This document shows positions 1-59,977 of a DNA stretch of 59,977 nt, piece by piece; position 1 is the stretch's first letter, and the number at the start of each line of letters is the position of its first letter. The notes under the pieces were generated by a model. The model worked only from the letters and a program-made list of their open reading frames with translations, had not been told where the DNA came from and searched no databases. The DNA is from a virus (lineage: Duplodnaviria; Caudoviricetes): positions 1 to 59,977 of IMG/VR virus record IMGVR_UViG_3300025853_000004. One strand, written 5' to 3'. The translations under genes were made by a program, and so were the position numbers.

Positions 1-41
1 CACCGCTGGATCCGCGGAAAGGTTGCGTCCGCTCTTCGTAG
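1..41. repeat. 41-bp terminal direct repeat (circular assembly overlap), copy 1
   Basis: caccgctggatccgcggaaaggttgcgtccgctcttcgtag is identical to 59937-59977; the portal frame is continuous across the join. Confidence 0.97.
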
Positions 42-394
42 TTAAAGCCCAGTAGTTCCAAACCGCTGGCATAAGCGTCTTCCCACTCCTGCCTTGACGC
101 CTTATTGGAATCAAACTCTTCCAGAAGTTCCGAAGCAATCCGAGCCAGTTCACGATCCGGTAGCTCTTCAGCAAGGTTCGAGTAAAACCCGTCATCGCCC
201 AGCATCTCATCTTGTGGCTCAAAATCGACTTCAACCCCGCCATCGTCTGTTGGCGAGATTTCGATCTCTCCGATATCCTCGCCCTGAATCATGGCAAGCA
301 CATTGTTCTGTGAATCGGGAAGCTCGATCTCAATCTCAGCTTGTAAGTCCTCAACATCAAGTTGAGAAGGGACGTTGTTCTTTTCAATAGCCAT
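1..394 (-). CDS. Portal protein, N-terminal part (joins 57913-59936 across the circular junction; ~805 aa total)
   Basis: Not in the ORF track. ATG at 394 reads MAIEKNNVPSQLD...SRQEWEDAYASGLELLGFNYEERTQPFRGSSG and continues in frame into VTHPLLAEAATQFQAQA at the other end. Confidence 0.9.
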   Translation of the reverse strand, partial: MAIEKNNVPSQLDVEDLQAEIEIELPDSQNNVLAMIQGEDIGEIEISPTDDGGVEVDFEPQDEMLGDDGFYSNLAEELPDRELARIASELLEEFDSNKASRQEWEDAYASGLELLGFNYEERTQPFRGSSG

Positions 395-2654
395 TCGTTG
401 CTCCGGTCATATAAGGAACGTATTGCATAATACCATTGGACCGCGGTCCGCGAGTCATGTTCACTGCTTTATCCTTCAAAGATACCACGCCGCCGTCCGC
501 AAACCGCTCATAAGGCGTCGTTTTTTCAATGCTCAAGTTGTCTGGATCAAAAACGACCATCATTTCTTTACCGCGTTGTTCAAATCGGTTGCCAATAATC
601 CCCAAATCAATTAACGCTTTTGTTGCTTCCTCTTCGCCGCCGAGCTTTTGCTTTAACTTTCCATAGAACTGACTGCCCGTAGCTTTATCGTCAAGCTCTA
701 CAAGACGACGAAGGTCCTGAATTTTTGATGCTACAAAATCAGGCTGTTTGAATAAAGGCTTTGAAAAATCTAAAAAATGTTCTTTTTCGGCGTTAACCAT
801 AACGTCGTACACGAACCCCGCGCCTTTCCCAAGAGGCTCAATAACTGGTCGCCCGTCTTGGGTAGGGTTTAAATTGCGGACTAACGTAGAGCCGTCTTCA
901 AAAAAGTACATGATTTTTCCGTTGTCCATATCGACAACTTTAGACTCTGCCCGACGATTTGCATCTTCTAGGACATCGCTTAACGCACGATCTGTGTCTT
1001 CTCTTAATTTTGGATCGTCAATAACGTCTGGATCGTATTTTTTAGGGTTAGCTCGCATATCCTCAATGTCCACCCCAAATGGAAAAGCTACGTCATAAGC
1101 AACATCTTCTTCTCCCGCAAAGTCCCTTTCTGCAAAACGACGAGCATAACCAACGGCAACTTCTTCGTCTCCGAGATAGGTTCCGGGGCCCGCAGTGCGT
1201 TCCCTAAGCAAAGTATAGTCACTTGTACTCTTAGGGTTTCTGGCAAAGAAATTAAACAAACGCCCTGATCCGTGTTTCATGGAAAAAGCGCCGAGCATGC
1301 CGGGTAACATTGCTGGGCCGAATGCGGTAGAAGCAATGCCCGCGCTGGTAGGAACAATGTCCGTAGCCGCACCAGCTAGTTGCTCGTCTGAAACAGGTAG
1401 TCCAGATAACTTGCGGTCAAAAGTCGATAAAGCACGGCTGGCCATGCCCATGATTCCGCCAGCAGGATCAAACTCGTAAGGCTCTTCGCTTGCCCCATAC
1501 AACGGGTGCTGTACAGATTCGGCACGGCTCATTGGGGTAAAAATGGTGTCGTATACGCGGCCCGGTTGTTGCGTAACGTCTTGCTCAAATTGGGAGGGTT
1601 CCACGCCATACTCACCTTCGGGGCGCTCAAAATACCCTATGCCTCCTCCGTTTTCGTATGCCCGTACTGCGGAGTCCCCTTCGCCAATCATGCGGGGACC
1701 CGTGATATCAATAGAACGGGAAAATGCGCGCTCAAAAGTAAACGCGGGGGCCGCCTTTAGCAAAGTGTTAAAATCTTCTTCTGACATTTCCGCCGCTTTT
1801 TCTGGCGTAATAATCATGTTGTCGAATTCAGGCTGTGGTTCTTCACCGGTTAATGATCCGAGGACCGAGGAGATCAGGCCGGGAGCCTGCTTGTACGCGT
1901 CAAAAGATTCTTGGAGTTCTGCTCTATCGACATCCGATAAGTCTTGAAACTGATCGTCGGTCATGGACATCGCGCCTTTCAGTGCCAAAACCCTTGCATT
2001 TCCAAGGCCGAAAGGTCTTGTGACGTCGTATCCAGCTTCTTCCAGAAGTTTTTGTGCTTCTGCGGAGTTACCGTAACGTTTCATACGGAAATAATCCAAA
2101 GCGCGCAACGCCGCCTCTTCCTCTTTCTTTGGTAGCTTAACAAGAGGGTGCATCCCTTCATGAATCGGTACCTGAGAAAACGCCGCTTGATTACCGGCAA
2201 CGTTAATGTCGCGAGAAATACCAAGACGTTCTGCCACTTCTGGAATCAAAGAGTTTCCTAAAACGCCTTTGCTACCTTGGGTATACAGATAGTTTGAATC
2301 CTCATAACCAAAGGGAACCTTGCCCGTATATACAGCTTCGTCAATTGCCCGTCGTTCCAAGATGTTGCTGGGGTCTTGTTCAAACTGCAAAAAGTTGTAG
2401 TAATCGATCATATCGTCAGTATTTTTATCGATCACGCTTCGTGCGGCTTCGGCGGCAAAAGGAGGAGCCGAGGGACCCAGTTGATAGTTTATCGCATCGG
2501 CGGTTTCTGCTAGACGGGCTTCGACGGCGGCGGGAAAGTCCGCTTCGGTACGCACCCGTTGCTGACCCAGCATTTGCTGTCTTAAATACTGCTGTAAGTT
2601 ATCTTCGGCGTTTTGAACTGGATCGGCCATAAATGCGCTTTCCCGAGATGTCAA
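384..2654 (-). CDS. Polyvalent-like protein (HExxH segment plus ADP-ribosyltransferase-like C-terminal domain), probably virion-associated
   Basis: 756 aa between terL and portal, overlapping both; IHEGMH; HGS..F..F...GPGTYL...A.GYA...VYDV...FLD...MVVFDP pattern; FADGGVV near the C-terminus. Confidence 0.6.
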   Translation of the reverse strand: MTSRESAFMADPVQNAEDNLQQYLRQQMLGQQRVRTEADFPAAVEARLAETADAINYQLGPSAPPFAAEAARSVIDKNTDDMIDYYNFLQFEQDPSNILERRAIDEAVYTGKVPFGYEDSNYLYTQGSKGVLGNSLIPEVAERLGISRDINVAGNQAAFSQVPIHEGMHPLVKLPKKEEEAALRALDYFRMKRYGNSAEAQKLLEEAGYDVTRPFGLGNARVLALKGAMSMTDDQFQDLSDVDRAELQESFDAYKQAPGLISSVLGSLTGEEPQPEFDNMIITPEKAAEMSEEDFNTLLKAAPAFTFERAFSRSIDITGPRMIGEGDSAVRAYENGGGIGYFERPEGEYGVEPSQFEQDVTQQPGRVYDTIFTPMSRAESVQHPLYGASEEPYEFDPAGGIMGMASRALSTFDRKLSGLPVSDEQLAGAATDIVPTSAGIASTAFGPAMLPGMLGAFSMKHGSGRLFNFFARNPKSTSDYTLLRERTAGPGTYLGDEEVAVGYARRFAERDFAGEEDVAYDVAFPFGVDIEDMRANPKKYDPDVIDDPKLREDTDRALSDVLEDANRRAESKVVDMDNGKIMYFFEDGSTLVRNLNPTQDGRPVIEPLGKGAGFVYDVMVNAEKEHFLDFSKPLFKQPDFVASKIQDLRRLVELDDKATGSQFYGKLKQKLGGEEEATKALIDLGIIGNRFEQRGKEMMVVFDPDNLSIEKTTPYERFADGGVVSLKDKAVNMTRGPRSNGIMQYVPYMTGATNGY

Positions 2655-4123
2655 TAGTATGCCGCAACTTTAACAGATTGATCGCTATCTTCCCAATCAT
2701 CTGTAGGCAACTGAATGAAATTCCCCTGCCGGTAGCGCATCAACGCCTGCGTCATGGAATCCACAAGGTCGTCATGCTCGCCGTTTGGAAAGGCCGCAAC
2801 CTCCTCAACAAGCTCTTCCGCCCAGACTTCGTCGGGGGCCCATACCATGCCGGCTTCAAACAAGGGTGAAACAGCATGTACGCGCGAGATCTTATCGTTG
2901 CCTTTAGAAGGGGTGAAGTTAACGACGGGGATCCCTGTCTGACGCATTTCGTGAGTCAACGGCATACCCGAAGCCTTGGCTTCCACGATGACGGTGTCGG
3001 GGTCCCAAAAATTATATTGTTCAAAAGCAATCGCCTTGAGTTCCGGAAAATCCCACCGCCCCTTCTTGGAGTCGAGCAAGATAATATTCGGCTGGGCTCC
3101 TTCGTTAGGATAGAACACACCCCACGTCGTAATCGCCGAATAGTCGGCCGTCTCGCGTTTTGAAAACGCCGTGTCATAACTCTGAATCACAAACTGCAAC
3201 TGAGGAACCGTATCCTTCTCCCAAACGTTCCACCACTCGCGTTTGATAATCGCGTTCTCTTCGCCCGTCGGATTCTGTTGATACTGAGCATTCCACTTGC
3301 TTGGCGGAATAGATGCCCGGACCCTTGATAAATCATCTAAAGACCAATACTCAGGCCAGCAGGGTTCCTCATTCTCCTCGCCAGAATTAAAAATTGCAGG
3401 TAATTCAACAACTTCCCACTGGTCAGCAAGGGGATCCTTAGCCATCGCTTTCAATAACTGACCCGTCATATCCTTCTCTGACCACCGGGTTTGTACCAAA
3501 ACAATACTTCCGCCCGGTTGCAAACGCTGACGGGGACCCCCTGTATACCAGTCCCAAGCATCATCAAAACCAGAATTCGACATCGCCGTCTGTTCCGAAT
3601 GCGGGTCATCAATAATAATCAGATCACCACCACGTCCCGCTAAGTTGGAACCAACACCCACGGCGTAGTACATCCCGCCCTTATTCGTGTCCCAACGTCC
3701 TGACGCTTTGGAGTCAGCCGCTAACTGCACTTCAGGGAAAATCTCTTGATAATCATCGGACTCGATTAGGTTTTTGGTCTTACGGCCAAAATTGACTGCT
3801 AATTCTGTCGTGTGTGTCGCTTGAATGATCTTCTTGGACGGAGCACGGCCCATGAACCACGCAGGAAACAAATACGAAGCAAACTCTGATTTGGTATGAC
3901 GGGGTGCCATGTTGATGATCAGACGCTTTAACTCGCCGTTAGCTACGCGTTCTAACTTTTCAGCAATGATTTTATGGTGCCGCCCTGCAATAAACTCGGG
4001 CCAAACGGTTTTAACAAACGCCAAAAAATTATTTTGGCACGTCTCTAACTTCTCTATCTGAGCAAGTCGCAAACGAAGTTTTAATTCTTTATCGGATAGC
4101 AGTTCTAAGTGCTCTGATTCCAT
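2651..4123 (-). CDS. terL: Terminase large subunit
   Basis: IINMAPRHTKS (Walker A variant), LIIIDDP (Walker B), QSYDTA and HDDLVDS nuclease motifs; start moved to MESEHLELL at 4123. Confidence 0.95.
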   Translation of the reverse strand: MESEHLELLSDKELKLRLRLAQIEKLETCQNNFLAFVKTVWPEFIAGRHHKIIAEKLERVANGELKRLIINMAPRHTKSEFASYLFPAWFMGRAPSKKIIQATHTTELAVNFGRKTKNLIESDDYQEIFPEVQLAADSKASGRWDTNKGGMYYAVGVGSNLAGRGGDLIIIDDPHSEQTAMSNSGFDDAWDWYTGGPRQRLQPGGSIVLVQTRWSEKDMTGQLLKAMAKDPLADQWEVVELPAIFNSGEENEEPCWPEYWSLDDLSRVRASIPPSKWNAQYQQNPTGEENAIIKREWWNVWEKDTVPQLQFVIQSYDTAFSKRETADYSAITTWGVFYPNEGAQPNIILLDSKKGRWDFPELKAIAFEQYNFWDPDTVIVEAKASGMPLTHEMRQTGIPVVNFTPSKGNDKISRVHAVSPLFEAGMVWAPDEVWAEELVEEVAAFPNGEHDDLVDSMTQALMRYRQGNFIQLPTDDWEDSDQSVKVAAYY

Positions 4124-4339
4124 GCCGGGGGACCCTAAATGTATGCGAATGTATGGGTAAATATAAGGTAGTAAGCGATCATATGGAATATCTGATGAAT
4201 ATTTGTGAAAAACATGGCCCTTGCCTCCGCCCCGGCGACCGCCGGCCGCGCGCCGCGAATCGCGGATTCTGGCTCGATCGATCGCGGATAGCCTCGATTG
4301 GGCGGGGAACCTTGCCGAAACCCGCGAACCGCTAGACGT

Positions 4340-4459
4340 TGTGGATAAGTCGCGGATCGCGGTGTGGATAACTTGAAATTTTATCCACAAGCTAAGTTAT
4401 TGATTTTATGCGAGAATCGCAACCCCTGGCGCTGCTTGCAGCTGCACGTTTTATCCACA
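4340..4459. promoter_or_regulatory. Four perfect DnaA boxes with an IHF consensus site
   Basis: TGTGGATAA at 4340 and 4363; TTATCCACA at 4381 and 4451; 4393-4405 reverse complement AATCAATAACTTA matches WATCAANNNNTTR. Confidence 0.8.
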
Positions 4460-4703
4460 AAAAATCGCGATTCACGGCACGATAAAAACGCGTCGCCAGT
4501 CTTACCGATCCGCACTGGATTAAGTCACCGATCCGCCGGCCTCGATCCGCTCGACTGGATAGCGCGCCACGCTCCGCCGATCCGATCCCCTGCCACGCCG
4601 AAAACGAACCGATAACCAGTGGCCAGTTATCCGTGGCTCACGGCTCGCGGTACGTTTGGCAGGGAGCGCGGCCGACGGCGCGGGGCTTGATTTACTACCG
4701 GCG

Positions 4704-4730
4704 AAAAAAAGCCCGCACGATGGCGGGCTT
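4704..4730 (-). terminator. Rho-independent terminator ending the small-gene cluster
   Basis: aagcccgc-catcgt-gcgggc followed by T7 on the minus strand. Confidence 0.85.
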
Positions 4731-4746
4731 GATTGGTTGAGACGGG

Positions 4747-5094
4747 TTAACCGGTCACGGGATCACAAAGCCGTTGAGTGACAATGTCAAAATACACCCG
4801 CTCAAATTCGCCGATCTCGATGACGTCGCGCCCGATAATCAACACTGGCTCCCAGTTGCGTTGAGCGAACCGGTAGTCGAACCCGTAGAAGTTGAGAACG
4901 CCGTTAAGCCGCTCCCGAGTGGTCACAGTGTTCCAACCTGCCAGAGTCAACGCGAGGGTATCAGTGTCGCCGGCTTTCCACGCGATAGCGTTACCGTGTA
5001 ACCAAATAGTCTCACCATCGGTTGCGGTGTTGCCAAGTATGCGGGGTTGAAACCGCGCCCAAGATTGGACGATTTCTCGTGTAACTTTTCTCAT
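4747..5094 (-). CDS. Hypothetical protein (small-gene cassette)
   Basis: 115 aa; AGGGAATAG leader, own promoter and terminator; LHGNAIA...GW.T.TT.ERLN pattern typical of small phage proteins. Confidence 0.8.
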   Translation of the reverse strand: MRKVTREIVQSWARFQPRILGNTATDGETIWLHGNAIAWKAGDTDTLALTLAGWNTVTTRERLNGVLNFYGFDYRFAQRNWEPVLIIGRDVIEIGEFERVYFDIVTQRLCDPVTG

Positions 5095-5137
5095 TTTCTA
5101 TTCCCTTTAAGTTGCCGGCCGTTATTGGCCAGTCGCC

Positions 5138-5167
5138 AGTATAAACAACGGTATGCGAGAAACGCAA
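5138..5167 (-). promoter_or_regulatory. Sigma70-like promoter
   Basis: TTGCGT-N18-TATACT immediately after a terminator U-tract. Confidence 0.6.
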
Positions 5168-5200
5168 TAAAAAGGCCGGCGGGATCGCTCCGGCCGGCCT
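5165..5200 (-). terminator. Terminator; 36-bp repeat copy 1
   Basis: aggccggccggagcgatcccgccggcc-TTTTT; 35/36 identical to 6435-6470. Confidence 0.85.
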
Positions 5201-5217
5201 CGCATATTGCGGACTGG

Positions 5218-5709
5218 TTAACTAACGTCTATCGATAAAACGATGTCGCCGTCGTTGATCATTTCGCGCACCACATCGCGCACCGCCGCATCGAATGAAC
5301 TGTCGCCGATGGCGTCCCCGATCCGCTCGTCTACATCGTCGCCGTCAATAAACGATGAACGATCAAAAGCATGCTCGATTTCTTTCTCGACTCGATCATC
5401 GACAATCGACTCGACGGCGTTTTGAAAATCGTTGCCGTTCAATACGTCATTCATCGCTTCATCAACCATCGACGTGAAGGCCGCCAGTATCTCAGGCTCA
5501 AGCAATGCGAACATGCCCGCCGTAATGTTCTGGTTTTTTTCAAGATACGAATTAGCACGGGTACGCTCCCGCTCGATCTCAATCTCAGCGACGTGAACTT
5601 TATTGCGGAGTTTCTCAATCTCAGCGCGTAAATCGTCCGGCGTAAACTCGGCGCGCTGTACTGGATCAAGTGAACCCAACTTATTCAATTCAGTTTTTAA
5701 ATCAGTCAT
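5218..5709 (-). CDS. Hypothetical protein, coiled-coil N-terminus and very acidic C-terminus
   Basis: 163 aa; leader CATAGGGAATAG; flanked by promoter and terminator. Confidence 0.8.
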   Translation of the reverse strand: MTDLKTELNKLGSLDPVQRAEFTPDDLRAEIEKLRNKVHVAEIEIERERTRANSYLEKNQNITAGMFALLEPEILAAFTSMVDEAMNDVLNGNDFQNAVESIVDDRVEKEIEHAFDRSSFIDGDDVDERIGDAIGDSSFDAAVRDVVREMINDGDIVLSIDVS

Positions 5710-5750
5710 TTTTCTATTCCCTATGTTGCGGCCGGTAGTGGCCAGTCCTG

Positions 5751-5780
5751 ATTATGCGATAAACGCAACCGATAGTGCAA
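5751..5780 (-). promoter_or_regulatory. Sigma70-like promoter
   Basis: TTGCAC-N18-CATAAT. Confidence 0.6.
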
Positions 5781-5782
5781 AT

Positions 5783-5808
5783 AAAAAAGGCCGGAGTAAT
5801 TCCGGCCT
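5783..5808 (-). terminator. Rho-independent terminator
   Basis: aggccggaattactccggcc followed by T6. Confidence 0.8.
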
Positions 5809-5813
5809 ATTGG

Positions 5814-5990
5814 TTAGCTATGGGTATAGCCGTCGGGTTCGATCCCGAGCCACATACCACACCATCGGATCATATAACTGGTGTCGAAAGTGGCGCGCAT
5901 TGCACGTCGCCGAAACTCCAGAAACGATTGCGCTCCATCGGGATCGCGACAGAATACGCGGTGCAGTGATTCCAATTGCTGTCTGTTCAT
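5814..5990 (-). CDS. Hypothetical protein
   Basis: MNRQQLES...WCGMWLGIEPDGYTHS; GGAG RBS; tightly packed with neighbours. Confidence 0.7.
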   Translation of the reverse strand: MNRQQLESLHRVFCRDPDGAQSFLEFRRRAMRATFDTSYMIRWCGMWLGIEPDGYTHS

Positions 5991-5991
5991 C

Positions 5992-6177
5992 TCACGCTCC
6001 TCTCGGATCATCGTCCGCTCGAATATATTCTTCTTTCAACCAGAAAGAATGGTGCGGGAATTCCTGCCGCATTTCCTGAACTGTTTCGAGCGCATCCTCT
6101 CGGTCACATAAACAAAACCGATCATCCTCAACGCCGTCGCAGTACAGCACCAGAACATGCCCTGTTAACCCCATCAC
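5992..6177 (-). CDS. Hypothetical protein
   Basis: Fills the gap between neighbours; 4-bp overlap with the upstream gene. Confidence 0.55.
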   Translation of the reverse strand: MMGLTGHVLVLYCDGVEDDRFCLCDREDALETVQEMRQEFPHHSFWLKEEYIRADDDPRGA

Positions 6178-6374
6178 ATTTCCCCCCAACCGGCCGAGCG
6201 CAACCAAGTGTTGTCGGCCTCGCTGTCGTCCATAATCCGGCGAACTCGATCCGAGTTCTCACAAGCTTCGCACCATACTGGACTGCCATCGATCCCCGTC
6301 GAGCCGCAACGGTATTCCACTTCGCGGTAGTCATAACCGCGCGGTACATACTTAACGACAATATTTTTGCACAT
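6174..6374 (-). CDS. Small Cys-containing (Zn-finger-like) protein
   Basis: MCKNIVV...YRCGSTG...WCEAC; preceded by the AACTACGGGAG leader. Confidence 0.7.
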   Translation of the reverse strand: MCKNIVVKYVPRGYDYREVEYRCGSTGIDGSPVWCEACENSDRVRRIMDDSEADNTWLRSAGWGEM

Positions 6375-6408
6375 CTCATTTTCTCCCGTAGTTATGAAAT
6401 GAATTGAC

Positions 6409-6437
6409 AATATCGCATAGCTATTTCTAGCGGTCAA
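6409..6437 (-). promoter_or_regulatory. Sigma70 promoter
   Basis: TTGACC-N17-GATATT. Confidence 0.7.
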
Positions 6438-6470
6438 TAAAAAGGCCGGCGGGATCACTCCGGCCGGCCT
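6435..6470 (-). terminator. Terminator; 36-bp repeat copy 2
   Basis: Near-identical to 5165-5200; follows the DUF932 gene. Confidence 0.85.
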
Positions 6471-6486
6471 GTATTAGTCGCGGTAA

Positions 6487-7680
6487 TTAAGCGGCGACTT
6501 TGTCCAATAGTTTACCGGCGCGACGCTCAATTTCGATCCGGTTATCTTGGTGCGGAATATCACGAGCAATAGCAGTGATCGCTTGAGCCGCATCCCACAC
6601 TGATTCCATAGGACGTCCCTCCTCTTTAACGTGGCGTTGCATCGCGGCCTTGGCCATGCGCTGAGACAGCCCCGCACGCTTGGTTAAGAAGTCGAGCCTA
6701 TCGTCGTCAGTTTTGGCCACGTTAGCTGACTTAGCTTTCTGCACGCCTTCCACAAAAGTAGACGTCGCACCAGTCGCAAACGATTGCAGGGCAGGGCGCG
6801 CCTCAATGGCGAAACGATCCGGAGCGAACTTAGTGTGGCGAATCTTGATCTCATGGAAATTCTCAACGCCCCATAAGTTGCGATTCATACATACGCCACG
6901 CAGGTACATGGCCGCCACGCCGGCGGTCTTACTGCCGGTCTCTGAATTCCACGCATAAAACCCGCGGAACATAAGGTCAGGTTCGCCGTTAGCTAGCTTG
7001 CCGACTTCAATCGGATTCCGATCATCAACCAAGAAAACAAAGATATCCCGATCACTGGCGAACAGCGTCGTGGTGTCTTTGGTGACTGGCACTTCCGGAT
7101 CATAGACGGCCATGCCGTTAGCCCCAGAACCAACCATCATCCCGGGTACTTTCCAACGCCCGCCGCTCGCATCAACCAAGTCTTTGATGGGCTTCAGGAT
7201 CTCATGATCGTAAATGCGGCCGTAGTCCGCACCAGTCGCCGCACGCAATTCGCCGTGATCGCCCTGACTGTACACCTTAACCAAGTCCCGAGACCGGTTA
7301 TGTTGCAAGCCCCACTGCAAGCAGTCCGCAACCATCGGGGCGGGCAGGTCTTTGAGATAACCGGCCGGCGCTCCCGCCAGTTGAGCTAACTGACCGAATG
7401 ACCAGTTGGTTGGCATGTTCTCACCCTCGATCCCGTTTTCATCACGATACTCAATGAACACGTCACCCCTCGATGGATTGTCAGCATCAACAGTGCCGAC
7501 GATATTCATCTTGTGAGTATCGACGATCCGAGACTTCATTTGACCGGCGTCGATCTTCTTGTGAGCCAACATGTCGTCGAGTGTAAGGAAGCGTTCATCT
7601 TCAGGGCGGTTGAACCAGTTAGATGAAACAGCAGAGTTGCCGATACCATGAGCAAAGGCGTTTGTTTGATAAGTTGCCAT
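6487..7680 (-). CDS. DUF932-family protein
   Basis: PTNWSFGQLA, LRAATG..YGRIYD, ASDRDIFVFL, RGFYAWNSETG, CMNRNLWG, IRHT, WDAAQAITAIAR; start set at MATYQT after the AACTACGGGAG leader. Confidence 0.8.
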   Translation of the reverse strand: MATYQTNAFAHGIGNSAVSSNWFNRPEDERFLTLDDMLAHKKIDAGQMKSRIVDTHKMNIVGTVDADNPSRGDVFIEYRDENGIEGENMPTNWSFGQLAQLAGAPAGYLKDLPAPMVADCLQWGLQHNRSRDLVKVYSQGDHGELRAATGADYGRIYDHEILKPIKDLVDASGGRWKVPGMMVGSGANGMAVYDPEVPVTKDTTTLFASDRDIFVFLVDDRNPIEVGKLANGEPDLMFRGFYAWNSETGSKTAGVAAMYLRGVCMNRNLWGVENFHEIKIRHTKFAPDRFAIEARPALQSFATGATSTFVEGVQKAKSANVAKTDDDRLDFLTKRAGLSQRMAKAAMQRHVKEEGRPMESVWDAAQAITAIARDIPHQDNRIEIERRAGKLLDKVAA

Positions 7681-7727
7681 AACAAAATCTCCCGTAGTTA
7701 TTGGCCGAGCAAAATTGCTCACTGGTA

Positions 7728-7756
7728 ATAGTCTGATAAAACGCAACGATATGCAA
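7728..7756 (-). promoter_or_regulatory. Sigma70-like promoter with AT-rich upstream tract
   Basis: TTGCAT-N17-GACTAT. Confidence 0.55.
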
Positions 7757-7773
7757 GTAATTTTTTAGAAAAT

Positions 7774-7804
7774 AAAAAGGCCGGTTAGGTTGCCCCAACC
7801 GGCC
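7774..7804 (-). terminator. Rho-independent terminator
   Basis: ggccggtt...aaccggcc stem followed by T5. Confidence 0.8.
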
Positions 7805-7809
7805 GTGGT

Positions 7810-8031
7810 TTAGTACGAACCTTCCCCGTTGTAGACACCAAGCTTTGCGAGTTCAAAGCCGTCTATGTCTGGCAACTCAACTCCGCGTTTAATTAGTTCA
7901 TCGGTATATGCTCGAAAGTAAGCATGGTTCCAATGGGATTTGTTATGCCCGATGCAACCGTAATCGGTAGCCAAGGCATTGCGGCGGAATTGTTCTAACT
8001 GTTCGTTAGAAAGGTTAGTCAAATCACGCAT
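7810..8031 (-). CDS. Hypothetical protein
   Basis: 73 aa; AACTACGGGAGG leader; own promoter and terminator. Confidence 0.8.
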   Translation of the reverse strand: MRDLTNLSNEQLEQFRRNALATDYGCIGHNKSHWNHAYFRAYTDELIKRGVELPDIDGFELAKLGVYNGEGSY

Positions 8032-8112
8032 GGTGATTCCTCCCGTAGTTGATTGTTAAGTAGCTTTCTCAGGGGCTTCCTGAGATGACTGAGATTTCCC
8101 AGTCATGTGGCC

Positions 8113-8141
8113 ATTATCGCATACCTGATTCGGGTTGTCAA
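8113..8141 (-). promoter_or_regulatory. Strong sigma70 promoter with UP-like element
   Basis: TTGACA-N17-GATAAT preceded by TTTTTAAAAAATTAAC. Confidence 0.8.
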
Positions 8142-8176
8142 GTTAATTTTTTAAAAAGTTATTTGGGGTTGGGTAC

Positions 8177-8199
8177 AAAAAAGCCCCGACTGGCGGGGC
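8177..8199 (-). terminator. Rho-independent terminator
   Basis: gccccg-ccagt-cggggc followed by T6. Confidence 0.8.
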
Positions 8200-8301
8200 G
8201 TAGTGGTTAACGGCGACGTCGCCGCTTCACGGGTTTCTTCTGTGCTTGCTCCCAAGCGTCTTCGCCGTAGATCAACTTCATCACCCATTCAATCAAAAAC
8301 A

Positions 8302-8553
8302 TTAAACATTCTCCCCTTTGGCGTAGTCCATGATAAAGCCGAGTTTCTCGCACAGTCCGATCACATCTGCCGGCAATTCATATACGCCGTCGTAGTCAAC
8401 CAGAACGACGCCGTCAAACCACAGACCGCCGCTCCCCCCTTCATCACCTAACTCAGCGTGTTCAAAACCAATCGGTGTTCCCTTTTCATCAAGGTATACC
8501 GTCCAGTCTTTCCGAGTTATGTAGCGATTCAAAAGCCCCTCATGAATTTGCAT
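8302..8553 (-). CDS. Hypothetical protein
   Basis: FEH..LGDEGGSGGLWF....LVDYDGVYELP pattern; in a coupled operon. Confidence 0.7.
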   Translation of the reverse strand: MQIHEGLLNRYITRKDWTVYLDEKGTPIGFEHAELGDEGGSGGLWFDGVVLVDYDGVYELPADVIGLCEKLGFIMDYAKGENV

Positions 8554-8743
8554 CAGATTCCTCCACTGCATAAGTGTCGCACCAACCGATGGCTTCAAAG
8601 ATTTCATGGTCAGTCAGCGATGCGATTCGTTCAACGACAGCCAACCGAACTTGAGCCGGAGTGATATCACGGCCGTCTTCCTGATAAGAAAGGATAGTGA
8701 AGGCGATGTCGTACATGTGGTTGTACGCTGTTTGATCTTTCAT
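8540..8743 (-). CDS. Hypothetical protein
   Basis: Overlapping start/stop with both neighbours. Confidence 0.65.
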   Translation of the reverse strand: MKDQTAYNHMYDIAFTILSYQEDGRDITPAQVRLAVVERIASLTDHEIFEAIGWCDTYAVEESDANS

Positions 8744-8955
8744 GACTGAAACTCCCAATCAACAGCCGAATCAATCACGTCCCAATTGATGCCGTAGTTA
8801 GCATCAAAGTCGTCACAAATTCTTTCCATGATTGATTCGATCTGATCCATAGTCAGATCAGAGTGACCCATCGCTTCCGCCCGTTCGCGGATATCATCTG
8901 GGTACCAAAGGTCTTCAATGACTAACGTGCCATTGCGTTTCACTAATTTACTCAT
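8740..8955 (-). CDS. Small acidic hypothetical protein
   Basis: 71 aa; AACTACGGGAGG leader; FDANYGINWDVI. Confidence 0.75.
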   Translation of the reverse strand: MSKLVKRNGTLVIEDLWYPDDIRERAEAMGHSDLTMDQIESIMERICDDFDANYGINWDVIDSAVDWEFQS

Positions 8956-9000
8956 CGCTAATTCCTCCCGTAGTTGTTAGCGAGTTTGCAGATTATGCGA

Positions 9001-9462
9001 TTAACGGAAACAAATCAACCCCCAAAGGCTTTTCCAATCTACTGGAAACCCGCTACGGAATACCGGATCTACCTTGGTGATTCCCTCCATCTTCAGATCA
9101 AGAGCATCTGCGCCCTTATAAAGCAAGATTTCTGGAGCGGCCGTTTTAGTTTGTCTTTTTATCAGAATCCATGTTGACGCATGGCTATGAGTATTTAGAA
9201 AGGCAACTTGATGTGGCCGCAAGTCCACGGTATTTCCCCGAGTAACTTTCAGTTCAATTAAGTGGAAGCGGCCTTGATCGTCACAAACAAGAAGGTCAGG
9301 TATCCCTGCGGTCAGCCAAGTTTCCAACCGCGTTAGGATTATCTTTTGATCAAGCTTCTTCGTCCCTTCCCGAATCTGCTTGTAGAAGTTGCTTTCCGTC
9401 GTATTCGTCTTCTTCTTCGTAGCTTCCTCCCACGGGAGTGACATCGACGATGCTTGACTCAT
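9001..9462 (-). CDS. PD-(D/E)xK nuclease (VRR-NUC / Holliday-junction-resolvase-like)
   Basis: ES.F...IR...RLE...GIPDLL...LIELKV...LRPHQ; true start uncertain. Confidence 0.8.
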   Translation of the reverse strand: MSQASSMSLPWEEATKKKTNTTESNFYKQIREGTKKLDQKIILTRLETWLTAGIPDLLVCDDQGRFHLIELKVTRGNTVDLRPHQVAFLNTHSHASTWILIKRQTKTAAPEILLYKGADALDLKMEGITKVDPVFRSGFPVDWKSLWGLICFR

Positions 9463-9940
9463 AACTCTTTCTCATTTCATCCAGTGCTTTCATGACTTCT
9501 TCTTTGCTCATTTGATCAATGGAGCCATGTCTAATTTCTGATTTATTTACATAGATATCGCCATGTGCTTGGCCACGCCGATATTCCGCTTGGACTGCCG
9601 CAGAGTAAGCCCCATTCTGCAAAGCTTCATCTCGAATACGCTGAAGGTCTCGCAGATGCCGCTGAAAGTTCACGCCATATTTAGCATCCAGTTCATCACG
9701 ATATTCTTTGATCGCCGCCACAACGTGGGGACAATATTGAGGGTTAGTCATTTCATGCGCTCGAACATGTGCGCTTGCCGGTGGATAGCCGGCATTGATT
9801 GCGGCTTCCCGCATAGTGATCTGGCCGTCATTGCTGACCAGTTCTTTCACAAAGAGTTCTTGCTTCCGCGTGAGCTTTCTTTGTCTCAACTTATCCAGTT
9901 CAGCCTTGTTCGCCACTGGATCTCTCTTAATTCTAGGCAT
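9350..9940 (-). CDS. terS: Terminase small subunit
   Basis: LTRKQELFVKEL...AAINAGY...A HTH followed by helical region AYSAAVQAE..RG. Confidence 0.8.
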   Translation of the reverse strand: MPRIKRDPVANKAELDKLRQRKLTRKQELFVKELVSNDGQITMREAAINAGYPPASAHVRAHEMTNPQYCPHVVAAIKEYRDELDAKYGVNFQRHLRDLQRIRDEALQNGAYSAAVQAEYRRGQAHGDIYVNKSEIRHGSIDQMSKEEVMKALDEMRKSYESSIVDVTPVGGSYEEEDEYDGKQLLQADSGRDEEA

Positions 9941-10070
9941 TGCCCCTCCGAACAGTAAATGGTCGTATCAGAGTTAAAATATAGCCTTCTTTCTTATATA
10001 GAGCAAAATTCAAAAGAAATATTTTTTGCATCTCCCCCCGCCTAACGCACTTTTGATTTATTGATTTCTT

Positions 10071-10312
10071 GGTTACATATTTGTAGTTACATGGTGTAAC
10101 AGTTTATGTAACCACTGAAAGTCTTGCTATATAAGGGATAGAGCGGTTCGGTTACACGGTTACACCGGTTACGGCTATTTTTTCAAAAAAATATTTTTCT
10201 AATTTCTGAGCCATATAAGTAACGTGTATTTTTTGTAACCAAAAACAAGAAAGCCCCGTGAGCCGTGGACTCCGGAGCTTTCCCCTCTGTTACACAATCT
10301 GTAAAAGTTACA
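10071..10312. repeat. Array of ~11 GTTAC(A) motifs in both orientations with AT-rich tracts (candidate origin or pac region)
   Basis: GTTAC/GTAAC near 10072, 10086, 10096, 10108, 10151, 10159, 10168, 10219, 10235, 10289, 10307. Confidence 0.75.
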
Positions 10313-10613
10313 CCCAAACCGCTCCAAAGAGCGTTTTCTTATCAATAAACCTCGATGCCCACCGTTCGGGGTTCTTCTCAATTTCTTCAGTAATTTTAGG
10401 GTGGGAGCATGATCCGCGAAGCCCTAATTGCGATTGCATTAAGAATTGATTTGCTTCATTTCTCCAATAAAGGAGTTCTTCAGAGGGTTCGTCATCGCTT
10501 TCGACGTCGAGTTCGTTGGCCATGAACCGACAGAATTCGGCACAGGTATCGACAGTGTATAGACCGTTAAAGTCCAACAGAATTTGTGGAAGTTTTTCCA
10601 TAATCATTCCCAT
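10308..10613 (-). CDS. Hypothetical protein
   Basis: 101-aa ORF in the minus-strand operon. Confidence 0.6.
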   Translation of the reverse strand: MGMIMEKLPQILLDFNGLYTVDTCAEFCRFMANELDVESDDEPSEELLYWRNEANQFLMQSQLGLRGSCSHPKITEEIEKNPERWASRFIDKKTLFGAVWV

Positions 10614-10627
10614 AGTGTGTTTTGTAA

Positions 10628-10786
10628 TTATAGCAGACTGGAGTCGAAATTGAGTTCGATTCGGTCGCTGATTGTTGGATCGACGCGCTCGATGGGGAAG
10701 TGTTCCCCATCGGCGAGGTCATGAACATGCACCGGCAGATCGTCTGGCAGAGTCTCCAATTCTGCGATCAGTTCCTTAACCGTCAT
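10628..10786 (-). CDS. Hypothetical protein (MTVKELIAEL-type small phage protein)
   Basis: AGGAGG RBS upstream of ATG 10786; MTVKELI..L..LPDD.PV. Confidence 0.75.
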   Translation of the reverse strand: MTVKELIAELETLPDDLPVHVHDLADGEHFPIERVDPTISDRIELNFDSSLL

Positions 10787-10946
10787 CTTCGTCCTCCTTA
10801 TCTTCTTCGACTTCAAAGAAAGCACAGGCATCTTCGTGAGGCCAAGGCATCACAACGGCCAGTTCTTTTGCCTGTTCTTCGTTTTCTGCCTCAACGACAA
10901 AGCTTGGATAATAAGTCGTGACCCGAACGCGGTATTGCTTTTTCAT
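10776..10946 (-). CDS. Small acidic protein (56 aa, not in track)
   Basis: MKKQYRVRVTTYYPSFVVEAENEEQAKELA...; TAATG coupling to the upstream gene. Confidence 0.7.
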   Translation of the reverse strand: MKKQYRVRVTTYYPSFVVEAENEEQAKELAVVMPWPHEDACAFFEVEEDKEDEDDG

Positions 10947-11209
10947 TACCGCATCTCCCGAGGGTTGAACTCTGCTTTAAGTTTCTGCAAGGCTGTTGTT
11001 AGACGGACGATATCGTCGAGCGTTAGTGGGTGGTAGCCGTGGCATACCCCATCGATCAACGATTCATGCACCTGATCCAACACTTTCATCGTTTCATCAA
11101 TCGCTTCGACGCACGTTTTTGGTAGCCGTGTTTCGCGGATCGAGGCCACTCGCTTGTTATGCTTGGCCACCATTTCGTTGTGCTTTTCAACCCATTCATT
11201 CTGGTTCAT
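10946..11209 (-). CDS. Hypothetical protein
   Basis: Start MNQNEW after variant leader AACTACACGGGAG. Confidence 0.75.
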   Translation of the reverse strand: MNQNEWVEKHNEMVAKHNKRVASIRETRLPKTCVEAIDETMKVLDQVHESLIDGVCHGYHPLTLDDIVRLTTALQKLKAEFNPREMR

Positions 11210-11238
11210 TTCGGTTCTCCCGTGTAGTTGAGATTCGG

Positions 11239-11267
11239 ACATTAGTCGTTTATCGCATACATGTCAA
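11239..11267 (-). promoter_or_regulatory. Sigma70 promoter
   Basis: TTGACA-N17-TAATGT. Confidence 0.65.
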
Positions 11268-11278
11268 CACCCCAGACG

Positions 11279-11345
11279 AAAAAAAGCCCCGAAAGTCATA
11301 GGGAACTAACGGGGCTTTGGAGTCAACTACGGGAATAGTTGTGCA
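11279..11345 (-). ncRNA. Terminator with 3'UTR antisense to early-gene leaders (candidate sRNA)
   Basis: Stem gccccg/cggggc with T7; preceded by CTATTCCCGTAGTTGA; loop contains TTCCCTATG. The terminator is well supported, the sRNA is inferred. Confidence 0.45.
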
Positions 11346-11347
11346 AA

Positions 11348-11557
11348 CTATATCGCTTTATGAGAATTGTGCAAACGTTTTCTTTCACTTTCTCTGGCAA
11401 TCTCACCCACAAGGCGCGCAAATTCTGTCAGTTCTTCCAGATTTGCAATGTAGCCACGGCAACCGTTCCGCAGGGCAAGTAGTGTTTTGTCTTCATCCTT
11501 GACGATACCGGCTTTGACCGCCAACTCATGAATTAAGTTTTGCTTGACGTCCATCAA
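11348..11557 (-). CDS. Hypothetical protein
   Basis: 69 aa; ELA.KAG...L.EFARLV...ER pattern. Confidence 0.65.
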   Translation of the reverse strand: MMDVKQNLIHELAVKAGIVKDEDKTLLALRNGCRGYIANLEELTEFARLVGEIARESERKRLHNSHKAI

Positions 11558-11744
11558 TATCGATCACCGTCATACGGCATTGCATACAGTAACGCCGCTC
11601 AGAACCGTGTTCCGTGATCCGCGCAAGGTCTCCGATGCAACGCGGACATTGGTTATTGCGGAGTCGTCTTCCGACTTCGTCAGCCAATTCGTTTTCCAGT
11701 GGTTGTGGATTGAGATCCAGTTGTTCTTCACTTGGTTTGCTCAT
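11526..11744 (-). CDS. Zn-ribbon protein
   Basis: CPRC...CMQC. Confidence 0.7.
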   Translation of the reverse strand: MSKPSEEQLDLNPQPLENELADEVGRRLRNNQCPRCIGDLARITEHGSERRYCMQCRMTVIDIDGRQAKLNS

Positions 11745-11845
11745 CTCGCATCCTCATTTCCAACCAGATCGCTTTTTCCTCGACGCGCTGTGCCTTCTTC
11801 AAGAGCCGGCGGGTCTTGGCCATCAAGTAGCGCAGATACAATCGT

Positions 11846-12037
11846 CTAATGAATCGCACGGTACGCACGACAATTTAACTCTGCAATGAGCATTGTTGAG
11901 CCTTTGGGCATGTATCCGCCGCCGCTGACAAAGTATTTGCCTTTTTTATTCTTGAACAATCGGTGCGTGAGCCGTGTTTCGCGGACAAGGAACTCCAGTT
12001 CTTCAAACGCGTCGATTGGGTTATCAAACTTCGTCAT
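11846..12037 (-). CDS. Hypothetical protein
   Basis: 63 aa; GAGG RBS. Confidence 0.6.
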   Translation of the reverse strand: MTKFDNPIDAFEELEFLVRETRLTHRLFKNKKGKYFVSGGGYMPKGSTMLIAELNCRAYRAIH

Positions 12038-12121
12038 CGTATCGCCTCAAAGTACAGCCAGTGGGTCGCATACAGTCCTGCCACGATCAGCGGGACGATC
12101 CAAATAAAGTCTGGATCAAAC

Positions 12122-12319
12122 TTAATCATACACGTTCATGCGCCGTGGATCTTTCTTCGGGTCATACGAATGTTTTTTGTGGTAACCGTTATCGATGTAG
12201 GTTTCAAAAATCAGACGCAGTTGCCCAGAAATCGTTCGGCCTTCGGCTTGAGCGATCTCCTTGATGTCTTCGTACACATCACGAGGCACTAGGACGCTTT
12301 TCCAACGTTGGGTATCCAT
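12122..12319 (-). CDS. Ribbon-helix-helix-like DNA-binding protein
   Basis: WKSVLVPRDVYEDIKEIAQAEGRTISGQLRLIF (beta-alpha-alpha pattern); AGGAG RBS. Confidence 0.7.
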   Translation of the reverse strand: MDTQRWKSVLVPRDVYEDIKEIAQAEGRTISGQLRLIFETYIDNGYHKKHSYDPKKDPRRMNVYD

Positions 12320-12342
12320 AAAACTCTCCTAAGATATCTGCG

Positions 12343-12371
12343 ATTATATGCGAACGTATGGGAACATACAA
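12343..12371 (-). promoter_or_regulatory. Sigma70 promoter overlapping a putative operator
   Basis: TTGTAT-N17-TATAAT; overlaps TATGCGAACGTATGGG, nearly repeated at 4142. Confidence 0.7.
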
Positions 12372-12382
12372 GATTTACGCAC

Positions 12383-12405
12383 AAAAAAGCCGCCCGAAGG
12401 CGGCT
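12383..12405 (-). terminator. Terminator after the DNA polymerase gene
   Basis: agccgcc-ttcg-ggcggc followed by T6 (UUCG tetraloop). Confidence 0.9.
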
Positions 12406-12461
12406 ATAAGGGAGTCACAAATGAAAAAATCCCGAAACGGCTAGCTTATGTAGCCTAAAGG

Positions 12462-14354
12462 CTACACCGCTTCGCCCCAACTAGGCCCGATCTCGACATC
12501 GCACTTGTTAGGTACCTCTAAAGGTACAGCACACTCCATGATCTGTGCAATTTCTATTGCCTCATTTTTATCTTTGACCGACATGGCGATTTCATCATGC
12601 ACCTGTATTAGCGGGATCCGCCCTGTTTTGTACACGTTGACCATCGCTTGCTTGGTCATATCCGCCGCCGACGCTTGGATCAGTCGGTTCAAGGCTTTAT
12701 AAGTGAACGCACGCTTGAGTCGCGTGGTGTCACCGTACTCTTTCACGGCATCACGGTAGGGCAAGGCTTTGTGCATGGCGAAGCTGTCTGGCTCCCACAG
12801 GTCAAAGCGGCATTTCCTGCCTAGGATAGACCGGATCGATCCCGACGCATCCTTTTCGTTCAGCCGATTCATTACACCCGTCATCAATCCTTTCACAAAA
12901 GGTACGCGGTCGTGGTACTGGTTAATCAAGCTTTTGGCTTCTTCCACCGGAATGTCTAGCTGATCGGCCAGTTTGTTGACGCCCATGCCGTACATCATGC
13001 CCAAGTTAATGGTTTTCGCTTGCTTACGGCCGATGCCCGCCATGTCCGCAACCATCGTATGGAAGTCGGTGTCAGGGTCGTCGTTGTACTTTTGTACAAA
13101 ATCCTTGGCCCCTTGTAACGGGATGCCGCGCGATTTGCCATACACATGCGCGTAGTGAACCAAGATCCGTGGTTCCTGTTGCGAGAAATCAATTGCCGCC
13201 CACTGCTCATCTTCTTCCGGCAGGAACAAACTGCGGATCATCGGCCCCAGTTCAGGATCGCGGGCCGGTATCTGTTGTAGGTTGGGGTTGTTCATCGACA
13301 GCCGGCCAGACACCGTGCCACCTTGGTCGGAGCGGTTCTGGTTAATGTGACCGTGAATCCGCCCGTCCTTGTTGCAATATTTTAAAATGTTATTGATGAA
13401 CGTCCCTGACGTCTTGTTGATGTTACGCGCATCAACAATCAGTCGCGCGAATGGATGCTGTTGTTCCGCAAGGAACGTCTTCGTGAACGAAGGAGCGCCT
13501 TTCTCCGTTTTAGGATACGCAATCCCGAGTTCGTCGAACGCTTTGGATAATGATTGTGCCGCCCAGATTTCAACGCCAAACCCCGCTTGTCTTTTGATTT
13601 CTTTGTGTAACTCCGCCTCGCGCTTTAACAAGGCGTCGCGTGTACGCTCGGTCTTGTCCATATCAACGCGGACACCACGGTAGGTCATGTCTACCAAACA
13701 AGGCAGGAGGTCGAGTTCGAGGTTGACGATATCCCAAAGCCCCTGCTTGCCCACTTCTACACGCATGTAATTCCAGAGTTCGAGCGCTAACTGCGCGTCA
13801 ACTTCTGCATACGGGCCGACATACATGGCCGGCATCTTCCACATCTCTGCTTTTGGGTCGAGGCCGAAGGTGCGTGCCGCTTCAATTAAGTCTTTCTCTG
13901 ACTTAGTTTTGCCAAGCAAATCAAAGGACAAAGCATTGAGGCTGTAACTAAAGCGGTTCTCGTCCAATAAACTGGCGATCAGCATCGTATCAACAATGCG
14001 GCCGTTCAACTGAAAGCCTTCTCGCTTGATCCAACCGGCGTCGTACTGCGCGTTGTGCATCACTTTTTCACAAGGCAATTCAAAAACCTTCTTGAGCCAC
14101 TTGCTTATAATTCTTTTGTCTAAATTACCCCCGCCCTTATGCCCAACAGGAATATAACCAGACCAATCGTCGGTCGCGATGGCATAACCAACCACCTCGC
14201 CATTACCTGTGGCCCAACCCGGCCCCATCGTTTTGATGTCAGGGTCGCGCGTTTCCACGTCGATAGCAATACGAACCGCACTGCTCAGGTCAGGTAGCTC
14301 TGCCGGCGGCACCCATTCAGTCTTCGGCGTAAACATCGCCATTTGCAAACTCAT
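12462..14354 (-). CDS. polA: DNA polymerase family A with 3'-5' exonuclease domain
   Basis: AIDVET, HNAQYD, YAEVDA exonuclease motifs; DFSQQEPRI (A), KTINLGMMYG (B), QVHDEI (C). Confidence 0.95.
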   Translation of the reverse strand: MSLQMAMFTPKTEWVPPAELPDLSSAVRIAIDVETRDPDIKTMGPGWATGNGEVVGYAIATDDWSGYIPVGHKGGGNLDKRIISKWLKKVFELPCEKVMHNAQYDAGWIKREGFQLNGRIVDTMLIASLLDENRFSYSLNALSFDLLGKTKSEKDLIEAARTFGLDPKAEMWKMPAMYVGPYAEVDAQLALELWNYMRVEVGKQGLWDIVNLELDLLPCLVDMTYRGVRVDMDKTERTRDALLKREAELHKEIKRQAGFGVEIWAAQSLSKAFDELGIAYPKTEKGAPSFTKTFLAEQQHPFARLIVDARNINKTSGTFINNILKYCNKDGRIHGHINQNRSDQGGTVSGRLSMNNPNLQQIPARDPELGPMIRSLFLPEEDEQWAAIDFSQQEPRILVHYAHVYGKSRGIPLQGAKDFVQKYNDDPDTDFHTMVADMAGIGRKQAKTINLGMMYGMGVNKLADQLDIPVEEAKSLINQYHDRVPFVKGLMTGVMNRLNEKDASGSIRSILGRKCRFDLWEPDSFAMHKALPYRDAVKEYGDTTRLKRAFTYKALNRLIQASAADMTKQAMVNVYKTGRIPLIQVHDEIAMSVKDKNEAIEIAQIMECAVPLEVPNKCDVEIGPSWGEAV

Positions 14355-14572
14355 AAACCATCCTCTGGTTCCGGCTCATCGTCTGGAACTTGTTTTTTAA
14401 CAAAATAAAATTTTAAGCTTGGCGCGGCGGGCGATGCGTCTGGCTTGCGTTTGTACGCATTAATCCAGTATTCGACACCGTCGATAGTCGCATTGCCTGT
14501 GAAATCCGCATGGGTTTCTTTTTCTTTGCGCTTATTTCCCCAGATCGCGCCTTCATTATTTCTGTCGGTCAT
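14351..14572 (-). CDS. Small conserved phage protein (DUF736-like)
   Basis: GAIW.N..KEKETH.DFTG...IDGVEYWINA. Confidence 0.6.
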   Translation of the reverse strand: MTDRNNEGAIWGNKRKEKETHADFTGNATIDGVEYWINAYKRKPDASPAAPSLKFYFVKKQVPDDEPEPEDGL

Positions 14573-14870
14573 ACTGCTCTTCCTTCATTTGATCTACCGC
14601 TTGGAAAAACTCGTCTGCGATTTCGCCACCCAAGGCCGCATATCCGGCAATGTCTACCCAAGAATCTTCATGTTCCGGTGTCTGGCACAAACGGCTCATC
14701 TTGACCGCAATCATGCACAGCGCCACTTCTTCTGCTTTAACGTCGATCCCTAGAATCGCTGACCACATCTCCGCAATGCGCTCGTGGTTTCTTGCGGGGT
14801 CGCCGTAAATCTCGTCTCGTGAGGCAGAAATAAACTCATCTGCTCTTTCTAATATTTCTCTGCGGTTCAT
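14556..14870 (-). CDS. DUF6378-like all-alpha protein (possible nucleotide pyrophosphohydrolase)
   Basis: R...YGDP..N..RIA.MWS..L...VALCM..VK.SR...H.DSWVDIAGYAA. Confidence 0.75.
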   Translation of the reverse strand: MNRREILERADEFISASRDEIYGDPARNHERIAEMWSAILGIDVKAEEVALCMIAVKMSRLCQTPEHEDSWVDIAGYAALGGEIADEFFQAVDQMKEEQYDRQK

Positions 14871-15118
14871 AAATACTCCACTTCGCTCACTTTTAACGGC
14901 ATACCGTCTTCATACACTGACTTCCACACGGGACTGCCTACCGACAGATCCAGATCGGGAGCATCCATTTCCTGCTCTTCAACTTCAATCGCTTCGAGCG
15001 AAACATAATCCGGCATCTCTGGGTAATTGCGTTCATGCAACCACGTCGCACAGATGACATACTCTCGATCCTCTGCGTCCCAATACCAGTGTGTCCCGTA
15101 GTATTTTCCAGACTTCAT
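14867..15118 (-). CDS. Hypothetical protein
   Basis: 4-bp overlaps on both sides. Confidence 0.65.
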   Translation of the reverse strand: MKSGKYYGTHWYWDAEDREYVICATWLHERNYPEMPDYVSLEAIEVEEQEMDAPDLDLSVGSPVWKSVYEDGMPLKVSEVEYL

Positions 15119-16626
15119 AGCTCGTAACTCCTTGATACGTCTTCCGGTTCTACAATAAATAAGTTTTGCCTTGCTCTGGTCACGCCAACGTAAAACACCC
15201 GATGCAAATCATCGGGGTTGTTGCGTGCCGCTTTTTCTGCCGCAGGGGATAAATCTGTAAAAAGTACAACGTTGTCCGCTTCACCGCCCTTTGACCCGTG
15301 GATCGTGGACACCGTAATGCGAGGCTCGCCATTGAACTTTTCTCCGCGACGCAAGAGCGCAATGATGTAAGCCCGATCCTGCTCTGGCAGTTTGTCCATC
15401 GCGACGTGCCAGATCATCTCTTTGTTTGCATTAAGCCCGTGATCCGCGATTAGCGTATCCAGATCAACCATGTCCTCATCGCCAAGCGCAGGCAGTTTTT
15501 TAAACCCCCTCGCCACACGTTCTTTGCCGCTCATGAACGCGTAGATGTTCCGCGCTGTCTTGCCTGAGATTTCACGGCCCTTGCGTAATGCTTCCCAACC
15601 ATTGACGGCGTCGGCTACTTTCTCAGAAATAGACCGGTGTCCGCGGTAGTTGAACAGATAACCGTTTGACTTGAGGTCGGTCGCAACGGGCGACAACTGG
15701 TAACCCGCTTGTGACAGGATCAGCCACGATCCGTTAGCCATGTCGATTCCATCAATGGTCGAGATGCTGCTAACTTGCCCACGATCTGTTTTTGGTTCGT
15801 AGCGTTTCGGGAACCGTCGGCTAATCCGGTTGGAAATGTTTTCCGCCACGGCATGAACTGAAGACGGCACACGATACGACTGCGCTAAGATCTCAGAACC
15901 GCCGTCCAGATTGATGAAATGATCGACGTCTGCCCCTGCCCAACGGTAGATCGCTTGGTCGTCATCTCCCGCGCAATACATCTTGTCGGACATGTCATCC
16001 AGAATATGCGCGATATCCCACTGCAACGGGGACAAATCCTGCGCTTCATCCAGAAACGTCAGCTTAAACCGGTGCTTGAACGTCGGTGCTTGTTCCACAA
16101 ACAGTTCCAGCATGTCGGTGAAATCGCATAGATTGTACAAAGTCTTGTACTTGCGTAACGATTTATCGACGTAATTGACCGTATTCCAGTCAACATCCAG
16201 TTCGCTTTCGTTGTACTGCTCGCGCAATGGCACCTTACGAAGCCGCGCAAGGTTAATCAAACCGAGCAAGGGGTCGTTTGTTTTAGCCAGATCCATGAAA
16301 TCATCCGAACCTTGTTTGGAACCAAAGAGTTCCACGCCGATGGCATGGCTTAGTTCCTTGTAATGCTCTGGTTGCATGATCTGCTCAGAGCTAATGTCGG
16401 TCATGGACAAGGCAAGGCTGTGCAACGTCCTGAAAAATATCAGATCGTTCTTGGCATCAAGGCTGAACCTTTCGGCCGCACGCTCTTTTGCTTCTGTCGC
16501 CGCTTTCTTAGTGAAGGCAAGGAAGGCAATCTCTTGAGGCAATACGCCTGATTCGAGCGCCTTATCTACCATATTAAGTAGCGTTGTTGTTTTTCCGGTT
16601 CCCGGTGGTCCGAAGATTCTGAACAT
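15115..16626 (-). CDS. UvrD/Rep-like SF1 helicase
   Basis: GPPGTGKT, AFT, LDEAQD, GDDDQAIY, QSYR, STIHGSKGGE, YVGVTRA. Confidence 0.95.
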   Translation of the reverse strand: MFRIFGPPGTGKTTTLLNMVDKALESGVLPQEIAFLAFTKKAATEAKERAAERFSLDAKNDLIFFRTLHSLALSMTDISSEQIMQPEHYKELSHAIGVELFGSKQGSDDFMDLAKTNDPLLGLINLARLRKVPLREQYNESELDVDWNTVNYVDKSLRKYKTLYNLCDFTDMLELFVEQAPTFKHRFKLTFLDEAQDLSPLQWDIAHILDDMSDKMYCAGDDDQAIYRWAGADVDHFINLDGGSEILAQSYRVPSSVHAVAENISNRISRRFPKRYEPKTDRGQVSSISTIDGIDMANGSWLILSQAGYQLSPVATDLKSNGYLFNYRGHRSISEKVADAVNGWEALRKGREISGKTARNIYAFMSGKERVARGFKKLPALGDEDMVDLDTLIADHGLNANKEMIWHVAMDKLPEQDRAYIIALLRRGEKFNGEPRITVSTIHGSKGGEADNVVLFTDLSPAAEKAARNNPDDLHRVFYVGVTRARQNLFIVEPEDVSRSYEL

Positions 16627-16783
16627 TCCCGTAGTCCTTTGGATTGTCTTCTACCTTTTTAATAATCTGACGCACACGTTCGCGCGACAGCCCCATGCGT
16701 TTTCCGATAGCGGTCAAAGTCATGTAATACTTCGTTCGCATCTCGTAAATCTGAAAGTCTCTTTCACGGTTGTCCATTGGCAT
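16574..16783 (-). CDS. Sigma70 region-4-like HTH protein
   Basis: TLTAIGKRMGLSRERVRQI versus sigma70 region 4.2 TLEEVGKQFDVTRERIRQI. Confidence 0.8.
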   Translation of the reverse strand: MPMDNRERDFQIYEMRTKYYMTLTAIGKRMGLSRERVRQIIKKVEDNPKDYGNVQNLRTTGNRKNNNAT

Positions 16784-17024
16784 CCACCCACTCCTCTAAT
16801 TCTTTAATGCCCTGTACGCGTTCTACAAATATCGGCGTGTGTTCCCCGATGTAAGAACCCAAAATATTAAAGTTGAAATACTCAACGGCTTCCCAGATCT
16901 CGCACTTCAATTCTCTTTGAACCGCCTGTATCGCCAAGTCGATGTCGTACACGACAACTGCCGGTTCTCCGCATCGGTGACCAACACCAATAATCGCATC
17001 GTCTAATCCGTCTGCTTTTAACAT
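16764..17024 (-). CDS. Conserved hypothetical phage protein
   Basis: LKADGLDDAIIG...VVYD...EAVEYF.FNI.GSYIGE.TPIF. Confidence 0.8.
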   Translation of the reverse strand: MLKADGLDDAIIGVGHRCGEPAVVVYDIDLAIQAVQRELKCEIWEAVEYFNFNILGSYIGEHTPIFVERVQGIKELEEWVDANGQP

Positions 17025-18556
17025 CAGAATGGGGCCTCTTCTTGGTCAAACTTAGGTTTCAGATCTATGTCTGCTGATTCAAAGGATGGGATAGACCACA
17101 CGCGGACTGCCCGCCCCTTAATCTTTAACACGGTGCTTTCGCCGCTGATATCCCGCAAGCGTTGAGCAATCTTGTGCGATTTAAATTCAAAAAACTTATT
17201 CTTTCGCAGATGTGCTTCAAAATCCCGTAGTCTGAAATAGGTCTTGTTAGTGTCCTCGTCGGTCCAAGGGCGGCGGAGCAAGATCTCTTCTTTGTCCTGC
17301 GCTTGCTGTAAATGCCGGCAAAACTCTTCGAGGTAGTCGTAGAACTGGCCGGAGGTCGAAGCATCCTGTGCCACTTCCATGATTGCGCTTTCATTATCGC
17401 GCATCTCGCTCATGAGCGCGCTAATCCGACTCTCCCAGTTTTGTTTTGATGCTGTGCGAGGCATGAAATTGAGTTGTTCCATGCACGCTTTTTGGAAAGT
17501 TGCTTGAGACAATAGCGCATCTGTATCGAGTTCGAGAGGCTCGCCATTGACGTCCATGAACCAGACGGGAGGTGTGGAGTTATACTTTCTAAGATTTGCG
17601 ATAGCCGCACCCTGACTTGCGGCGCCAATCCCAAATTTACGCGTTTGACAGAGGTCTTTGTTGCAGTGGGCGCAGATCGGCGCATCACTGCACTTGTAAG
17701 CGTAATCCTTTTTTTCAAGTTGCTTCGCAACGATATTAACTTCGTTGAGTGGTAAGGGCGGAGCCAAATACTGGGCATTGTACTCAAGTATCTTACTTTC
17801 CCATTCGTCCGGATACGCCTTGCGGAGGTAGACCCCCAGATTGAATAGCCCATTGTTACGTCCCCCTTCTGAGATTTTTTCTTTACACAGGTACTGTAAG
17901 CATGGCGGCCCGTCTTTAACGATAATCTCTGGGCCATTGGTGTTCTGCGTCAGAGCCTTAACTTGCTCCGGAGTCTGCACATGCGCGTCGTAGAGCGCAA
18001 AAAACTCTTCCAGAGTAGCTGAGGTGCCGTCGTCTTTAATCGCGTAGCGTAGGCCGTCTTCTGCGTCGTAGTACGGCAGATTCAAAAAGTTACCGATGTC
18101 GCCACGATCCAGATGGAGCTTCACCTGCTTTGGAAAAATTTCGCTGTTACCGTAGCCGAGAGCCGTCGAGATGCTTTGCAGAGTTTCCTGCATTAGCTTG
18201 GCTTCAATCCACTCGGTTGAAAACAAAAAGCAATGCGCGCCGCCAGATTTGGAGCGACACACAACTAAAGGCAGTTTGGCCTGACGGATCTTGGAGACGA
18301 GATCAGTGTGGTCCAAAGGGTACTGATCGATATCAATACAGCCCCAGACACAACTGTTGTCTTCGTTAATCGGAATAATACCGATGCCCTTGCCAGTTCC
18401 AGACAAGTGACCTTCCCATAGTTCCGTGGTCCGTGTTTCTCGAACGACGGCCGCTTTACCGGCGCTCTTGCCGCTTTGCGTCTTCTTCTCAATTTTAAAA
18501 GTTCCATACGCCTGTTCCAGACCGGCGAAGATAGAACTAAATTTTTCGACTGACAT
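17024..18556 (-). CDS. Primase (AEP-like with PriCT-like domain)
   Basis: GCIDID, RSKSGGAH, NLPY, PPCL...EGGRNNGLF, C-terminal Cys cluster. Confidence 0.85.
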   Translation of the reverse strand: MSVEKFSSIFAGLEQAYGTFKIEKKTQSGKSAGKAAVVRETRTTELWEGHLSGTGKGIGIIPINEDNSCVWGCIDIDQYPLDHTDLVSKIRQAKLPLVVCRSKSGGAHCFLFSTEWIEAKLMQETLQSISTALGYGNSEIFPKQVKLHLDRGDIGNFLNLPYYDAEDGLRYAIKDDGTSATLEEFFALYDAHVQTPEQVKALTQNTNGPEIIVKDGPPCLQYLCKEKISEGGRNNGLFNLGVYLRKAYPDEWESKILEYNAQYLAPPLPLNEVNIVAKQLEKKDYAYKCSDAPICAHCNKDLCQTRKFGIGAASQGAAIANLRKYNSTPPVWFMDVNGEPLELDTDALLSQATFQKACMEQLNFMPRTASKQNWESRISALMSEMRDNESAIMEVAQDASTSGQFYDYLEEFCRHLQQAQDKEEILLRRPWTDEDTNKTYFRLRDFEAHLRKNKFFEFKSHKIAQRLRDISGESTVLKIKGRAVRVWSIPSFESADIDLKPKFDQEEAPF

Positions 18557-18601
18557 AGTTGATCCTCAAAAACGAGGCGCGCGAACGCGCCCCGCATGTC
18601 G

Positions 18602-19378
18602 TTAAAACGCAGGGTTAGTGTTTGTTTCCTCATCCGCCCCGTGTTTAACAACAACGTCACCGGCCATAATGCTTTCTGCAAACTGCTTGGCTTGCATATA
18701 CAAAGCACCGTCAGACACTGGCTCTAAACGTGACATTTCCCACCCGTGCCATGAACCTTTTGAGTTTTCTTCTGACAGGGTTTTCAGCAGGTAAGTGTAA
18801 GCAAATCGCGCCGGAGTGAATGGCCCATTGGCTCCCTGCATCTTTGCGGATGCAACCATTGAGTTCCACTTGCGTGATTTCTTCAACTGCGTTGATTTCA
18901 TTGCAAGTAACGCTGTTTCAGCCGAACCGTCCTCATTGAGTACGATAACGAAATGCTGATGCGTTTCTTCAATGTATTCGCCGTTCCCGCCGTCTACATA
19001 CTCGCGGTTATCGGATGGATCGCGAGTTGTCTTTGGACGATCTTCGTTTGGCGCGTAGATCGCTTGTGGAGCACCACTACCTTGACCACGGGGAGCCCAC
19101 TGAATAAAACGACGCTGATAGGCACAGGGGATCACCCGAATACCTTCCTTGCCGCTGTACACCGTACCGCTGACCGTGTTGTAGATGTCGCCCTTGCGTC
19201 CTTCAAAGTTTTCGTCGTCGAGCAATGGGTCGAGCGCCGAAACAATTTTCAGGAAAGGTAGGGCAAGATCTTCTTGCTCCATGCGAGTTCCGATGCCGGC
19301 ATCGGCCTCGAACATTGTTGGGTCAAATTCCGCAATTGCCCCTGATTGCTTTTCAGCTACTGCTTTTGATGTTGCCAT
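18602..19378 (-). CDS. Putative single-stranded DNA-binding protein
   Basis: DLALPFLKI, MKSTQLKKSRKWNS, acidic tail ending in PAF; replication context. Confidence 0.6.
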   Translation of the reverse strand: MATSKAVAEKQSGAIAEFDPTMFEADAGIGTRMEQEDLALPFLKIVSALDPLLDDENFEGRKGDIYNTVSGTVYSGKEGIRVIPCAYQRRFIQWAPRGQGSGAPQAIYAPNEDRPKTTRDPSDNREYVDGGNGEYIEETHQHFVIVLNEDGSAETALLAMKSTQLKKSRKWNSMVASAKMQGANGPFTPARFAYTYLLKTLSEENSKGSWHGWEMSRLEPVSDGALYMQAKQFAESIMAGDVVVKHGADEETNTNPAF

Positions 19379-19965
19379 TATTTAGTCCTCTTGATTACTG
19401 CACGTTGTCCTACCCAAGCGCCGAATAGCTCCATTGGGAAGTCGTCACCGTTTTCTACGCGTTCCTTAATGAAGGCACGCAATGTCTGCGGATGAATATC
19501 AGTCTTCTGCTCCGCCACTAATCCCTGCTGTGATGCAAGGGCCTTGAAGGCAGATGCCTGATCGTCTTCGCCGCGGCCAAAGATACACATCACTTGATTC
19601 TTGATGATGTCGTCATAGCCGTTATCGCGGAGCCACTCGAAAGCCTGCGGCTTATCGTCAATGCGGATTGATGCCCCATACGTTTGCTTTACAGTAACGT
19701 TTGAGCCGTCGTCCAAAGTTATTGATGAAAAACCAATTTCGGTCAACATGGTCGGCAAGTCTTCGTCAGTCATTTTTAAAAGAGCGTTTTTCTCTTTCTT
19801 GAGTTTGGCCTCAAGATCTTCGATTTCTGCTTCTTTATTTCTTATTGCTACGGCCATTGAGGCAACAGTTTTAAGCCTTTCTTGGTCTAGCGTTTCTAGT
19901 TTTGATTCGGCAGTGTCCTGCTCCATCATTCTCAGCAGATCTGCTGATTCGTTTAGATCGCTCAT
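19378..19965 (-). CDS. Conserved replication-module protein
   Basis: Coiled coil plus AFEWLRDNGYDDIIK...HPQTLRAF; first gene after the divergent promoter. Confidence 0.75.
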   Translation of the reverse strand: MSDLNESADLLRMMEQDTAESKLETLDQERLKTVASMAVAIRNKEAEIEDLEAKLKKEKNALLKMTDEDLPTMLTEIGFSSITLDDGSNVTVKQTYGASIRIDDKPQAFEWLRDNGYDDIIKNQVMCIFGRGEDDQASAFKALASQQGLVAEQKTDIHPQTLRAFIKERVENGDDFPMELFGAWVGQRAVIKRTK

Positions 19966-20001
19966 GCGCTTTCCTCCGTTATTAAAGGCACCGTTTGGGC
20001 C

Positions 20002-20042
20002 TTGACATTTCTATATATAATCCTATGATTAGCAAGAGTCAA
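20002..20042. promoter_or_regulatory. Overlapping divergent sigma70 promoters
   Basis: Plus: TTGACA-N16-TATGAT. Minus: TTGACT-N17-TATATA. Confidence 0.7.
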
Positions 20043-20054
20043 GGGGAAAGTGAC

Positions 20055-21509
20055 ATGAATTTTGAAAACTATGAATTTAAGACTAAGCCGTATGATCATC
20101 AGCTTAACGCGCTACGCGACTCGTGGGCCGCGGAATACTATGCGCTGTTCATGGAGATGGGAACGGGTAAGTCGAAAGTTACAATTGATACGATGGGTAT
20201 GTTGTATGAAAAAGGTCATATCGACGCGGCGCTCATCATTGCTCCGAAGGGCGTCTACGATAACTGGGTTCGCAAAGAATTAGAAGCCCATTTGCCTGAG
20301 CGCATTGCAACGCAGGTCGTCCGTTGGACGCCTTCTGGTGCCAAGAGTTATCAGGACGAGCTAGTCAAGTTAGTCTACGAAGCCTTTGAAGGGCTTAAAA
20401 TTTTTGTGATGAACGTTGAGGCGTTTTCTACCCCACGGGGTACGCGAGCCGCGTATGAATTCTGCAAAAAGAATCCTGATAATTTAGTGATTGTTGATGA
20501 ATCGACGACGATTAAGAACAGAAAAGCACAGCGGACCGCGAACATTGTAGAACTGTTGAAGGTCAGCAAGTACCGTCGCATCCTCACAGGTTCTCCTATT
20601 ACAAAGTCCCCGATGGATTTGTTTAGCCAGTGCGCGTTCCTGTCCCCCAAGGCGCTTGGTATTAACTCGTACTACGGCTACCAGAACCGTTACGCCGTTG
20701 TACAGAAGCGCACGATGGGTCACAAAAGCTTTAATGAGATCACCGGCTACCGTCGTCTGGATGAGCTAAACGAAAAACTCGATAAGTTCAGCAATCGCGT
20801 ACTGAAGTCAGACTGTCTGGATTTGCCAGATAAAGTGTACATGCGGCGCAACGTCAGCCTGACCGATGAGCAAGCCAAAGCCTACAAACAAATGCAGAAA
20901 CTTGCTTTGGCAAAGCTGGAGTCTGGAGAGTTATCCACAACTGCGTCGGTATTAACCCAAATTATGCGATTACAGCAAATTTGTTGTGGACATCTTCCTG
21001 ACGATGCCGGTGATTTGCATACTTTAAAGAGCAATCGTTTGTCAGAACTGCTTGATATTATTGAAGAAACTTCTGGCAAGATCATTATATGGGCAACCTT
21101 TACGCATGATCTGAAGATTATTTATTCAGAGCTAACCAAGAAGTATGGCGAAGGCTCGTCCCGCATTTACTTTGGCGAGACGCCGCAGGATGAACGGCAA
21201 GAGATTGTTGAAACGTTCCAAGATCCTAACAGCGAGCTACGATTCTTTGTTGGCCAACCCCGCACAGGGGGCTACGGCATTACCCTGACCGAAGCAGGTA
21301 CTATGATCTACTACAATAACGGTTACGACTTAGAGATACGCTTGCAGTCAGAAGATCGCGCTCACCGCATTGGGCAAGAAAAGAACGTCACTTACATTGA
21401 TATTGTCACGCCAAACACCGTAGATGAAAAAATCCTCGGTGCTTTACGAGACAAGATTGATATCGCAGGTCAGGTCTTAGGTGAAGATACTAAGACTTGG
21501 TTGATCTAG
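20055..21509 (+). CDS. SNF2-like SF2 helicase
   Basis: EMGTGKS, IVDES, LTGSP, GGYGITL, QSEDRAHRIGQ; start at MNFENY after AAGGGG. Confidence 0.93.
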   Translation: MNFENYEFKTKPYDHQLNALRDSWAAEYYALFMEMGTGKSKVTIDTMGMLYEKGHIDAALIIAPKGVYDNWVRKELEAHLPERIATQVVRWTPSGAKSYQDELVKLVYEAFEGLKIFVMNVEAFSTPRGTRAAYEFCKKNPDNLVIVDESTTIKNRKAQRTANIVELLKVSKYRRILTGSPITKSPMDLFSQCAFLSPKALGINSYYGYQNRYAVVQKRTMGHKSFNEITGYRRLDELNEKLDKFSNRVLKSDCLDLPDKVYMRRNVSLTDEQAKAYKQMQKLALAKLESGELSTTASVLTQIMRLQQICCGHLPDDAGDLHTLKSNRLSELLDIIEETSGKIIIWATFTHDLKIIYSELTKKYGEGSSRIYFGETPQDERQEIVETFQDPNSELRFFVGQPRTGGYGITLTEAGTMIYYNNGYDLEIRLQSEDRAHRIGQEKNVTYIDIVTPNTVDEKILGALRDKIDIAGQVLGEDTKTWLI

Positions 21510-22212
21510 GCCGCATCTGCAAGCCCAGTGATCCGATGCCCGCGGTCACAGGGCCGCCTTGTGCGAAAGCCCTATCAAACTGAAAGCCGAAACCTCCGGG
21601 GACCTTACCCATAGAGAATCCACCGCCAAGACCTACGCGGCCATCACCAAACTGGCCGGCACCTAAAGCTTGTTCCATGGCTTCTTGAGGAGTTGTTGGA
21701 TTACCCATGGGCGTATTGATGGAATCCATTAATCTTCTTTCTTGCGGAGTCAAATCATCGACGTTTGGAACAGTCACGTTTGGCATATTGATCGCTAGAT
21801 TGTCGTAAAGACCACCCATTGGTGTCGTGGGCGTAACTGGCGCCGATGCAAAAGCCGAGCGTTGTGTAGATAAGTCTGTTACTTCAGGAGTACCGCGGTT
21901 AGATAGGTTGACCTGCCCTGCAAACGGACGCGAAAAATCTTCGACAACAACGCCGTTAGGTAGCGTTTTTGTATAGTTAGGAGTGCTTGTTACCGTAGCA
22001 GGCGTCGTGTTGAAGTTCACGGTGTTTCCACGGCTATCTGTACGCGTATTAGGTCCGGGTTGCGTGGTCCGCGATCCCTGCCCTGTTTGCTGATTTGAAT
22101 ACGCGCTATCGCTAGTGGAGTTATTTCCACCGCCACCACCACCGAAGCAGTACATGGACGTCTCTGGATCAAAACCGATTTGTTTTTTTCTTACGATGCC
22201 ATCTTCAAACAT
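21490..22212 (-). CDS. Low-complexity protein with CFGGGGGG leader motif; candidate acyltransferase substrate / ejection protein
   Basis: FDPETSMYCFGGGGGG near the N-terminus; FSMGKV and FAQGGPVTAGIGSL near the C-terminus; overlaps the acyltransferase gene by 22 bp. Confidence 0.7.
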   Translation of the reverse strand: MFEDGIVRKKQIGFDPETSMYCFGGGGGGNNSTSDSAYSNQQTGQGSRTTQPGPNTRTDSRGNTVNFNTTPATVTSTPNYTKTLPNGVVVEDFSRPFAGQVNLSNRGTPEVTDLSTQRSAFASAPVTPTTPMGGLYDNLAINMPNVTVPNVDDLTPQERRLMDSINTPMGNPTTPQEAMEQALGAGQFGDGRVGLGGGFSMGKVPGGFGFQFDRAFAQGGPVTAGIGSLGLQMRPRSTKS

Positions 22213-22625
22213 AATTCATCTCGTCTCTTTGCTATGCGTCCCAAGCGGTCTTTTGCGTACCGGAAAAAATGACATTCGCCTTTGACTGTCCCATATTGGG
22301 CCTGCAAAGTCTTGCCTGCATCCTTTACACATTGTCTCACATTTTTAAACGCAATAAAGTCGATGGCGTATAAACGGCCATCCTCTGGTCCGGTTTGCCA
22401 GTCGCTTGGTTGCAACTTATCTGTTTTTGTCAGATACCCAAGCTCTGTACACTCCGTTAAAAACGTGTAGGTAAAGAAGCCTATTGGCTCCTCACCGTCG
22501 TAGAAAAACTGAATCCTGTTGTTTTCAATCGCAGGAGTTATCCAGTCTTCCAGATCAGAAATAAACCACGGGCGATGGAAGTCGGACCGCATCATCAAGC
22601 TGACTGCCAGTCCGAGTTCGTTCAC
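22191..22625 (-). CDS. Toxin-activating lysine acyltransferase (HlyC/CyaC/RtxC family)
   Basis: LG..VSLM.RSDFHRPW (SxxH), PAI, PIGF.TY.FL, L.P.DW.TG, LYAIDFIA (catalytic Asp position); 144 aa. Confidence 0.88.
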   Translation of the reverse strand: MNELGLAVSLMMRSDFHRPWFISDLEDWITPAIENNRIQFFYDGEEPIGFFTYTFLTECTELGYLTKTDKLQPSDWQTGPEDGRLYAIDFIAFKNVRQCVKDAGKTLQAQYGTVKGECHFFRYAKDRLGRIAKRRDELCLKMAS

Positions 22626-25600
22626 GAGAACAAGGTTCCTATGCCGCCGGCCGCTCCCAAGATCGGATCGTTAGGGAACATCGCCGCTAACTGCTGACGT
22701 TGCTGTGGATTTGCTCCGCCTTGTGGTGGTGCGGGGGCCTGTGCAACAGGAGCGGGAGCCGCGGGCCGTGCTTGAGAAAGCGGCTGATATTGAGGCAATA
22801 TCGAAGGTGCCGGCCTATCCTGCGGCCTTTGAGGTAACAACTGAAGCGGGGAAATAGGAAGGTCTGCGGGATCGGATCTGGTTGGATCTTGTTCATCGCG
22901 CGTTGCTTCGCGTGGAATTGTCCGCGTTGCACGGCGCGGAACGATCATTCCGTAGTCCATTAACTTAGCTTCTAACAATCCCGCAATTCGTATTCCTTCT
23001 TTAGAATCGGGTTTATATTCGCGAAGTAACAGAGCTAACAAGTCAGGGTCCGTCATAATTTTGTGCATGACATCTCCGGCAAGAGCTTCCGGCAATCTAT
23101 CTACAAGATCTGAAACTGCTTTAGAACCAATGCCTGCCGCGGTAATCGAACCCGGTCCACCTTGGCCGCCAGTCAACAAGCTATATACACGCGTACCGGC
23201 CGCAGAACCAGAAATCTTGAACCATACAGCCAAACCGGCGTTCATTTTCTTTGTAAGTTCTGCGATGTCTTTGCCTTCTGACATACCGGCCTCAAATTTA
23301 ACGCCGTTCGTAACAAATTTGCGTAAGCGGTCTGCTTCGGATTGAGGCATCGCTTTGTTTTGAACAAGTAAGTCTATTAAAGGAACGGTAAATCGAGGCG
23401 CTACACCCTCTTTAACGCCAATTTCTGGCGGAACAAACAGCTTATTGTAAAGAACTTTGAAATTAATCATTCCGCCACTTGAGCCGGATTCCGTTAAAGC
23501 CCATTCAATTACTGCGTTTTTATATCCGCGTAATGCAGATTCGCGTATTTTTTCTGGCGCGTTTTCCGCGTAGCTCAGTAATCTGAGCATGTTAGGAAGA
23601 CGATTCTTTTTATCTTTCATTGCGCGCTCTATGGCAATCGCAGGATTGGTAACTCCTGTCCCTTCGCCATAAATACCCGCTGGCAAAAGATCCATGAAAG
23701 TAATCAAACTTTTTACTTTGGCGGTCTGCTCTTTCTGTGAAAGACGTCTACCATCTAACAAGGCCGCTCTACGCTCGACATTTTGCAAGTCACGATATAG
23801 TCCGGGAAATTGAGACAATATTTGTTCATGCTGTCTCATCCATTTTTGGAATTGACCTTCGTTAAAACTACCGTCCGTATTTCGGCCTACACTAAAATGA
23901 GCGTCGCGTAAGAGACTTTCGATAGCCATTTCTGTTGAAGCTTGAGCCGCTTTAGGGTCAAAACTAATTTCAGCCCCAGTCAAGGGGTCAGACAATCGTT
24001 GTTTTCCAACGTTGTTTGCTAAAGCAAATTTAGGAATGTCTAGTATTTGCTCTAATCGCAGAGTTGTAGCGTCTTCTGTACCCGCGCCCGTCTTCTGCCA
24101 CATAAGTTCCGGGGCTCCGCGATAAGCACCTGACGGAGATTTCTTTAATGCTTCTCCCGCATAACTACGGGTAAACGTATCGTTCAAAGCCCGAGAATAC
24201 GATCTAGCAATGTTATATGCCGCACCAGCTTCGGTGGCAGAAATGCTGTTCATGTCCTCAAGTAACGCATCAGCAAACTCAAAAACAATTCGCGCTTCAT
24301 CCACATCACCAGATGCGGCCAATTTTCTTCCACGAGCAAGGGCCGAGGACCGTGCTGATTGAAGCTCTTGTAGCGTTAAACCTTCTTTTGGTCGCGCAGT
24401 TACATCAAACTGACGAAGACGTTCTGTTCCTTCTGCGGCAACTTCGGCTGTCTCCTGTGCAACTTCGTCAGACGCTCCTGAAACTTCGTCAACGGTTGAC
24501 GTTGGGGCAAAGTTAAAATCGCCTTCGGAAGACATGCGAACCCGTGTCATCGCCACGGCTTCTTGCACATTGTTTGGTCCGGCTAAGGGTACCGTGCTAG
24601 ATGTAGCTCCTGCTCGAAAAGCGTCTGGACCGGTGCCGTTAATAATTGTTGCCGTATACGGAGTTATCCTATCCGAAGGGTCTAGTCGTAACTCCACCTT
24701 GTTGCCCATAGAGTCAACAACGGTTGTGACAAATCCGCCCTCTTCCCCTTTCCTTTGGAAAACTTTAAATCCGGAAGGGTCATCTCCCCGATCAGGCATC
24801 ATGTTTAATGCGGGCTGATAAAGTTTAGTTTTTTCTTTACCTAATCCGGACAAAGGCCCTGCATCTGCGGCTTGACGTGTAGCGGCTTGTGCCCCGTCCG
24901 TAGCTCCATCCGCTAATGGATCTACAAATTCAAATCCGTAATCTCGGGCTCTTCGACGAACCCAATTGTCTATCCAACGAAGACCGCCTTCTGTTAACGC
25001 TTCTTGTTCAAACTCAATTGCACCTTTTGCAGTCAAGTCTGACCACCGTGCAATAAATCCGGGGATGTCTGAAACATTACCATCGGCATCAGCAAACTGC
25101 GTTAAAGACGTGTTTGGCACGGCCTGCCAAAGCTGTCTTTCTTTTGCGCGGGCCGCATCCAACTGAACGCCCACAACTTCAAACAATTTTACAGACAACT
25201 CTCGCGTTCTTTTTCGGGCCTCTTCTTCGGGAGCGCCCATGATTAACTTGTTGTAAGCTTGGACTAAGTTTCTTTGCGCTCGGTCTACTTTATATTTAAG
25301 CGATTCATCAAAAGCCTCTTTTGCAAGCTGACCCGCAAGTTGTAACGCGTCGGAATCCTTTGAAATAGCCAGAGCATAAATCGTGTTCTGAAGCGCCATT
25401 AAAGCTTGTCGATTGGCTTCGTTTCTTGTTTCACCAATTTTCGAGTTAATTTGTTCAAGCGCCGCTTCTACTGCAAGCAATCCGGGACTTCCAGACTTGG
25501 CTCCAGCAGTTAGCTTAATCTTCTTACCGCTCTCATCGTACATGACCTGAGAAAGATCGTCGGAAGATAGCCGAGCGATTACCTCATCGATATCTTCTCC

Positions 25601-26833
25601 GTAAGTTTCTAAAACTTCTAAGATTTGCTCAATTGCCTTACGTTCACGACGGCCGCCAATTTTTTCTGCAAGCTCTTTACCCGTTTGTTTAAAGCCCTTG
25701 TCTCGAATATTGGTATATACCTGCTTAATGTCCGGGGCAAGACCCACTAATTTAGGAACTATAGTTGCCCCGAGAAGAGTGGGAGCAACGGCTCCTACCG
25801 TTTCGTAACCAATTCGAGTTGCAGGATCATTTGGATCAGACTCTTGAGCGTAGCCCGCCCCAATAGTAGATCCAGCAATGGGCAAAGATTCGACGCCTAA
25901 CGTCGTTTTTGGTTTTGTGCGCGCCGTTTGACCAAACGAAGTTAATCCTTTCTCTAATCCTGCGGCCATTTTCGCAGACCGGGGGACAGGGACAAATTGA
26001 TCCCCTTTAATTGATTTAACGGTTTTTTCCAACCCGCGTTTGTTCAATGTTGAAAGCGCGTCCTTGGTTAAAGGACCTACAGGAACCTGATCTGTCAGCA
26101 ATTTACGAACATAATCTTGAGCCGCGGTCACCGGTTTAACAGCGGTCATAAACGGATAAGGCAACCAAGCAAGGTTGCCCATCAAAGTTCGACCCATTTC
26201 ATAGTTTTTAAGCGCGCCCGGAGTCATTACGTCTTCTGGACCGGCCAAGTAACTACGCGTTAAATCAACACCTAAATAAGTTAAAACAGAAGAACCTAAT
26301 CCGGCTACCGCCGCGGCAGGGTAAAGCACTTGCGGAACCATTTTACCGGCCCCTGCTTGTAAAACTTTCTGACCCGTTTTAAAACCCGCATAGGCACTAG
26401 CTATAGCACTAGGCGCTTCACGAGCGGCCCCTTTCGCAAAATCTGTCAGGGTTCCTTCCGATAAAGGATTGCCTTCGGGATCCGTTGCAAAAGAAGAAAT
26501 AACAAGGCTAGGAGTATAAAGCGCACGTTCAGCAGGGGGTTTATCAGCATATTCTGCAATACGGTCAAAAATCGGGTTAGTGCCGTCGGCTAGCGTATCG
26601 TAATCAAGTTCCGGATGATCTAATTGTTGCTCTTGAATAATCTGACGAGCAAGAACTTCCGCGTACCCTTCGCCATAAGCATCAGCAAATTCTCTAACCT
26701 GATCGTTAGTTAACGTGACCGGATTAATTACCGGTTCACTAATCCCCGGAATTCCAGCGGAAGGATTGCTTTGTTGAACCGGGAGATCGGGATTGATTTC
26801 AACCACCACCCCAGCTTGTTCAGCTTCTGTCAT
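22622..26833 (-). CDS. Large internal virion (ejection) protein
   Basis: 1403 aa, helical and Ala-rich, last large gene of the structural operon; Pro/Gln tail ending FPNDPI...GIGTL. Confidence 0.7.
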   Translation of the reverse strand: MTEAEQAGVVVEINPDLPVQQSNPSAGIPGISEPVINPVTLTNDQVREFADAYGEGYAEVLARQIIQEQQLDHPELDYDTLADGTNPIFDRIAEYADKPPAERALYTPSLVISSFATDPEGNPLSEGTLTDFAKGAAREAPSAIASAYAGFKTGQKVLQAGAGKMVPQVLYPAAAVAGLGSSVLTYLGVDLTRSYLAGPEDVMTPGALKNYEMGRTLMGNLAWLPYPFMTAVKPVTAAQDYVRKLLTDQVPVGPLTKDALSTLNKRGLEKTVKSIKGDQFVPVPRSAKMAAGLEKGLTSFGQTARTKPKTTLGVESLPIAGSTIGAGYAQESDPNDPATRIGYETVGAVAPTLLGATIVPKLVGLAPDIKQVYTNIRDKGFKQTGKELAEKIGGRRERKAIEQILEVLETYGEDIDEVIARLSSDDLSQVMYDESGKKIKLTAGAKSGSPGLLAVEAALEQINSKIGETRNEANRQALMALQNTIYALAISKDSDALQLAGQLAKEAFDESLKYKVDRAQRNLVQAYNKLIMGAPEEEARKRTRELSVKLFEVVGVQLDAARAKERQLWQAVPNTSLTQFADADGNVSDIPGFIARWSDLTAKGAIEFEQEALTEGGLRWIDNWVRRRARDYGFEFVDPLADGATDGAQAATRQAADAGPLSGLGKEKTKLYQPALNMMPDRGDDPSGFKVFQRKGEEGGFVTTVVDSMGNKVELRLDPSDRITPYTATIINGTGPDAFRAGATSSTVPLAGPNNVQEAVAMTRVRMSSEGDFNFAPTSTVDEVSGASDEVAQETAEVAAEGTERLRQFDVTARPKEGLTLQELQSARSSALARGRKLAASGDVDEARIVFEFADALLEDMNSISATEAGAAYNIARSYSRALNDTFTRSYAGEALKKSPSGAYRGAPELMWQKTGAGTEDATTLRLEQILDIPKFALANNVGKQRLSDPLTGAEISFDPKAAQASTEMAIESLLRDAHFSVGRNTDGSFNEGQFQKWMRQHEQILSQFPGLYRDLQNVERRAALLDGRRLSQKEQTAKVKSLITFMDLLPAGIYGEGTGVTNPAIAIERAMKDKKNRLPNMLRLLSYAENAPEKIRESALRGYKNAVIEWALTESGSSGGMINFKVLYNKLFVPPEIGVKEGVAPRFTVPLIDLLVQNKAMPQSEADRLRKFVTNGVKFEAGMSEGKDIAELTKKMNAGLAVWFKISGSAAGTRVYSLLTGGQGGPGSITAAGIGSKAVSDLVDRLPEALAGDVMHKIMTDPDLLALLLREYKPDSKEGIRIAGLLEAKLMDYGMIVPRRATRTIPREATRDEQDPTRSDPADLPISPLQLLPQRPQDRPAPSILPQYQPLSQARPAAPAPVAQAPAPPQGGANPQQRQQLAAMFPNDPILGAAGGIGTLFS

Positions 26834-26842
26834 ACCCTTTCC

Positions 26843-28846
26843 TTACTCTTCTTCTTTAAACAAACGTTGGAAACCACCGGCACCTGCCTTCGGAGCATTT
26901 TTTATGTCATACGCTTTTTGGAAAACTTGGTAGCCCTGTCTGATTTGATACAGTTTATCTATTTTTTCTTGAACTTCCGAATACCGTTTGCTGTCCGCGG
27001 GATAGTCTTGAGAACTGATTTCTAACAAATTGATAGAATCGTCTGCGATAGCAATCAGTTGTCTTATCTTTGATGCCGCGGCATCATCTCCAACGAAGAA
27101 ACTTGCCGGATTTGCAGTGAGCTTTTTAAGTAACTCTAACTGCGCTACGCTATCTCTCAACTCAGCGGCATCCTGTAGGAGTTGAATATATCGTGTGTTA
27201 AGTGCTGTTGCGGCAGTGATCGCGTCTTTTTCAGGCGTGAAGGGTGCTCCGATTGCACCAAAACTTATACCTTCAACAAGGTTGTTTACGAGATTTTTAG
27301 CCAAGGCGTCTGAACCAAAGGCCGCGGCCGGATCTTTAAGACCCTTCGTAATTGAACTGGTCATCTCATTTCGGCGTTTTTGCCGTTGACTGGCAATAGA
27401 TCCCGGATCTGAAGGCGTTAATAAGTCATCCACTTTAACGTTTGGCACAGAAAGATCGCCATCACGACGCTTTCTAATCGCTCCGATCAATTCGTTAGAC
27501 AACGGATTTCCGGGGGAGAGCTTATAAACCTTGTTTTGTTCGTCCCAAACCTGCTTAGGATTGTTGTAATAAGCAATCGACTGGTTTAACTCTAACGTCT
27601 CTTCTGGGCCTAAAGTACCGTCGGCATAAGCTTTGATAGTTGCTGGATCTGAAATAAGAGTCGTGATCCGTGCTTCGATACTACCGCCAAGACGTCCAAG
27701 TCTTGCGGCCGCCGCGTCTATTTCTAGCTTCCGGATCTTATATGCTTGATCAAACGCTTGGTTTTGAATCTCAAGTTCTTGCGCTTGTCTTTCAAGCCGT
27801 AGCTTTTCCTCACCTTGTGAGGCGTTAGCTAACGTTCTTAATTCTTCAAGTTGAAGTCCTCGGTCTTTACGCTCAAGCTCAAGGCTTTGCATTTCGCGTT
27901 TCAAGGTTTGTTCTGAATTTAGAAGCTCTTGCGCCTGCTCATGCTTTAGTTCAATTTGCTCAATGTCGTAGCCGTTAGCCACGCCCATGCGATTCAGTTC
28001 AAGATCGGCTTTGATCTGAATGTTTTCTTTTTCTAATTGATCGGCAAGAACAAGGCTCGCTTCACTACCGTCTTGTCTTAATCTTTCGATGGATGTTCGG
28101 TTTGTTTGCTGAACATTTTCTAAAGCGACGCGGTTAACTTGACGACGATCTTCTAAACCTAAATCGTCAATGCTTTTAACATCTTGTAGTTCTATCCGCC
28201 CTGTTTGTTTCAATTTCTCCAATGCTTGATTAGAGGCAGATCCTAGCCGATCTTCAAGTTTGATCTTTGCAAAGTCCTGACTGCCTTTTAATTTTTGTAA
28301 CTTAATGTCTTCTTGTGCTTTTGCTTCAGCCGTAAATTGCGCTTCGGCAGACTGCAATGCCGCAAGTTGTGCTTTCTTAGTTTCACCTTCAACAGCTTGC
28401 TTAGATTCAAGTTGTTTTTGTGCGCGAGCAGAAATCGTTGGGAATAATTGCGTTTGCTGTGACGCTTCCGCCAAGCGTTCCGCAGGAGACATACCCGGCC
28501 GTGACCCGGCTGTACTAAACGCAAGCGCGGTGTTTGCAATGTCAAACAGCATTTGTGCCTGCGTTAAATCTTTCTGCTCTTTTAAACGGCTGGCCTGATC
28601 GGTTCCCATGATTCTTTCGTACAAAGGAACTTTTTGCTCATAAATTTGAGTCAACCGGTCAGGCTGTGGAGCGGGAGGAGCAACCACCGGCTCTTGAATA
28701 GAGCGTTGAGCCTTTGCCGTACCACGAAGAGAAGCCCCTAGCGACTCCGCAGGAGTAAGACCTATTGGTCTTCCTATTACTTGTTCGATAGGCTCGTTAT
28801 AAAAAGGTAAAGATCCAATACCGAAACGATCTACGGGCTGAGACAT
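26843..28846 (-). CDS. Coiled-coil internal virion (ejection) protein
   Basis: 667 aa, Q/E/L-rich heptads; position in the ejection module. Confidence 0.65.
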   Translation of the reverse strand: MSQPVDRFGIGSLPFYNEPIEQVIGRPIGLTPAESLGASLRGTAKAQRSIQEPVVAPPAPQPDRLTQIYEQKVPLYERIMGTDQASRLKEQKDLTQAQMLFDIANTALAFSTAGSRPGMSPAERLAEASQQTQLFPTISARAQKQLESKQAVEGETKKAQLAALQSAEAQFTAEAKAQEDIKLQKLKGSQDFAKIKLEDRLGSASNQALEKLKQTGRIELQDVKSIDDLGLEDRRQVNRVALENVQQTNRTSIERLRQDGSEASLVLADQLEKENIQIKADLELNRMGVANGYDIEQIELKHEQAQELLNSEQTLKREMQSLELERKDRGLQLEELRTLANASQGEEKLRLERQAQELEIQNQAFDQAYKIRKLEIDAAAARLGRLGGSIEARITTLISDPATIKAYADGTLGPEETLELNQSIAYYNNPKQVWDEQNKVYKLSPGNPLSNELIGAIRKRRDGDLSVPNVKVDDLLTPSDPGSIASQRQKRRNEMTSSITKGLKDPAAAFGSDALAKNLVNNLVEGISFGAIGAPFTPEKDAITAATALNTRYIQLLQDAAELRDSVAQLELLKKLTANPASFFVGDDAAASKIRQLIAIADDSINLLEISSQDYPADSKRYSEVQEKIDKLYQIRQGYQVFQKAYDIKNAPKAGAGGFQRLFKEEE

Positions 28847-28847
28847 G

Positions 28848-29531
28848 TTAGCCTCCCATCATTGACATAATCCCGCCGGCCATGTTGCCTTCTACGGGTT
28901 GTTGCATCTCTTGTTCTGCGAGTCCACCAATACCTTCGTCAACCAAGGACATTTGTACAACAGGCTGTACTAAGGCAAGAACAGATTCGGGAGTTTGCAT
29001 AGCGTCTTCTTCCCCGACTAAAGAAGCAAGCTCCATCCGACGTTGTTCGACAGACGCTTCATCGCCGCGAACAGAATTCATCATCGTTTCAAAATCTTCG
29101 GCTTCTTCTGGATTACCGATTTCTGGAGCAACTTCGCCCAACATTTGTTCAATTGTTGCAGGATCAACTTCGCCTACGCCCATACTCGCCATGTCCATTG
29201 CAGGTTCCGCGGGCATTGCTTCTTGAGGCATCATTGACGCAACACCTTGATCGACAGGTGCAGGCTGTGCCATTGCCGCCATCATCGGATCACCGCCCAT
29301 TTGCATACCGACAGGTGCTTGTTGAGGAGTATCCATAACAAACCCTGCGGAAACAAGCTGATCCATCATTTGAACATCTGCTTCGTTGGCCATGTCCAAC
29401 GTGACGCGCTCGCCGCTTTGTGGGTTAACCAAGGTCGCCATCTGGCCTGTAGGCGCACCGCCTCGTTCCATCATCTTGACGGGGCCGCCGTACCTAAACA
29501 TTTGCCGTTGCATTACGCTTCTGTTCATCAT
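28848..29531 (-). CDS. Met/acid-rich internal virion protein
   Basis: Three GG motifs; MMNSVRGD...RRMELASLVG...TPESVLALVQP. Confidence 0.65.
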   Translation of the reverse strand: MMNRSVMQRQMFRYGGPVKMMERGGAPTGQMATLVNPQSGERVTLDMANEADVQMMDQLVSAGFVMDTPQQAPVGMQMGGDPMMAAMAQPAPVDQGVASMMPQEAMPAEPAMDMASMGVGEVDPATIEQMLGEVAPEIGNPEEAEDFETMMNSVRGDEASVEQRRMELASLVGEEDAMQTPESVLALVQPVVQMSLVDEGIGGLAEQEMQQPVEGNMAGGIMSMMGG

Positions 29532-30385
29532 CCGAATAGTCCTGCTTTACTTGCGCCTGCCGCGGCGGAAAGCCCTGCAATACCTAGCCCGAGGTATTGT
29601 TGAGCCGGTGAAACACTTGGTGCTGTTGCGGACGCAATAGATTGTTGCGTCGATGGTGCACCTTTATAAATATCTGATAAATATGAGAATCTTTGGTATG
29701 GCTCATACAACTGTGCAAGGTCGCTTTGACGCTGTGCTTCCAGTTCTGCCTGCTGTTGTGCTTGTTGACGCTGACCAATATCGAATAAGAATTGAGATTC
29801 TTGCTGACCCATTTTTTGGCCAAGCTCGCCAAGGCTTGCCTGACGTAAGCCTAATGTGCCCAATAGTTCGCCTTGTTGCTGAACTCGGGCTAATTCATTT
29901 GCGGCCGCTTGTTGTGCCTGCATAAAGTTTTGCGCTTGTGATTGAGCAAGAGCCGCGGCACGATTGCGGTCAATCTCGTTTTGCGCTACCTGCGCTCGGG
30001 ATCCGCCAAAAGCTCCTGCCCCTACGGCCTGCCCTGCCGCTTGGTTTTGTTGAATATCAAAAGACCGGTTGATTTCAGCTTGAACTGCATCCTGAAAAGG
30101 ATTCATGTAGCGTTCAATCATTTCACCCGTTACTTGTTGAGGGCCAGCTAACGACTGATAAGCATCGCCCATCGTATAGCCGCCTTCTGTTAAGTACGGC
30201 ATAAAGGACCCAATGCCCGCTGATGCGAGGTCCGCGGCGCGTTGCTGAAGGGCTGATTGTTCAGCAATTTGCTGAACGGGAAGCGTAATCGGCCTATCCG
30301 CAAGATCTTTTGCGGATTTTAGAAGCCCTAGTTTATAGGCTTCAATCTCGGGGGCTTCGCGAACAATTTCAGTAGTAGTTGCCAT
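29528..30385 (-). CDS. DNA pilot / ejection protein
   Basis: Q/A-rich; YMNPF...AVGAGAFGGSR; hydrophobic Gly/Ala C-terminus. Confidence 0.7.
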   Translation of the reverse strand: MATTTEIVREAPEIEAYKLGLLKSAKDLADRPITLPVQQIAEQSALQQRAADLASAGIGSFMPYLTEGGYTMGDAYQSLAGPQQVTGEMIERYMNPFQDAVQAEINRSFDIQQNQAAGQAVGAGAFGGSRAQVAQNEIDRNRAAALAQSQAQNFMQAQQAAANELARVQQQGELLGTLGLRQASLGELGQKMGQQESQFLFDIGQRQQAQQQAELEAQRQSDLAQLYEPYQRFSYLSDIYKGAPSTQQSIASATAPSVSPAQQYLGLGIAGLSAAAGASKAGLFG

Positions 30386-32181
30386 TACGCCACCTGTCCT
30401 CGTGTTTCAAGGTTACGCATCATCGAATACATGTTGTTGATGCCTTGATTTAAGTTCCCGCCACCTAGACCGCGAACCGCGTCCTTGGTCATGACAAACT
30501 CACCCGGCATCAGCAATGCTCGAACGCTGTCTTGGTCTGGGATGCCTTCGTTTGGCATGATGCCGCCATTACGACGTGGATACACTTCGCCGCCTGCCGC
30601 CGCCCGCATTTGCGGAGCTTGGTAACGCATAAACGGGTTACTAAAGAGCGTTTGTTGTGGGGTCAAGCCATACTGACTTCCAACAACATACTGACCTTGC
30701 GAGTACCGTGGGTCGCGGCCCGCGAGCATAAATTGCTCTGGGTTTTGTGCGACAAGATCAACCCCGGTTTGTTGGAACTCTTCGGCTAATTCGTTTGTTT
30801 CTTCTTCTGGCGTTTCAAAGAATCCACCGGCTGTCGCGCCTAAAGTGGCTAGACCTGCGATTGGGGCATAACGGGAGATCATACTTGGAGTCGCTTTTGC
30901 AATATTTTCTTGAGCTATTTTATAAGCAACATCATCCGTATAATTTAACCCTTTTAATCGAGCCACTTCCGCTTCAAGTCCGGGAACTGTGTCGGGAACA
31001 CGCGGATCAAAAAAGTCTAATGCCTTTTGACCATACCCTTTAGCCGTGTCAAGGAGACTTGTTTCTGCTCCAGTGCTACCCGCAGTGCTACCCGCCTGTT
31101 CTGCAAAGCTGGCTACACGATCCGGAGTTGGTCCGCCTGTTCCACCGAAGCGGTAGTCGTAACCTACCCCATCCGTGCTAGCACTCCTAGCTCCCTTGAA
31201 GCCCGTGTAATTTCGTCCGGTTGGATCAAAGTTGCCAGAAGCGTCTTGAAAATAAGGGTCGTTCATCATTGCAACGTCTGGATCTAAAGACGGAGCTTTA
31301 CCTCGAATATCAACCGCTTGTGTATATTCTTCCATTGGCGTAGTTCCCGCAAGCTCTTGAGCTTCGCTCACGCCTGCATCAGCACGGCCCGCGGCAATAT
31401 CATCAGCAATTTGATCGCCCGTTGGAGCGAAGCTTCTGAACGGATCTCCAGCACCTAGCGCCTTTCCTGTCTGACTCAAACGGCCCATTGGGTTTGCCGC
31501 CGCTTCTTTAATGCCCTCAGTAAATGTACCGCCGCCAAGCTTGGAAGAAACACCGGAGAACACGGCGCCAGAAACTCCAGAAATCAAAGCTGATTTCAAA
31601 GCGTCTTTAATATTACCGCCTTGAATCAAGGTACCAATACCTGATCCGAGGGCCGCGCCATAAATTGCACCAAGCGGGGTCATCGCTAACGCGATTGGAA
31701 GAACAACCGGGGCAACTTTTTTCAGTACCTTACCGACTTTGCTTACCGCTTTGCTAACGCCTTTAGCAACGTTAGAAACAGTTTTTCTAACGCCGCGGAA
31801 AATTTTCTTCAAAAAGAATTCGGGCATACCCGTGTCTGGGTTAATGGAGTTTGCACTCGATCCAACCACATACCGATCAGGATCTTCAATCCCCATATCG
31901 CGCAGGTGGCTGAAAATAGATTCTTTAAGTTCAGGGCTTTGTTCTAATAAGGCCCGTGGTACGAGAAGCTCGCCTGTTTCAGCGTGAACGACTTGATCAT
32001 CGCCATAACGGCCATAAGATGCCATGCGTTTTGCAATTGGTTCAAAACGCGCAATCCCCGAATCACCAAACTCTTCACGGGCTTCTTCTGCTTCGAGAGC
32101 CGCGATCTCTGCATCAGACATTACAAAGTCTGCGATGCCGCCTGCTGGGATCAGTTCTTCTTGAAGTTGTGCCTGTGCCAT
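30385..32181 (-). CDS. Internal virion protein with amphipathic and hydrophobic membrane-interacting segment
   Basis: GDDQVVH..GE, INPDTGMPEF, Lys-rich helix, hydrophobic stretch, C-terminal DSVRALLMPGEFVM. Confidence 0.7.
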   Translation of the reverse strand: MAQAQLQEELIPAGGIADFVMSDAEIAALEAEEAREEFGDSGIARFEPIAKRMASYGRYGDDQVVHAETGELLVPRALLEQSPELKESIFSHLRDMGIEDPDRYVVGSSANSINPDTGMPEFFLKKIFRGVRKTVSNVAKGVSKAVSKVGKVLKKVAPVVLPIALAMTPLGAIYGAALGSGIGTLIQGGNIKDALKSALISGVSGAVFSGVSSKLGGGTFTEGIKEAAANPMGRLSQTGKALGAGDPFRSFAPTGDQIADDIAAGRADAGVSEAQELAGTTPMEEYTQAVDIRGKAPSLDPDVAMMNDPYFQDASGNFDPTGRNYTGFKGARSASTDGVGYDYRFGGTGGPTPDRVASFAEQAGSTAGSTGAETSLLDTAKGYGQKALDFFDPRVPDTVPGLEAEVARLKGLNYTDDVAYKIAQENIAKATPSMISRYAPIAGLATLGATAGGFFETPEEETNELAEEFQQTGVDLVAQNPEQFMLAGRDPRYSQGQYVVGSQYGLTPQQTLFSNPFMRYQAPQMRAAAGGEVYPRRNGGIMPNEGIPDQDSVRALLMPGEFVMTKDAVRGLGGGNLNQGINNMYSMMRNLETRGQVA

Positions 32182-32414
32182 TAGCCTGCTCCGCCGCCCA
32201 GTTGTTCAGGTACTGTTACCTGTATGATTGTACTGCGTTTCTCGGACCCCGTCCAAGGGTTGCCGCAATCCGGGCAGTTCCCCGAAGGGTAAGACAAAAT
32301 TTCTTCTGGGGTATCAACTTCGTTATCGCAAGAAACGCAACTAACAATGTCTCTGCTAGTTGAAGGTTTCCAACGCGTGCCGTCAGCCATTATCAATACG
32401 TTATCATCGCTCAT
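32181..32414 (-). CDS. Small Zn-ribbon protein
   Basis: CVSC...CPDC. Confidence 0.75.
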   Translation of the reverse strand: MSDDNVLIMADGTRWKPSTSRDIVSCVSCDNEVDTPEEILSYPSGNCPDCGNPWTGSEKRSTIIQVTVPEQLGGGAG

Positions 32415-32641
32415 GTTTTATCCTCTGCTCGAACGACTTTTACAAAGCCGTTGTCTTCATATAAATCGCCAACTTCTAAACTGGCAATTGCGTTTACATT
32501 TGGCAAACTGTTAATTCCTGTTAACGGATTGCGGACTTCGTTAATTAAGTTTTCCAAAGACCGTGCTAACTGATGCACATAAACGGGGTCGTATTGCGCC
32601 GGTGCCGCAGGGAGTAATGGACGTATTGTTTTGATACTCAC
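32411..32641 (-). CDS. Small structural protein
   Basis: LPAAP..YD...L...LE; LEVGDLY..NGFVKVV; 4-bp overlap with the nozzle gene. Confidence 0.65.
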   Translation of the reverse strand: MSIKTIRPLLPAAPAQYDPVYVHQLARSLENLINEVRNPLTGINSLPNVNAIASLEVGDLYEDNGFVKVVRAEDKT

Positions 32642-34191
32642 CGTCTACCATCCGCTCTTGCGTCGAGTCGTGGCGCCCCTAACCGCCACTGCACACCGCT
32701 CGTGTCTGATTCAACTTTTAAGGCGAGTTGACGACCACGGGCTCGCATATATAGTTGATTAGTATAATCGTGTGTCCCACCAACTAATGTTTGACGAACA
32801 ACCGTCCCAGACGCTTCATCATCTATTACGGCTCCGCTAAAGTTTTTTGCAGTGACGGTGAAATCTACTTCAGGGTTGTCCGCAGTAGATCCTCGGAAGG
32901 ACAGATCCGGGAGCAGTCGTCTTATTAACATAAACTGGTCACCGTCACCAATGTCAAAATCAGACGACGTGATAAATGCTTCTAACGGAGAACCGTCCGC
33001 TTCTAATCCGCGCTCATGATCATATATATAGCCATCTGGTCCCGTGGCTTGCGGATAAGAACGTTGCCCCGATGCGCGGTCATTCCAGCAAGTCCGAGCT
33101 AATGTCCCGTAATACCACAGGTTTTCTGCATAATTATAAACCACATAACGGTCATTTTCTTCCGATCCGGCTGACGGATAAAACCACCAGACCTCGTTTG
33201 CTGAACCAAGAGATCCCGCAAAAATCTTGAAAGATTGCTGTGTATTGATGTCTGAAAAAACATAGTCACGAACAGAACAAGGGATTGGCTGAATTCGACC
33301 ATCAAACATGTAAAAGTTGCTTTGACCCATCCAGTACACGGTGTCATTAACGCTAAGAGCGGCGTTAGGACCTGCGATTCGGATGTTGTCACCAAGTAGT
33401 GCGGTACCGAAGGTAAACGGAGGCCCGATAAACTGTAGCGAGTGTAGGCTGGAGTCTGTCCACACCAAGATTTGTCGTGAAGTACGGACAGCGGTAATAA
33501 TCTCTGAACCCTGAGATAGCCGTAAATCACCGGCCGTGTTGGTTGCTGTTGGATTCCAATCAGCCGGATTCTCTTGGTCAGAGAAACGAATCAGTAACGG
33601 GTCTTGTACTGTCGATCCAATCGGGTTGGCGCCAAATGCAATGACATGCCGGTCAGCTTCTGAAACAAGGGTTTTACGCGCAACGACTGGAACTTCGTTT
33701 GCTCCAGATAAAGAAATAAGAGGTATTGCGCGAGTGTTTACACCACTTGTTGCGTCCCAATAATAAATCTGATTATCAGCGTTAACCATAATAAGGTCTT
33801 CACCGAAATTGTCCGCAAACCATATACGCAATGTTTCACCCGCCAGTGACGGCACGGCAGAACCCCAAGTAAATCGACCCCATGTTCCCGCTCCCCAGCC
33901 CGGTCCAAGAATTGTGGTTGCCAAACCCGTGCTTAATAAATAAAAAGCAGAGGCTTGCCCTTGTTCCGAAAAATCGCCATCGGCCGGATTAGCCAGTTCT
34001 AAGGTATAAGTGTCTGTGGTCACAGACGTAATAACGTGCGGAACACTTGAGTTTTCAATATCGGTGTTTAACTGAGAAGTCAGGCCGGAAACGCTTTCAA
34101 ACTCGACAAAATCTCCGGTAGAAGATCCGTGCGACGGGTCGTGGACCGTGAGCGTTGCATCACCGTTTGTTGCTGAAAAACTAATTGCCAT
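32638..34191 (-). CDS. Tail nozzle / head-stabilisation protein, main part
   Basis: Beta-propeller-like; GWG.G.WG, DNFGEDL, IRFSDQE, W.PTATNTAG, RARGRQ, WRLG.PRLD...DGRR. Confidence 0.8.
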   Translation of the reverse strand: MAISFSATNGDATLTVHDPSHGSSTGDFVEFESVSGLTSQLNTDIENSSVPHVITSVTTDTYTLELANPADGDFSEQGQASAFYLLSTGLATTILGPGWGAGTWGRFTWGSAVPSLAGETLRIWFADNFGEDLIMVNADNQIYYWDATSGVNTRAIPLISLSGANEVPVVARKTLVSEADRHVIAFGANPIGSTVQDPLLIRFSDQENPADWNPTATNTAGDLRLSQGSEIITAVRTSRQILVWTDSSLHSLQFIGPPFTFGTALLGDNIRIAGPNAALSVNDTVYWMGQSNFYMFDGRIQPIPCSVRDYVFSDINTQQSFKIFAGSLGSANEVWWFYPSAGSEENDRYVVYNYAENLWYYGTLARTCWNDRASGQRSYPQATGPDGYIYDHERGLEADGSPLEAFITSSDFDIGDGDQFMLIRRLLPDLSFRGSTADNPEVDFTVTAKNFSGAVIDDEASGTVVRQTLVGGTHDYTNQLYMRARGRQLALKVESDTSGVQWRLGAPRLDARADGRR

Positions 34192-34192
34192 A

Positions 34193-34819
34193 TCAACTCA
34201 CCGAAACCGTAACTGTACCAACCGAAGATACGATAGGTTGAGTGTACTCTGTAATGTGAATAGAGTCTTCTGCGCTGTAGCTTCGGACATCGACTGTTAC
34301 ATTGCGATTATCATAATCCAGCCAAGTCACTGTGCCGACTTCGCCGGTCATTTGAACAGCCGTTTCAGTAAATGTTTGCGTGGTAACTGCTTCAAGAATA
34401 CCTAGCTCTGCGGTTGCAGATACGCCTGTTACTTCAAGCACGCCGTCTTCAAACGGTAGACCAAGTTGCACGGTCACCGTGCCGACGAATCCACCAGCAT
34501 CGACACCTGTTACTCCAAAAGGTAACCAAACGGTCCTTCGGTACGGGGTGATGTCGTACAGGGTCCCCGATTCTTCGAGATATGCTTTTTTCTCGGTGCC
34601 GACAAATAAAAAGTCCTGCGAAGCAAGTGTCGTGAAGTCATGAATACCACGGGGAGTACCGTCAAGCGCACTCTGGTTGACCTTTTCCCAACCGCCTAGC
34701 TTTTCGACGTAGCCGTAGCGAAAACGGATTTTATCGCCATCGTGCCAGCCGCCTTCGTTCGAGTAGTTAGTCCCTTCTCGATTGATTCCGGGTTTAAAGA
34801 CGAGCTTGCTTAGGGGCAT
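34193..34819 (-). CDS. Tail nozzle protein N-terminal fragment fused to VTGVSAT-type repeats
   Basis: MPL.KL.FKPGINRE.T.Y..EGGW.DGDKIRFR.G..EK.GGW...YDITP; stop lies 1 nt before the next ATG. Confidence 0.7.
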   Translation of the reverse strand: MPLSKLVFKPGINREGTNYSNEGGWHDGDKIRFRYGYVEKLGGWEKVNQSALDGTPRGIHDFTTLASQDFLFVGTEKKAYLEESGTLYDITPYRRTVWLPFGVTGVDAGGFVGTVTVQLGLPFEDGVLEVTGVSATAELGILEAVTTQTFTETAVQMTGEVGTVTWLDYDNRNVTVDVRSYSAEDSIHITEYTQPIVSSVGTVTVSVS

Positions 34820-34834
34820 GAAGATTCCTTTAAG

Positions 34835-35869
34835 TTAAGCTATGTATGTACCGGAGTCTTTGTAGATCAAAATTGTATCCGCCCCGTCCGTGACTACTGT
34901 CGGAGATCCTGTAACTGCGCCTGAGTAGTTTGCTGTGAGCATTCTTAAAATAACTACACCTGAACCACCCGCAGATGCGGCTGGACCATCGTAAGCGGCT
35001 CCGCCGCCACCGCCAGTGTTAGGAGAACCCGCAGTCGATGCCGTACCTCCGGATACTGTACTTGCATTACCGCCACCGCCTAAGCCTCCGGGGCCAACAC
35101 TACCGTTAGAAGCACCACCGCCGCCTCCGGCGTAGTAAACATCAGATCCTGAGACTTCTCCTACGGATTGTGCTGTTGCAATAGTAGACGAGATAATTGT
35201 GGAGATAGCTCCAATGCCGCCAGTAGAACCTGCCGTACCTGCCGGGTTTCCTCCGCCTACTGCTCCGGCACCACCGCCTGCACCGCCACCGTTAGTACCA
35301 GATGTAGCATTGCCGCCATTATTACCTTGTCCCGCAGTACCTGATCCTCCAAGACCTGCGCTATAACCGCCGCCTCCACCAGATCCACCACTTTTACCGG
35401 TTCTTGCGGCACCACCCGCACCACCGCCTCCGCCTCCTACAGCGGTATAGATTGAAAAAACACTGTCTTCACCGTTAGTGCCATCACCGGCGGCTGTATT
35501 GGTATCGGCAGTTCCTTGCGCCCCGCCGCCTCCAACAGTAATAACGTATGTAGTGCCTTGGGATAATGACTCATCAGTAAGTGAGCGCATTCCGCCTGCA
35601 CCACCGCCTCCGCCACCACCGCTTCCTGATCCTGCACCACCCCCGCCTCCTGCGACAAGCAACGCATCAACAGTATAAGTAACTGCTTGCGTACCTACTG
35701 TGACCCACTCAGTACCGTTATAGGTTTCTACAACATTTTCGGTAGTGTTTTGACGTATCATTCCCTCAACAGGCGAACTTGGACGTTGAGCAGTCGTGCC
35801 CGCAGGCAAATAAACCGCGTCGGTTTTTGAATCAGGGCTAATGCTTGACAGGCCGCGAGCTTTGGTCAT
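34835..35869 (-). CDS. Glycine-rich tail fibre / adhesin
   Basis: LPAGTTAQRP head, LLVAGGGGG, GGSGVVI; polyglycine repeats. Confidence 0.8.
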   Translation of the reverse strand: MTKARGLSSISPDSKTDAVYLPAGTTAQRPSSPVEGMIRQNTTENVVETYNGTEWVTVGTQAVTYTVDALLVAGGGGGAGSGSGGGGGGGAGGMRSLTDESLSQGTTYVITVGGGGAQGTADTNTAAGDGTNGEDSVFSIYTAVGGGGGGAGGAARTGKSGGSGGGGGYSAGLGGSGTAGQGNNGGNATSGTNGGGAGGGAGAVGGGNPAGTAGSTGGIGAISTIISSTIATAQSVGEVSGSDVYYAGGGGGASNGSVGPGGLGGGGNASTVSGGTASTAGSPNTGGGGGAAYDGPAASAGGSGVVILRMLTANYSGAVTGSPTVVTDGADTILIYKDSGTYIA

Positions 35870-35872
35870 GGA

Positions 35873-36271
35873 TTATTCCTCGGTGATTTGAACCCAGTTG
35901 GTTGTGTCTTCGTCCCACTCGTACAGATTGCCGTCATCAGGGTGTGCAACAGGTGCTTCCCAGAGACATGATGTTTCGTTCAGAGTCCACGAAGCGTAAG
36001 GCTGTGGTGGAATAAATGCGTTGCGTGTTGAGTCATAAGTATAACCCTTACCAGCGTAGTTCTTACGCTCACGGCCCTCGTCCCCTGTAATGACAGATTG
36101 ATCCGCCGCAGGTTGGTTAGTTGCGGGATCGTAGTAAACACCGCCGCGCATATTGTAGCTGGTCTTTAGCCAACGACCGGGTGAGTCATCAACAAATGTG
36201 TCGAAGAATTCTGGTTCGGCAACAATGACCCTAGTCACGATGCCGTCTTGTACTTTTGCAAAATGTGCCAT
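35873..36271 (-). CDS. Tail-fibre-associated protein, paralogue B
   Basis: MAHFAK...TSYN...RKNYAG.GYTYD..R.AFIPPQPY.SW.LNE..C.WEAP. Confidence 0.8.
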   Translation of the reverse strand: MAHFAKVQDGIVTRVIVAEPEFFDTFVDDSPGRWLKTSYNMRGGVYYDPATNQPAADQSVITGDEGRERKNYAGKGYTYDSTRNAFIPPQPYASWTLNETSCLWEAPVAHPDDGNLYEWDEDTTNWVQITEE

Positions 36272-36283
36272 TGCTTGTCTCCT

Positions 36284-36655
36284 TTACTCCTCAGTGATTT
36301 CAACCCAGTTGGTTGTGTCTTCGTCCCAGCGATACATATTACCGTCATCAGGGTATGCAACAGGTGCTTCCCAGAGGCACGATGTTTCGTTCAGTGCCCA
36401 GCTTGCGTAAGGCTGTGGTGGAATGAACGCATCACGAGTAGCGTCATAAGTGTATCCGATGCCTGCGTAATTTTTACGAAATGGTGTGCCACCTGATCCG
36501 TGTATTCCGCCGTGCGTGTTGTAGCTAGTGCGCTTACAAGCCTGACCACGGAAAGCACCATAGTGCGATTCCCAATCAATCAGTCCGCCTTCCGTATTTC
36601 CGGCAATTACCTCGGTTACGACATTGTTTTCATCTAAAAAAGCATAGTGAGCCAT
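36284..36655 (-). CDS. Tail-fibre-associated protein, paralogue A
   Basis: MAHYAFLD...; C-terminal ~60 aa nearly identical to 35873-36271. Confidence 0.8.
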   Translation of the reverse strand: MAHYAFLDENNVVTEVIAGNTEGGLIDWESHYGAFRGQACKRTSYNTHGGIHGSGGTPFRKNYAGIGYTYDATRDAFIPPQPYASWALNETSCLWEAPVAYPDDGNMYRWDEDTTNWVEITEE

Positions 36656-36665
36656 TGCTGTTTTC

Positions 36666-37724
36666 CTACAAGCTAAACTGTATATTGCCAGTTCCAGCGG
36701 TAAATGTGGTTATCTTATTCCCGCCTGAAGACGCGGTGCTAAACGTCAAACCGCCGCCCGGGTTAGAAACGCTAATTGTGTCTGAATACTTAATGACCAC
36801 AACACCCGATCCACCGGCTCCAGAAGTACCTCCACCGGCTCCTGCGCCACCGCCACCGCCACCGGTGTTAGTCGTTCCGCTAGTTGCCGTTCCAGTTGTG
36901 GATCCAGCGCCACCTCCGCTACTTGCAGTGCCCGGAGTATCTGCGGCGACACAACCCCCGCCGCCACCACCTGCCCTTGCTACTGAGTCAATAGAGCTTG
37001 TTAAACCGGCACCGCCATTACCACCGCCTGAACTTGTCCCCGCGCTTCCATTGCCACCAGCACCGCCGCCACCGCCACCAGCGCCGTTATTGGCAGATGT
37101 GTGTCCTGCGCCGCCGTCACCACCTTGGTTAGACGTACCAGAAGCACCGGAAGTATTAGTACCGCCTGCACCACCACCAGATCCACCAGTGTTACCTGTA
37201 CCGTTAGTACCACCGCCCCCGCCACCAGTAGATGTAATGGTGGAAAATACAGAATTAGTACCATTTTCTCCGACTGCGTCAGAACCGGATCTTGCGGCAC
37301 CGCCCCCGCCAACAGTAACGGTATATGAGGTGTCTAACGCTAAAGATAAAGTTGATTCCGCTGAAGAATTGTCACCAGAAGTACCAACCGATGTACGATA
37401 ACCCCCGGCACCACCACCGCCAGCGCCAGCGCCATATCTACCCCCGGAAGCGCCACCAGCAACAACTAAAAAATCTACCGAGATACTACGATTAGGCTCG
37501 TCACTAAAATTAACCCAAGAGCTTGAAAATTCGTCATACCATTCCGGCTCAGACGTTGATGTATTAAACCGCACATAACCATCAGCAGGAGACCCCGGAC
37601 GCTGTGCCGTAGTTCCTGATGGAAGAGCAAAGAATCCTGTAGAGGTGTTGGCTGAGTCAGACACCCCTGTGGCATCAACCGCGCCAGCTTCTAAAGCATC
37701 TGATCCAATCTTACTGATCGCCAT
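36666..37724 (-). CDS. Glycine-rich tail fibre / adhesin
   Basis: LPSGTTAQRP, FLVVAGG, GGSGVVVIKY; paralogue of 34835-35869. Confidence 0.8.
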   Translation of the reverse strand: MAISKIGSDALEAGAVDATGVSDSANTSTGFFALPSGTTAQRPGSPADGYVRFNTSTSEPEWYDEFSSSWVNFSDEPNRSISVDFLVVAGGASGGRYGAGAGGGGAGGYRTSVGTSGDNSSAESTLSLALDTSYTVTVGGGGAARSGSDAVGENGTNSVFSTITSTGGGGGGTNGTGNTGGSGGGAGGTNTSGASGTSNQGGDGGAGHTSANNGAGGGGGGAGGNGSAGTSSGGGNGGAGLTSSIDSVARAGGGGGGCVAADTPGTASSGGGAGSTTGTATSGTTNTGGGGGGAGAGGGTSGAGGSGVVVIKYSDTISVSNPGGGLTFSTASSGGNKITTFTAGTGNIQFSL

Positions 37725-38275
37725 TAGATCGTCTCCGGCCAGTCATTGATCGGTGCGTTTCCAGCATTGTTACCGTCAGCATCCACAGGAGCGTTGTAGA
37801 GAGCCATAAATGCCGCATGATCTGCCGCGCCTGTGATTGCAGTCTCGATGGTATTCGATGCTGTACGCACTGCCGCACGATAAGTTGTTACTTCAGCAGG
37901 GACAGTGTATCCCGATACCTCTGCCGCCTTGATGACCATCCAATCAGTCGGAGCAAGCAAGCCGCTAGCAGTCACTTTCGTCTGTGCGATGGCATTGCTC
38001 TTGAGTCCTTTGGTGACGATCTGTACACCGTCAGGATCTAGTGCAGGATTGCCGTCCTCGTCTACTTCATTGACATCATCTAATGCCTTTGGAACTCCTG
38101 CTGACCAGTAGAAGCGATTGTCGAACGGTACAGGCTGTAAGTCCTGATTCCACACCAGACCTCTAGCGGCTTTTTCGTCTGCTGACCAAGATGACCAGTT
38201 CGTTGGATGCTTTACGCCAGAATCGTCAGCCCAACTTCTGCCGACTCTGATTGTGCGTCCATTATATGTCCACAT
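37724..38275 (-). CDS. Tail fibre assembly-like protein
   Basis: HP.NW..WS..EK, LL..TDWMV.K..E...TYRAAVR, WP terminus. Confidence 0.7.
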   Translation of the reverse strand: MWTYNGRTIRVGRSWADDSGVKHPTNWSSWSADEKAARGLVWNQDLQPVPFDNRFYWSAGVPKALDDVNEVDEDGNPALDPDGVQIVTKGLKSNAIAQTKVTASGLLAPTDWMVIKAAEVSGYTVPAEVTTYRAAVRTASNTIETAITGAADHAAFMALYNAPVDADGNNAGNAPINDWPETI

Positions 38276-38290
38276 TGTTTCTATCTCCTA

Positions 38291-40801
38291 TCAGCGAGCG
38301 TTGCTGTACTTAAACGGGTTTTCGGCAAATGCCATGTAGATGAAGCTGTTTGTTCCATTATCAAAGTTAGAGTTGTTTCTAATTTTAATGCCGTTTGATA
38401 ATGCATCAACGTACCAAGATGCATCTGCACCGCTGTCTTCTCCTGCGGTTGTATCCCACGCTATTGGCTGTCCTTGTGATCCCATGACGTTGTAGTCCAA
38501 CCTAGTTGTATCATAGCAATACCAAGAGCCTGTCGTGTTTTTACACTTCACCATGAACAATGCGGGCCTGAAGCCCAAGTAGATAAATGGCCCGTCCGTA
38601 GAATTATTTCCCGAAAATGAGCCAAACTTTGAGAAGCCTTCGACACTGTGGAAGCAATAAACTACAAATGTCCTGCCGTTGGTGTTTAGTGTTGAACTAC
38701 CTATGCTAAAAACAGTGCTTGTTGGTGCAGTGTTTTGAAAGAAAGTTGTGTTTGAATTTTCGGCGTCCGTATTATTGTGTCGCAAGTTTTTACCCGCACC
38801 TAACGCACTATGATAGACAAGGTGATCTGTTCCATCTGCATCTCTACGTCTAAAAACAAGCATCTCAGGTGCTTGTGACAGACCGTGAGCAATAGTTCCG
38901 TCAGAGCCAGTTCCAGTGTAGGTCACGATACTACAACCACTTGTTGTGTTTGCACTGAGCCTTGTTGCAGGAATTGACCCCGCCAAAGCTGATCCGTAAT
39001 TTGACCCGTTTACTTTTACACTACCTGCTGTTGGGGTAGCTCCTGCACCTGCACTGTTGTCTACCGTAGGCGCACCACCTAAATTCCAAAGCCATCCTAC
39101 ATAAGTACCACCAGATTGGTTAATTCCTTCTAGCGTATGGCTTGGATCACTACCTTTCTGAACAGTAAACCCATCAGTTGTGTACGCATTAATGTCGCCA
39201 AAGTTAGTCCAAGCTGACCCTGCCTGAGTTTTACCTTCAGCCCGTGTGCCATCAGGCGATGGGCCATTAGAAACTAAAGCATTGAACGAACCGACACCAC
39301 GAACAGCGTCCAATAGCATATGATCACTACCATTGCTCGATCCGTTTCTGCGCTTAACCCAAGAGAAGTCGGGTGTGAAGTTAATGTCCCCTGTTACACC
39401 AGAGCCTCCTGCTTGAATAGTGCGTGTTGCGTTGTCGTCTCCAGACCACGTTAGCGTCCCAAAGTAATCCACAGGACTACTACCCTGTGCAGGGTCTATC
39501 TCAGGGTCGGGTAGGTTGGCTGTCGAAAGTGCAAGGTGATTTGATGGCGGTGTGTAGGTGAAATCTTGTTGGCCGAAATTGACTCTTCCTGCACCATTTG
39601 ATGCCCCAGATGAGTTTCCAATCAAAAATGAAACATCACTATCCACAGTTATATTTGCCGATCCAACAGATGTACCATTTTTGTAAAACTCAATAGTATT
39701 GGTTGCAGACTCCATATCTAGTGCTATACCAATCACATCATTTGTCGTATAGGTTCCTGATACTGTACTAGATGAAGTTGACCAACCACCGTTGCTAGTC
39801 AAGTTTCCTTGTGAAGTATAAACAATGGTTTTAGGGTTTGCTTCTTGGCTTGAGTTCCACCCTTTTGAGTACGGTGCGCCAATACCAACAACAAAATAAC
39901 CTGCGATAGTTGTTGGAACCATCTCGCAGTACCACTTACCAGAATTAACTGCAAAAGTAGAAACTCTAGCTCCATTTACAGGGGCGATGGTTGCTTCGAG
40001 ATTACCATTAGATGTGGTAGATGATCCGCCAGTTAGAGGATTCAACGTAGCAAAGTTATTCGTCGGACTATCACTCACATAATCATCTGATGTGATGTTA
40101 TTCGCAGTCCAGTTGTTACCCTCCCCAGAGCTATCGTTGACGTTACCGTCAAACTCTAGGTGAAACCCATTCGTACCGTAGGTAACCGATGGAGTCTTAG
40201 CCACCCACACATTTTCCTTGAATTCCCCGAACGCATCAGCATCGTAGGCTGTACCGTCTGTGAAGTGGACTTCGGCTAGATAGCCGTCTAAGTGATAAGT
40301 TCCTATTGAATTAGAAAAGACACCCATCGTGTGCAGTGCGGCACTGTTTATTGCATAATTAGTATCGAATGACCAAGTGCGAGTTTTAGTCAGTGTTATT
40401 TCTTCGCCATTAATCCAGATACGACTCCTGTTCGCACCTGTTCCATCAAGAGTATTAAAACGCCAAACAAGATGATACCAAGCTGATGGATCACGAAAGA
40501 CCGCAACAGATTGATCATATGCCCCAGTTCCGCCTAAGTCAGTGATTAAATTGCCACCACTGCTTTTGTATAAAGCAACACGGCCAGTGCTTGAGCCACC
40601 GCTAAAAATAGTCGAGTTGGCTGATATGTTTCCAATCTTAACCCAACCACTCCAAGTCCAAGTCTTTTGGTCACCCGCCGCAAAAGTCCGACTCAGATAC
40701 GCAGAGTCATTATCGTTAAACCGTAGCGATTGTTCTATCGTCGTAGGATAGAAGTCCGTCGCTTGTCCTGCCGATCCTGCTATGAGGTTGTTGATAAACA
40801 T
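38291..40801 (-). CDS. Receptor-binding protein with LamG/ConA-like and SPRY-like domains
   Basis: SLRFN, RDPSAWYH, YGTNGFHL.F, DSPTNNFAT, SGKWYCE, NFGQ, FIYLGFRP, YMAFAENPF. Confidence 0.8.
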   Translation of the reverse strand: MFINNLIAGSAGQATDFYPTTIEQSLRFNDNDSAYLSRTFAAGDQKTWTWSGWVKIGNISANSTIFSGGSSTGRVALYKSSGGNLITDLGGTGAYDQSVAVFRDPSAWYHLVWRFNTLDGTGANRSRIWINGEEITLTKTRTWSFDTNYAINSAALHTMGVFSNSIGTYHLDGYLAEVHFTDGTAYDADAFGEFKENVWVAKTPSVTYGTNGFHLEFDGNVNDSSGEGNNWTANNITSDDYVSDSPTNNFATLNPLTGGSSTTSNGNLEATIAPVNGARVSTFAVNSGKWYCEMVPTTIAGYFVVGIGAPYSKGWNSSQEANPKTIVYTSQGNLTSNGGWSTSSSTVSGTYTTNDVIGIALDMESATNTIEFYKNGTSVGSANITVDSDVSFLIGNSSGASNGAGRVNFGQQDFTYTPPSNHLALSTANLPDPEIDPAQGSSPVDYFGTLTWSGDDNATRTIQAGGSGVTGDINFTPDFSWVKRRNGSSNGSDHMLLDAVRGVGSFNALVSNGPSPDGTRAEGKTQAGSAWTNFGDINAYTTDGFTVQKGSDPSHTLEGINQSGGTYVGWLWNLGGAPTVDNSAGAGATPTAGSVKVNGSNYGSALAGSIPATRLSANTTSGCSIVTYTGTGSDGTIAHGLSQAPEMLVFRRRDADGTDHLVYHSALGAGKNLRHNNTDAENSNTTFFQNTAPTSTVFSIGSSTLNTNGRTFVVYCFHSVEGFSKFGSFSGNNSTDGPFIYLGFRPALFMVKCKNTTGSWYCYDTTRLDYNVMGSQGQPIAWDTTAGEDSGADASWYVDALSNGIKIRNNSNFDNGTNSFIYMAFAENPFKYSNAR

Positions 40802-41205
40802 TATGAATACGCCAAAGTTACGACAGCGTGAATGGATGTTGATGTGCGAACGATGTAATCAATGCGATCTACCGCAGAGGCGGTTGTAGTTAGCGTAGGA
40901 GCAGTACCACCTGCAAAATCCCAGTAAGTGCCAAAAGACAGTGTGCGTGAACCAGTACCGTCCTGTACAACAAAGATCGAACCAGTCTGTCCAACTACCA
41001 TGTTTGATGGATTTTCAAGGGTCCTGCCACCTCCGAGGGTTACAGTGAAGTTTTGGTTCGCCCCAAAATCAGGGGTGATCGAAGCGCCATCAGTCAGTGT
41101 CGCAACCTCGACCGCGTACCGTCCTTCGAGTTGATCGGATGAAGTTGTTTCGCCAAGCGCCGTGACATCCGAACCTGTGTATATGGATTTGACTAACTTA
41201 GCCAT
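40801..41205 (-). CDS. Tail-associated protein
   Basis: LTDGASITPDF...QDGTGSRTL...GGTAPTLTT.A.AVD. Confidence 0.7.
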   Translation of the reverse strand: MAKLVKSIYTGSDVTALGETTSSDQLEGRYAVEVATLTDGASITPDFGANQNFTVTLGGGRTLENPSNMVVGQTGSIFVVQDGTGSRTLSFGTYWDFAGGTAPTLTTTASAVDRIDYIVRTSTSIHAVVTLAYS

Positions 41206-41213
41206 TTTTCACC

Positions 41214-41630
41214 TCAAGCCGTTAAAGAAATATTGTCTTCTGCACCGCTTGCGTCAAAGAAGGGGACCTGCTGTAACGCATTTAACGGTATTGTATCAAG
41301 AGTTGAATCCGCCTTGTAGAACGGAACAACCATCGTGTTCGAGTAGTTTGCCAGATTCGCTACTGAAAAAAGTTCATAAGCGACTATTTCAACAACGTCA
41401 TCGGCACTCGCGCCTGTGGTCAAAACCACCGAAGTACCCGTTCCCGCCGTATAGTCCGTGCCCGCAACCAAAGACACTCCGTTTAAGTACACATCCGTGT
41501 ACTTTGAATCTGCGTACTTGAGCGTCTGACCATTATCATCAGATCCAGAAAACGATGTTTGACTTGCTGTCGCCGTAAAGTAGAAGCGATTTCGGATTCC
41601 GAACCCCGGTGCTTTGCCGATATAGCTCAT
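41214..41630 (-). CDS. Tail-associated protein
   Basis: MSYIG..P, TATASQT.F, DVYLNGV.L...DYTA. Confidence 0.7.
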   Translation of the reverse strand: MSYIGKAPGFGIRNRFYFTATASQTSFSGSDDNGQTLKYADSKYTDVYLNGVSLVAGTDYTAGTGTSVVLTTGASADDVVEIVAYELFSVANLANYSNTMVVPFYKADSTLDTIPLNALQQVPFFDASGAEDNISLTA

Positions 41631-41977
41631 GGCTTTGGATACTCCGCTTTAACAGCCGCGATGGTTTCTTTCCATGCGTCAATGCCTTCATGGTAAATCT
41701 GATCCAGTTGCTCTGCGATGGATGGGTAGGCTTTCTTGCGATCCAGTTTGTATGGTGCATTGGCTTCATCGTATGCCGCTTGGAGTTCTGCTACCTTGGC
41801 ATCAAATTCTTCTTTGGTTGGCTTGGTCACACCGTCCTGAATAACAATGGCGTGTTCCCAACACATACGCTGATCGTTTGGAATTGTGTTCCCGTCTGCG
41901 TCAACCTTTGCCCATCCATACCAGTTAGGAGTGTCAGGACGCAGGGCTTTCAGAGCTTGTTGTACAAAGTCCGTCAT
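41627..41977 (-). CDS. Tail fibre chaperone-like protein
   Basis: Y..DR..AYPSI.EQLD.IYH.G...WK..I.AVK..YPKP. Confidence 0.75.
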   Translation of the reverse strand: MTDFVQQALKALRPDTPNWYGWAKVDADGNTIPNDQRMCWEHAIVIQDGVTKPTKEEFDAKVAELQAAYDEANAPYKLDRKKAYPSIAEQLDQIYHEGIDAWKETIAAVKAEYPKP

Positions 41978-42921
41978 ACTTCCGCTACCTTAAATGTGCT
42001 AAATCCTGTTGCCGACCTGTCAGTCGCCCCAATGAACTCAGTTCCACTTCCTGCCGCTGTATCCATTACAAATCTAATTTTTTGATTAGCCGTATCCGTT
42101 ATTTTGAACATAAACACACCGGAAGAATTTGATCTGTAATTTGTAGTTGGAACGGTACTCCGAGATTCTACTGCATCGGAATAAGTTGAGTTGTTACTTG
42201 TATATTGTAAAACCATACAAATATACTGCGTATTCGCATTGGTTCTGTTGCCTTCAGCAAAAAAGTTAATCCACCAATAACCCGTAGACGGGAAAGTAAA
42301 TACTCCAGAACTTTGCGACAATCCAGTTCCCAAAACAACAAAGCCGTCAGTATCAACTTGTTCCCAGTTAGTGGATATCACAGCCCCATTAGCCGCTGAT
42401 GTTGTTGTGGATATTCTCCAAGAATCAGCTTCAGTAATCCCAAGCGATCCAGTGATCTGGCTGGACGGGATAGATGACGCACTCGTCAACACCGTCCCCG
42501 TCTCATCCGGCAGAGTCAGTGTGCGGTTAGTTGCTGTGTCTGTACCTGTGACGGTATAAGTCCCGCCAGAAGAAACGTCTACTTTTAAGTCACCGCTGGT
42601 GCTTACATTTCCGCTAAAAGTACCGGACGTTGCTTCCAGCGCAGTGCCCGAAGGATGCGTGATCGTAGAAACAGGAGTGCCTGAGTTCACAACATAAATG
42701 TTATCTGTGCCTGTGACCGGTGCCGCTGTGAATGTTAGTGTGGTTCCAGACACCGTATAAGCATCTGTTGGCTCCTGCCTTACGTTTTCAACAAAGACCT
42801 GTACGCCGTTTGTTGTCGCAGGATTAGTAAGGGTAAATGCTGTGGTACTGCCGTTACCAGAAAAAGTGTCTTTGGTAATCGCAGTAAAACTGTCGGCAGG
42901 TGTGTTACCAAAATAAGCCAT
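41974..42921 (-). CDS. Tail fibre protein with C1q-like C-terminal head
   Basis: MAYFGN.P, FSGNGSTTAFTL, TLTLPD.TGT, SSGVFTFPSTGYW.I. Confidence 0.7.
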   Translation of the reverse strand: MAYFGNTPADSFTAITKDTFSGNGSTTAFTLTNPATTNGVQVFVENVRQEPTDAYTVSGTTLTFTAAPVTGTDNIYVVNSGTPVSTITHPSGTALEATSGTFSGNVSTSGDLKVDVSSGGTYTVTGTDTATNRTLTLPDETGTVLTSASSIPSSQITGSLGITEADSWRISTTTSAANGAVISTNWEQVDTDGFVVLGTGLSQSSGVFTFPSTGYWWINFFAEGNRTNANTQYICMVLQYTSNNSTYSDAVESRSTVPTTNYRSNSSGVFMFKITDTANQKIRFVMDTAAGSGTEFIGATDRSATGFSTFKVAEV

Positions 42922-43253
42922 TAGGTGATCTCCAGAATCGACATAATCGCATCAACAGATGACGCAGTGTCGGACTTAACCTTAATGCTGTCGTTTGTTG
43001 TTAAAACCACTTTCTGATCGCCGCCCACAATAACGAGCGATGACCCAGCAGGGACAGGCGCGTCTTTTACAATGTAAGTGTCGTTTGAGCCGTCGTTCAG
43101 TGTGGCATCCACAAGAACCTGAGAAGCTGTCCTGTTTGCGACAGTCAAACCAATGACTGTGACATCCGTAGAAGACCCCACCGTGTACGAGCCAACAGCC
43201 GTCAGTGAAGTGCCGATGCTCCGAGAAAGTTTGCGTGTAAAGGTATTTGCCAT
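42921..43253 (-). CDS. Conserved structural protein
   Basis: MANTF...VIGL.VAN...KVVL...D.IKV...SILEIT. Confidence 0.75.
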   Translation of the reverse strand: MANTFTRKLSRSIGTSLTAVGSYTVGSSTDVTVIGLTVANRTASQVLVDATLNDGSNDTYIVKDAPVPAGSSLVIVGGDQKVVLTTNDSIKVKSDTASSVDAIMSILEIT

Positions 43254-43258
43254 TTATC

Positions 43259-43837
43259 TCACCCTAGTGCAATTGCCAGTGCCACGGCTGTACCAGCAGG
43301 TTCGGCACCTAAGTTAGTTAATGCGGCGGAAGCTGTACTCGCTCCGGTCCCGCCATCCGCGATAGCGAGGTCTGTAATTCCTGTCACACTGCCGCCTGTC
43401 ACCTTGATCGAGGATGAGGCAAGGTTGGCTGTGAAATCTGAGACCGCGGCACCCGCTCCCGCGCCATCGCAATAAATAATCTTTGTGTCGCCATCGGCTA
43501 CTGTGACGTTGGCTCCAGACCCCTGACTAAATATCGCAGATTGACCTGAGTTATTGTAAACCATGTAGATCTTTTGCGCGTTATTTGGAGAGACGGTGAT
43601 CGTGTTTGTTCCAGATGGGGAACCACCTAAAACTAAAGTCTTAAACATACCGTCGCTTAACGTACCGTCGGTTGTTGATAACGTGTGAGTCGTCCCAGAT
43701 AGTGTAATATTGCCCACGCCGTTAAGAGCACGGTCCACAATCTGTAGGTTTGTGTTTGTTGTTGCACCCCAAGTTCCGGACTGTTCGCCCGTAGCGATTA
43801 GCTCAATTCCGGTGTTTGTGGTATATGTGCTCGCCAT
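43259..43837 (-). CDS. Tail fibre base / adaptor protein
   Basis: MASTY...ELIATGEQSGTWG.TTNTN; LAI.DGGTGAST; ends ALAIALG. Confidence 0.75.
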   Translation of the reverse strand: MASTYTTNTGIELIATGEQSGTWGATTNTNLQIVDRALNGVGNITLSGTTHTLSTTDGTLSDGMFKTLVLGGSPSGTNTITVSPNNAQKIYMVYNNSGQSAIFSQGSGANVTVADGDTKIIYCDGAGAGAAVSDFTANLASSSIKVTGGSVTGITDLAIADGGTGASTASAALTNLGAEPAGTAVALAIALG

Positions 43838-43846
43838 TTAGTTCTC

Positions 43847-46507
43847 CTATGCGGCGTCTTCCCAACCCGGTGTTTGAGAAGGTGTTACGCCTGTCCAACT
43901 CGGTGTTTGACTCGGTGTCTCTTCAGACCAACTCGGAAGTTGATCCGGCACAACCTCACCCCACACAAAGACATTGCCTACCTGCGCGGATAGACTTTCA
44001 CCCGTTAAGGATACATTAGCTGTTCCTGTAATGGAAACAGTACCTACACTACCCGTAACAGGAAGTCCAGTGGTCGGAACATTGGCGTCGCCGCTAATCT
44101 CGGGCGTTCCTACTTCGCCGGTTGCATCCACTCCTGTTGGGAATACATTGGCATCCGCCGTAACAATTACCGCTTGTACAAATCCACTGTTTGTAAATGT
44201 AGTAGAGCCGTTAGCCCCGTCAAAATGCAATAAAACAGGGGTATCTTCAATTTCTGTGTATGCCGAAGTTGGCGGGGTAAAGTCGTTCCCGTCATATCTG
44301 TCTACCGCAGATACACGAAGTTCGTCTATATACCCTTCCCAAGTATTAGAGCCATTAAAATCTGAACCAATATGTATATTCGCGGCAGTGGCCGTTGTTC
44401 CAAAAAGTGTATCCTCTACTTTAACGCCATCTACAAAAACAGAGTAAGTATTACCAAAAGGATCACCTCTAGTAACCGCAATATGAACCCAAGTATTTGC
44501 TGAAAACACGCCGTTTATATTAAACAGCGTTCCGTTTGCTCGAATAACTAACAGATTATCCGTTGCTTGGCGGAGAGCTAACGCATTGTTAGATGTGGAA
44601 TCCCTAGAGTCAAAGAAAACTGCATCTTGTGCCCCGCTGGTTGGTCTGACCCACATATCTATTGTAAAAGGGTCACTTCCAAAGTTGTATGTTTCCTGAG
44701 ACTCTAAATAATCTCCGGAGCCGTCTAAAAGTAAACTTGCCCCGCCAAACTTTGACTGAGCCGTAGATATTTGAGCATCCCCAAAACCAGAAAACGAAAT
44801 TGGCGCTGGGAGAATAACAGAAGCAGATACACCGGTAACCGAGGCAGTTATTCCAATACCTACCTCAACGGTGCCGACCTGACCAGTAGCCGATAGCCCT
44901 GTTTGTGGAACATTAACGTCAATAACGATAGTCGAATCGCCAACCTGACCAGTGGCTGACTCGCCTGTAACAGAAACATCTACGTCCGCAAACGCAGTGG
45001 CTGTTCCTACTTGACCAGTGGCTGACTCGCCCGTTGGAGATATAACCGCGGTGCCCGTTATTGAAACGGTGCCGACTTGACCAGTGGCCGCCAGACCTGT
45101 TTCGGGGACATTCGCGTCAGCGGTAACTGTGACGCTGTTAATGCCTGTTGTGGCAGAGACACCTGTAACGATGACGTTTGCATCAGCAATAACCGTTTCA
45201 TCGCCAACTGCTGTTGTAGCACTAATACCTGTCGGACTGACATTCGCAGTAGCGGTGATAGTGACACTGCCTACATTTGTAGTAGCGGCTAACCCTGTTT
45301 CAGTGACGTTTGCATCCGCGGTAATCGATACGCTACCAACTCCGCCTGTAGCAAATAACCCGGTCTCTGGAACATTCGCATCGGCAGTTATAGTGACTGA
45401 GCCGAGTTGACCTGTGCCTGCAACGCCGGTGACGGAAATATCAGCATCAGCAATCGTTGTGACAGAACCGACTTGCCCTGTACCCGATACACCAGTTTCA
45501 GTGACGTTTGCATCCGCGGTAATCGTAACTGAACCAGTTTGACCTGTACCAGCTAGGCCAGTCTCTGGGACGTTTGCGTCCGCTTCGATAGTGACAGAGC
45601 CGACTTGCCCTGTAGCAGAAACCCCAGAAACAGTGACAGATGTTCCGGTTAGTACATTAACCGTCGCACCGAAGTCGGGAAGTTCACCTGCGTAGTAACG
45701 GAGGGCTGATACGATTGTTCCTGACCATGCGGTTGTCGCTTGATATTGGGTAGTGCCGGAATCGTAAGTGGATGTTCCACCGGCAATAGAAGAAAACCCT
45801 TCGCCCCACCCGCCTACGTTTCCTCCAGACCAACCACCGGTTTCAAGCTCAGTAGTCTTTTGCGTATTGATAACTTCACGCCCATCAATCCACAATAAGA
45901 TCTGACTTTTAACAGTGCCCCCGTTAGGCTTAATGCTGAAAACAACTGTATGAGTGTTACCATCAAATTCTGGTATATTGGATATAGCTACATTTTGTAA
46001 GCAAATGTCCCCGGGTGTATTGTCTTGTACAGTGTCAACACCTTCGCCCGCTCTGAAGCGTAGGTAATAAGTATTAAGTATCTTGGAAACGCCAAGCCAA
46101 GAACCTACCCCCTCTCCACCATGTTCCCACAAACATTCTGTTTGACTGAATGAAGAAGGAAGTTGAACTTCCCCTGCAAACGTAATGCTTTGATATCTGC
46201 CAGTAAAATTTCCGTCTATCTGGCCGGAAGGCAGTGCACCGTCAAGCGTTAGGTCGTATTCAGGTGAGAAGTTCTGGGTAAGTTGATTTCCGCTTAGGCT
46301 AACATTCGTAACAGCGACAATCGTAACAGAGCCGACCCCACCTGTAGCAAACAGGCCAGTCTCTGGTACATTAGCCTCCGCGGCAACGGAGACTGTTCCG
46401 ACGCCTCCGGTTGCAGAGACGCCAGTAACTGGTACGTTGACCGAGACACTGGTAGGTTCCCCCCAAGTGCCGGACGACCAAGTATCGCGCCCCCAACCGG
46501 ATGCCAT
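43847..46507 (-). CDS. Repeat-rich fibre protein with two inserted lectin-like domains
   Basis: Many ~21-aa repeats (ADANV.ETG..ATG.VGSVTI); LamG-like insert (SKFGGASL...FTIDMWV...W.HIAV.R...GYIDELRVS). Confidence 0.8.
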   Translation of the reverse strand: MASGWGRDTWSSGTWGEPTSVSVNVPVTGVSATGGVGTVSVAAEANVPETGLFATGGVGSVTIVAVTNVSLSGNQLTQNFSPEYDLTLDGALPSGQIDGNFTGRYQSITFAGEVQLPSSFSQTECLWEHGGEGVGSWLGVSKILNTYYLRFRAGEGVDTVQDNTPGDICLQNVAISNIPEFDGNTHTVVFSIKPNGGTVKSQILLWIDGREVINTQKTTELETGGWSGGNVGGWGEGFSSIAGGTSTYDSGTTQYQATTAWSGTIVSALRYYAGELPDFGATVNVLTGTSVTVSGVSATGQVGSVTIEADANVPETGLAGTGQTGSVTITADANVTETGVSGTGQVGSVTTIADADISVTGVAGTGQLGSVTITADANVPETGLFATGGVGSVSITADANVTETGLAATTNVGSVTITATANVSPTGISATTAVGDETVIADANVIVTGVSATTGINSVTVTADANVPETGLAATGQVGTVSITGTAVISPTGESATGQVGTATAFADVDVSVTGESATGQVGDSTIVIDVNVPQTGLSATGQVGTVEVGIGITASVTGVSASVILPAPISFSGFGDAQISTAQSKFGGASLLLDGSGDYLESQETYNFGSDPFTIDMWVRPTSGAQDAVFFDSRDSTSNNALALRQATDNLLVIRANGTLFNINGVFSANTWVHIAVTRGDPFGNTYSVFVDGVKVEDTLFGTTATAANIHIGSDFNGSNTWEGYIDELRVSAVDRYDGNDFTPPTSAYTEIEDTPVLLHFDGANGSTTFTNSGFVQAVIVTADANVFPTGVDATGEVGTPEISGDANVPTTGLPVTGSVGTVSITGTANVSLTGESLSAQVGNVFVWGEVVPDQLPSWSEETPSQTPSWTGVTPSQTPGWEDAA

Positions 46508-46520
46508 CAGAGCACCCTAA

Positions 46521-46961
46521 TCAGGCAATACGAATAATAGCGTTAGAAGCGTCAGCAGTAGGAAACTGAATAGTAAAGTCACCAGACGTTGCTGTCTTAT
46601 CCGCTCCAAAATCCAATACAACAACTGAGTCCGTTGTGCTAGATCCACCGCCTGTCGTTGTGTTGTAAATCAACGCGCCACGAGCAGTCACGGTGACGTT
46701 TGAAAAAACTTCATCCGCAAAGTCTGTGAACGCAGTTGTTCCAGACGTTGTAGGGTTGACGTTAGAAAGCGCCTGTCCCCCAGCAGAATAGTTTGTTCCA
46801 GACGCCTCATTTGTTGTCGAGTAGTCAGTTGTTGACGCTCCTAATGTTGCAGACGAAGTAAACAACGCAATGTTAAACGTATGCCCACCAGACAGGAAGT
46901 TGTGCTTACCTTCGAGCAACTCTTGCTTGAAAGATGTGCACATTGCTTGAGAAATTGCCAT
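46521..46961 (-). CDS. Conserved structural protein
   Basis: MAISQAMCTSFK.ELL...TARGALIYN...VLDFG.DK...FTIQFP. Confidence 0.8.
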   Translation of the reverse strand: MAISQAMCTSFKQELLEGKHNFLSGGHTFNIALFTSSATLGASTTDYSTTNEASGTNYSAGGQALSNVNPTTSGTTAFTDFADEVFSNVTVTARGALIYNTTTGGGSSTTDSVVVLDFGADKTATSGDFTIQFPTADASNAIIRIA

Positions 46962-47263
46962 TACAGTCTCCTTATGGCTTCAGCTAATTTCGGATGACCC
47001 GCATCCTTCAATGCATTATATATGGTTGTACGGTCAGAGCGAATCGCTTGCCGCATGTAATACGCAATCAATTGGTTTGCTTGTTTTTTAAAAGCATGTG
47101 CTTGATCGCGCAATGCGGGATCAGCCGTATCAGATATACTGATTAACTTTTCCACACATCTCTCTGCGACTTCTTCGGGAGTACACCCGCGTCCATCGGT
47201 CGTATGAACCGTTACAATCGGTTCTTTTGGTAAATCAAAAACTAAAGCGTTTGATGTAATCAT
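46961..47263 (-). CDS. Conserved hypothetical protein
   Basis: V.TT..RG.TPEE.AE....K.I.IS..A...LR.QA.AF. Confidence 0.75.
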   Translation of the reverse strand: MITSNALVFDLPKEPIVTVHTTDGRGCTPEEVAERCVEKLISISDTADPALRDQAHAFKKQANQLIAYYMRQAIRSDRTTIYNALKDAGHPKLAEAIRRL

Positions 47264-47907
47264 GTTTTCTCTCTAATAATTAATCCGGTACGGTAAGCGT
47301 CGGTATCTTCGACCGCTTCCCCGTAATTTTTTAAACGAGATACAGAGTCCGCAAACTGCTGGAAATAGTTCTGAATAACATCCTGCTCGCCTTTCATGAA
47401 AGTGTAGGCTTCAATTAAAGACCCATACAGCATTGCAAGCGGCGCATTTGTGCTTAACCACGTTGTTCCGCCATCTGATCCAGCCGTTAAGCTTGGTGGA
47501 CGATAATAATAATGAAGTTCTACGGCGTAGTTAGAGTCTGGCGTTGGCGCTACAAGAAAGTTAGTCACATCAAAAAACGCATAATATTTTGGGACGCCTG
47601 TGGTTGAAGCGTCCGGAGTGTACTCTTGCAAGAAATTAACGTCTTTGTACAACAGAAATTCTTTGTTGCTTCCGTTTGTCACAGAAAGCGAATAAGGCGC
47701 CAAAAAATCACTAGGGCAGTTAAGGTATTGATTGGAGGCCGTTAAAGTACCCGTTTGATTTCTACGGAAAAAATTAAGCTGAACAGACTTAAAGATGCGC
47801 TCTTCTGCGCCTTTAATGAAAACGTCCAAGTTATTAACGAACGTTGTCTCTTGGTTTTCGCAATAATCTTGAATAGCCGTTTTTAGTTGAGCGTATGTAA
47901 AACTCAT
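47260..47907 (-). CDS. Head-to-tail adaptor protein
   Basis: TY.QL..AIQDY.E, AE.RI, G.PKYYA, APTPD, LYGSL.EA..FMK. Confidence 0.8.
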   Translation of the reverse strand: MSFTYAQLKTAIQDYCENQETTFVNNLDVFIKGAEERIFKSVQLNFFRRNQTGTLTASNQYLNCPSDFLAPYSLSVTNGSNKEFLLYKDVNFLQEYTPDASTTGVPKYYAFFDVTNFLVAPTPDSNYAVELHYYYRPPSLTAGSDGGTTWLSTNAPLAMLYGSLIEAYTFMKGEQDVIQNYFQQFADSVSRLKNYGEAVEDTDAYRTGLIIREKT

Positions 47908-48206
47908 GCAATCACCACTGTAACCGTTCCAACCTCACCAAAGGATCTTGTTGCTATTCCCCTGTCAGGGAACCCCCCGGCTCCAACAGGAACTACGAGA
48001 GGCTCTATCCGATCAGGGCGAGCATCTTTCAAAGCTTGTGCATCAACAGGGCTACGAAAAGGCCCTAATTGTGGATGCTTCGGCTCATACTCGTCTTTCC
48101 CAACCAGCAACCCGTTCCATTCTCGACGCATGTCTTTGTACTTGTAGCGAACCCCTGATCGGTCTGAGGTCGCATATGCAAATTTGCCTTGAGCAAACTT
48201 AGACAT
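47904..48206 (-). CDS. Conserved structural protein
   Basis: SDRSG..Y....M..EWNG.LV..DE.EPKHPQL. Confidence 0.75.
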   Translation of the reverse strand: MSKFAQGKFAYATSDRSGVRYKYKDMRREWNGLLVGKDEYEPKHPQLGPFRSPVDAQALKDARPDRIEPLVVPVGAGGFPDRGIATRSFGEVGTVTVVIA

Positions 48207-48874
48207 TACGTTGTCCTAAAGTATTCATATTGAGGAACAACGTTGAAAGAAGCTCGATCTCGATCCTCTGTCATTGCTCGCTCAAATTCTTCTTCGTAAA
48301 CAGCTTTTAAAAGCTGAAGACGTTGAGGCGCACGTTTCATCGCAATATAGTACGCCAGACCTGCGGCCAAGCACGGATAAAACCGAAACGGTATTTCCAT
48401 TGTATTTACAGGCGCATCAGCGTCTTGAATTCGAGTCAACGCATCGTAAATGATGATATCGGTTGAATTTTCAGGTGCCGGCCAAATTTTTAAGTTTGGC
48501 GTAATCTGACGATCCAAGAAAAATTGCGTAGGACGACCTTGCGTTGTTTTGCTTGGAATGTTTAAAAACTCGTCTCGACTAACTCGGTCCAAAGAATAAT
48601 CGGTACCGCTACGACGAACTACGACAGACAGAATGTCAATAACGTCTGCGCCTAAAGAAACGTCGGAGTCCGCCTGCGTTACTGTAAATTGACGTTGTTC
48701 AATCGTCCATTGATTCAAACCACGATTAGCCCACTCAGCTAGCATAAGGTTAAGCGAACGCCGTGCAGTTTTAAGGTCATACCCTGTACGAACTTCAAGA
48801 CCGCAACGCTCAAACGCTTCCTCAATGTAGTCGGCTACATTGAGTTCAAAATCAGTTGAACCGGAGGTCGCCAT
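48206..48874 (-). CDS. Head-tail connector (tail tubular protein A-like)
   Basis: TSG...F.L...IEEAFER.G, ARRSLN.M..EWANRGLN.W, P.RF.P.L.AGLAY. Confidence 0.8.
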   Translation of the reverse strand: MATSGSTDFELNVADYIEEAFERCGLEVRTGYDLKTARRSLNLMLAEWANRGLNQWTIEQRQFTVTQADSDVSLGADVIDILSVVVRRSGTDYSLDRVSRDEFLNIPSKTTQGRPTQFFLDRQITPNLKIWPAPENSTDIIIYDALTRIQDADAPVNTMEIPFRFYPCLAAGLAYYIAMKRAPQRLQLLKAVYEEEFERAMTEDRDRASFNVVPQYEYFRTT

Positions 48875-48877
48875 TAT

Positions 48878-49015
48878 TTAACACTCACCCTTACGTTTGC
48901 CACATTTCACGCAACCGCCTTTGGACATCTTTTTGACTTCGCCGCCGTACTTCATTTTTTTAGGTTTAACGAAACCGCCATTGCCTAAACGAACCGCGCA
49001 TCCTGAACCTTTCAT
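48878..49015 (-). CDS. 45-aa basic peptide with three GG motifs (not in track)
   Basis: MKGSGCAVRLGNGGFVKPKKMKYGGEVKKMSKGGCVKCGKRKGEC; AGGAG RBS and ATGA overlap. Confidence 0.75.
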   Translation of the reverse strand: MKGSGCAVRLGNGGFVKPKKMKYGGEVKKMSKGGCVKCGKRKGEC

Positions 49016-49263
49016 GCTTTGCTCCTACGAGTTACTTTGGCTTTCTTCGTGTTAGCCACAACTTGTTTACCTTGTGCGCCAGCCTTCTTTTTCTTTCTAG
49101 CTGTCGCCGCTCGCTCTGACTTTGTCAGGCTTTGTGCTTTTTTCTTTGGCAAGCAACGGTCGGGGTTCTTTTTGTTTTTTGAAGTCCCACATTCGCCAAC
49201 AATGTTTCCTTTGCTGTCAATTCTAACCCACTTTTGATCTCGCCACTCTTTTAGCTGTCCCAT
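49012..49263 (-). CDS. Small basic protein
   Basis: L..W..QKWV.I...CG...RCLP..KA..L.K.ER.AT..KK. Confidence 0.75.
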   Translation of the reverse strand: MGQLKEWRDQKWVRIDSKGNIVGECGTSKNKKNPDRCLPKKKAQSLTKSERAATARKKKKAGAQGKQVVANTKKAKVTRRSKA

Positions 49264-49493
49264 TACTTTTTCTTCTTAGATTTCTTAGCGTAATTAGGGT
49301 CTTTGCAATACTTAGAAGCGGCCATGTTTGCATACGCACTCGGATAGGTATCAAAGGTGCGTTTTGCCCAAGCCTTACCTGCGGGGCATATTTTACCCCC
49401 AGACTTTACTTCGCCGCCTTTAGCCATGCGACGAACCGGTTTAGCGCGTTTAACCGAACACGCGCCATTTCCAAGATTCACTCGGCTTGTCAT
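49263..49493 (-). CDS. Small basic protein
   Basis: MAKGGEV; CPAGKAWAK..F..YPSAYAN; start at MTSRV with ATGA overlap. Confidence 0.75.
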   Translation of the reverse strand: MTSRVNLGNGACSVKRAKPVRRMAKGGEVKSGGKICPAGKAWAKRTFDTYPSAYANMAASKYCKDPNYAKKSKKKK

Positions 49494-49720
49494 GCAAGCT
49501 TCTCCGCTAAAAACGTAGCTATGATTAACGCGGCTATACCCCACATACGCATGTCCAGCGTTTTAAGAGTTTCGCTTTGACTAGCTAACTTTTCATTTAT
49601 CGCCTCATATCGAATATTGCATTCCGATTCATGGCGCTCTAAAAGTAGCAAAACATCCTTGGCCTGCAACTCTTTGTCTTCCAATGACAAAGTTACAACT
49701 GTTTCTTCTTTCTTTACCAT
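49490..49720 (-). CDS. Small coiled-coil protein with C-terminal TM helix
   Basis: L.RHE.EC..RY..I; hydrophobic C-terminus. Confidence 0.7.
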   Translation of the reverse strand: MVKKEETVVTLSLEDKELQAKDVLLLLERHESECNIRYEAINEKLASQSETLKTLDMRMWGIAALIIATFLAEKLA

Positions 49721-49998
49721 TTCTTACAAGACCAATACCGTGCTGAAAATTTATCCTTTGCCGTGTCACATTTGTGACGTGCCCGAAAGCTTTTACGACG
49801 ATCCGGCTGATCTTTTTTAATCGTCATGTTTGGATCCCCAAACCGGACCAGTTTAATTTCAGAGCCTTTTTTCGCCAAAACTGCAAACTTTTTGTTACCG
49901 CCGCTAGTACGTTTTGGTTTGTTGTAACCAGAAAACGTTTCACCGCGATAAGTTATCCGACCAGAAGGACTACGTTTTACATTTTTGGTGGTGGCCAT
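49714..49998 (-). CDS. Small basic conserved phage protein
   Basis: YNKPKRT...KKFAVLAK.G..KLVRFGD.NM...RRKSFRARH.C...SARYWSC..W. Confidence 0.8.
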   Translation of the reverse strand: MATTKNVKRSPSGRITYRGETFSGYNKPKRTSGGNKKFAVLAKKGSEIKLVRFGDPNMTIKKDQPDRRKSFRARHKCDTAKDKFSARYWSCKKW

Positions 49999-50795
49999 TA
50001 CAGGTCACTCCCGTTTTTAATATAAGTGATGTCTAGCGTTGCGGATGCGGTGATTGTACCTCCCACAGAATCTGCTTCTGCGCGAACCTCAATATCTGTT
50101 TTTTCGTTAAAAACAATTGGATTCCAATACGGGATACTGGTTGAGTTATTGGCTAATGTTACCCGGTCCTTGACGTTAAATACGCCACCGTCAGGTCTTG
50201 ATACCAACGTAAAGATAGCGAACTTGCCAGCAGAAGATGAGGCTGAGACATCTTTTTGATGAAGATACGCAGTGTACCCTCTTGGCACCGTCCAAAGGCA
50301 CATAAGTGTTTGGTTGTCACCGATAGCGACCGTGGCGTACTTATTTGTTGGAACGCCGCCCGTAGGCGTAGCCTCTGTACCTACATACAAAACGCCTGCA
50401 TTAACTCCGCCAGAGCCAGCGGTGTTTACAGCAATGCGATTGACTCGATACCAGTTCAAAGCCCCGTTTAACTGAACCCCTGTTTGACCATTCAGCGAGA
50501 CTGTTTCACTTATCTCATCAAAATTTGCATCCAATCCAGAAACAGTAGCTGTTCTAGCCCCTGTCCCCGCAGAAGTGTCAGCAGTAGAACTGCTAGAAAT
50601 ATACATAGTGGAAGCGGAAGTGGGATAAGTATATAAGCCGCCTTGAGACCAAACGGTCTCATTTGAATCTGCAATATCCGGATTATAGCCAAACTTGTGG
50701 ATAAATTCGTGGTATGCAATTTGACCGCGAGAAACCTGAAGCTCAAAAGGCTCCGAAGTTCCTATACGAGTAATCGAACTTACCTCGCGAGCCAT
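49998..50795 (-). CDS. Structural (beta-rich) protein
   Basis: FELQVSRG.I, KFG.N, ISSSS..D...GTGART, TVP.GY, EKTDI. Confidence 0.75.
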   Translation of the reverse strand: MAREVSSITRIGTSEPFELQVSRGQIAYHEFIHKFGYNPDIADSNETVWSQGGLYTYPTSASTMYISSSSTADTSAGTGARTATVSGLDANFDEISETVSLNGQTGVQLNGALNWYRVNRIAVNTAGSGGVNAGVLYVGTEATPTGGVPTNKYATVAIGDNQTLMCLWTVPRGYTAYLHQKDVSASSSAGKFAIFTLVSRPDGGVFNVKDRVTLANNSTSIPYWNPIVFNEKTDIEVRAEADSVGGTITASATLDITYIKNGSDL

Positions 50796-50803
50796 ACAAC
50801 CCC

Positions 50804-51076
50804 CTAGTTATAAAAGATTGTTACGGCAGTGATCGCAGTAAGCGCCGAAACATGTATATCGCCTACGCGTATCCCCTCCGCAGGGATATTCACCGAATGC
50901 GAATCAGACGCCAAAAAATCAAGGTCTAATACAGTTGCTCCTCCGTTGCCATCTGTAATGGTCAAACGTGGAGTTCCTGTTGTAGATAAAACTTGTATTT
51001 GACGAATACGCGCAGGACCGACAGCCGCCGATCCCGTGCTTGTGATTCGCTTGGCTTTTACATCAGAGCCAGCCAT
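50804..51076 (-). CDS. Small structural protein
   Basis: SDVKA...GPARIR...IP.EGI...VTIFY. Confidence 0.75.
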   Translation of the reverse strand: MAGSDVKAKRITSTGSAAVGPARIRQIQVLSTTGTPRLTITDGNGGATVLDLDFLASDSHSVNIPAEGIRVGDIHVSALTAITAVTIFYN

Positions 51077-51079
51077 TCA

Positions 51080-51214
51080 TCAGTCCCCTTTTTTCTTTGC
51101 CGCAGGTTTTTTAGTAGGAGCTTTCTTTGGAGCTTCTTTAACCATTGGTGTTCCGTCTGGATTTAGACCGCGAGCGGCCAATTCTTCCGCAGAAGCCGGC
51201 TTAAAACGACTCAT
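51080..51214 (-). CDS. 44-aa Lys/Pro/Ala-tailed peptide (not in track)
   Basis: MSRFKPASAEELAARGLNPDGTPMVKEAPKKAPTKKPAAKKKGD; GGGGG RBS. Confidence 0.65.
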   Translation of the reverse strand: MSRFKPASAEELAARGLNPDGTPMVKEAPKKAPTKKPAAKKKGD

Positions 51215-51227
51215 AAGTCACCCCCAA

Positions 51228-51452
51228 TTATGACGCCGCGATAGTTGCGCCAGTATCAGAACGCTTCCAGTTAGTACCGTCAGAAAAAGCAAGAATTGCT
51301 GAACCTGCCGCACCGTTAGAAACATAGATAAGAGTACCTGCGCCCGCATCAGAAGCTGATGGAGCAGAAGCTACGGTATAAGTAGGAACTTGAATGTCAC
51401 CAACAAAGCCATTGGTTGCTGTGACTGGACCTGAAAAGGTAGTGCTTGCCAT
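51228..51452 (-). CDS. Putative capsid decoration protein
   Basis: MASTTFSGPV...GF; LIYVSNG..G...AFSDGTNW; first gene after the capsid gene. Confidence 0.7.
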   Translation of the reverse strand: MASTTFSGPVTATNGFVGDIQVPTYTVASAPSASDAGAGTLIYVSNGAAGSAILAFSDGTNWKRSDTGATIAAS

Positions 51453-51461
51453 GATAGATTT

Positions 51462-51523
51462 TCCTCACATGCGAGTTTAGTGCGCCTGTCTGCATGTTGT
51501 CTGCTAGGTCAGTCCGACGCACC
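51462..51523 (-). ncRNA. Predicted pseudoknotted cis-regulatory leader RNA
   Basis: GUGCGUC/GGCGCAC stem, CUG/CAG hairpin, ACAUGC/GCAUGU crossing pairing next to the SD GAGGA. Confidence 0.5.
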
Positions 51524-51552
51524 CATTTCCTAGATATTGAAATCTTACAGAT

Positions 51553-51580
51553 AAAAAAAGGGGGCGTCTAGCGCCCCCTT
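51553..51580 (-). terminator. Terminator after the major capsid gene
   Basis: aagggggcg-ctaga-cgccccc followed by T7. Confidence 0.9.
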
Positions 51581-51584
51581 CTTC

Positions 51585-52493
51585 TTATGCCGCTCCGGGA
51601 GTTCCGAAGACAGCGCGCCAATCAGAGACGCCGAAGCTGTAACGCTCACGGGCCTTGAACCGCATATTTCCAGTGTCAAAGTCACCTTCCATTGCAGTTT
51701 TGATTGGTGAACGGTTGAAGTATTTGAAACCGTTCGGTGCGTCAGTCAAGACGAAGAACGCGTCAGTGTCAGTCAAGAAATGGTTGACTACTGCCCCTTC
51801 AGGCAACATTCCCATGTTCTTCATTGCATTGGCGTCGTTATCCGCTGTACCCGGACGCAGGTTAGAGTTCAGAACGCGCTCTGCAACAAACTGAAGTTCC
51901 TTTGGAATAATCAGCTTAGTGCCACGAACTGCGATCTTCAGTCCACGCTCGTCAGTCAAGCCAGCGATGTCGATCAGCATTTGCTCAAGCGATGTTTCGT
52001 TGAGGTCAGCCGCGACAGACAACTGGTTGCGCTGGTTACCAGACAGAGATGGGTGCGCTGATGAACAAAGTGCCGCACCGTCACCTACAGGTGCTCCAGT
52101 GTCGAACGCGTTGTTCAAAATAGACGCCGCCTTGATCTGCTTAGTCTGGGCCATTGAACGAGCAAGTGCCTTGGTGTAACGAGATGCTAGACGATCATAC
52201 AGATTGTCCTCGATGGCTTCCTCTGTAATAGAGAACGCCAGAGCGATTGTCTCGTGAGTGTAACGTGCTGTGAATGTTTCTTGTGCATCGTCAAATGTGA
52301 TGGCAGAGCCTTCACCCTTAACTGGTGCAGTTGAGAAACCACCCAACATTACTTCTTCCTCGAACGCACGATCTGAAGATTCTTCAGTGAAGATTTCAGC
52401 GTGTTCGTTCTCGTAACGTGAGTATTCCATCCCGAACAGGGCATTAAGGCCCGGTTCAAGCTCTTTCGCTAACTGTGCGCGAGAGATTGCCAT
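51585..52493 (-). CDS. Major capsid protein
   Basis: MAISRAQL.KELEPGLNALFG.EY, TARY.HETIAL.FSITEEA.EDNLY, DFDTGN.RFKARERYSFG; strong terminator downstream. Confidence 0.92.
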   Translation of the reverse strand: MAISRAQLAKELEPGLNALFGMEYSRYENEHAEIFTEESSDRAFEEEVMLGGFSTAPVKGEGSAITFDDAQETFTARYTHETIALAFSITEEAIEDNLYDRLASRYTKALARSMAQTKQIKAASILNNAFDTGAPVGDGAALCSSAHPSLSGNQRNQLSVAADLNETSLEQMLIDIAGLTDERGLKIAVRGTKLIIPKELQFVAERVLNSNLRPGTADNDANAMKNMGMLPEGAVVNHFLTDTDAFFVLTDAPNGFKYFNRSPIKTAMEGDFDTGNMRFKARERYSFGVSDWRAVFGTPGAA

Positions 52494-52504
52494 AACCCTT
52501 CTCC

Positions 52505-53152
52505 TTAAATACCTGTTGAATCAGCAGTTGTCTGAGATGTAGACGTACTTGCTGGCGAGTTGTAATGGAAGTTGAAGCGAACTACGAAATTTACGCCTGC
52601 CGCGTCCCAATCGTTGTTTGCAACGTCATCGACGATGCCAACGATACGCATAGCAAGAGTAGCTGTAGTTGCCGCTGTGCTAATGTCTAACTGTGCAGTT
52701 GAACGCCCGGTTGCTGTAGAACCAGAAGTTGCAGTTGCTAGTGAACAGTTTGAAAACACGTCTGCCAAGGCAGTTGCGCGATCTGTTACTGATTCATCAG
52801 CCGCTACACGGAACAATTGCATTGGGTTATCAGCAACGAAAGCTTTAACAGGATAGTTTGTATCCACGCTTACGCTGTTGGCACCCGGCCAGTAGTTACT
52901 GTAAACCGGCTTCTTTGAAACCGAGTCAACATATTCAACACCCATCAGGACACCGAGGAAAGGAACAGTTCCGCCATTTGCGTTACCAACAATGTCGATA
53001 ACACCAGCCGCCAGTGGAATTACTGGCGAAAACTGATAAATAGCGTTCGTGTTTGCCGCCGCAATCTCATACTGAGTTACCCCAGTAGAGTTTGTTGCGC
53101 TTCCGTTCAACCCGATAGGACGTAGACCAAAAGAAGTATCTTGGTTTGCCAT
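52505..53152 (-). CDS. Capsid-associated protein
   Basis: MAN.D..FGLRP; lies directly upstream of the capsid gene. Confidence 0.7.
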   Translation of the reverse strand: MANQDTSFGLRPIGLNGSATNSTGVTQYEIAAANTNAIYQFSPVIPLAAGVIDIVGNANGGTVPFLGVLMGVEYVDSVSKKPVYSNYWPGANSVSVDTNYPVKAFVADNPMQLFRVAADESVTDRATALADVFSNCSLATATSGSTATGRSTAQLDISTAATTATLAMRIVGIVDDVANNDWDAAGVNFVVRFNFHYNSPASTSTSQTTADSTGI

Positions 53153-53179
53153 AAGGCTATCTCCTAATCAGGGTGACCC

Positions 53180-53656
53180 CTATTTATTACGAGGGCCACC
53201 AAAAGTTACACGTTGTTGCCGATCAGGGTTACTGATCCGCATCGTCGAATGTTGATTCTCTCGCATCATATCGTGATCCACAGCTTCCATCTGATCCGAG
53301 TTACGGTTGCGGAAATAATCCGTCCGTTCCTGAACAGTTTCTTCAGGGATCCTTGCGAGGATCAACCCGCCAACGCCGAACACACCTTCATATTTACCTG
53401 AGTCGATCACCGGTGCTTCAAAGTCCGGATATTCGTCCGCACGGACCAATTCCCATCCTTCTCGTAGCTTTGCACTGATATTCTTGCGGTCATCAAAACC
53501 GCGAGTTTCAGCGCGAATCCACCGATGCTTAAATCCATCTGGTGCAGGTGGTGCGTCTAACATAGACGGTGGAGCCCACGGCTTACGCTGTGCCGTTTTC
53601 TCTCTAGTTTCATTTGCGCGGGAAGCACGGCTTCCATTCTTCATGTCTTCAGCCAT
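53180..53656 (-). CDS. Conserved head-module protein
   Basis: W.PPS.LDAPP.P.G..HRWIR...LREGWELVR...GGL.LARIP; start at MAEDMK. Confidence 0.8.
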   Translation of the reverse strand: MAEDMKNGSRASRANETREKTAQRKPWAPPSMLDAPPAPDGFKHRWIRAETRGFDDRKNISAKLREGWELVRADEYPDFEAPVIDSGKYEGVFGVGGLILARIPEETVQERTDYFRNRNSDQMEAVDHDMMRENQHSTMRISNPDRQQRVTFGGPRNK

Positions 53657-53657
53657 T

Positions 53658-54551
53658 TTATTGCTCCCTAACGTATTTCGCGTATTCTTCAAGTGGCACT
53701 CCGAGTTTTTTAGCCATAGTGACTTGGGTCTTGGAGAGTCGGACCTTTCCTGTGCGCCCAGTTGCTTTTCCGCGGGATACTGAAGCTACCGTCTGAGCGG
53801 GACGGCGGGCTCCACCCGAATTCTTCAACTTATGGGGAAATTCATCCGCCATACGTCTGTCAAGCTCATTGTAGTAATCATCTGACTGCGGGTCAAATCC
53901 TTCTCTTTCAACGAGTTTTTTATGAATTCCAAAAGCGGCATAAGTCATCGCTTCGTCGGAACCAAACCAATCATTCCGTTCTGCCCAATCTTCAGCTTTT
54001 GGATCAGGCCGACGCGGCTGTTGAGCCGGCATTGGTTGCTGAACTTGAGCTTGCTGTTGTGCGGCCGTTTGTTGGGCATACCGTTCTTGTTGAATCTTAG
54101 CTTGACGTGCGCGATCACTTTCGATTGCCAATGCAGTAATCTTGCGCTGTGCTTCAATAACTCCATTGGTATCCCCCATCTCAATTGCGCGAGCCAGTTC
54201 TTGCTCTGCCGCGGTTGTCTGGGTTTCTATGCGCCCGCTGTATTCTGCAACATAATTGTCGCTTAGGCTGTTCATCCGCTGTTTAATTGCTTCAGCTTCC
54301 TGTTGCACTTGTTGTGCATACCGGATCGCTTCTTCGCGCTCGCGCTCGGCAGAACGCATTTTTTTGGTCAGTCGATCAATGCGCTTTTGCGTTGCATTAT
54401 TCGCTTTCTCAAAATTATCCTCTTCGTCGGCATCCGACGCTTCAAAAGCCGCAGATCCTCCAGACTCTTCGGGAGTCTCAAAGGAGACCTCGGTTTCTTC
54501 TGCATCACCAACGTCCAGTTCGATTTGGTCGTCGTCTCTTTCTTCAGCCAT
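53658..54551 (-). CDS. Capsid scaffolding protein
   Basis: Acidic N-terminus, coiled coil, PDPKA..W..RN.WFG, V.L...Q..MAKKLGVPLEEYAK. Confidence 0.8.
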   Translation of the reverse strand: MAEERDDDQIELDVGDAEETEVSFETPEESGGSAAFEASDADEEDNFEKANNATQKRIDRLTKKMRSAEREREEAIRYAQQVQQEAEAIKQRMNSLSDNYVAEYSGRIETQTTAAEQELARAIEMGDTNGVIEAQRKITALAIESDRARQAKIQQERYAQQTAAQQQAQVQQPMPAQQPRRPDPKAEDWAERNDWFGSDEAMTYAAFGIHKKLVEREGFDPQSDDYYNELDRRMADEFPHKLKNSGGARRPAQTVASVSRGKATGRTGKVRLSKTQVTMAKKLGVPLEEYAKYVREQ

Positions 54552-54562
54552 GTTTTATCTCC

Positions 54563-54982
54563 TTAGAAATGAAGAACGTCTTCTGGGGAACTAATCCTCG
54601 CCAGAATTTCGTCGTCGTTAAGAATCCGCACTTCCCCGCCATCAATATTGAAACGAGACCCGGAATAGCGGGCAAACATTACCCAGTCTTTTTCCGCGCA
54701 CCAAGGCCCGCTAGGGAACTTGTCTTCGTCTTGATAGGCTAAAGGTCCAACTTTAAGCACATAGCCTACTTGCGTAGACACTTGTTGTTGCTCAAGAGTT
54801 TTGTCGGCCAAAAGGATTCCGCCTTCTGTTTTGCCTTTACCACGGTAGGGAAGAATAAGAATACGCCACCCGGTAGGGGTCGGTAGTCTTTCTAAGAGAG
54901 ATCCGCCAATGGCTTCTGGATCAAGGAACTTTGCGCGTTCCTCTTTATACGCTTCTTCAAGCGTCGCGACTTCTTCAGTCAT
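54563..54982 (-). CDS. groES: GroES-like co-chaperonin
   Basis: P.G.RILI...KT.GGI.L...G.V..VG...DWV.F.RY.G...RILNDDEILA. Confidence 0.9.
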   Translation of the reverse strand: MTEEVATLEEAYKEERAKFLDPEAIGGSLLERLPTPTGWRILILPYRGKGKTEGGILLADKTLEQQQVSTQVGYVLKVGPLAYQDEDKFPSGPWCAEKDWVMFARYSGSRFNIDGGEVRILNDDEILARISSPEDVLHF

Positions 54983-55172
54983 CTATATGCTCCTGTTTAT
55001 CTAGCAGGCTCTTGAGTTCCTGTTCGACATGATTGAGGGCAGTCAACATGCCCATCAATTCACGATAATGTTCCATCGTCTTGACTCCATCGTATTCGAG
55101 GCAGTCAGTGATGGCCTTCTTCTGCTCACGGATAATCCGATACACAGCTTCAGCTAAGTATATATCACTCAT
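54975..55172 (-). CDS. Small helical hypothetical protein
   Basis: 65 aa; first gene after a promoter; overlaps groES. Confidence 0.75.
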   Translation of the reverse strand: MSDIYLAEAVYRIIREQKKAITDCLEYDGVKTMEHYRELMGMLTALNHVEQELKSLLDKQEHIDD

Positions 55173-55210
55173 TCTCTTATATCACCGCATTTTATCTTAG
55201 ATAGTCCGAT

Positions 55211-55239
55211 ATAATCCTATCATATCTTATATACGGCAA
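55211..55239 (-). promoter_or_regulatory. Promoter of the head operon
   Basis: TTGCCG-N17-GATTAT in a short AT-rich gap. Confidence 0.6.
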
Positions 55240-55246
55240 GAGCTTT

Positions 55247-55687
55247 TTAAACGTTACGCATCCTTGTAACAAGACGATCCGCACGGTTGGTGACTTGGCG
55301 GTACCATTTGCTATCAACCATCTCGTCTGCGGCTTGATTCCAGTCGCGCGCATCAACCCCGGCTTTCATGCCTTTAAACTGGCTCAAACGCGGCCGGCCC
55401 ATGTTAAACATCATGTTTGCAATAATCAGTTGTACTTCTTCTGGAAGGTCGTCGAAGTCTTCGTACAAACGCTGACATTCGTCTAAAGTTACTTCGATGT
55501 CTTGTTCAAAAACTTCGGCAACGCGCTCTGCTGATACTTCTGTTCCAACTTCTTCGCCATACTCTTCATCGTCTTCTGTAACGAGGTGGCCAATTCCGAA
55601 AGTCGGGTAACCAAGGTGGTCCAAATAGATTTCATATTTGCATCCTTCGTCTTCTTCCAGTTCTACTCTTAATTTTTCTAAATTCAT
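55247..55687 (-). CDS. Endolysin (T4-lysozyme-like, GH24)
   Basis: DEG...IY.D.LG.PT.GIGHL (E-D-T triad), NM.FNMG, AA.EM.DS.WY.Q..NRA.RL. Confidence 0.92.
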   Translation of the reverse strand: MNLEKLRVELEEDEGCKYEIYLDHLGYPTFGIGHLVTEDDEEYGEEVGTEVSAERVAEVFEQDIEVTLDECQRLYEDFDDLPEEVQLIIANMMFNMGRPRLSQFKGMKAGVDARDWNQAADEMVDSKWYRQVTNRADRLVTRMRNV

Positions 55688-56064
55688 TATTTGCCCTTCT
55701 TCATTGCCATAAGTTTGTCTGCGCCCTTAACGCCGAATGACGCGCTGACCGCGATAAATAAGAGGTATTGATACCATTCCGGTAGAGAGTTGAGTGCGCT
55801 GAACGCCTCATCCATGCGAGCAATGATGGCTTGATCGTCCATTGCCACGCTGTAAGCAACAGCAATCAAAGGCGCACTGAGGATCAAACTGAACCATTCA
55901 TCCTTCCAAGATGACTTGGTTGCATCAGCCATAGATGCTTCCCAGTTAGCATCATTGTTTATCTTATGGATCTTAGCTTGCTGAATTGCTTTCTTCTCTT
56001 CAGCCTTCCCTTTGATAAAGTCTTTGCCTAGCTCAAGTGCTGGACCAAGTAGCATATTTAACAT
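55687..56064 (-). CDS. Holin-like membrane protein
   Basis: SWKDEW, two hydrophobic helices, LPEWYQY.L...VSASFG, basic tail; adjacent to the lysin. Confidence 0.7.
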   Translation of the reverse strand: MLNMLLGPALELGKDFIKGKAEEKKAIQQAKIHKINNDANWEASMADATKSSWKDEWFSLILSAPLIAVAYSVAMDDQAIIARMDEAFSALNSLPEWYQYLLFIAVSASFGVKGADKLMAMKKGK

Positions 56065-56145
56065 GACATCACCCCACTAAAAGGCTAAGTAAAAAAGAGC
56101 AAGCCGAAGCTATTGCTATGAATTGAATATCTATTGCTTTCAACA

Positions 56146-56268
56146 TCACTTCTTCTCCTGCGGCTTTTTACCGCATTTGTCGCATTTTTGTTTCGGGCGA
56201 AAAATGAACTTAGAGCCGCAAGCTGTCTGGTACATCCCTTCCTTGTAGGTGTACTCGCAGATTTTCAT
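56146..56268 (-). CDS. 40-aa Cys-rich peptide (not in track)
   Basis: MKICEY...TACG...CDKCGK; TGATG coupling at both ends. Confidence 0.5.
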   Translation of the reverse strand: MKICEYTYKEGMYQTACGSKFIFRPKQKCDKCGKKPQEKK

Positions 56269-56346
56269 CAGTCATCCTTCGGTGGAATACTCATGATTCC
56301 CCAAATTGCTAAAATTGCTAAAATAAGCGCGGCGACAAATTCCATA

Positions 56347-56658
56347 TCAGCCGTCCTTTTTCTTGGAGCCCAATGCGGATGCACCAAAGAACGCGCTTAC
56401 TAATACAGCAATAGACGCAAAGTATGTCGGCGCAATATCAGCAATTAGATTCGCGGCTGTATCCATACCGAAGGCATTAGCAAGAAAAATACCAAATGGA
56501 TACAGTAGAAGACCAAAAAGAGCAAACCAAGCCATTTTGCGAATGGAATCACGCTGGGCATCTTCGTCTTCCATTTTGCGGCGCATGTCTTCCAACATGA
56601 TTCTACGTTCGACTTCATCGATCACACCGTCACCGTTTAAGTCATATTGTTCCGTCAT
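56347..56658 (-). CDS. Membrane protein with EF-hand-like loop
   Basis: Start MTEQYDLNGDGVIDEVE after GGAG; two TM segments; basic tail. Confidence 0.75.
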   Translation of the reverse strand: MTEQYDLNGDGVIDEVERRIMLEDMRRKMEDEDAQRDSIRKMAWFALFGLLLYPFGIFLANAFGMDTAANLIADIAPTYFASIAVLVSAFFGASALGSKKKDG

Positions 56659-56864
56659 ATCAATATCTCCAACATATTGTTCTTCGTTTCTATAACTTGA
56701 GCAGTCTTTCCGTATGTTATTGATTCTATTGTGTATTGATTCGAGAGTTTTTGCCAGTTTATATATGGAAGTTCCTTTGACTTCTGCTGGTACTCCGTAA
56801 CCGGACACCATGCGTCGGGCTTCCTGTAAACGGGATGAAAAGGACTTATAAAGAGGTCGCTCAC
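56655..56864 (-). CDS. Hypothetical protein
   Basis: 4-bp overlaps on both sides. Confidence 0.55.
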   Translation of the reverse strand: MSDLFISPFHPVYRKPDAWCPVTEYQQKSKELPYINWQKLSNQYTIESITYGKTAQVIETKNNMLEILI

Positions 56865-57046
56865 AATCCACCCATTTCATTCGTCTGTACGCAGACTACC
56901 TCATAATTCAATTTTGGCTTTGATGCCTGCGCTAAGACGTACTCTCGTACTTCAAAACACCTGTCCATTTCTACAAAAGCTCCCAGCGGTTTTGTAAAGA
57001 CTTGTGATCCTTGCACAAGGATTCCCACCAAGAGCCAGACGGTCAA
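56861..57046 (-). CDS. Small exported-like protein with two Cys
   Basis: Hydrophobic N-terminus, F..M..C...VC pattern. Confidence 0.55.
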   Translation of the reverse strand: MTVWLLVGILVQGSQVFTKPLGAFVEMDRCFEVREYVLAQASKPKLNYEVVCVQTNEMGGL

Positions 57047-57496
57047 CTAAGACCCTTTAAGGCTAATAAGCCAAAGTAAAAGGGCCACGGCCCCGCCAAC
57101 CACACCGAGAACAGCAATGCCAACAGCCACATACAAAAATCCATTCTGTACGGCTTTTTTACGAGCCAGTGCTTTAGCTTCTGCACGTTTCTTTTCGTTC
57201 TCCCGCATTTGCTTACGGTTGGCTATGAACTTTTGGTAGTCATCCCACAGTCCGGCCCTACCGTTATAGATAAACATTTGTTTTATTTCAGCTTCTTTCT
57301 TGCGAATGTCTTCTAAGGCAAAGAAAGCATCCATGTCACCATCTTTGGCTTTCTTTTCTATTTCGCCTTTAGCGTCAGCAAGTTTGGTAAGTTGGGGACC
57401 CATTTCACCGACCGACGAAACGTGACCGGCAAACTCTTTGATTGCGCCGATAGCCTCATTTGCTATTTTAATTGCGGCTATGGCTTCAAAGATCAT
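57047..57496 (-). CDS. Coiled-coil protein with C-terminal TM helix
   Basis: Helical body; FLYVAVGIAVLGVVGGAVALLLWLI. Confidence 0.75.
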   Translation of the reverse strand: MIFEAIAAIKIANEAIGAIKEFAGHVSSVGEMGPQLTKLADAKGEIEKKAKDGDMDAFFALEDIRKKEAEIKQMFIYNGRAGLWDDYQKFIANRKQMRENEKKRAEAKALARKKAVQNGFLYVAVGIAVLGVVGGAVALLLWLISLKGS

Positions 57497-57498
57497 AG

Positions 57499-57714
57499 CT
57501 AGAACACTCCTTTAAACCTTTGCGGTCGAGCAATCTTGCTAAAGCGGGGTACAACCCCGCCCTTGGCCGCTTTCATATCTAACTTTTCAGATTTTATCTT
57601 ACCCGCGTTAGATAGTGCAATTGCAACGGCTTGTTTATGCTTATAGCCTTCGCCCATCAGCTTACTAATGTTGTCGCTGATGGTTTTCTTGCTAGAGCCT
57701 TTTTTGAGGGGCAT
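57499..57714 (-). CDS. Small basic protein
   Basis: MPLKKG.S.KTIS.NI..L..EG...[10 protein letters not shown]; AAKGGVV. Confidence 0.8.
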
Positions 57715-57911
57715 TAGTAACAGCCTTTGTAGCTACCACCACGCTTCGCCGCTCCCATACCACGCGCAGTGCCGCCGGGTACGTCCATTGGCGCTTCCGG
57801 AAGCGTTTCTCCGCCCTTGTAAGGAATCTTGCCTTGGCCTGCGATATCGGCATAGTTCACAGCTTTTGGGGCCGCGCCCGGAGTGTTTGTAACGATCTTC
57901 ACTTTTGACAT
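57714..57911 (-). CDS. Small basic Gly-rich protein
   Basis: Ends ARG.GAA.RGG.Y; directly follows the portal gene. Confidence 0.75.
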
Positions 57912-57912
57912 C

Positions 57913-59977
57913 TTACTGTCCTCTCATTTTAAGTAGTTCACGCTCACGACCTGCGTCGATCCGAGCTTGAGTTTGTGCCGCTTGCGCTTGTAACCGGTCG
58001 TAGAACTGGCGGTCACGCATCTGCAACGTCTGCTGATCCAATTGTAACTTAGCCGCATCCAACTGTGCATCTTGCTGTTCAGCCTGCGCCTTGAGTTGCA
58101 ATTCCTGTTCCTTGAGTTGCACAACAGGATCTGGCCCTTGCCCAGATACTTGCTGAGACAACTGCTTGACCTGTTGCATCCCTTCGGCAATGTATTGAGC
58201 GACTAAGCCCTCAAACTCCATCATGCGCTGTTCAGGGTTCGCCGCAGGTCCTTGTTGCGCGGTAATTTGCTCAAACTCAGCCGAAGCGCGCTCCCGAGCA
58301 GATATCTGAACGTGCTCCATGATGTGTTTCTGCAAAGCCATCGCCACAGGAGGCATACCAGCAACCATCGGCGTTGAACCAAAAACCATATGTGACATGA
58401 TATGTGCTTGATGGTTTTGACCCTCGAAGGCTTCGAGTTTGGCCATGTCGAGTGCATCGATATTCTCCTGTGCAGGGTCCGCGGGCCGCGAGTCGTCTTC
58501 CGGTGCCGCCTTCATGATCCTGTCAATATCCCTCACGCCCAACGCATCGTACATATCGCGGTAGACTTCATACATGTTGTGGAGTTCCGGAGCGGCGCCC
58601 GCCAACTGTAGTTTTGTCTGCGCCAGTACAATCCGCTGTGCCTGACTGAATACGTTCGGATCGGAGACAGGAATGACGTCTACGCGATCATCAAAATCTG
58701 TTGCCATGACCGAAGAGTCTTCGCCTTCCACAGAGTACGGATACTCTGGGGGCAAGCTCTCTGCCATGACGCGAGCCAAAATCTTAAACTCAAGACGCAT
58801 TGCATAATGCAACCGTTTGTGGATAGCCGACATGACCCGCGAGCCTTGCTCCAGCATTGCGATTGTCGTGCCCACAGCGGCGTTCTGATTGCCGTCGCCT
58901 ACCTTCATATCTGTAATGGTCGCGAACCGCTGTCCGGCCTCTACAACGAAGCCTAGCAACTGGAACAGCGTCTGGTCTGGGCCTTTGAACGGCAGAGGCA
59001 TCAAGCTGTCGCGAATCGCACCGCCGGGGGCGTCCACATCTCGGAATTCACCGGGCTGGAGTGGATCATCATCGTCCCTGATCCGCAGACCACGGGCTTT
59101 GAAACCTGCGGGCAGGTTCGAGAGCGTACCGGCGTCGATCAACTGCCGTAATGCCGAGGTTGCTGTGCGGGACAGGCCGCCAATGGTGTGGATCAAGCCC
59201 AAGCCATAGAAACCAAAGCCCGGTAAGAACTTGTAATGCACAAAATATTGAATTTTCTTACGGAATTCGTCGTCTTCAGCGTAATTCCGACGGATAGCGA
59301 GGATTTCGCCCGTGTCATAGCTTAATGTAACGACGTATGGGATCTTGATACCCGTCAATTCGCCTTCGTCATCGACATCTTCATAGCCTTCGAGGTCCAA
59401 ATCGACGTGACACTCCAACAAAGTTGCGTCGTAATCAATCTGAGAGGCGGTTACGCCATCAATCCGGTTGATTTCGTCGGTAACAGAGTCGCTCTGACCC
59501 TCGCCCGGAGTAACCGGAACGTCCAGATAGAAGCCTGAAACCTGCTGTTTCCGCAAATCGTTGAGCGACATCCGCACAACTTGCGTAATATTCGGGCAAG
59601 TTTCCAGATCGGAGGTTTCGTAAGGCACGACGAGGTTTTCTGCGGGGACAAATTTGCTCACCGCGCGGTTTAAGTTCTCGTCGAAATACACTTTCTTAAA
59701 GGTAGAACCCGCCAGTGGGAGGTAGAACAGCATCTGATCCATGTCTGGCGTGTAGTCTTCCATCACGTTGGTGATGTAATAATTCATAAACTGACGAACA
59801 CGACGTGCCTGACCCTCTTTTTCCTTGGTCTTATCGCCCATAACGGTGGTGCGAACAGGCCCAGAAGCCGGCAATAATTCGTTAAACGCCTGTGCTTGGA
59901 ACTGCGTCGCCGCTTCGGCCAGCAAAGGATGCGTTACACCGCTGGATCCGCGGAAAGGTTGCGTCCGCTCTTCGTAG
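57913..59977 (-). CDS. Portal protein, C-terminal part
   Basis: HPLLAEA..QFQA.A, LPLAGS.FKKVY, GFYG.GL, LRQL.DAGTL.NLP.GFK, VGTT.A..E. Confidence 0.92.
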   Translation of the reverse strand, partial: YEERTQPFRGSSGVTHPLLAEAATQFQAQAFNELLPASGPVRTTVMGDKTKEKEGQARRVRQFMNYYITNVMEDYTPDMDQMLFYLPLAGSTFKKVYFDENLNRAVSKFVPAENLVVPYETSDLETCPNITQVVRMSLNDLRKQQVSGFYLDVPVTPGEGQSDSVTDEINRIDGVTASQIDYDATLLECHVDLDLEGYEDVDDEGELTGIKIPYVVTLSYDTGEILAIRRNYAEDDEFRKKIQYFVHYKFLPGFGFYGLGLIHTIGGLSRTATSALRQLIDAGTLSNLPAGFKARGLRIRDDDDPLQPGEFRDVDAPGGAIRDSLMPLPFKGPDQTLFQLLGFVVEAGQRFATITDMKVGDGNQNAAVGTTIAMLEQGSRVMSAIHKRLHYAMRLEFKILARVMAESLPPEYPYSVEGEDSSVMATDFDDRVDVIPVSDPNVFSQAQRIVLAQTKLQLAGAAPELHNMYEVYRDMYDALGVRDIDRIMKAAPEDDSRPADPAQENIDALDMAKLEAFEGQNHQAHIMSHMVFGSTPMVAGMPPVAMALQKHIMEHVQISARERASAEFEQITAQQGPAANPEQRMMEFEGLVAQYIAEGMQQVKQLSQQVSGQGPDPVVQLKEQELQLKAQAEQQDAQLDAAKLQLDQQTLQMRDRQFYDRLQAQAAQTQARIDAGRERELLKMRGQ
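59937..59977. repeat. 41-bp terminal direct repeat, copy 2
   Basis: Identical to 1-41. Confidence 0.97.

Follow-up and report, generated by a model that had tools for sequence, protein, structure and literature searches.

Small RNAs derived from the 3'UTRs of bacterial mRNAs include DapZ, MicL and CpxQ, and C-rich anti-Shine-Dalgarno RNAs are found in Firmicutes, among them RsaE/RoxS, the loops of RNAIII and the UCCCCUG motif of the icaR 3'UTR. In phage P22, sar blocks a ribosome-binding site and is a true antisense RNA, transcribed from the opposite strand of its single target, and the c4 RNA of P1 and P7 is released by RNase P. In the portions of two reports that deal with immI, c4 is described as a phage RNA which lies upstream of its targets on the same strand and whose loop stretches pair at the ribosome-binding site and block translation (PMC12197685, PMC8198154). 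CisR is reported to be a 3'UTR-derived RNA that targets an mRNA of phage CTX-phi. For the T4 genes e, soc, 49 and I-TevI, the relevant section of another source describes an upstream complementary arm that sequesters the Shine-Dalgarno sequence on long early transcripts, with each gene's own promoter located between the arms (PMC3014915). That section also covers RegB and RegA, a nuclease and a repressor which inactivate many early initiation regions through a shared Shine-Dalgarno motif (PMC3014915). Most of the small RNAs known to date from phages have host genes, or one phage operon, as their targets. A non-exhaustive literature search, covering sources in part, found no phage RNA that addresses many of the phage's own genes via a shared leader.

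Here we describe a 20-nt element at the 3' end of a phage operon whose RNA is complementary to the leaders of a set of genes in the same genome. In logic the candidate RNA is closest to c4 and to the 3'UTR-derived small RNAs. As with c4, so far as the cited portions describe it, the element is located upstream of its targets and co-oriented with them, and pairing is predicted at the ribosome-binding site. In temperate phages c4 determines immunity and serves a single operon (icd/ant), whereas the seed described here matches 5-9 initiation regions on separate transcription units and the candidate RNA ends at its own terminator. By sequence the element is not a member of the c4 family, as none of the Rfam 15 families, c4 included, matched it at E values up to 1. 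Like bacterial 3'UTR-derived small RNAs, it lies at an mRNA 3' end, shares the mRNA's terminator, has a single conserved seed and has a predicted promoter in the upstream coding region; unlike them, the candidate RNA is encoded by a phage, whose own genes would be its targets. sar is likewise a small phage RNA named as blocking a ribosome-binding site, but the RNA described here comes from a separate locus and shares the strand of its targets. The Firmicutes RNAs carry UCCC or CCUCC in loops or linkers that could pair with G-rich Shine-Dalgarno sequences, as do the patches found here; there is no sequence relation, however, and the seed runs 7 nt past the Shine-Dalgarno sequence into a phage-specific leader. 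The candidate would resemble RegB and RegA, as far as the cited section goes, in coordinated shut-off via a common motif and would differ from them in having an RNA rather than a protein as effector.

The window, meaning the whole stretch of DNA that was analysed, is a complete virus record of 59,977 bp with direct terminal repeats. Nearly all of its genes are carried on the minus strand; the SNF2 helicase gene at 19995-21509 is a genuine plus-strand gene. Encoded proteins include both terminase subunits, small and large, a primase-like protein, a UvrD-like helicase and a DNA polymerase of family A. Among deposited phages the DNA polymerase has only distant relatives, Phage DSL-LC04 and HTVC023P-type pelagiphages among them, and identity does not exceed 56%; the locus itself gave no match to deposited or cultured phages by megablast or blastn. 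Along the minus strand, the DNA polymerase gene is followed by a terminator, a promoter, and then a small regulatory operon (12319-11348), at the end of which the element is found. Cassettes between the small and large terminase genes each have a sigma-70-like promoter, a leader and a terminator. The features of the operon and of the region that follows it are these:

12319-12122, minus strand: RHH_5 regulator gene, first gene of the small operon
11868-11728, minus strand: conserved open reading frame for a very basic 46-aa peptide (containing RRLYLRYLMAKTRRLLKKAQRVEEKAIWLE), for which a family search gave no match
11744-11526, minus strand: zinc-ribbon-like protein (weak PF13453 match, E 0.0055, 16.5 bits against a cut-off of 22)
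11348-11557, minus strand: 69-aa gene from the list of open reading frames, last of the small operon, with no Pfam or PHROG family match; its stop codon TAG (11350-11348) precedes the element
11347-11375, minus strand: predicted sigma-70-type promoter (-35 TTGCAC 11374-11369, 16-nt spacer, -10 TATAGT 11352-11347)
11341-11322, minus strand: anti-leader element CAACTATTCCCGTAGTTGAC, between the 69-aa stop codon and the intrinsic terminator
11324-11341, minus strand: hairpin HP1, CAACUAU/GUAGUUG, 7 bp (the last U-G), with loop UCCC at 11334-11331
11319-11323, minus strand: C-rich single-stranded linker ACUCC (ACCCC or ACUCU in relatives)
11279-11318, minus strand: intrinsic terminator with stem AAAGCCCCG/CGGGGCUUU, an inner stem, loop CCCUAU and U7 at 11285-11279
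11239-11267, minus strand: promoter of the next operon (-35 TTGACA 11267-11262, 17 nt, -10 TAATGT 11244-11239)

Downstream of the TAG stop, the minus-strand RNA reads UUUGCA-CAACUAUUCCCGUAGUUGAC-UCCAA (in full, UUUGCACAACUAUUCCCGUAGUUGACUCC) and continues into the terminator hairpin and U7 (11318-11279). Read on the plus strand, the element has the sequence of a full leader, GTCAACTACGGGAATAGTTG. The leaders that are its candidate targets are the following:

8040-8052, minus strand: leader UCAACUACGGGAG of gene 8031; 12-nt complement and best predicted partner (-12.2 kcal/mol)
8965-8976, minus strand: leader CAACUACGGGAG of gene 8955; 11-nt complement, located in the loop of a hairpin CGCUAA/UUAGCG
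7689-7699, minus strand: leader AACUACGGGAG of the 397-aa DUF932 gene 7680; 10 nt
6383-6393, minus strand: leader AACUACGGGAG of gene 6374/6379; 10 nt
5714-5725, minus strand: leader CAUAGGGAAUAG of gene 5709; 8 nt to the 5' half of the element
5098-5105, minus strand: leader GGGAAUAG of gene 5094; 8 nt
10606-10615, minus strand: leader CUAUGGGAAU of gene 10601/10613; complementary through G-U wobble
11217-11231, minus strand: adjacent leader UCAACUACACGGGAG of an 87-aa gene (ATG 11209); two complementary blocks around a 2-nt bulge

The complementarity between the element and the shared leaders is real and far beyond chance. The longest perfect complement of the 3'UTR in the window is 12 nt, at 8052-8041 in the leader of gene 8031, followed by 11-nt complements at 8976-8966 (gene 8955) and 16635-16625 (at the helicase start, 16626), 10-nt complements at 7699-7690 (gene 7680) and 6393-6384 (gene 6374), and 8-nt complements at 5721-5714 (gene 5709), 5105-5098 (gene 5094) and 11231-11224 (gene 11209). 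The sequence AACTACGGGA occurs exactly five times in the window, namely in four minus-strand leaders (6384, 7690, 8041 and 8966) and at 11325-11334 on the plus strand. When one mismatch is tolerated it has 13 matches against 3.0 expected, a count reached by 0 of 100 shuffles. Among 86 translation-initiation regions, which were crudely called, eight are perfectly complementary to the seed over 8-12 nt. When all minus-strand 21-nt windows were compared with these regions, only those starting at 11335-11345 had a complement of at least 10 nt to five or more of the 86, and when the element was shuffled 2000 times, no shuffle had a 10-nt complement to more than one initiation region (mean 0.03). 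The same was seen in a 56-kb relative (G001, 98% complete), whose 69-aa protein is about 65% identical: only windows overlapping its element (offsets -4 to +7) are complementary to three or more of 75 initiation regions.

These results agree with the first-pass annotation of this DNA, which had placed the element between the stop of 11348-11557 and its terminator with correct coordinates and a correct minus-strand sequence. Its claim of 10-12 nt of complementarity to the leaders of genes 6374, 7680, 8031 and 8955 corresponds to 10, 10, 12 and 11 nt, respectively, and the 8 nt given for genes 5094 and 5709 were found as claimed. It had also noted that the terminator loop is complementary to part of the leader of gene 5709. 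The match itself exists, as the 9-mer UUCCCUAUG corresponds to CAUAGGGAA at 5725-5717, but the pairing is not conserved. A relative that shares the loop (L005) has no CATAGGG site in the 12.2 kb of its sequence that were examined, leaving covariation between loop and leader unsupported, and two of the nine bases sit in the predicted inner stem; the 9-nt match is therefore probably due to chance.

Comparison with relatives pointed to strong constraint on the element. The 69-aa homologues, aligned as proteins (alignment A3), come from 26 viral loci, of which 20 have the element directly after the gene; in the remaining six (L017-L020, L022 and L024) another open reading frame follows the gene directly. 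Of 40 metagenome loci, 21 carry the exact element, one has it deleted, 16 have another downstream context, in which an open reading frame directly follows the gene, and two are cut off. Within 600 nt in loci without the element, no element-like sequence was found, the best candidates having 6-10 mismatches. In total 33 distinct 160-nt contexts share the identical 20-mer, and no variant with 1-3 mismatches was seen in the element's context among the loci compared, while the flanking 69-aa gene varies (52-99% amino acid identity), as does the terminator. In a nucleotide alignment of 13 sequences with a mean column identity of 73% (A1), the element forms 20 consecutive invariant columns (C60-C79), and the only comparably invariant block is the promoter of the next operon. 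The 5' flank differs between clades (TTTGCA, TCGAACA or TCTCGACATA). Judged from these alignments, the element is under extreme purifying selection. Moreover, the terminator stem has undergone compensatory changes, with pairs altered on both sides in relatives (G-C to U-A); set against the invariant element, this indicates a constraint on its sequence and not on fold alone.

The larger records each contain one inverted copy together with several leader copies (one and four in G001, one and five in G002, one and five in G003). In one metagenome contig (L175) the element is precisely deleted between GACTC repeats, with gene, terminator and promoter retained; either the element can be dispensed with or this contig was misassembled. 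The next operon's promoter holds the invariant block TTGACA[T/A]GTATGCGATAA, and an equivalent site was called in L009. A search with this block returned 28 stretches, eight of them new, and none of the eight has the element upstream.

The leaders are conserved as well. Their core CAACTACGGGAG is fixed in relatives ahead of non-homologous genes, and the GGGAATAG leader accompanies homologues of gene 5094 (ATGAGAAAAGTTAC...) in all four relatives that have one (L005, L043, L046 and L052). Leaders of 5709 homologues drift solely within the element-complementary set (GCAACATAGGGAATAG, GCAACTACGGGAATTT and TTAACTACGGGAGTAT), and the arms of the hairpin around the 8955 leader vary (AGCTAA/TTAGCT, CGCTAA/TTGGCG). 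Substitutions inside leaders are C to U or A to G and preserve G-U pairing; this wobble-compatible pattern nevertheless comprises few events, and 8 of the 12 possible transitions are compatible regardless. No clade with a changed seed was found in the viral and metagenome scans, and since element and leader core are both invariant, seed-leader covariation cannot be scored. Similar leaders occur in other phages (L097, L125, L139, L142 and L149) with no anti-leader within the few kb examined, from which it follows that leader conservation does not need the element.

The predicted fold of the RNA comprises two hairpins joined by the linker. HP1 has a folding energy of -5.6 kcal/mol (z -3.3, RNAfold), and all seven of its pairs are invariant in 12 of 12 sequences, so that covariation neither supports nor contradicts it. 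For the whole 66-nt RNA the predicted energy is -25.2 kcal/mol (z -7.1). Terminator loops vary but stay C-rich (CCCUAU, CCUCCA, UCCCUCCAA). Every clade has both the C-rich linker and a C-rich terminator loop, which together with the loop of HP1 make three C-rich single-stranded patches.

Upstream of the element, a promoter-like site was found at the 3' end of the 69-aa gene, with its predicted -10 TATAGT overlapping the stop codon. It is a 9/12 consensus match and one of seven promoter-like matches in 15 kb of the window. Equivalent promoters were called in relatives (TTGCAA-16-TATCAT in L009 and TTGCAA-16-TATAGT in L198), each as one of only two calls per 600-nt stretch scanned, so that the site was called in all three genomes scanned. 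The pattern TTGCA[A/C/G]-16-TAT(AGT or CAT) is kept in 20 of 20 distinct upstream contexts, in which the C-terminal peptide and the position of the stop differ. The predicted transcription start falls near the beginning of the element (in the L009 clade, some 7 nt ahead of it), which would give a separate RNA of about 65-75 nt whose 5' end carries the seed. The conserved promoter-like site and a small RNA of its own are new here, as predictions from the promoter consensus. Relatives of the region were present in four metatranscriptome runs, as contigs which show neither RNA ends nor strand. One of these (X15, 190 nt, 11277-11466) stops 2 nt past the U tract, but contig ends, here at 11277, 11322 and 11330, are not readable as RNA ends, and uncovered bins are uninformative.

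In ensemble co-folding, cassette leaders were the top six of the 86 partners, with energies between -12.2 and -9.5 kcal/mol where the median partner had -4.3. The real RNA has four initiation regions at or below -9.5 kcal/mol; however, 38 of 43 head-shuffled RNAs and five of eight natural terminator-containing 3' ends bind as many or more initiation regions as strongly. These controls undo the rank of the cassette leaders as evidence. By these models, predicted binding is modest, not exceptional, and does not single out the element. HP1, inside which 14 of the 16 seed bases sit, costs energy to open, and any C-rich single strand binds Shine-Dalgarno sequences. The 8955 leader reaches just -4.9 kcal/mol because of its own hairpin. 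A raw duplex-energy scan was uninformative, being dominated by G-rich coding sites.

The element is a real conserved feature that probably belongs to an anti-Shine-Dalgarno RNA. Only RNA-RNA pairing with the leaders explains, all together, its uniqueness in the genome, the exact complementarity of both arm and loop, its invariance despite a variable adjacent partner, its single copy and its position next to the terminator. The RNA would be the last 65-70 nt of the operon 12319-11348, with the element as its seed, and probably arises also from its own promoter overlapping the 69-aa stop codon. Its three parts would be the weak HP1 (7 bp, UCCC loop), the C-rich linker and, at the 3' end, the strong terminator, whose hairpin has a C-rich loop and is followed by U7. 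The UCCC loop may contact the GGGA of a Shine-Dalgarno sequence first, after which HP1 would open and form a duplex of 10-13 bp with the leader (U)CAACUACGGGAG, or of 8 bp with GGGAAUAG. Such a duplex would cover the ribosome-binding sites of about 5-9 phage genes and lower their translation. Most of these targets would be in promoter-terminator cassettes 0.1-6.3 kb downstream of the element, and on read-through transcripts the same pairing would mask the adjacent gene's site in cis. We infer that the RNA accumulates, that it pairs with the leaders in vivo, and that the direction of its effect is repression. To the reading as a whole, in which a candidate small RNA acts in trans on the leader set and in cis on read-through transcripts by blocking 30S binding, we assign a probability of roughly 0.5.

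An RNA that addresses a gene set via a common leader would provide compact timing of expression without extra proteins, and would explain why cassettes that are not homologous share leader sequence extending past the Shine-Dalgarno sequence. A broader and more tentative idea is that of a plug-in regulon, in which exchangeable cassettes, each promoted and terminated, carry a universal leader read by one invariant phage small RNA. We regard this as conceivable but doubtful. If it held, any gene landing behind the leader would fall at once under shared post-transcriptional control, for example the timed shut-off of early or accessory genes, and a lytic-type phage would be keeping a trans-acting RNA regulon for its own genes. 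The expression signals (promoters, terminator, Shine-Dalgarno sequences) are of ordinary bacterial appearance, so the idea should be testable in E. coli even though phage and host are uncultivated.

The main rival, and an equally simple reading, is a device acting only in cis, of the type described for T4 genes e, soc, 49 and I-TevI. The element would then be the upstream arm and the leader of the 87-aa gene the downstream arm, so that read-through transcripts are masked and only transcripts from the promoter at 11267-11239 are translated; the distal matches would follow from the likeness of all leaders. Several observations fit. When 11360-11200 is folded, the minimum-energy structure joins the element to UCAACUACACGGG across terminator and promoter, a pairing newly described here, and pairing between element and adjacent leader (11-17 pairs) is present in the minimum-energy structure of 10 of 13 sequences (the window and 9 of 12 relatives), reaching over the start codon in the L009/L011/L013/L016 group. 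The adjacent leader retains CAAC and CGGGA, between which the bases vary (TAC, TGA, GAA or AAA). Moreover, the promoter TTGACA-17-TAATGT (11267-11239) lies between the arms at 11341-11322 and 11231-11217, as it does in the T4 cases in the section cited (PMC3014915), and here too the Shine-Dalgarno sequence is predicted to be masked. The arrangement departs from T4 masking in that a terminator lies between the arms, which are separated by about 95 nt, and in that the upstream arm is invariant and fits other leaders better. Indeed, the best complementarity is to distal leaders, and the adjacent leader always pairs with a 1-2-nt bulge. A single partner could co-vary with the element, yet only the adjacent leader changes and the element stays constant. 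Three of the 13 genomes lack such pairs in the minimum-energy fold, the ensemble value for L027 being 0.0. The strong terminator between the arms (-25 kcal/mol for the RNA, U7) leads one to expect little read-through, and the conserved promoter-like site ahead of the element has no role in a cis model. Masking in cis as the sole function is unlikely, in our estimate.

A hairpin recognised by a protein is a further alternative, and one we hold to be rather improbable. The site could be a nut/boxB-like antitermination signal or a signal for mRNA stabilisation or processing. Its reader would be one of the operon's small proteins, for example the 46-aa basic peptide, which may resemble lambda N, or the zinc-ribbon protein. 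A hairpin between stop codon and terminator, present in single copy per genome with stem, loop and the next two bases invariant, would suit such a role, as would the conserved, very basic small open reading frame and the below-cut-off zinc-ribbon match just upstream, and several terminators lie within 7 kb downstream of the element. This explanation nevertheless leaves unexplained the exact and genome-unique complementarity of both arm and loop to the leaders. The sequence ahead of the hairpin contains no conserved boxA-like motif, the flank varying between clades, and neither the peptide nor the zinc-ribbon protein matches an RNA-binder family.

The element could also be read as a DNA operator, since CAACTA-N6-TAGTTG is a near-perfect inverted repeat and an RHH_5 regulator (12319-12122) heads the operon; a dimeric regulator of this kind would bind the palindrome, and the leaders would be half-sites. 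The second invariant block, in the neighbouring promoter, is operator-like too. Against this, the loop, complementary to the Shine-Dalgarno sequence, shows the same invariance as the arms, and the distance from the site to the next -35 is not fixed but varies from 53 to 59 bp. In addition, the promoter of the RHH operon itself has no copy, and leaders hold at most one half-site. We consider an operator very unlikely.

That the plus strand is the leader and ribosome-binding site of an antisense gene, as CAACTACGGGAATAG followed by TTG 11339 or GTG 11341 (ATG in the L009 group) might suggest, can be largely dismissed, as both frames are broken erratically among close relatives (GTG frame with lengths such as 53, 53, 18, 53, 15, 15, 53 and 15 aa, cut to 15-19 aa in 5 of 22 distinct sequences; TTG frame of 4-93 aa, with 4 aa in L026), and a promoter scan found no plus-strand promoter-like site next to the element. 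The GTG frame had been named in the first-pass annotation as the competing explanation, and its lack of conservation removes that objection to the anti-Shine-Dalgarno RNA. The motif ACTA[C/T]GGGAG presumably resembles the start of T7-type promoters; a T7-type phage promoter was rejected, as nine large open reading frames that were scanned contained no T7-type RNA polymerase domain. A PF00940 search of the record also gave no match, but it is uninformative because control genomes gave none either.

Finally, the wider occurrence of the element was surveyed. A search with the 14-mer core returned at least 116 stretches, nearly all of them unrelated coding matches. An exact 18-mer search returned 23 contigs, one of which (L050) has the sequence in an unrelated context. 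The DNA runs with the stretch are freshwater metagenomes, and relatives of the locus were found in marine and salt-marsh RNA libraries. The element can serve as a sharp 20-nt metagenome marker for this phage group.

At least six small units occupy window 4400-9000, with the small terminase gene on one side and the large terminase gene on the other. In each unit a sigma-70-like promoter and a leader precede between one and three genes, and an intrinsic terminator closes the unit. The promoters of these units often carry TTGCAx or TTGACA together with TGCGATAAT or CGCATAAT. In relatives, the same leaders are followed by different genes, which implies that cassettes are exchanged at conserved boundaries. 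Structured leaders and promoter blocks were mapped as follows:
Window 8958-8982: hairpin CGCUAA/UUAGCG, whose loop holds the leader of the gene at 8955; also present in relatives.
Window 11250-11267: block TTGACA[T/A]GTATGCGATAA, a -35 element plus spacer; also at 6301-6329 of L009 and in L157-L164 (other compared loci).

The hairpin around the leader of gene 8955 ends exactly at the start codon, and among relatives its two arms vary so as to stay paired (AGCUAA/UUAGCU, CGCUAA/UUGGCG). The full merged leader ACTACGGGAATAGT was found immediately 5' of ATGGAAAA... in five other phage contigs (L097, L125, L139, L142 and L149), which contain additional ACTA[C/T]GGGA leaders as well. Therefore, this leader type is spread beyond the clade that bears the anti-leader, the invariant 20-nt minus-strand element complementary to the shared leaders.

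The TTGACA[T/A]GTATGCGATAA block is invariant, and it recurs in other phages ahead of differing cassettes. In several relatives the promoter spacer is palindromic (ATGCG-N5-CGCAT), which suggests that the promoter holding this block may contain an operator for a phage repressor.

A natural variant, the 1285-nt metagenome contig L175, lacks exactly the anti-leader together with the adjoining 5' sequence (about 30 nt). The gap is located between two GACTC repeats, and the gene, terminator and promoter are all retained. An 18-mer of the anti-leader also occurs once at 1214-1231 of L050, an unrelated 28-kb viral contig that has neither a terminator there nor the 69-aa gene that adjoins the element in the window; this copy has probably arisen by chance or as part of a coding sequence. 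Within the window, ACUACGGGA at 16625-16635, an 11-nt complement to the element, adjoins the ATG of a UvrD-like helicase gene with zero spacer. Two readings are possible: a wrongly placed start codon, or a motif that at this site does not serve as a Shine-Dalgarno sequence.

Three further features were recorded:
Window 10066-10314: non-coding, AT-rich stretch separating two operons.
Window 11728-11868, minus strand: very basic 46-aa ORF, overlapping neighbouring ORFs.
Window 19995-21509, plus strand: SNF2-family helicase gene (SNF2-rel_dom, Helicase_C).

The AT-rich stretch contains about 12 GTTAC(A/C) / GTAAC repeats, with both orientations represented, as well as A/T runs, and it looks like a candidate iteron-type origin or the target of a multi-site regulator. 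A family search with the 46-aa ORF gave no match. The ORF is conserved at the protein level across clades (...YLRYL.AK.RRL.KKA..VE[ED][KR]AIWLE...), and the peptide it encodes may bind RNA or DNA. The SNF2-family helicase gene is the sole clear plus-strand gene in an otherwise single-strand genome.

Follow-up and report, generated by a model that had tools for sequence, protein, structure and literature searches.

Canonical toxin-activating acyltransferases (TAATs) acylate internal lysines in very large proteins. The window analyzed here, the whole stretch of 59,977 bp, is a complete HTVC023P-type marine phage with a gene for an HlyC-type enzyme in its morphogenesis module, which raises the question of what a phage would acylate, and to what end. 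As the initial annotation of this locus had described, the HlyC gene overlaps the gene for a giant protein by 4 bp (22622-22625) and the gene for a 240-amino-acid (aa) protein, hereafter the partner, by 22 bp (22191-22212). We found that a genuine TAAT-type enzyme is accompanied by a tagged downstream partner, which points to probable lipidation of a phage particle protein by the phage's own enzyme. The features discussed below are as follows.

19995-21509, plus strand: helicase, 504 aa, convergent; bounds the operon end
21490-22212, minus strand: partner protein, 240 aa; Lys-poor, mostly disordered, without a family match
21526-21558, minus strand: partner C-terminal GGPVTAGIGSL motif, found in 9 of 16 partner representatives
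22126-22143, minus strand: partner glycine run, residues 24 to 29; conserved motif at the junction with the leader, candidate site of modification or recognition
22144-22212, minus strand: partner N-terminal leader, 23 aa, ending M-Y-C-F; kept in relatives
22191-22625, minus strand: HlyC/TAAT-family acyltransferase, 144 aa, GTG start; matches PF02794 and, in sequence and fold, ApxC 4WHN
22359-22361, minus strand: HlyC D89, at least 90% conserved among 37 aligned homologues
22575-22577, minus strand: HlyC H17, at least 90% conserved among the same 37
22584-22586, minus strand: HlyC S14, invariant among the same 37
22622-26833, minus strand: giant protein, 1403 aa, presumed internal virion/DNA-ejection protein, ending ...GGIGTLFS
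26843-32181, minus strand: four further presumed ejection-module proteins of 667, 227, 285, and 598 aa, with PHROG matches for the last two and a GIG motif in three
55247-55687: the window's own lysozyme gene, away from the HlyC cassette

The 144-aa ORF belongs to the HlyC family

The 144-aa open reading frame (ORF) matched the Pfam HlyC family PF02794 at 59.8 bits (cut-off, 25; E = 3.2e-16) as well as PHROG 20210, and its sequence matched the ApxC structure 4WHN (E = 5.7e-5); NCBIfam gave no match for HlyC. The best PDB matches of its AlphaFold model (pLDDT, 85.3) were three 4WHN chains (TMq, 0.72 to 0.74; E = 6.5e-8 to 1.8e-7), and ordinary GNATs ranked after them (E ≥ 3.6e-3). Profile and structure searches thus both led to the HlyC family, and the hallmark motifs that had been claimed for the ORF could be read directly: S14, H17, PAI (residues 31 to 33), DWQTG (75 to 79), and IDFIA (88 to 92, containing D89). 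H17 and D89 align to the residues of ApxC "LHRKW" and "FIDWIA," the His and Asp that, with a nearby Ser, we take from the HlyC/ApxC literature to be catalytic. A92 is also at least 90% conserved among the 37 aligned homologues. The Ser, His, and Asp are retained in 14 of 16 phage HlyC representatives, and nine phage representatives of other groups scored 41.9 to 77.7 bits on PF02794. Family, modeled fold, and catalytic motif confirm the ORF as a true HlyC/TAAT acyltransferase with predicted activity.

We identified 301 library relatives of HlyC (E ≤ 1e-3). A genome-contig scan with the window's HlyC as the query returned no relative, P0063 and P0068 as queries had no match in viral contigs, and close relatives of greater length (fusions) were sought but not found, a negative of little weight. 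The "phages" collection yielded no match to the 7-kb region by megablast, nor to HlyC or the partner by tblastn; four cultured carriers in it were retrieved with more distant HlyC queries. The absence of an RTX toxin from the complete phage, as previously stated, was upheld by a profile search in which PF00353 repeats were not detected and control genomes were positive.

The cassette adjoins a presumed ejection module

Over 38% of its extent, the giant protein is 26% identical to the DSL-LC04 phage "DNA transfer protein." A giant gene (1182 to 1525 aa) lies 5' of HlyC with a 4-bp overlap at the 17 HTVC023P-type loci with enough upstream sequence; the loci named are L001, L002, L010 to L013, L016, L018 to L024, and L026, and a partial giant in L003 also overlaps by 4 bp. 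Farther upstream, the 285-aa protein matches PHROG 4287 ("DNA ejection protein"), and the 598-aa protein matches endolysin and tape-measure PHROGs.

These proteins and the partner share a short motif, as had been noted for the partner and proteins of the internal virion type. GIG(S/T)L is common to the partner and four neighboring large proteins, and three of the four further module proteins carry GIG(S/T)(L/F), which occurs five times in the six frames of the window, always in five adjacent module proteins. The motif GI(G/A)(S/G/T)L is C-terminal in 11 of the 13 giants listed, and the partner representatives with a GGPVTAGIGSL-type C-terminus are those of groups A to D. Gene position and the shared C-terminal motif suggest, but do not prove, that the partner may be a packaged, ejected protein. 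Natural HlyC fusions, in P0109 to a protein of the PHROG 308 internal virion family and in P0154 to a phage protein of ~850 aa, also link the enzyme to virion proteins. A promoter and terminator scan of positions 21000 to 23000 gave signals at chance level.

The partner is disordered and hypervariable

The composition reported for the partner was confirmed: it has five Lys, one Cys, a single GK (FSMGKV), CFGGGGGG at residues 22 to 29, and GIGSL at 225 to 229. It had no match in Pfam, PHROG, or NCBIfam, a protein atlas query returned low-score viral "hypothetical" clusters only, and its model was too poor for fold search (mean pLDDT, 50.2). Complex prediction for HlyC with the partner scored 0.08 and 0.20, short of the 0.32 mark, and thus lent the pairing no support. 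By eye, the partner contains neither a signal peptide nor a hydrophobic segment, so any membrane contact would need a lipid.

Our searches found 51 partner relatives, and HlyC lay directly 5' of the relative in all four further viral loci that keep the upstream sequence. Across phages, the partner bodies are disordered and hypervariable, and the presumed substrates range from 100 to 540 aa. On contig L001, for example, HlyC is 100% identical to that of the window and the leader is 83% identical over 24 aa, beside an unrelated partner body.

HlyC is paired with a tagged downstream gene

If the two genes belong together, homologues should co-occur with partners of the CFGGG type, and this was what we found. 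Among 45 HlyC ORFs, comprising the window and viral loci fetched in searches seeded with HlyC relatives, 40 are followed by a tagged ORF, 27 with a leader motif and 13 with an M[GS]G start, the latter always at a distance of exactly 9 nt from the HlyC stop. The five strict misses are a one-residue variant (WCFNSDGD) in L030, an annotated start that reads MGGGGGD in CRP-235, an interrupted ORF in L014, the start MGAISRVFKG in HTVC115P, and HTVC103P, which has no motif. P0068, chosen blind to context, has a sole metagenome locus, and it reads portal, HlyC, and a partner with "...RYCFGGDGAG."

The cassette occurs after the giant, 5' of TerL, between the TerL and portal genes, after portal, and adjacent to a PHROG 308 "internal virion protein." The upstream neighbors vary (opposite-strand small genes, TerL, or portal and, in CRP-235, small or tail-fiber genes), and the downstream partner is the sole constant neighbor. 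HlyC is absent from all four complete relatives DSL-LC04, HTVC023P, HTVC027P, and 023Pt_psg01, none of which has a gene like that of the 240-aa partner at that position. HlyC and the partner thus appear to form an accessory cassette, which may travel as one unit, so its lineages are not independent origins. The cultured pelagiphage groups HTVC103P/104P and, partly, HTVC115P depart from the pairing pattern, and their HlyC homologues lack S-x-x-H in the alignment. Collectively, the gene orders support a coupling of HlyC to the downstream gene in every examined phage lineage with an intact catalytic motif.

A glycine tag marks HlyC partners

The tag takes two forms. One is a 20- to 45-aa leader that ends (C/L)(F/L)-(G/S/N)-G-(D/G)-G; in the other, the protein starts directly with M-(G/S)-G at the 9-nt spacing. 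To assess how specific the tag is, we examined the 403 unique ORF N-termini of these loci. The leader motif [CL][FL][GSN]G[DG]G occurred in the first 70 aa of 16, and 15 of these ORFs lie directly 3' of an HlyC gene; the 16th is a homologue of the 240-aa partner in L039, where the contig end cuts the upstream side. Ten N-termini have an M[GSA]G[GDAM] start, eight of them in partners. The tag is therefore almost exclusive to HlyC partners. The spacer between the two genes reads TAGGAG-N7-ATG in five of the eight printed cases, with GGAG overlapping the stop codon.

The CF-GGG junction, which had been singled out as a possible cleavage point, proved to be the conserved feature: leaderless relatives begin exactly at the glycine-run column, which fits the idea of an exposed N-terminal Gly. 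The window's partner retains its leader, which contains its single Cys. This junction Cys is missing from one leader group ("LLLGGDGGG"), and some leaders have no Lys. As for a leader-removing protease, C39, S78, and S49 profiles were all absent from the phage (controls were positive), and prohead protease profiles PF04586 and PF01343 had no match in the genome, though many of its head-module ORFs have no assignable function.

Several known types of leader were considered and rejected. A bacteriocin-type double-glycine leader does not agree with the absence of PF03412 (C39), for which controls were positive, or with leaderless forms that start before the GG. By eye, the leader has no hydrophobic core, as a lipoprotein signal with lipobox or a Sec signal would; no Hint domain follows for Hedgehog/intein-type "GCF" autoprocessing, and just one group has G before the C. 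Use of M20 as an internal start, also judged by eye, is not general across groups.

The acceptor site

The GK lysine of the partner (K203, in FSMGKV) had been put forward as the target by comparison with HlyA VSVGKR. The Gly-rich surroundings and the count of just five Lys speak for ε-acylation there. However, this proposal did not hold up across the family: just 11 of the 26 relatives have K in this column, and the rest show R, N, A, Q, D, L, M, or E; L003 has GN in its place beside a 92%-identical HlyC; and in partners of other lineages no region aligns at all. We consider modification of K203 highly improbable. The best-conserved Lys columns of the family reach 19 and 16 of 26, and since no Lys column is invariant, no single acceptor residue can be named. 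A doubtful but possible alternative to Lys would be the α-amine of the residue that opens the (G/S/A)-G-(D/G) tag; excision of Met would free this residue in leaderless partners, and loss of the leader would do so in window-type partners.

A proposed mechanism and its alternatives

We propose that HlyC and the downstream gene form a translationally coupled two-gene cassette of an enzyme and its dedicated substrate, the latter being a disordered, hypervariable, Lys-poor protein that would be recognized via its short N-terminal tag. Late in infection, a fatty acyl chain would be transferred to the partner at or near the tag from host acyl-ACP, the donor that we infer from the properties of the family. 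The lipidated partner would then be built into the particle alongside the neighboring internal or ejection proteins and may aid their contact with the host membrane at genome delivery. We assign a probability of roughly 0.55 to this reading, in which HlyC draws on host acyl-ACP to place a lipid on the partner, at the glycine tag or close to it, and the partner serves as an internal virion or ejection protein.

HlyC might instead acylate Lys of the upstream giant or of another internal virion protein, with the downstream gene as a co-traveler or adaptor. The giant contains 76 Lys, the 4-bp overlap recurs at the other HTVC023P-type loci with enough upstream sequence, internal Lys of very large proteins are the sites used by canonical TAATs, and natural fusions join HlyC to proteins of the internal virion type (a PHROG 308 internal virion protein in P0109 and an ~850-aa phage protein in P0154). 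However, it is the tagged downstream gene that stays constant while the upstream neighbor is not conserved, and HlyC-less relatives still carry the giant; we regard this alternative as unlikely. Lipidation of the partner could also serve outside the particle, if the protein acted from inside on the inner membrane in lysis, membrane remodeling, or superinfection exclusion, and its need of a lipid for membrane contact would suit this role. A cell-wall hydrolase gene lies 3' of the partner at some loci, namely, an annotated lysozyme in CRP-235 and, in L011 and L013, a 150-aa ORF that by eye is an M15-type peptidase (the L011 sequence is printed). The same slot is occupied in HlyC-less relatives by a gene for a 63- to 72-aa protein whose C-terminus is hydrophobic, and in 023Pt_psg01 a peptidase M15 gene comes next. 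Nevertheless, such a role appears quite unlikely given the GGxV..GIGSL C-terminus common to the partner, the giant, and other module proteins, the portal or TerL genes that adjoin the cassette in other lineages, and the location of the window's lysozyme gene elsewhere.

That HlyC is an auxiliary gene for a host-directed or nonprotein acyltransferase, with an activity unrelated to the tagged neighbor, is very unlikely. In HTVC103P/104P, the homologue does lie in the early/replication region by a coiled-coil protein without a tag, and library relative P0167 is an HlyC fused to methyltransferase and QueC-like domains. Yet the HTVC103P/104P homologues are among those that lack S-x-x-H in the alignment, and both the near exclusivity of the tag to HlyC partners and the translational coupling of the two genes argue against it.

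Comparison with known systems

Lipidation of the partner by HlyC would have parallels in several systems. The phage enzyme is like the RTX activators HlyC, CyaC, and ApxC (PF02794; 4WHN) in family, fold, and Ser-x-x-His plus Asp, and in both cases a small single-domain enzyme is encoded beside its presumed substrate. In contrast to RTX systems, the phage has no RTX toxin, RTX repeats, or type I secretion partner, its HlyC gene sits in a morphogenesis operon, and the presumed substrate is a disordered protein of 100 to 540 aa that bears a glycine tag but lacks a conserved Lys. Picornavirus VP4 and reovirus mu1N are small or disordered internal capsid proteins that carry a lipid on an N-terminal Gly and, once released at entry, engage the host membrane, and their viruses rely on host N-myristoyltransferase and acyl-CoA. 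Similarly, the N-terminus of some phage partners is MGGG and leads into an amphipathic, Lys-rich stretch. Unlike these animal viruses, the phage would bring its own TAAT-type enzyme.

A precedent for a non-RTX substrate is CdiC, a TAAT that lipidates CdiA in class IV contact-dependent inhibition. According to PMC8510554, CdiC modifies one specific Lys in the folded receptor-binding domain of this bacterial surface protein, and the lipid is proposed to anchor the delivery protein to the target cell envelope. CdiC and the phage enzyme would thus each be a TAAT co-opted for a non-RTX substrate of the same locus; the phage pair differs in its carrier, its disordered partner, and the lack of a specific conserved Lys. 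AatD is reported to lipidate CexE/Aap at an N-terminal Gly exposed by leader removal (PMC7943197), and PMC7478709 is reported to describe a membrane N-acyltransferase. The pairs of leader and leaderless partners suggest a comparable combination of dedicated acyltransferase, leader removal, and N-terminal Gly in the phage, whereas the enzyme family of AatD is unrelated, the leader is a Sec signal peptide, and the setting is bacterial secretion with no phage involved.

For phage HlyC, we found only annotation labels in the literature, and we found no report of a tailed-phage particle protein covalently lipidated by a phage-encoded enzyme. "Toxin-activating lysine-acyltransferase" labels for cultured marine phages appear in a figure legend of 10.1101/2019.12.14.876532, and its examined passages do not discuss the function, partner, or tag of phage HlyC; the terms are absent from the main text of PMC9038755. 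If our proposal is true, lipidation of a particle protein would represent a novel way to cross the bacterial envelope and would extend the substrate range of TAATs past RTX toxins and CdiA. Should the α-amine be the acceptor, this would be a phage-encoded N-terminal fatty acylation built on a TAAT enzyme, a new chemistry for the HlyC family, and the equivalent in a bacterial virus of the myristoylated peptides that serve animal viruses at entry. Its setting would be one of the most abundant groups of marine phages: the cassette is present in relatives of the HTVC023P/vSAG 37-F6 group, which 10.1101/2019.12.14.876532 places among the most abundant marine viruses. The short glycine tag would offer a simple rule for locating substrates of orphan HlyC homologues. 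We found the PF02794 family in the cultured marine podophages HTVC103P, HTVC104P, HTVC115P, and CRP-235. Since cultured phages such as Roseobacter phage CRP-235 carry the cassette, the proposal is directly testable; CRP-235 gp30 and gp29 form an HlyC/partner cassette of the same make-up.

The phage enzyme belongs to the TAAT family

The 144-amino-acid (aa) open reading frame (ORF), hereafter HlyC, sits between the giant, a presumed internal virion/DNA ejection protein, and a smaller partner. The coordinates and overlaps of the three ORFs were exactly those in the initial annotation:

22622 to 26833, minus strand: giant, 1403 aa
22191 to 22625, minus strand: HlyC, 144 aa
21490 to 22212, minus strand: partner, 240 aa

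The assignment to the HlyC family held up in an HMM search (Pfam HlyC, 59.8 bits; cut-off, 25). The ORF also matches PHROG 20210 and, by sequence, ApxC (4WHN), with H17 and D89 aligned to ApxC motif residues. The expected fold was recovered as well: for an AlphaFold model of the enzyme (pLDDT 85.3), the best matches in the PDB were three ApxC chains (TMq 0.72 to 0.74), and ordinary GNATs had far lower scores in the structure search. Searched in full with HMMER, 1.84 billion representatives yielded 301 relatives at E ≤ 1e-3. We aligned 37 sequences (that of the window, 3 of 11 close matches, and 33 of the 150 HMMER relatives listed); S14 was invariant among them, and L10, H17, D89, and A92 were at least 90% conserved. 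We take S14, H17, and D89 to be the catalytic residues, as described for HlyC and ApxC. The initial annotation had seen no RTX toxin, and our search of the window phage found no RTX repeats. By every testable criterion, the enzyme is a TAAT family member. The system does not qualify as one for RTX activation.

HlyC is paired with a tagged neighbor

We sampled loci of phages whose HlyC is more distantly related, together with four cultured carriers. Loci of the HTVC023P type with enough upstream sequence had the order giant (1182 to 1525 aa), HlyC, a 199- to 318-aa ORF, and a convergent helicase. Across these loci, HlyC identity to the window fell to ~39% and the downstream proteins were mostly not alignable with the window's partner; all of them had a leader that closes with (C/L)(F/L)-G-G-D-G-G-G and, at the C terminus, GGAVxxGIGS(L/I/F).

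Other settings of the cassette and their partner proteins
Upstream of the large terminase: partner of 518 to 539 aa, tag RWCFNGDGDDG
Between the large terminase and portal: partners of 99 to 128 aa, starting MGGGLP, MGGGFN, or MGGMGH
Beside PHROG 308 "internal virion protein": partners starting MSGDAEGG
Roseobacter phage CRP-235: gp30 (HlyC), then gp29, starting MGGGGGD

The co-occurrence with a tagged neighbor that the initial annotation had put up for checking was borne out in phage homologues: partners of 27 of the 45 HlyC ORFs carried the leader motif, and 13 of 45 had a direct M-(G/S)-G start, always 9 nt after the HlyC stop. Strict tag patterns missed five of the 45 downstream ORFs, namely, those of L030 (a one-residue variant of the motif), CRP-235 (the start chosen by the ORF caller), L014 (an interrupted ORF), HTVC115P (partner start MGAISRVFKG), and HTVC103P (no motif). 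As background, we used 403 unique ORF N termini from the same loci. The leader motif was present in 16, of which 15 were ORFs directly downstream of an HlyC gene and the other was a homologue of the 240-aa partner (L039) that lies at a contig end, its upstream sequence missing; the direct-start motif was present in 10, and 8 of these were HlyC partners. In a blind test, a relative chosen without known context (P0068) had a single metagenome locus, which read portal, HlyC, and a partner with "...EMRYCFGGDGAG".

Both pelagiphage groups that deviate from the tag pattern also lack S-x-x-H in the alignment, with A..Y or H..W replacing it, and both of their HlyC homologues score above the Pfam threshold:

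L042, 4986 to 5435: HlyC homologue of HTVC103P
L043, 4908 to 5357: HlyC homologue of HTVC115P

These annotated "toxin-activating lysine-acyltransferases" may be catalytically divergent. The HTVC115P partner is gp45, and its N terminus is very lysine rich.

The GK lysine is not conserved in the partner

The 240-aa partner had no family match in Pfam, PHROG, or NCBIfam and is predicted to be mostly disordered (model pLDDT 50.2). We found 51 relatives and aligned 26. The initial annotation had favored the single GK lysine (FSMGKV) as the acylation site. We reject this model because lysine occupies that column in only 11 of the 26 relatives, because no lysine column is invariant among them (the best conserved reach 19/26 and 16/26), and because a contig with a 92%-identical HlyC has GN at this position of its partner. 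The elements conserved instead are the leader, the C-F-(G)n junction, and, at the C terminus, GGxV..GIGSL. All 21 leader-bearing members of the alignment have their sole cysteine at the junction, and the 5 leaderless ones have no cysteine. Leaderless members start MSGDKSG or MGGSSGG, with the initiator methionine aligned to the phenylalanine preceding the glycine run; the MSGDKSG type has HlyC immediately upstream.

The cassette is linked to particle proteins

A six-frame scan of the window for GI(G/A)(S/T/P)(L/V/I/F) gave five occurrences, each GIG(S/T)(L/F), all within a run of five neighboring proteins in the presumed ejection block. The partner does have its GIGSL motif in common with these proteins, as had been suggested:

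21526 to 21540, minus strand: GIG(S/T)(L/F) site
22631 to 22645, minus strand: GIG(S/T)(L/F) site
28808 to 28822, minus strand: GIG(S/T)(L/F) site
30203 to 30217, minus strand: GIG(S/T)(L/F) site
31627 to 31641, minus strand: GIG(S/T)(L/F) site

Placement is C-terminal (as in the partner and giant), N-terminal (as in a 667-aa protein), or internal, frequently after GG(P/A)V, and the motif may act as a signal for packaging, docking, or processing. Giants of HlyC-bearing loci end in GI(G/A)(S/G/T)L in 11 of 13 cases, and large proteins of HlyC-less relatives do so in 0 of 4. Fusions were seen among the 150 library relatives of HlyC that were listed:

P0109, 334 aa: PHROG 308 internal virion protein plus HlyC
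P0154, 988 aa: phage-like protein of ~850 aa with HlyC at its end
P0167, 633 aa: HlyC, SAM methyltransferase, and QueC-like region
P0076, 412 aa: tandem double HlyC

Because of the GIG motif, the giant C termini, and the P0109 and P0154 fusions, we place the cassette, on sequence grounds, with the internal virion proteins, and the partner may be packaged with them.

Possible mechanism and precedents

The reading with the most support is that of an enzyme-substrate cassette, in which the TAAT-type enzyme would draw an acyl chain from host acyl-ACP (the donor expected for the family) and would then lipidate the tagged partner. The only universal feature of partners is a (G/S/N/A)-G-(D/G) motif, at the junction or N terminus. 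Since forms with and without the leader correspond at this motif, the new N terminus could be the acceptor, which would be new chemistry for the HlyC family. An N-terminal acceptor requires a leader protease, and searches of the phage for the C39, S78, and S49 families found none; a lysine near the tag, found in many partners though not all, is a possible acceptor as well. Rival readings are that the enzyme modifies the giant, that the partner acts in lysis or another intracellular role, or that the activity is host directed.

Myristoylated entry proteins of animal viruses offer one analogy. Judging from the portions of the sources available, CdiC/CdiA (PMC8510554) is the nearest functional precedent, and for acylation of an N-terminal glycine the closest analogy is AatD (PMC7943197). 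Literature searches for lipidation in phages, or for virion proteins acylated on an N-terminal glycine, returned nothing relevant. For phage HlyC, the only mention found in print, in the available part of the source, was the figure legend label "HlyC, toxin-activating lysine-acyltransferase" (10.1101/2019.12.14.876532); GenBank annotations of cultured carriers also label it.

Distribution among related phages

No HlyC was found in 4 of 4 complete relatives checked, and the identical search did find it in the window. The corresponding position holds nothing in DSL-LC04 and, in other HlyC-less relatives, a small protein with a hydrophobic C terminus, a nuclease-like gene, or a peptidase M15. In contig L001, HlyC is 100% identical to that of the window and the partner (region L001:6414-7666) has an 83%-identical leader, an unrelated body, and the C-terminal motif. 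Therefore, the leader moves together with the enzyme and the body is swapped; this body resembles a fast-evolving, exchangeable module. An additional 183-aa gene in the same region has a similar motif, GGMV...QGIAPLF, at its end.

At 59,977 bp and with direct terminal repeats, the window is a complete phage genome; nearly all of its genes are on the minus strand. PHROG scans detected portal, GroES, capsid, tail, and tail fiber genes and, following these, a run of large proteins (598, 285, 227, 667, and 1403 aa) without family assignment; the 285-aa protein matches "DNA ejection protein" (PHROG), and the giant has 26% identity to a DSL-LC04 "DNA transfer protein" across 38% of its length. We place the phage in the HTVC023P-type group because its DNA polymerase has 48 to 56% identity to those of DSL-LC04, 023Pt_psg01, and Pelagibacter phages HTVC023P and HTVC027P. 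The G+C content of ~48% suggests a host other than SAR11.

Additional genes of the window are as follows:

54563 to 54982, minus strand: GroES co-chaperonin, PHROG 3188
34835 to 35869, minus strand: ~350-aa protein, PHROG 2295
36666 to 37724, minus strand: ~350-aa paralogue, PHROG 2295
57047 to 57496, minus strand: PHROG 32327 protein, ~150 to 160 aa, near portal

A GroES co-chaperonin is reported for both HTVC023P and HTVC027P in the available part of the source (10.1101/2019.12.14.876532). The PHROG 2295 paralogues adjoin the tail fiber genes, and the first contains eight runs of 4 to 7 glycines. In L028, an unrelated phage type, a PHROG 32327 copy (8979 to 9461) lies immediately 3' of the HlyC partner and has a hydrophobic segment at its end.
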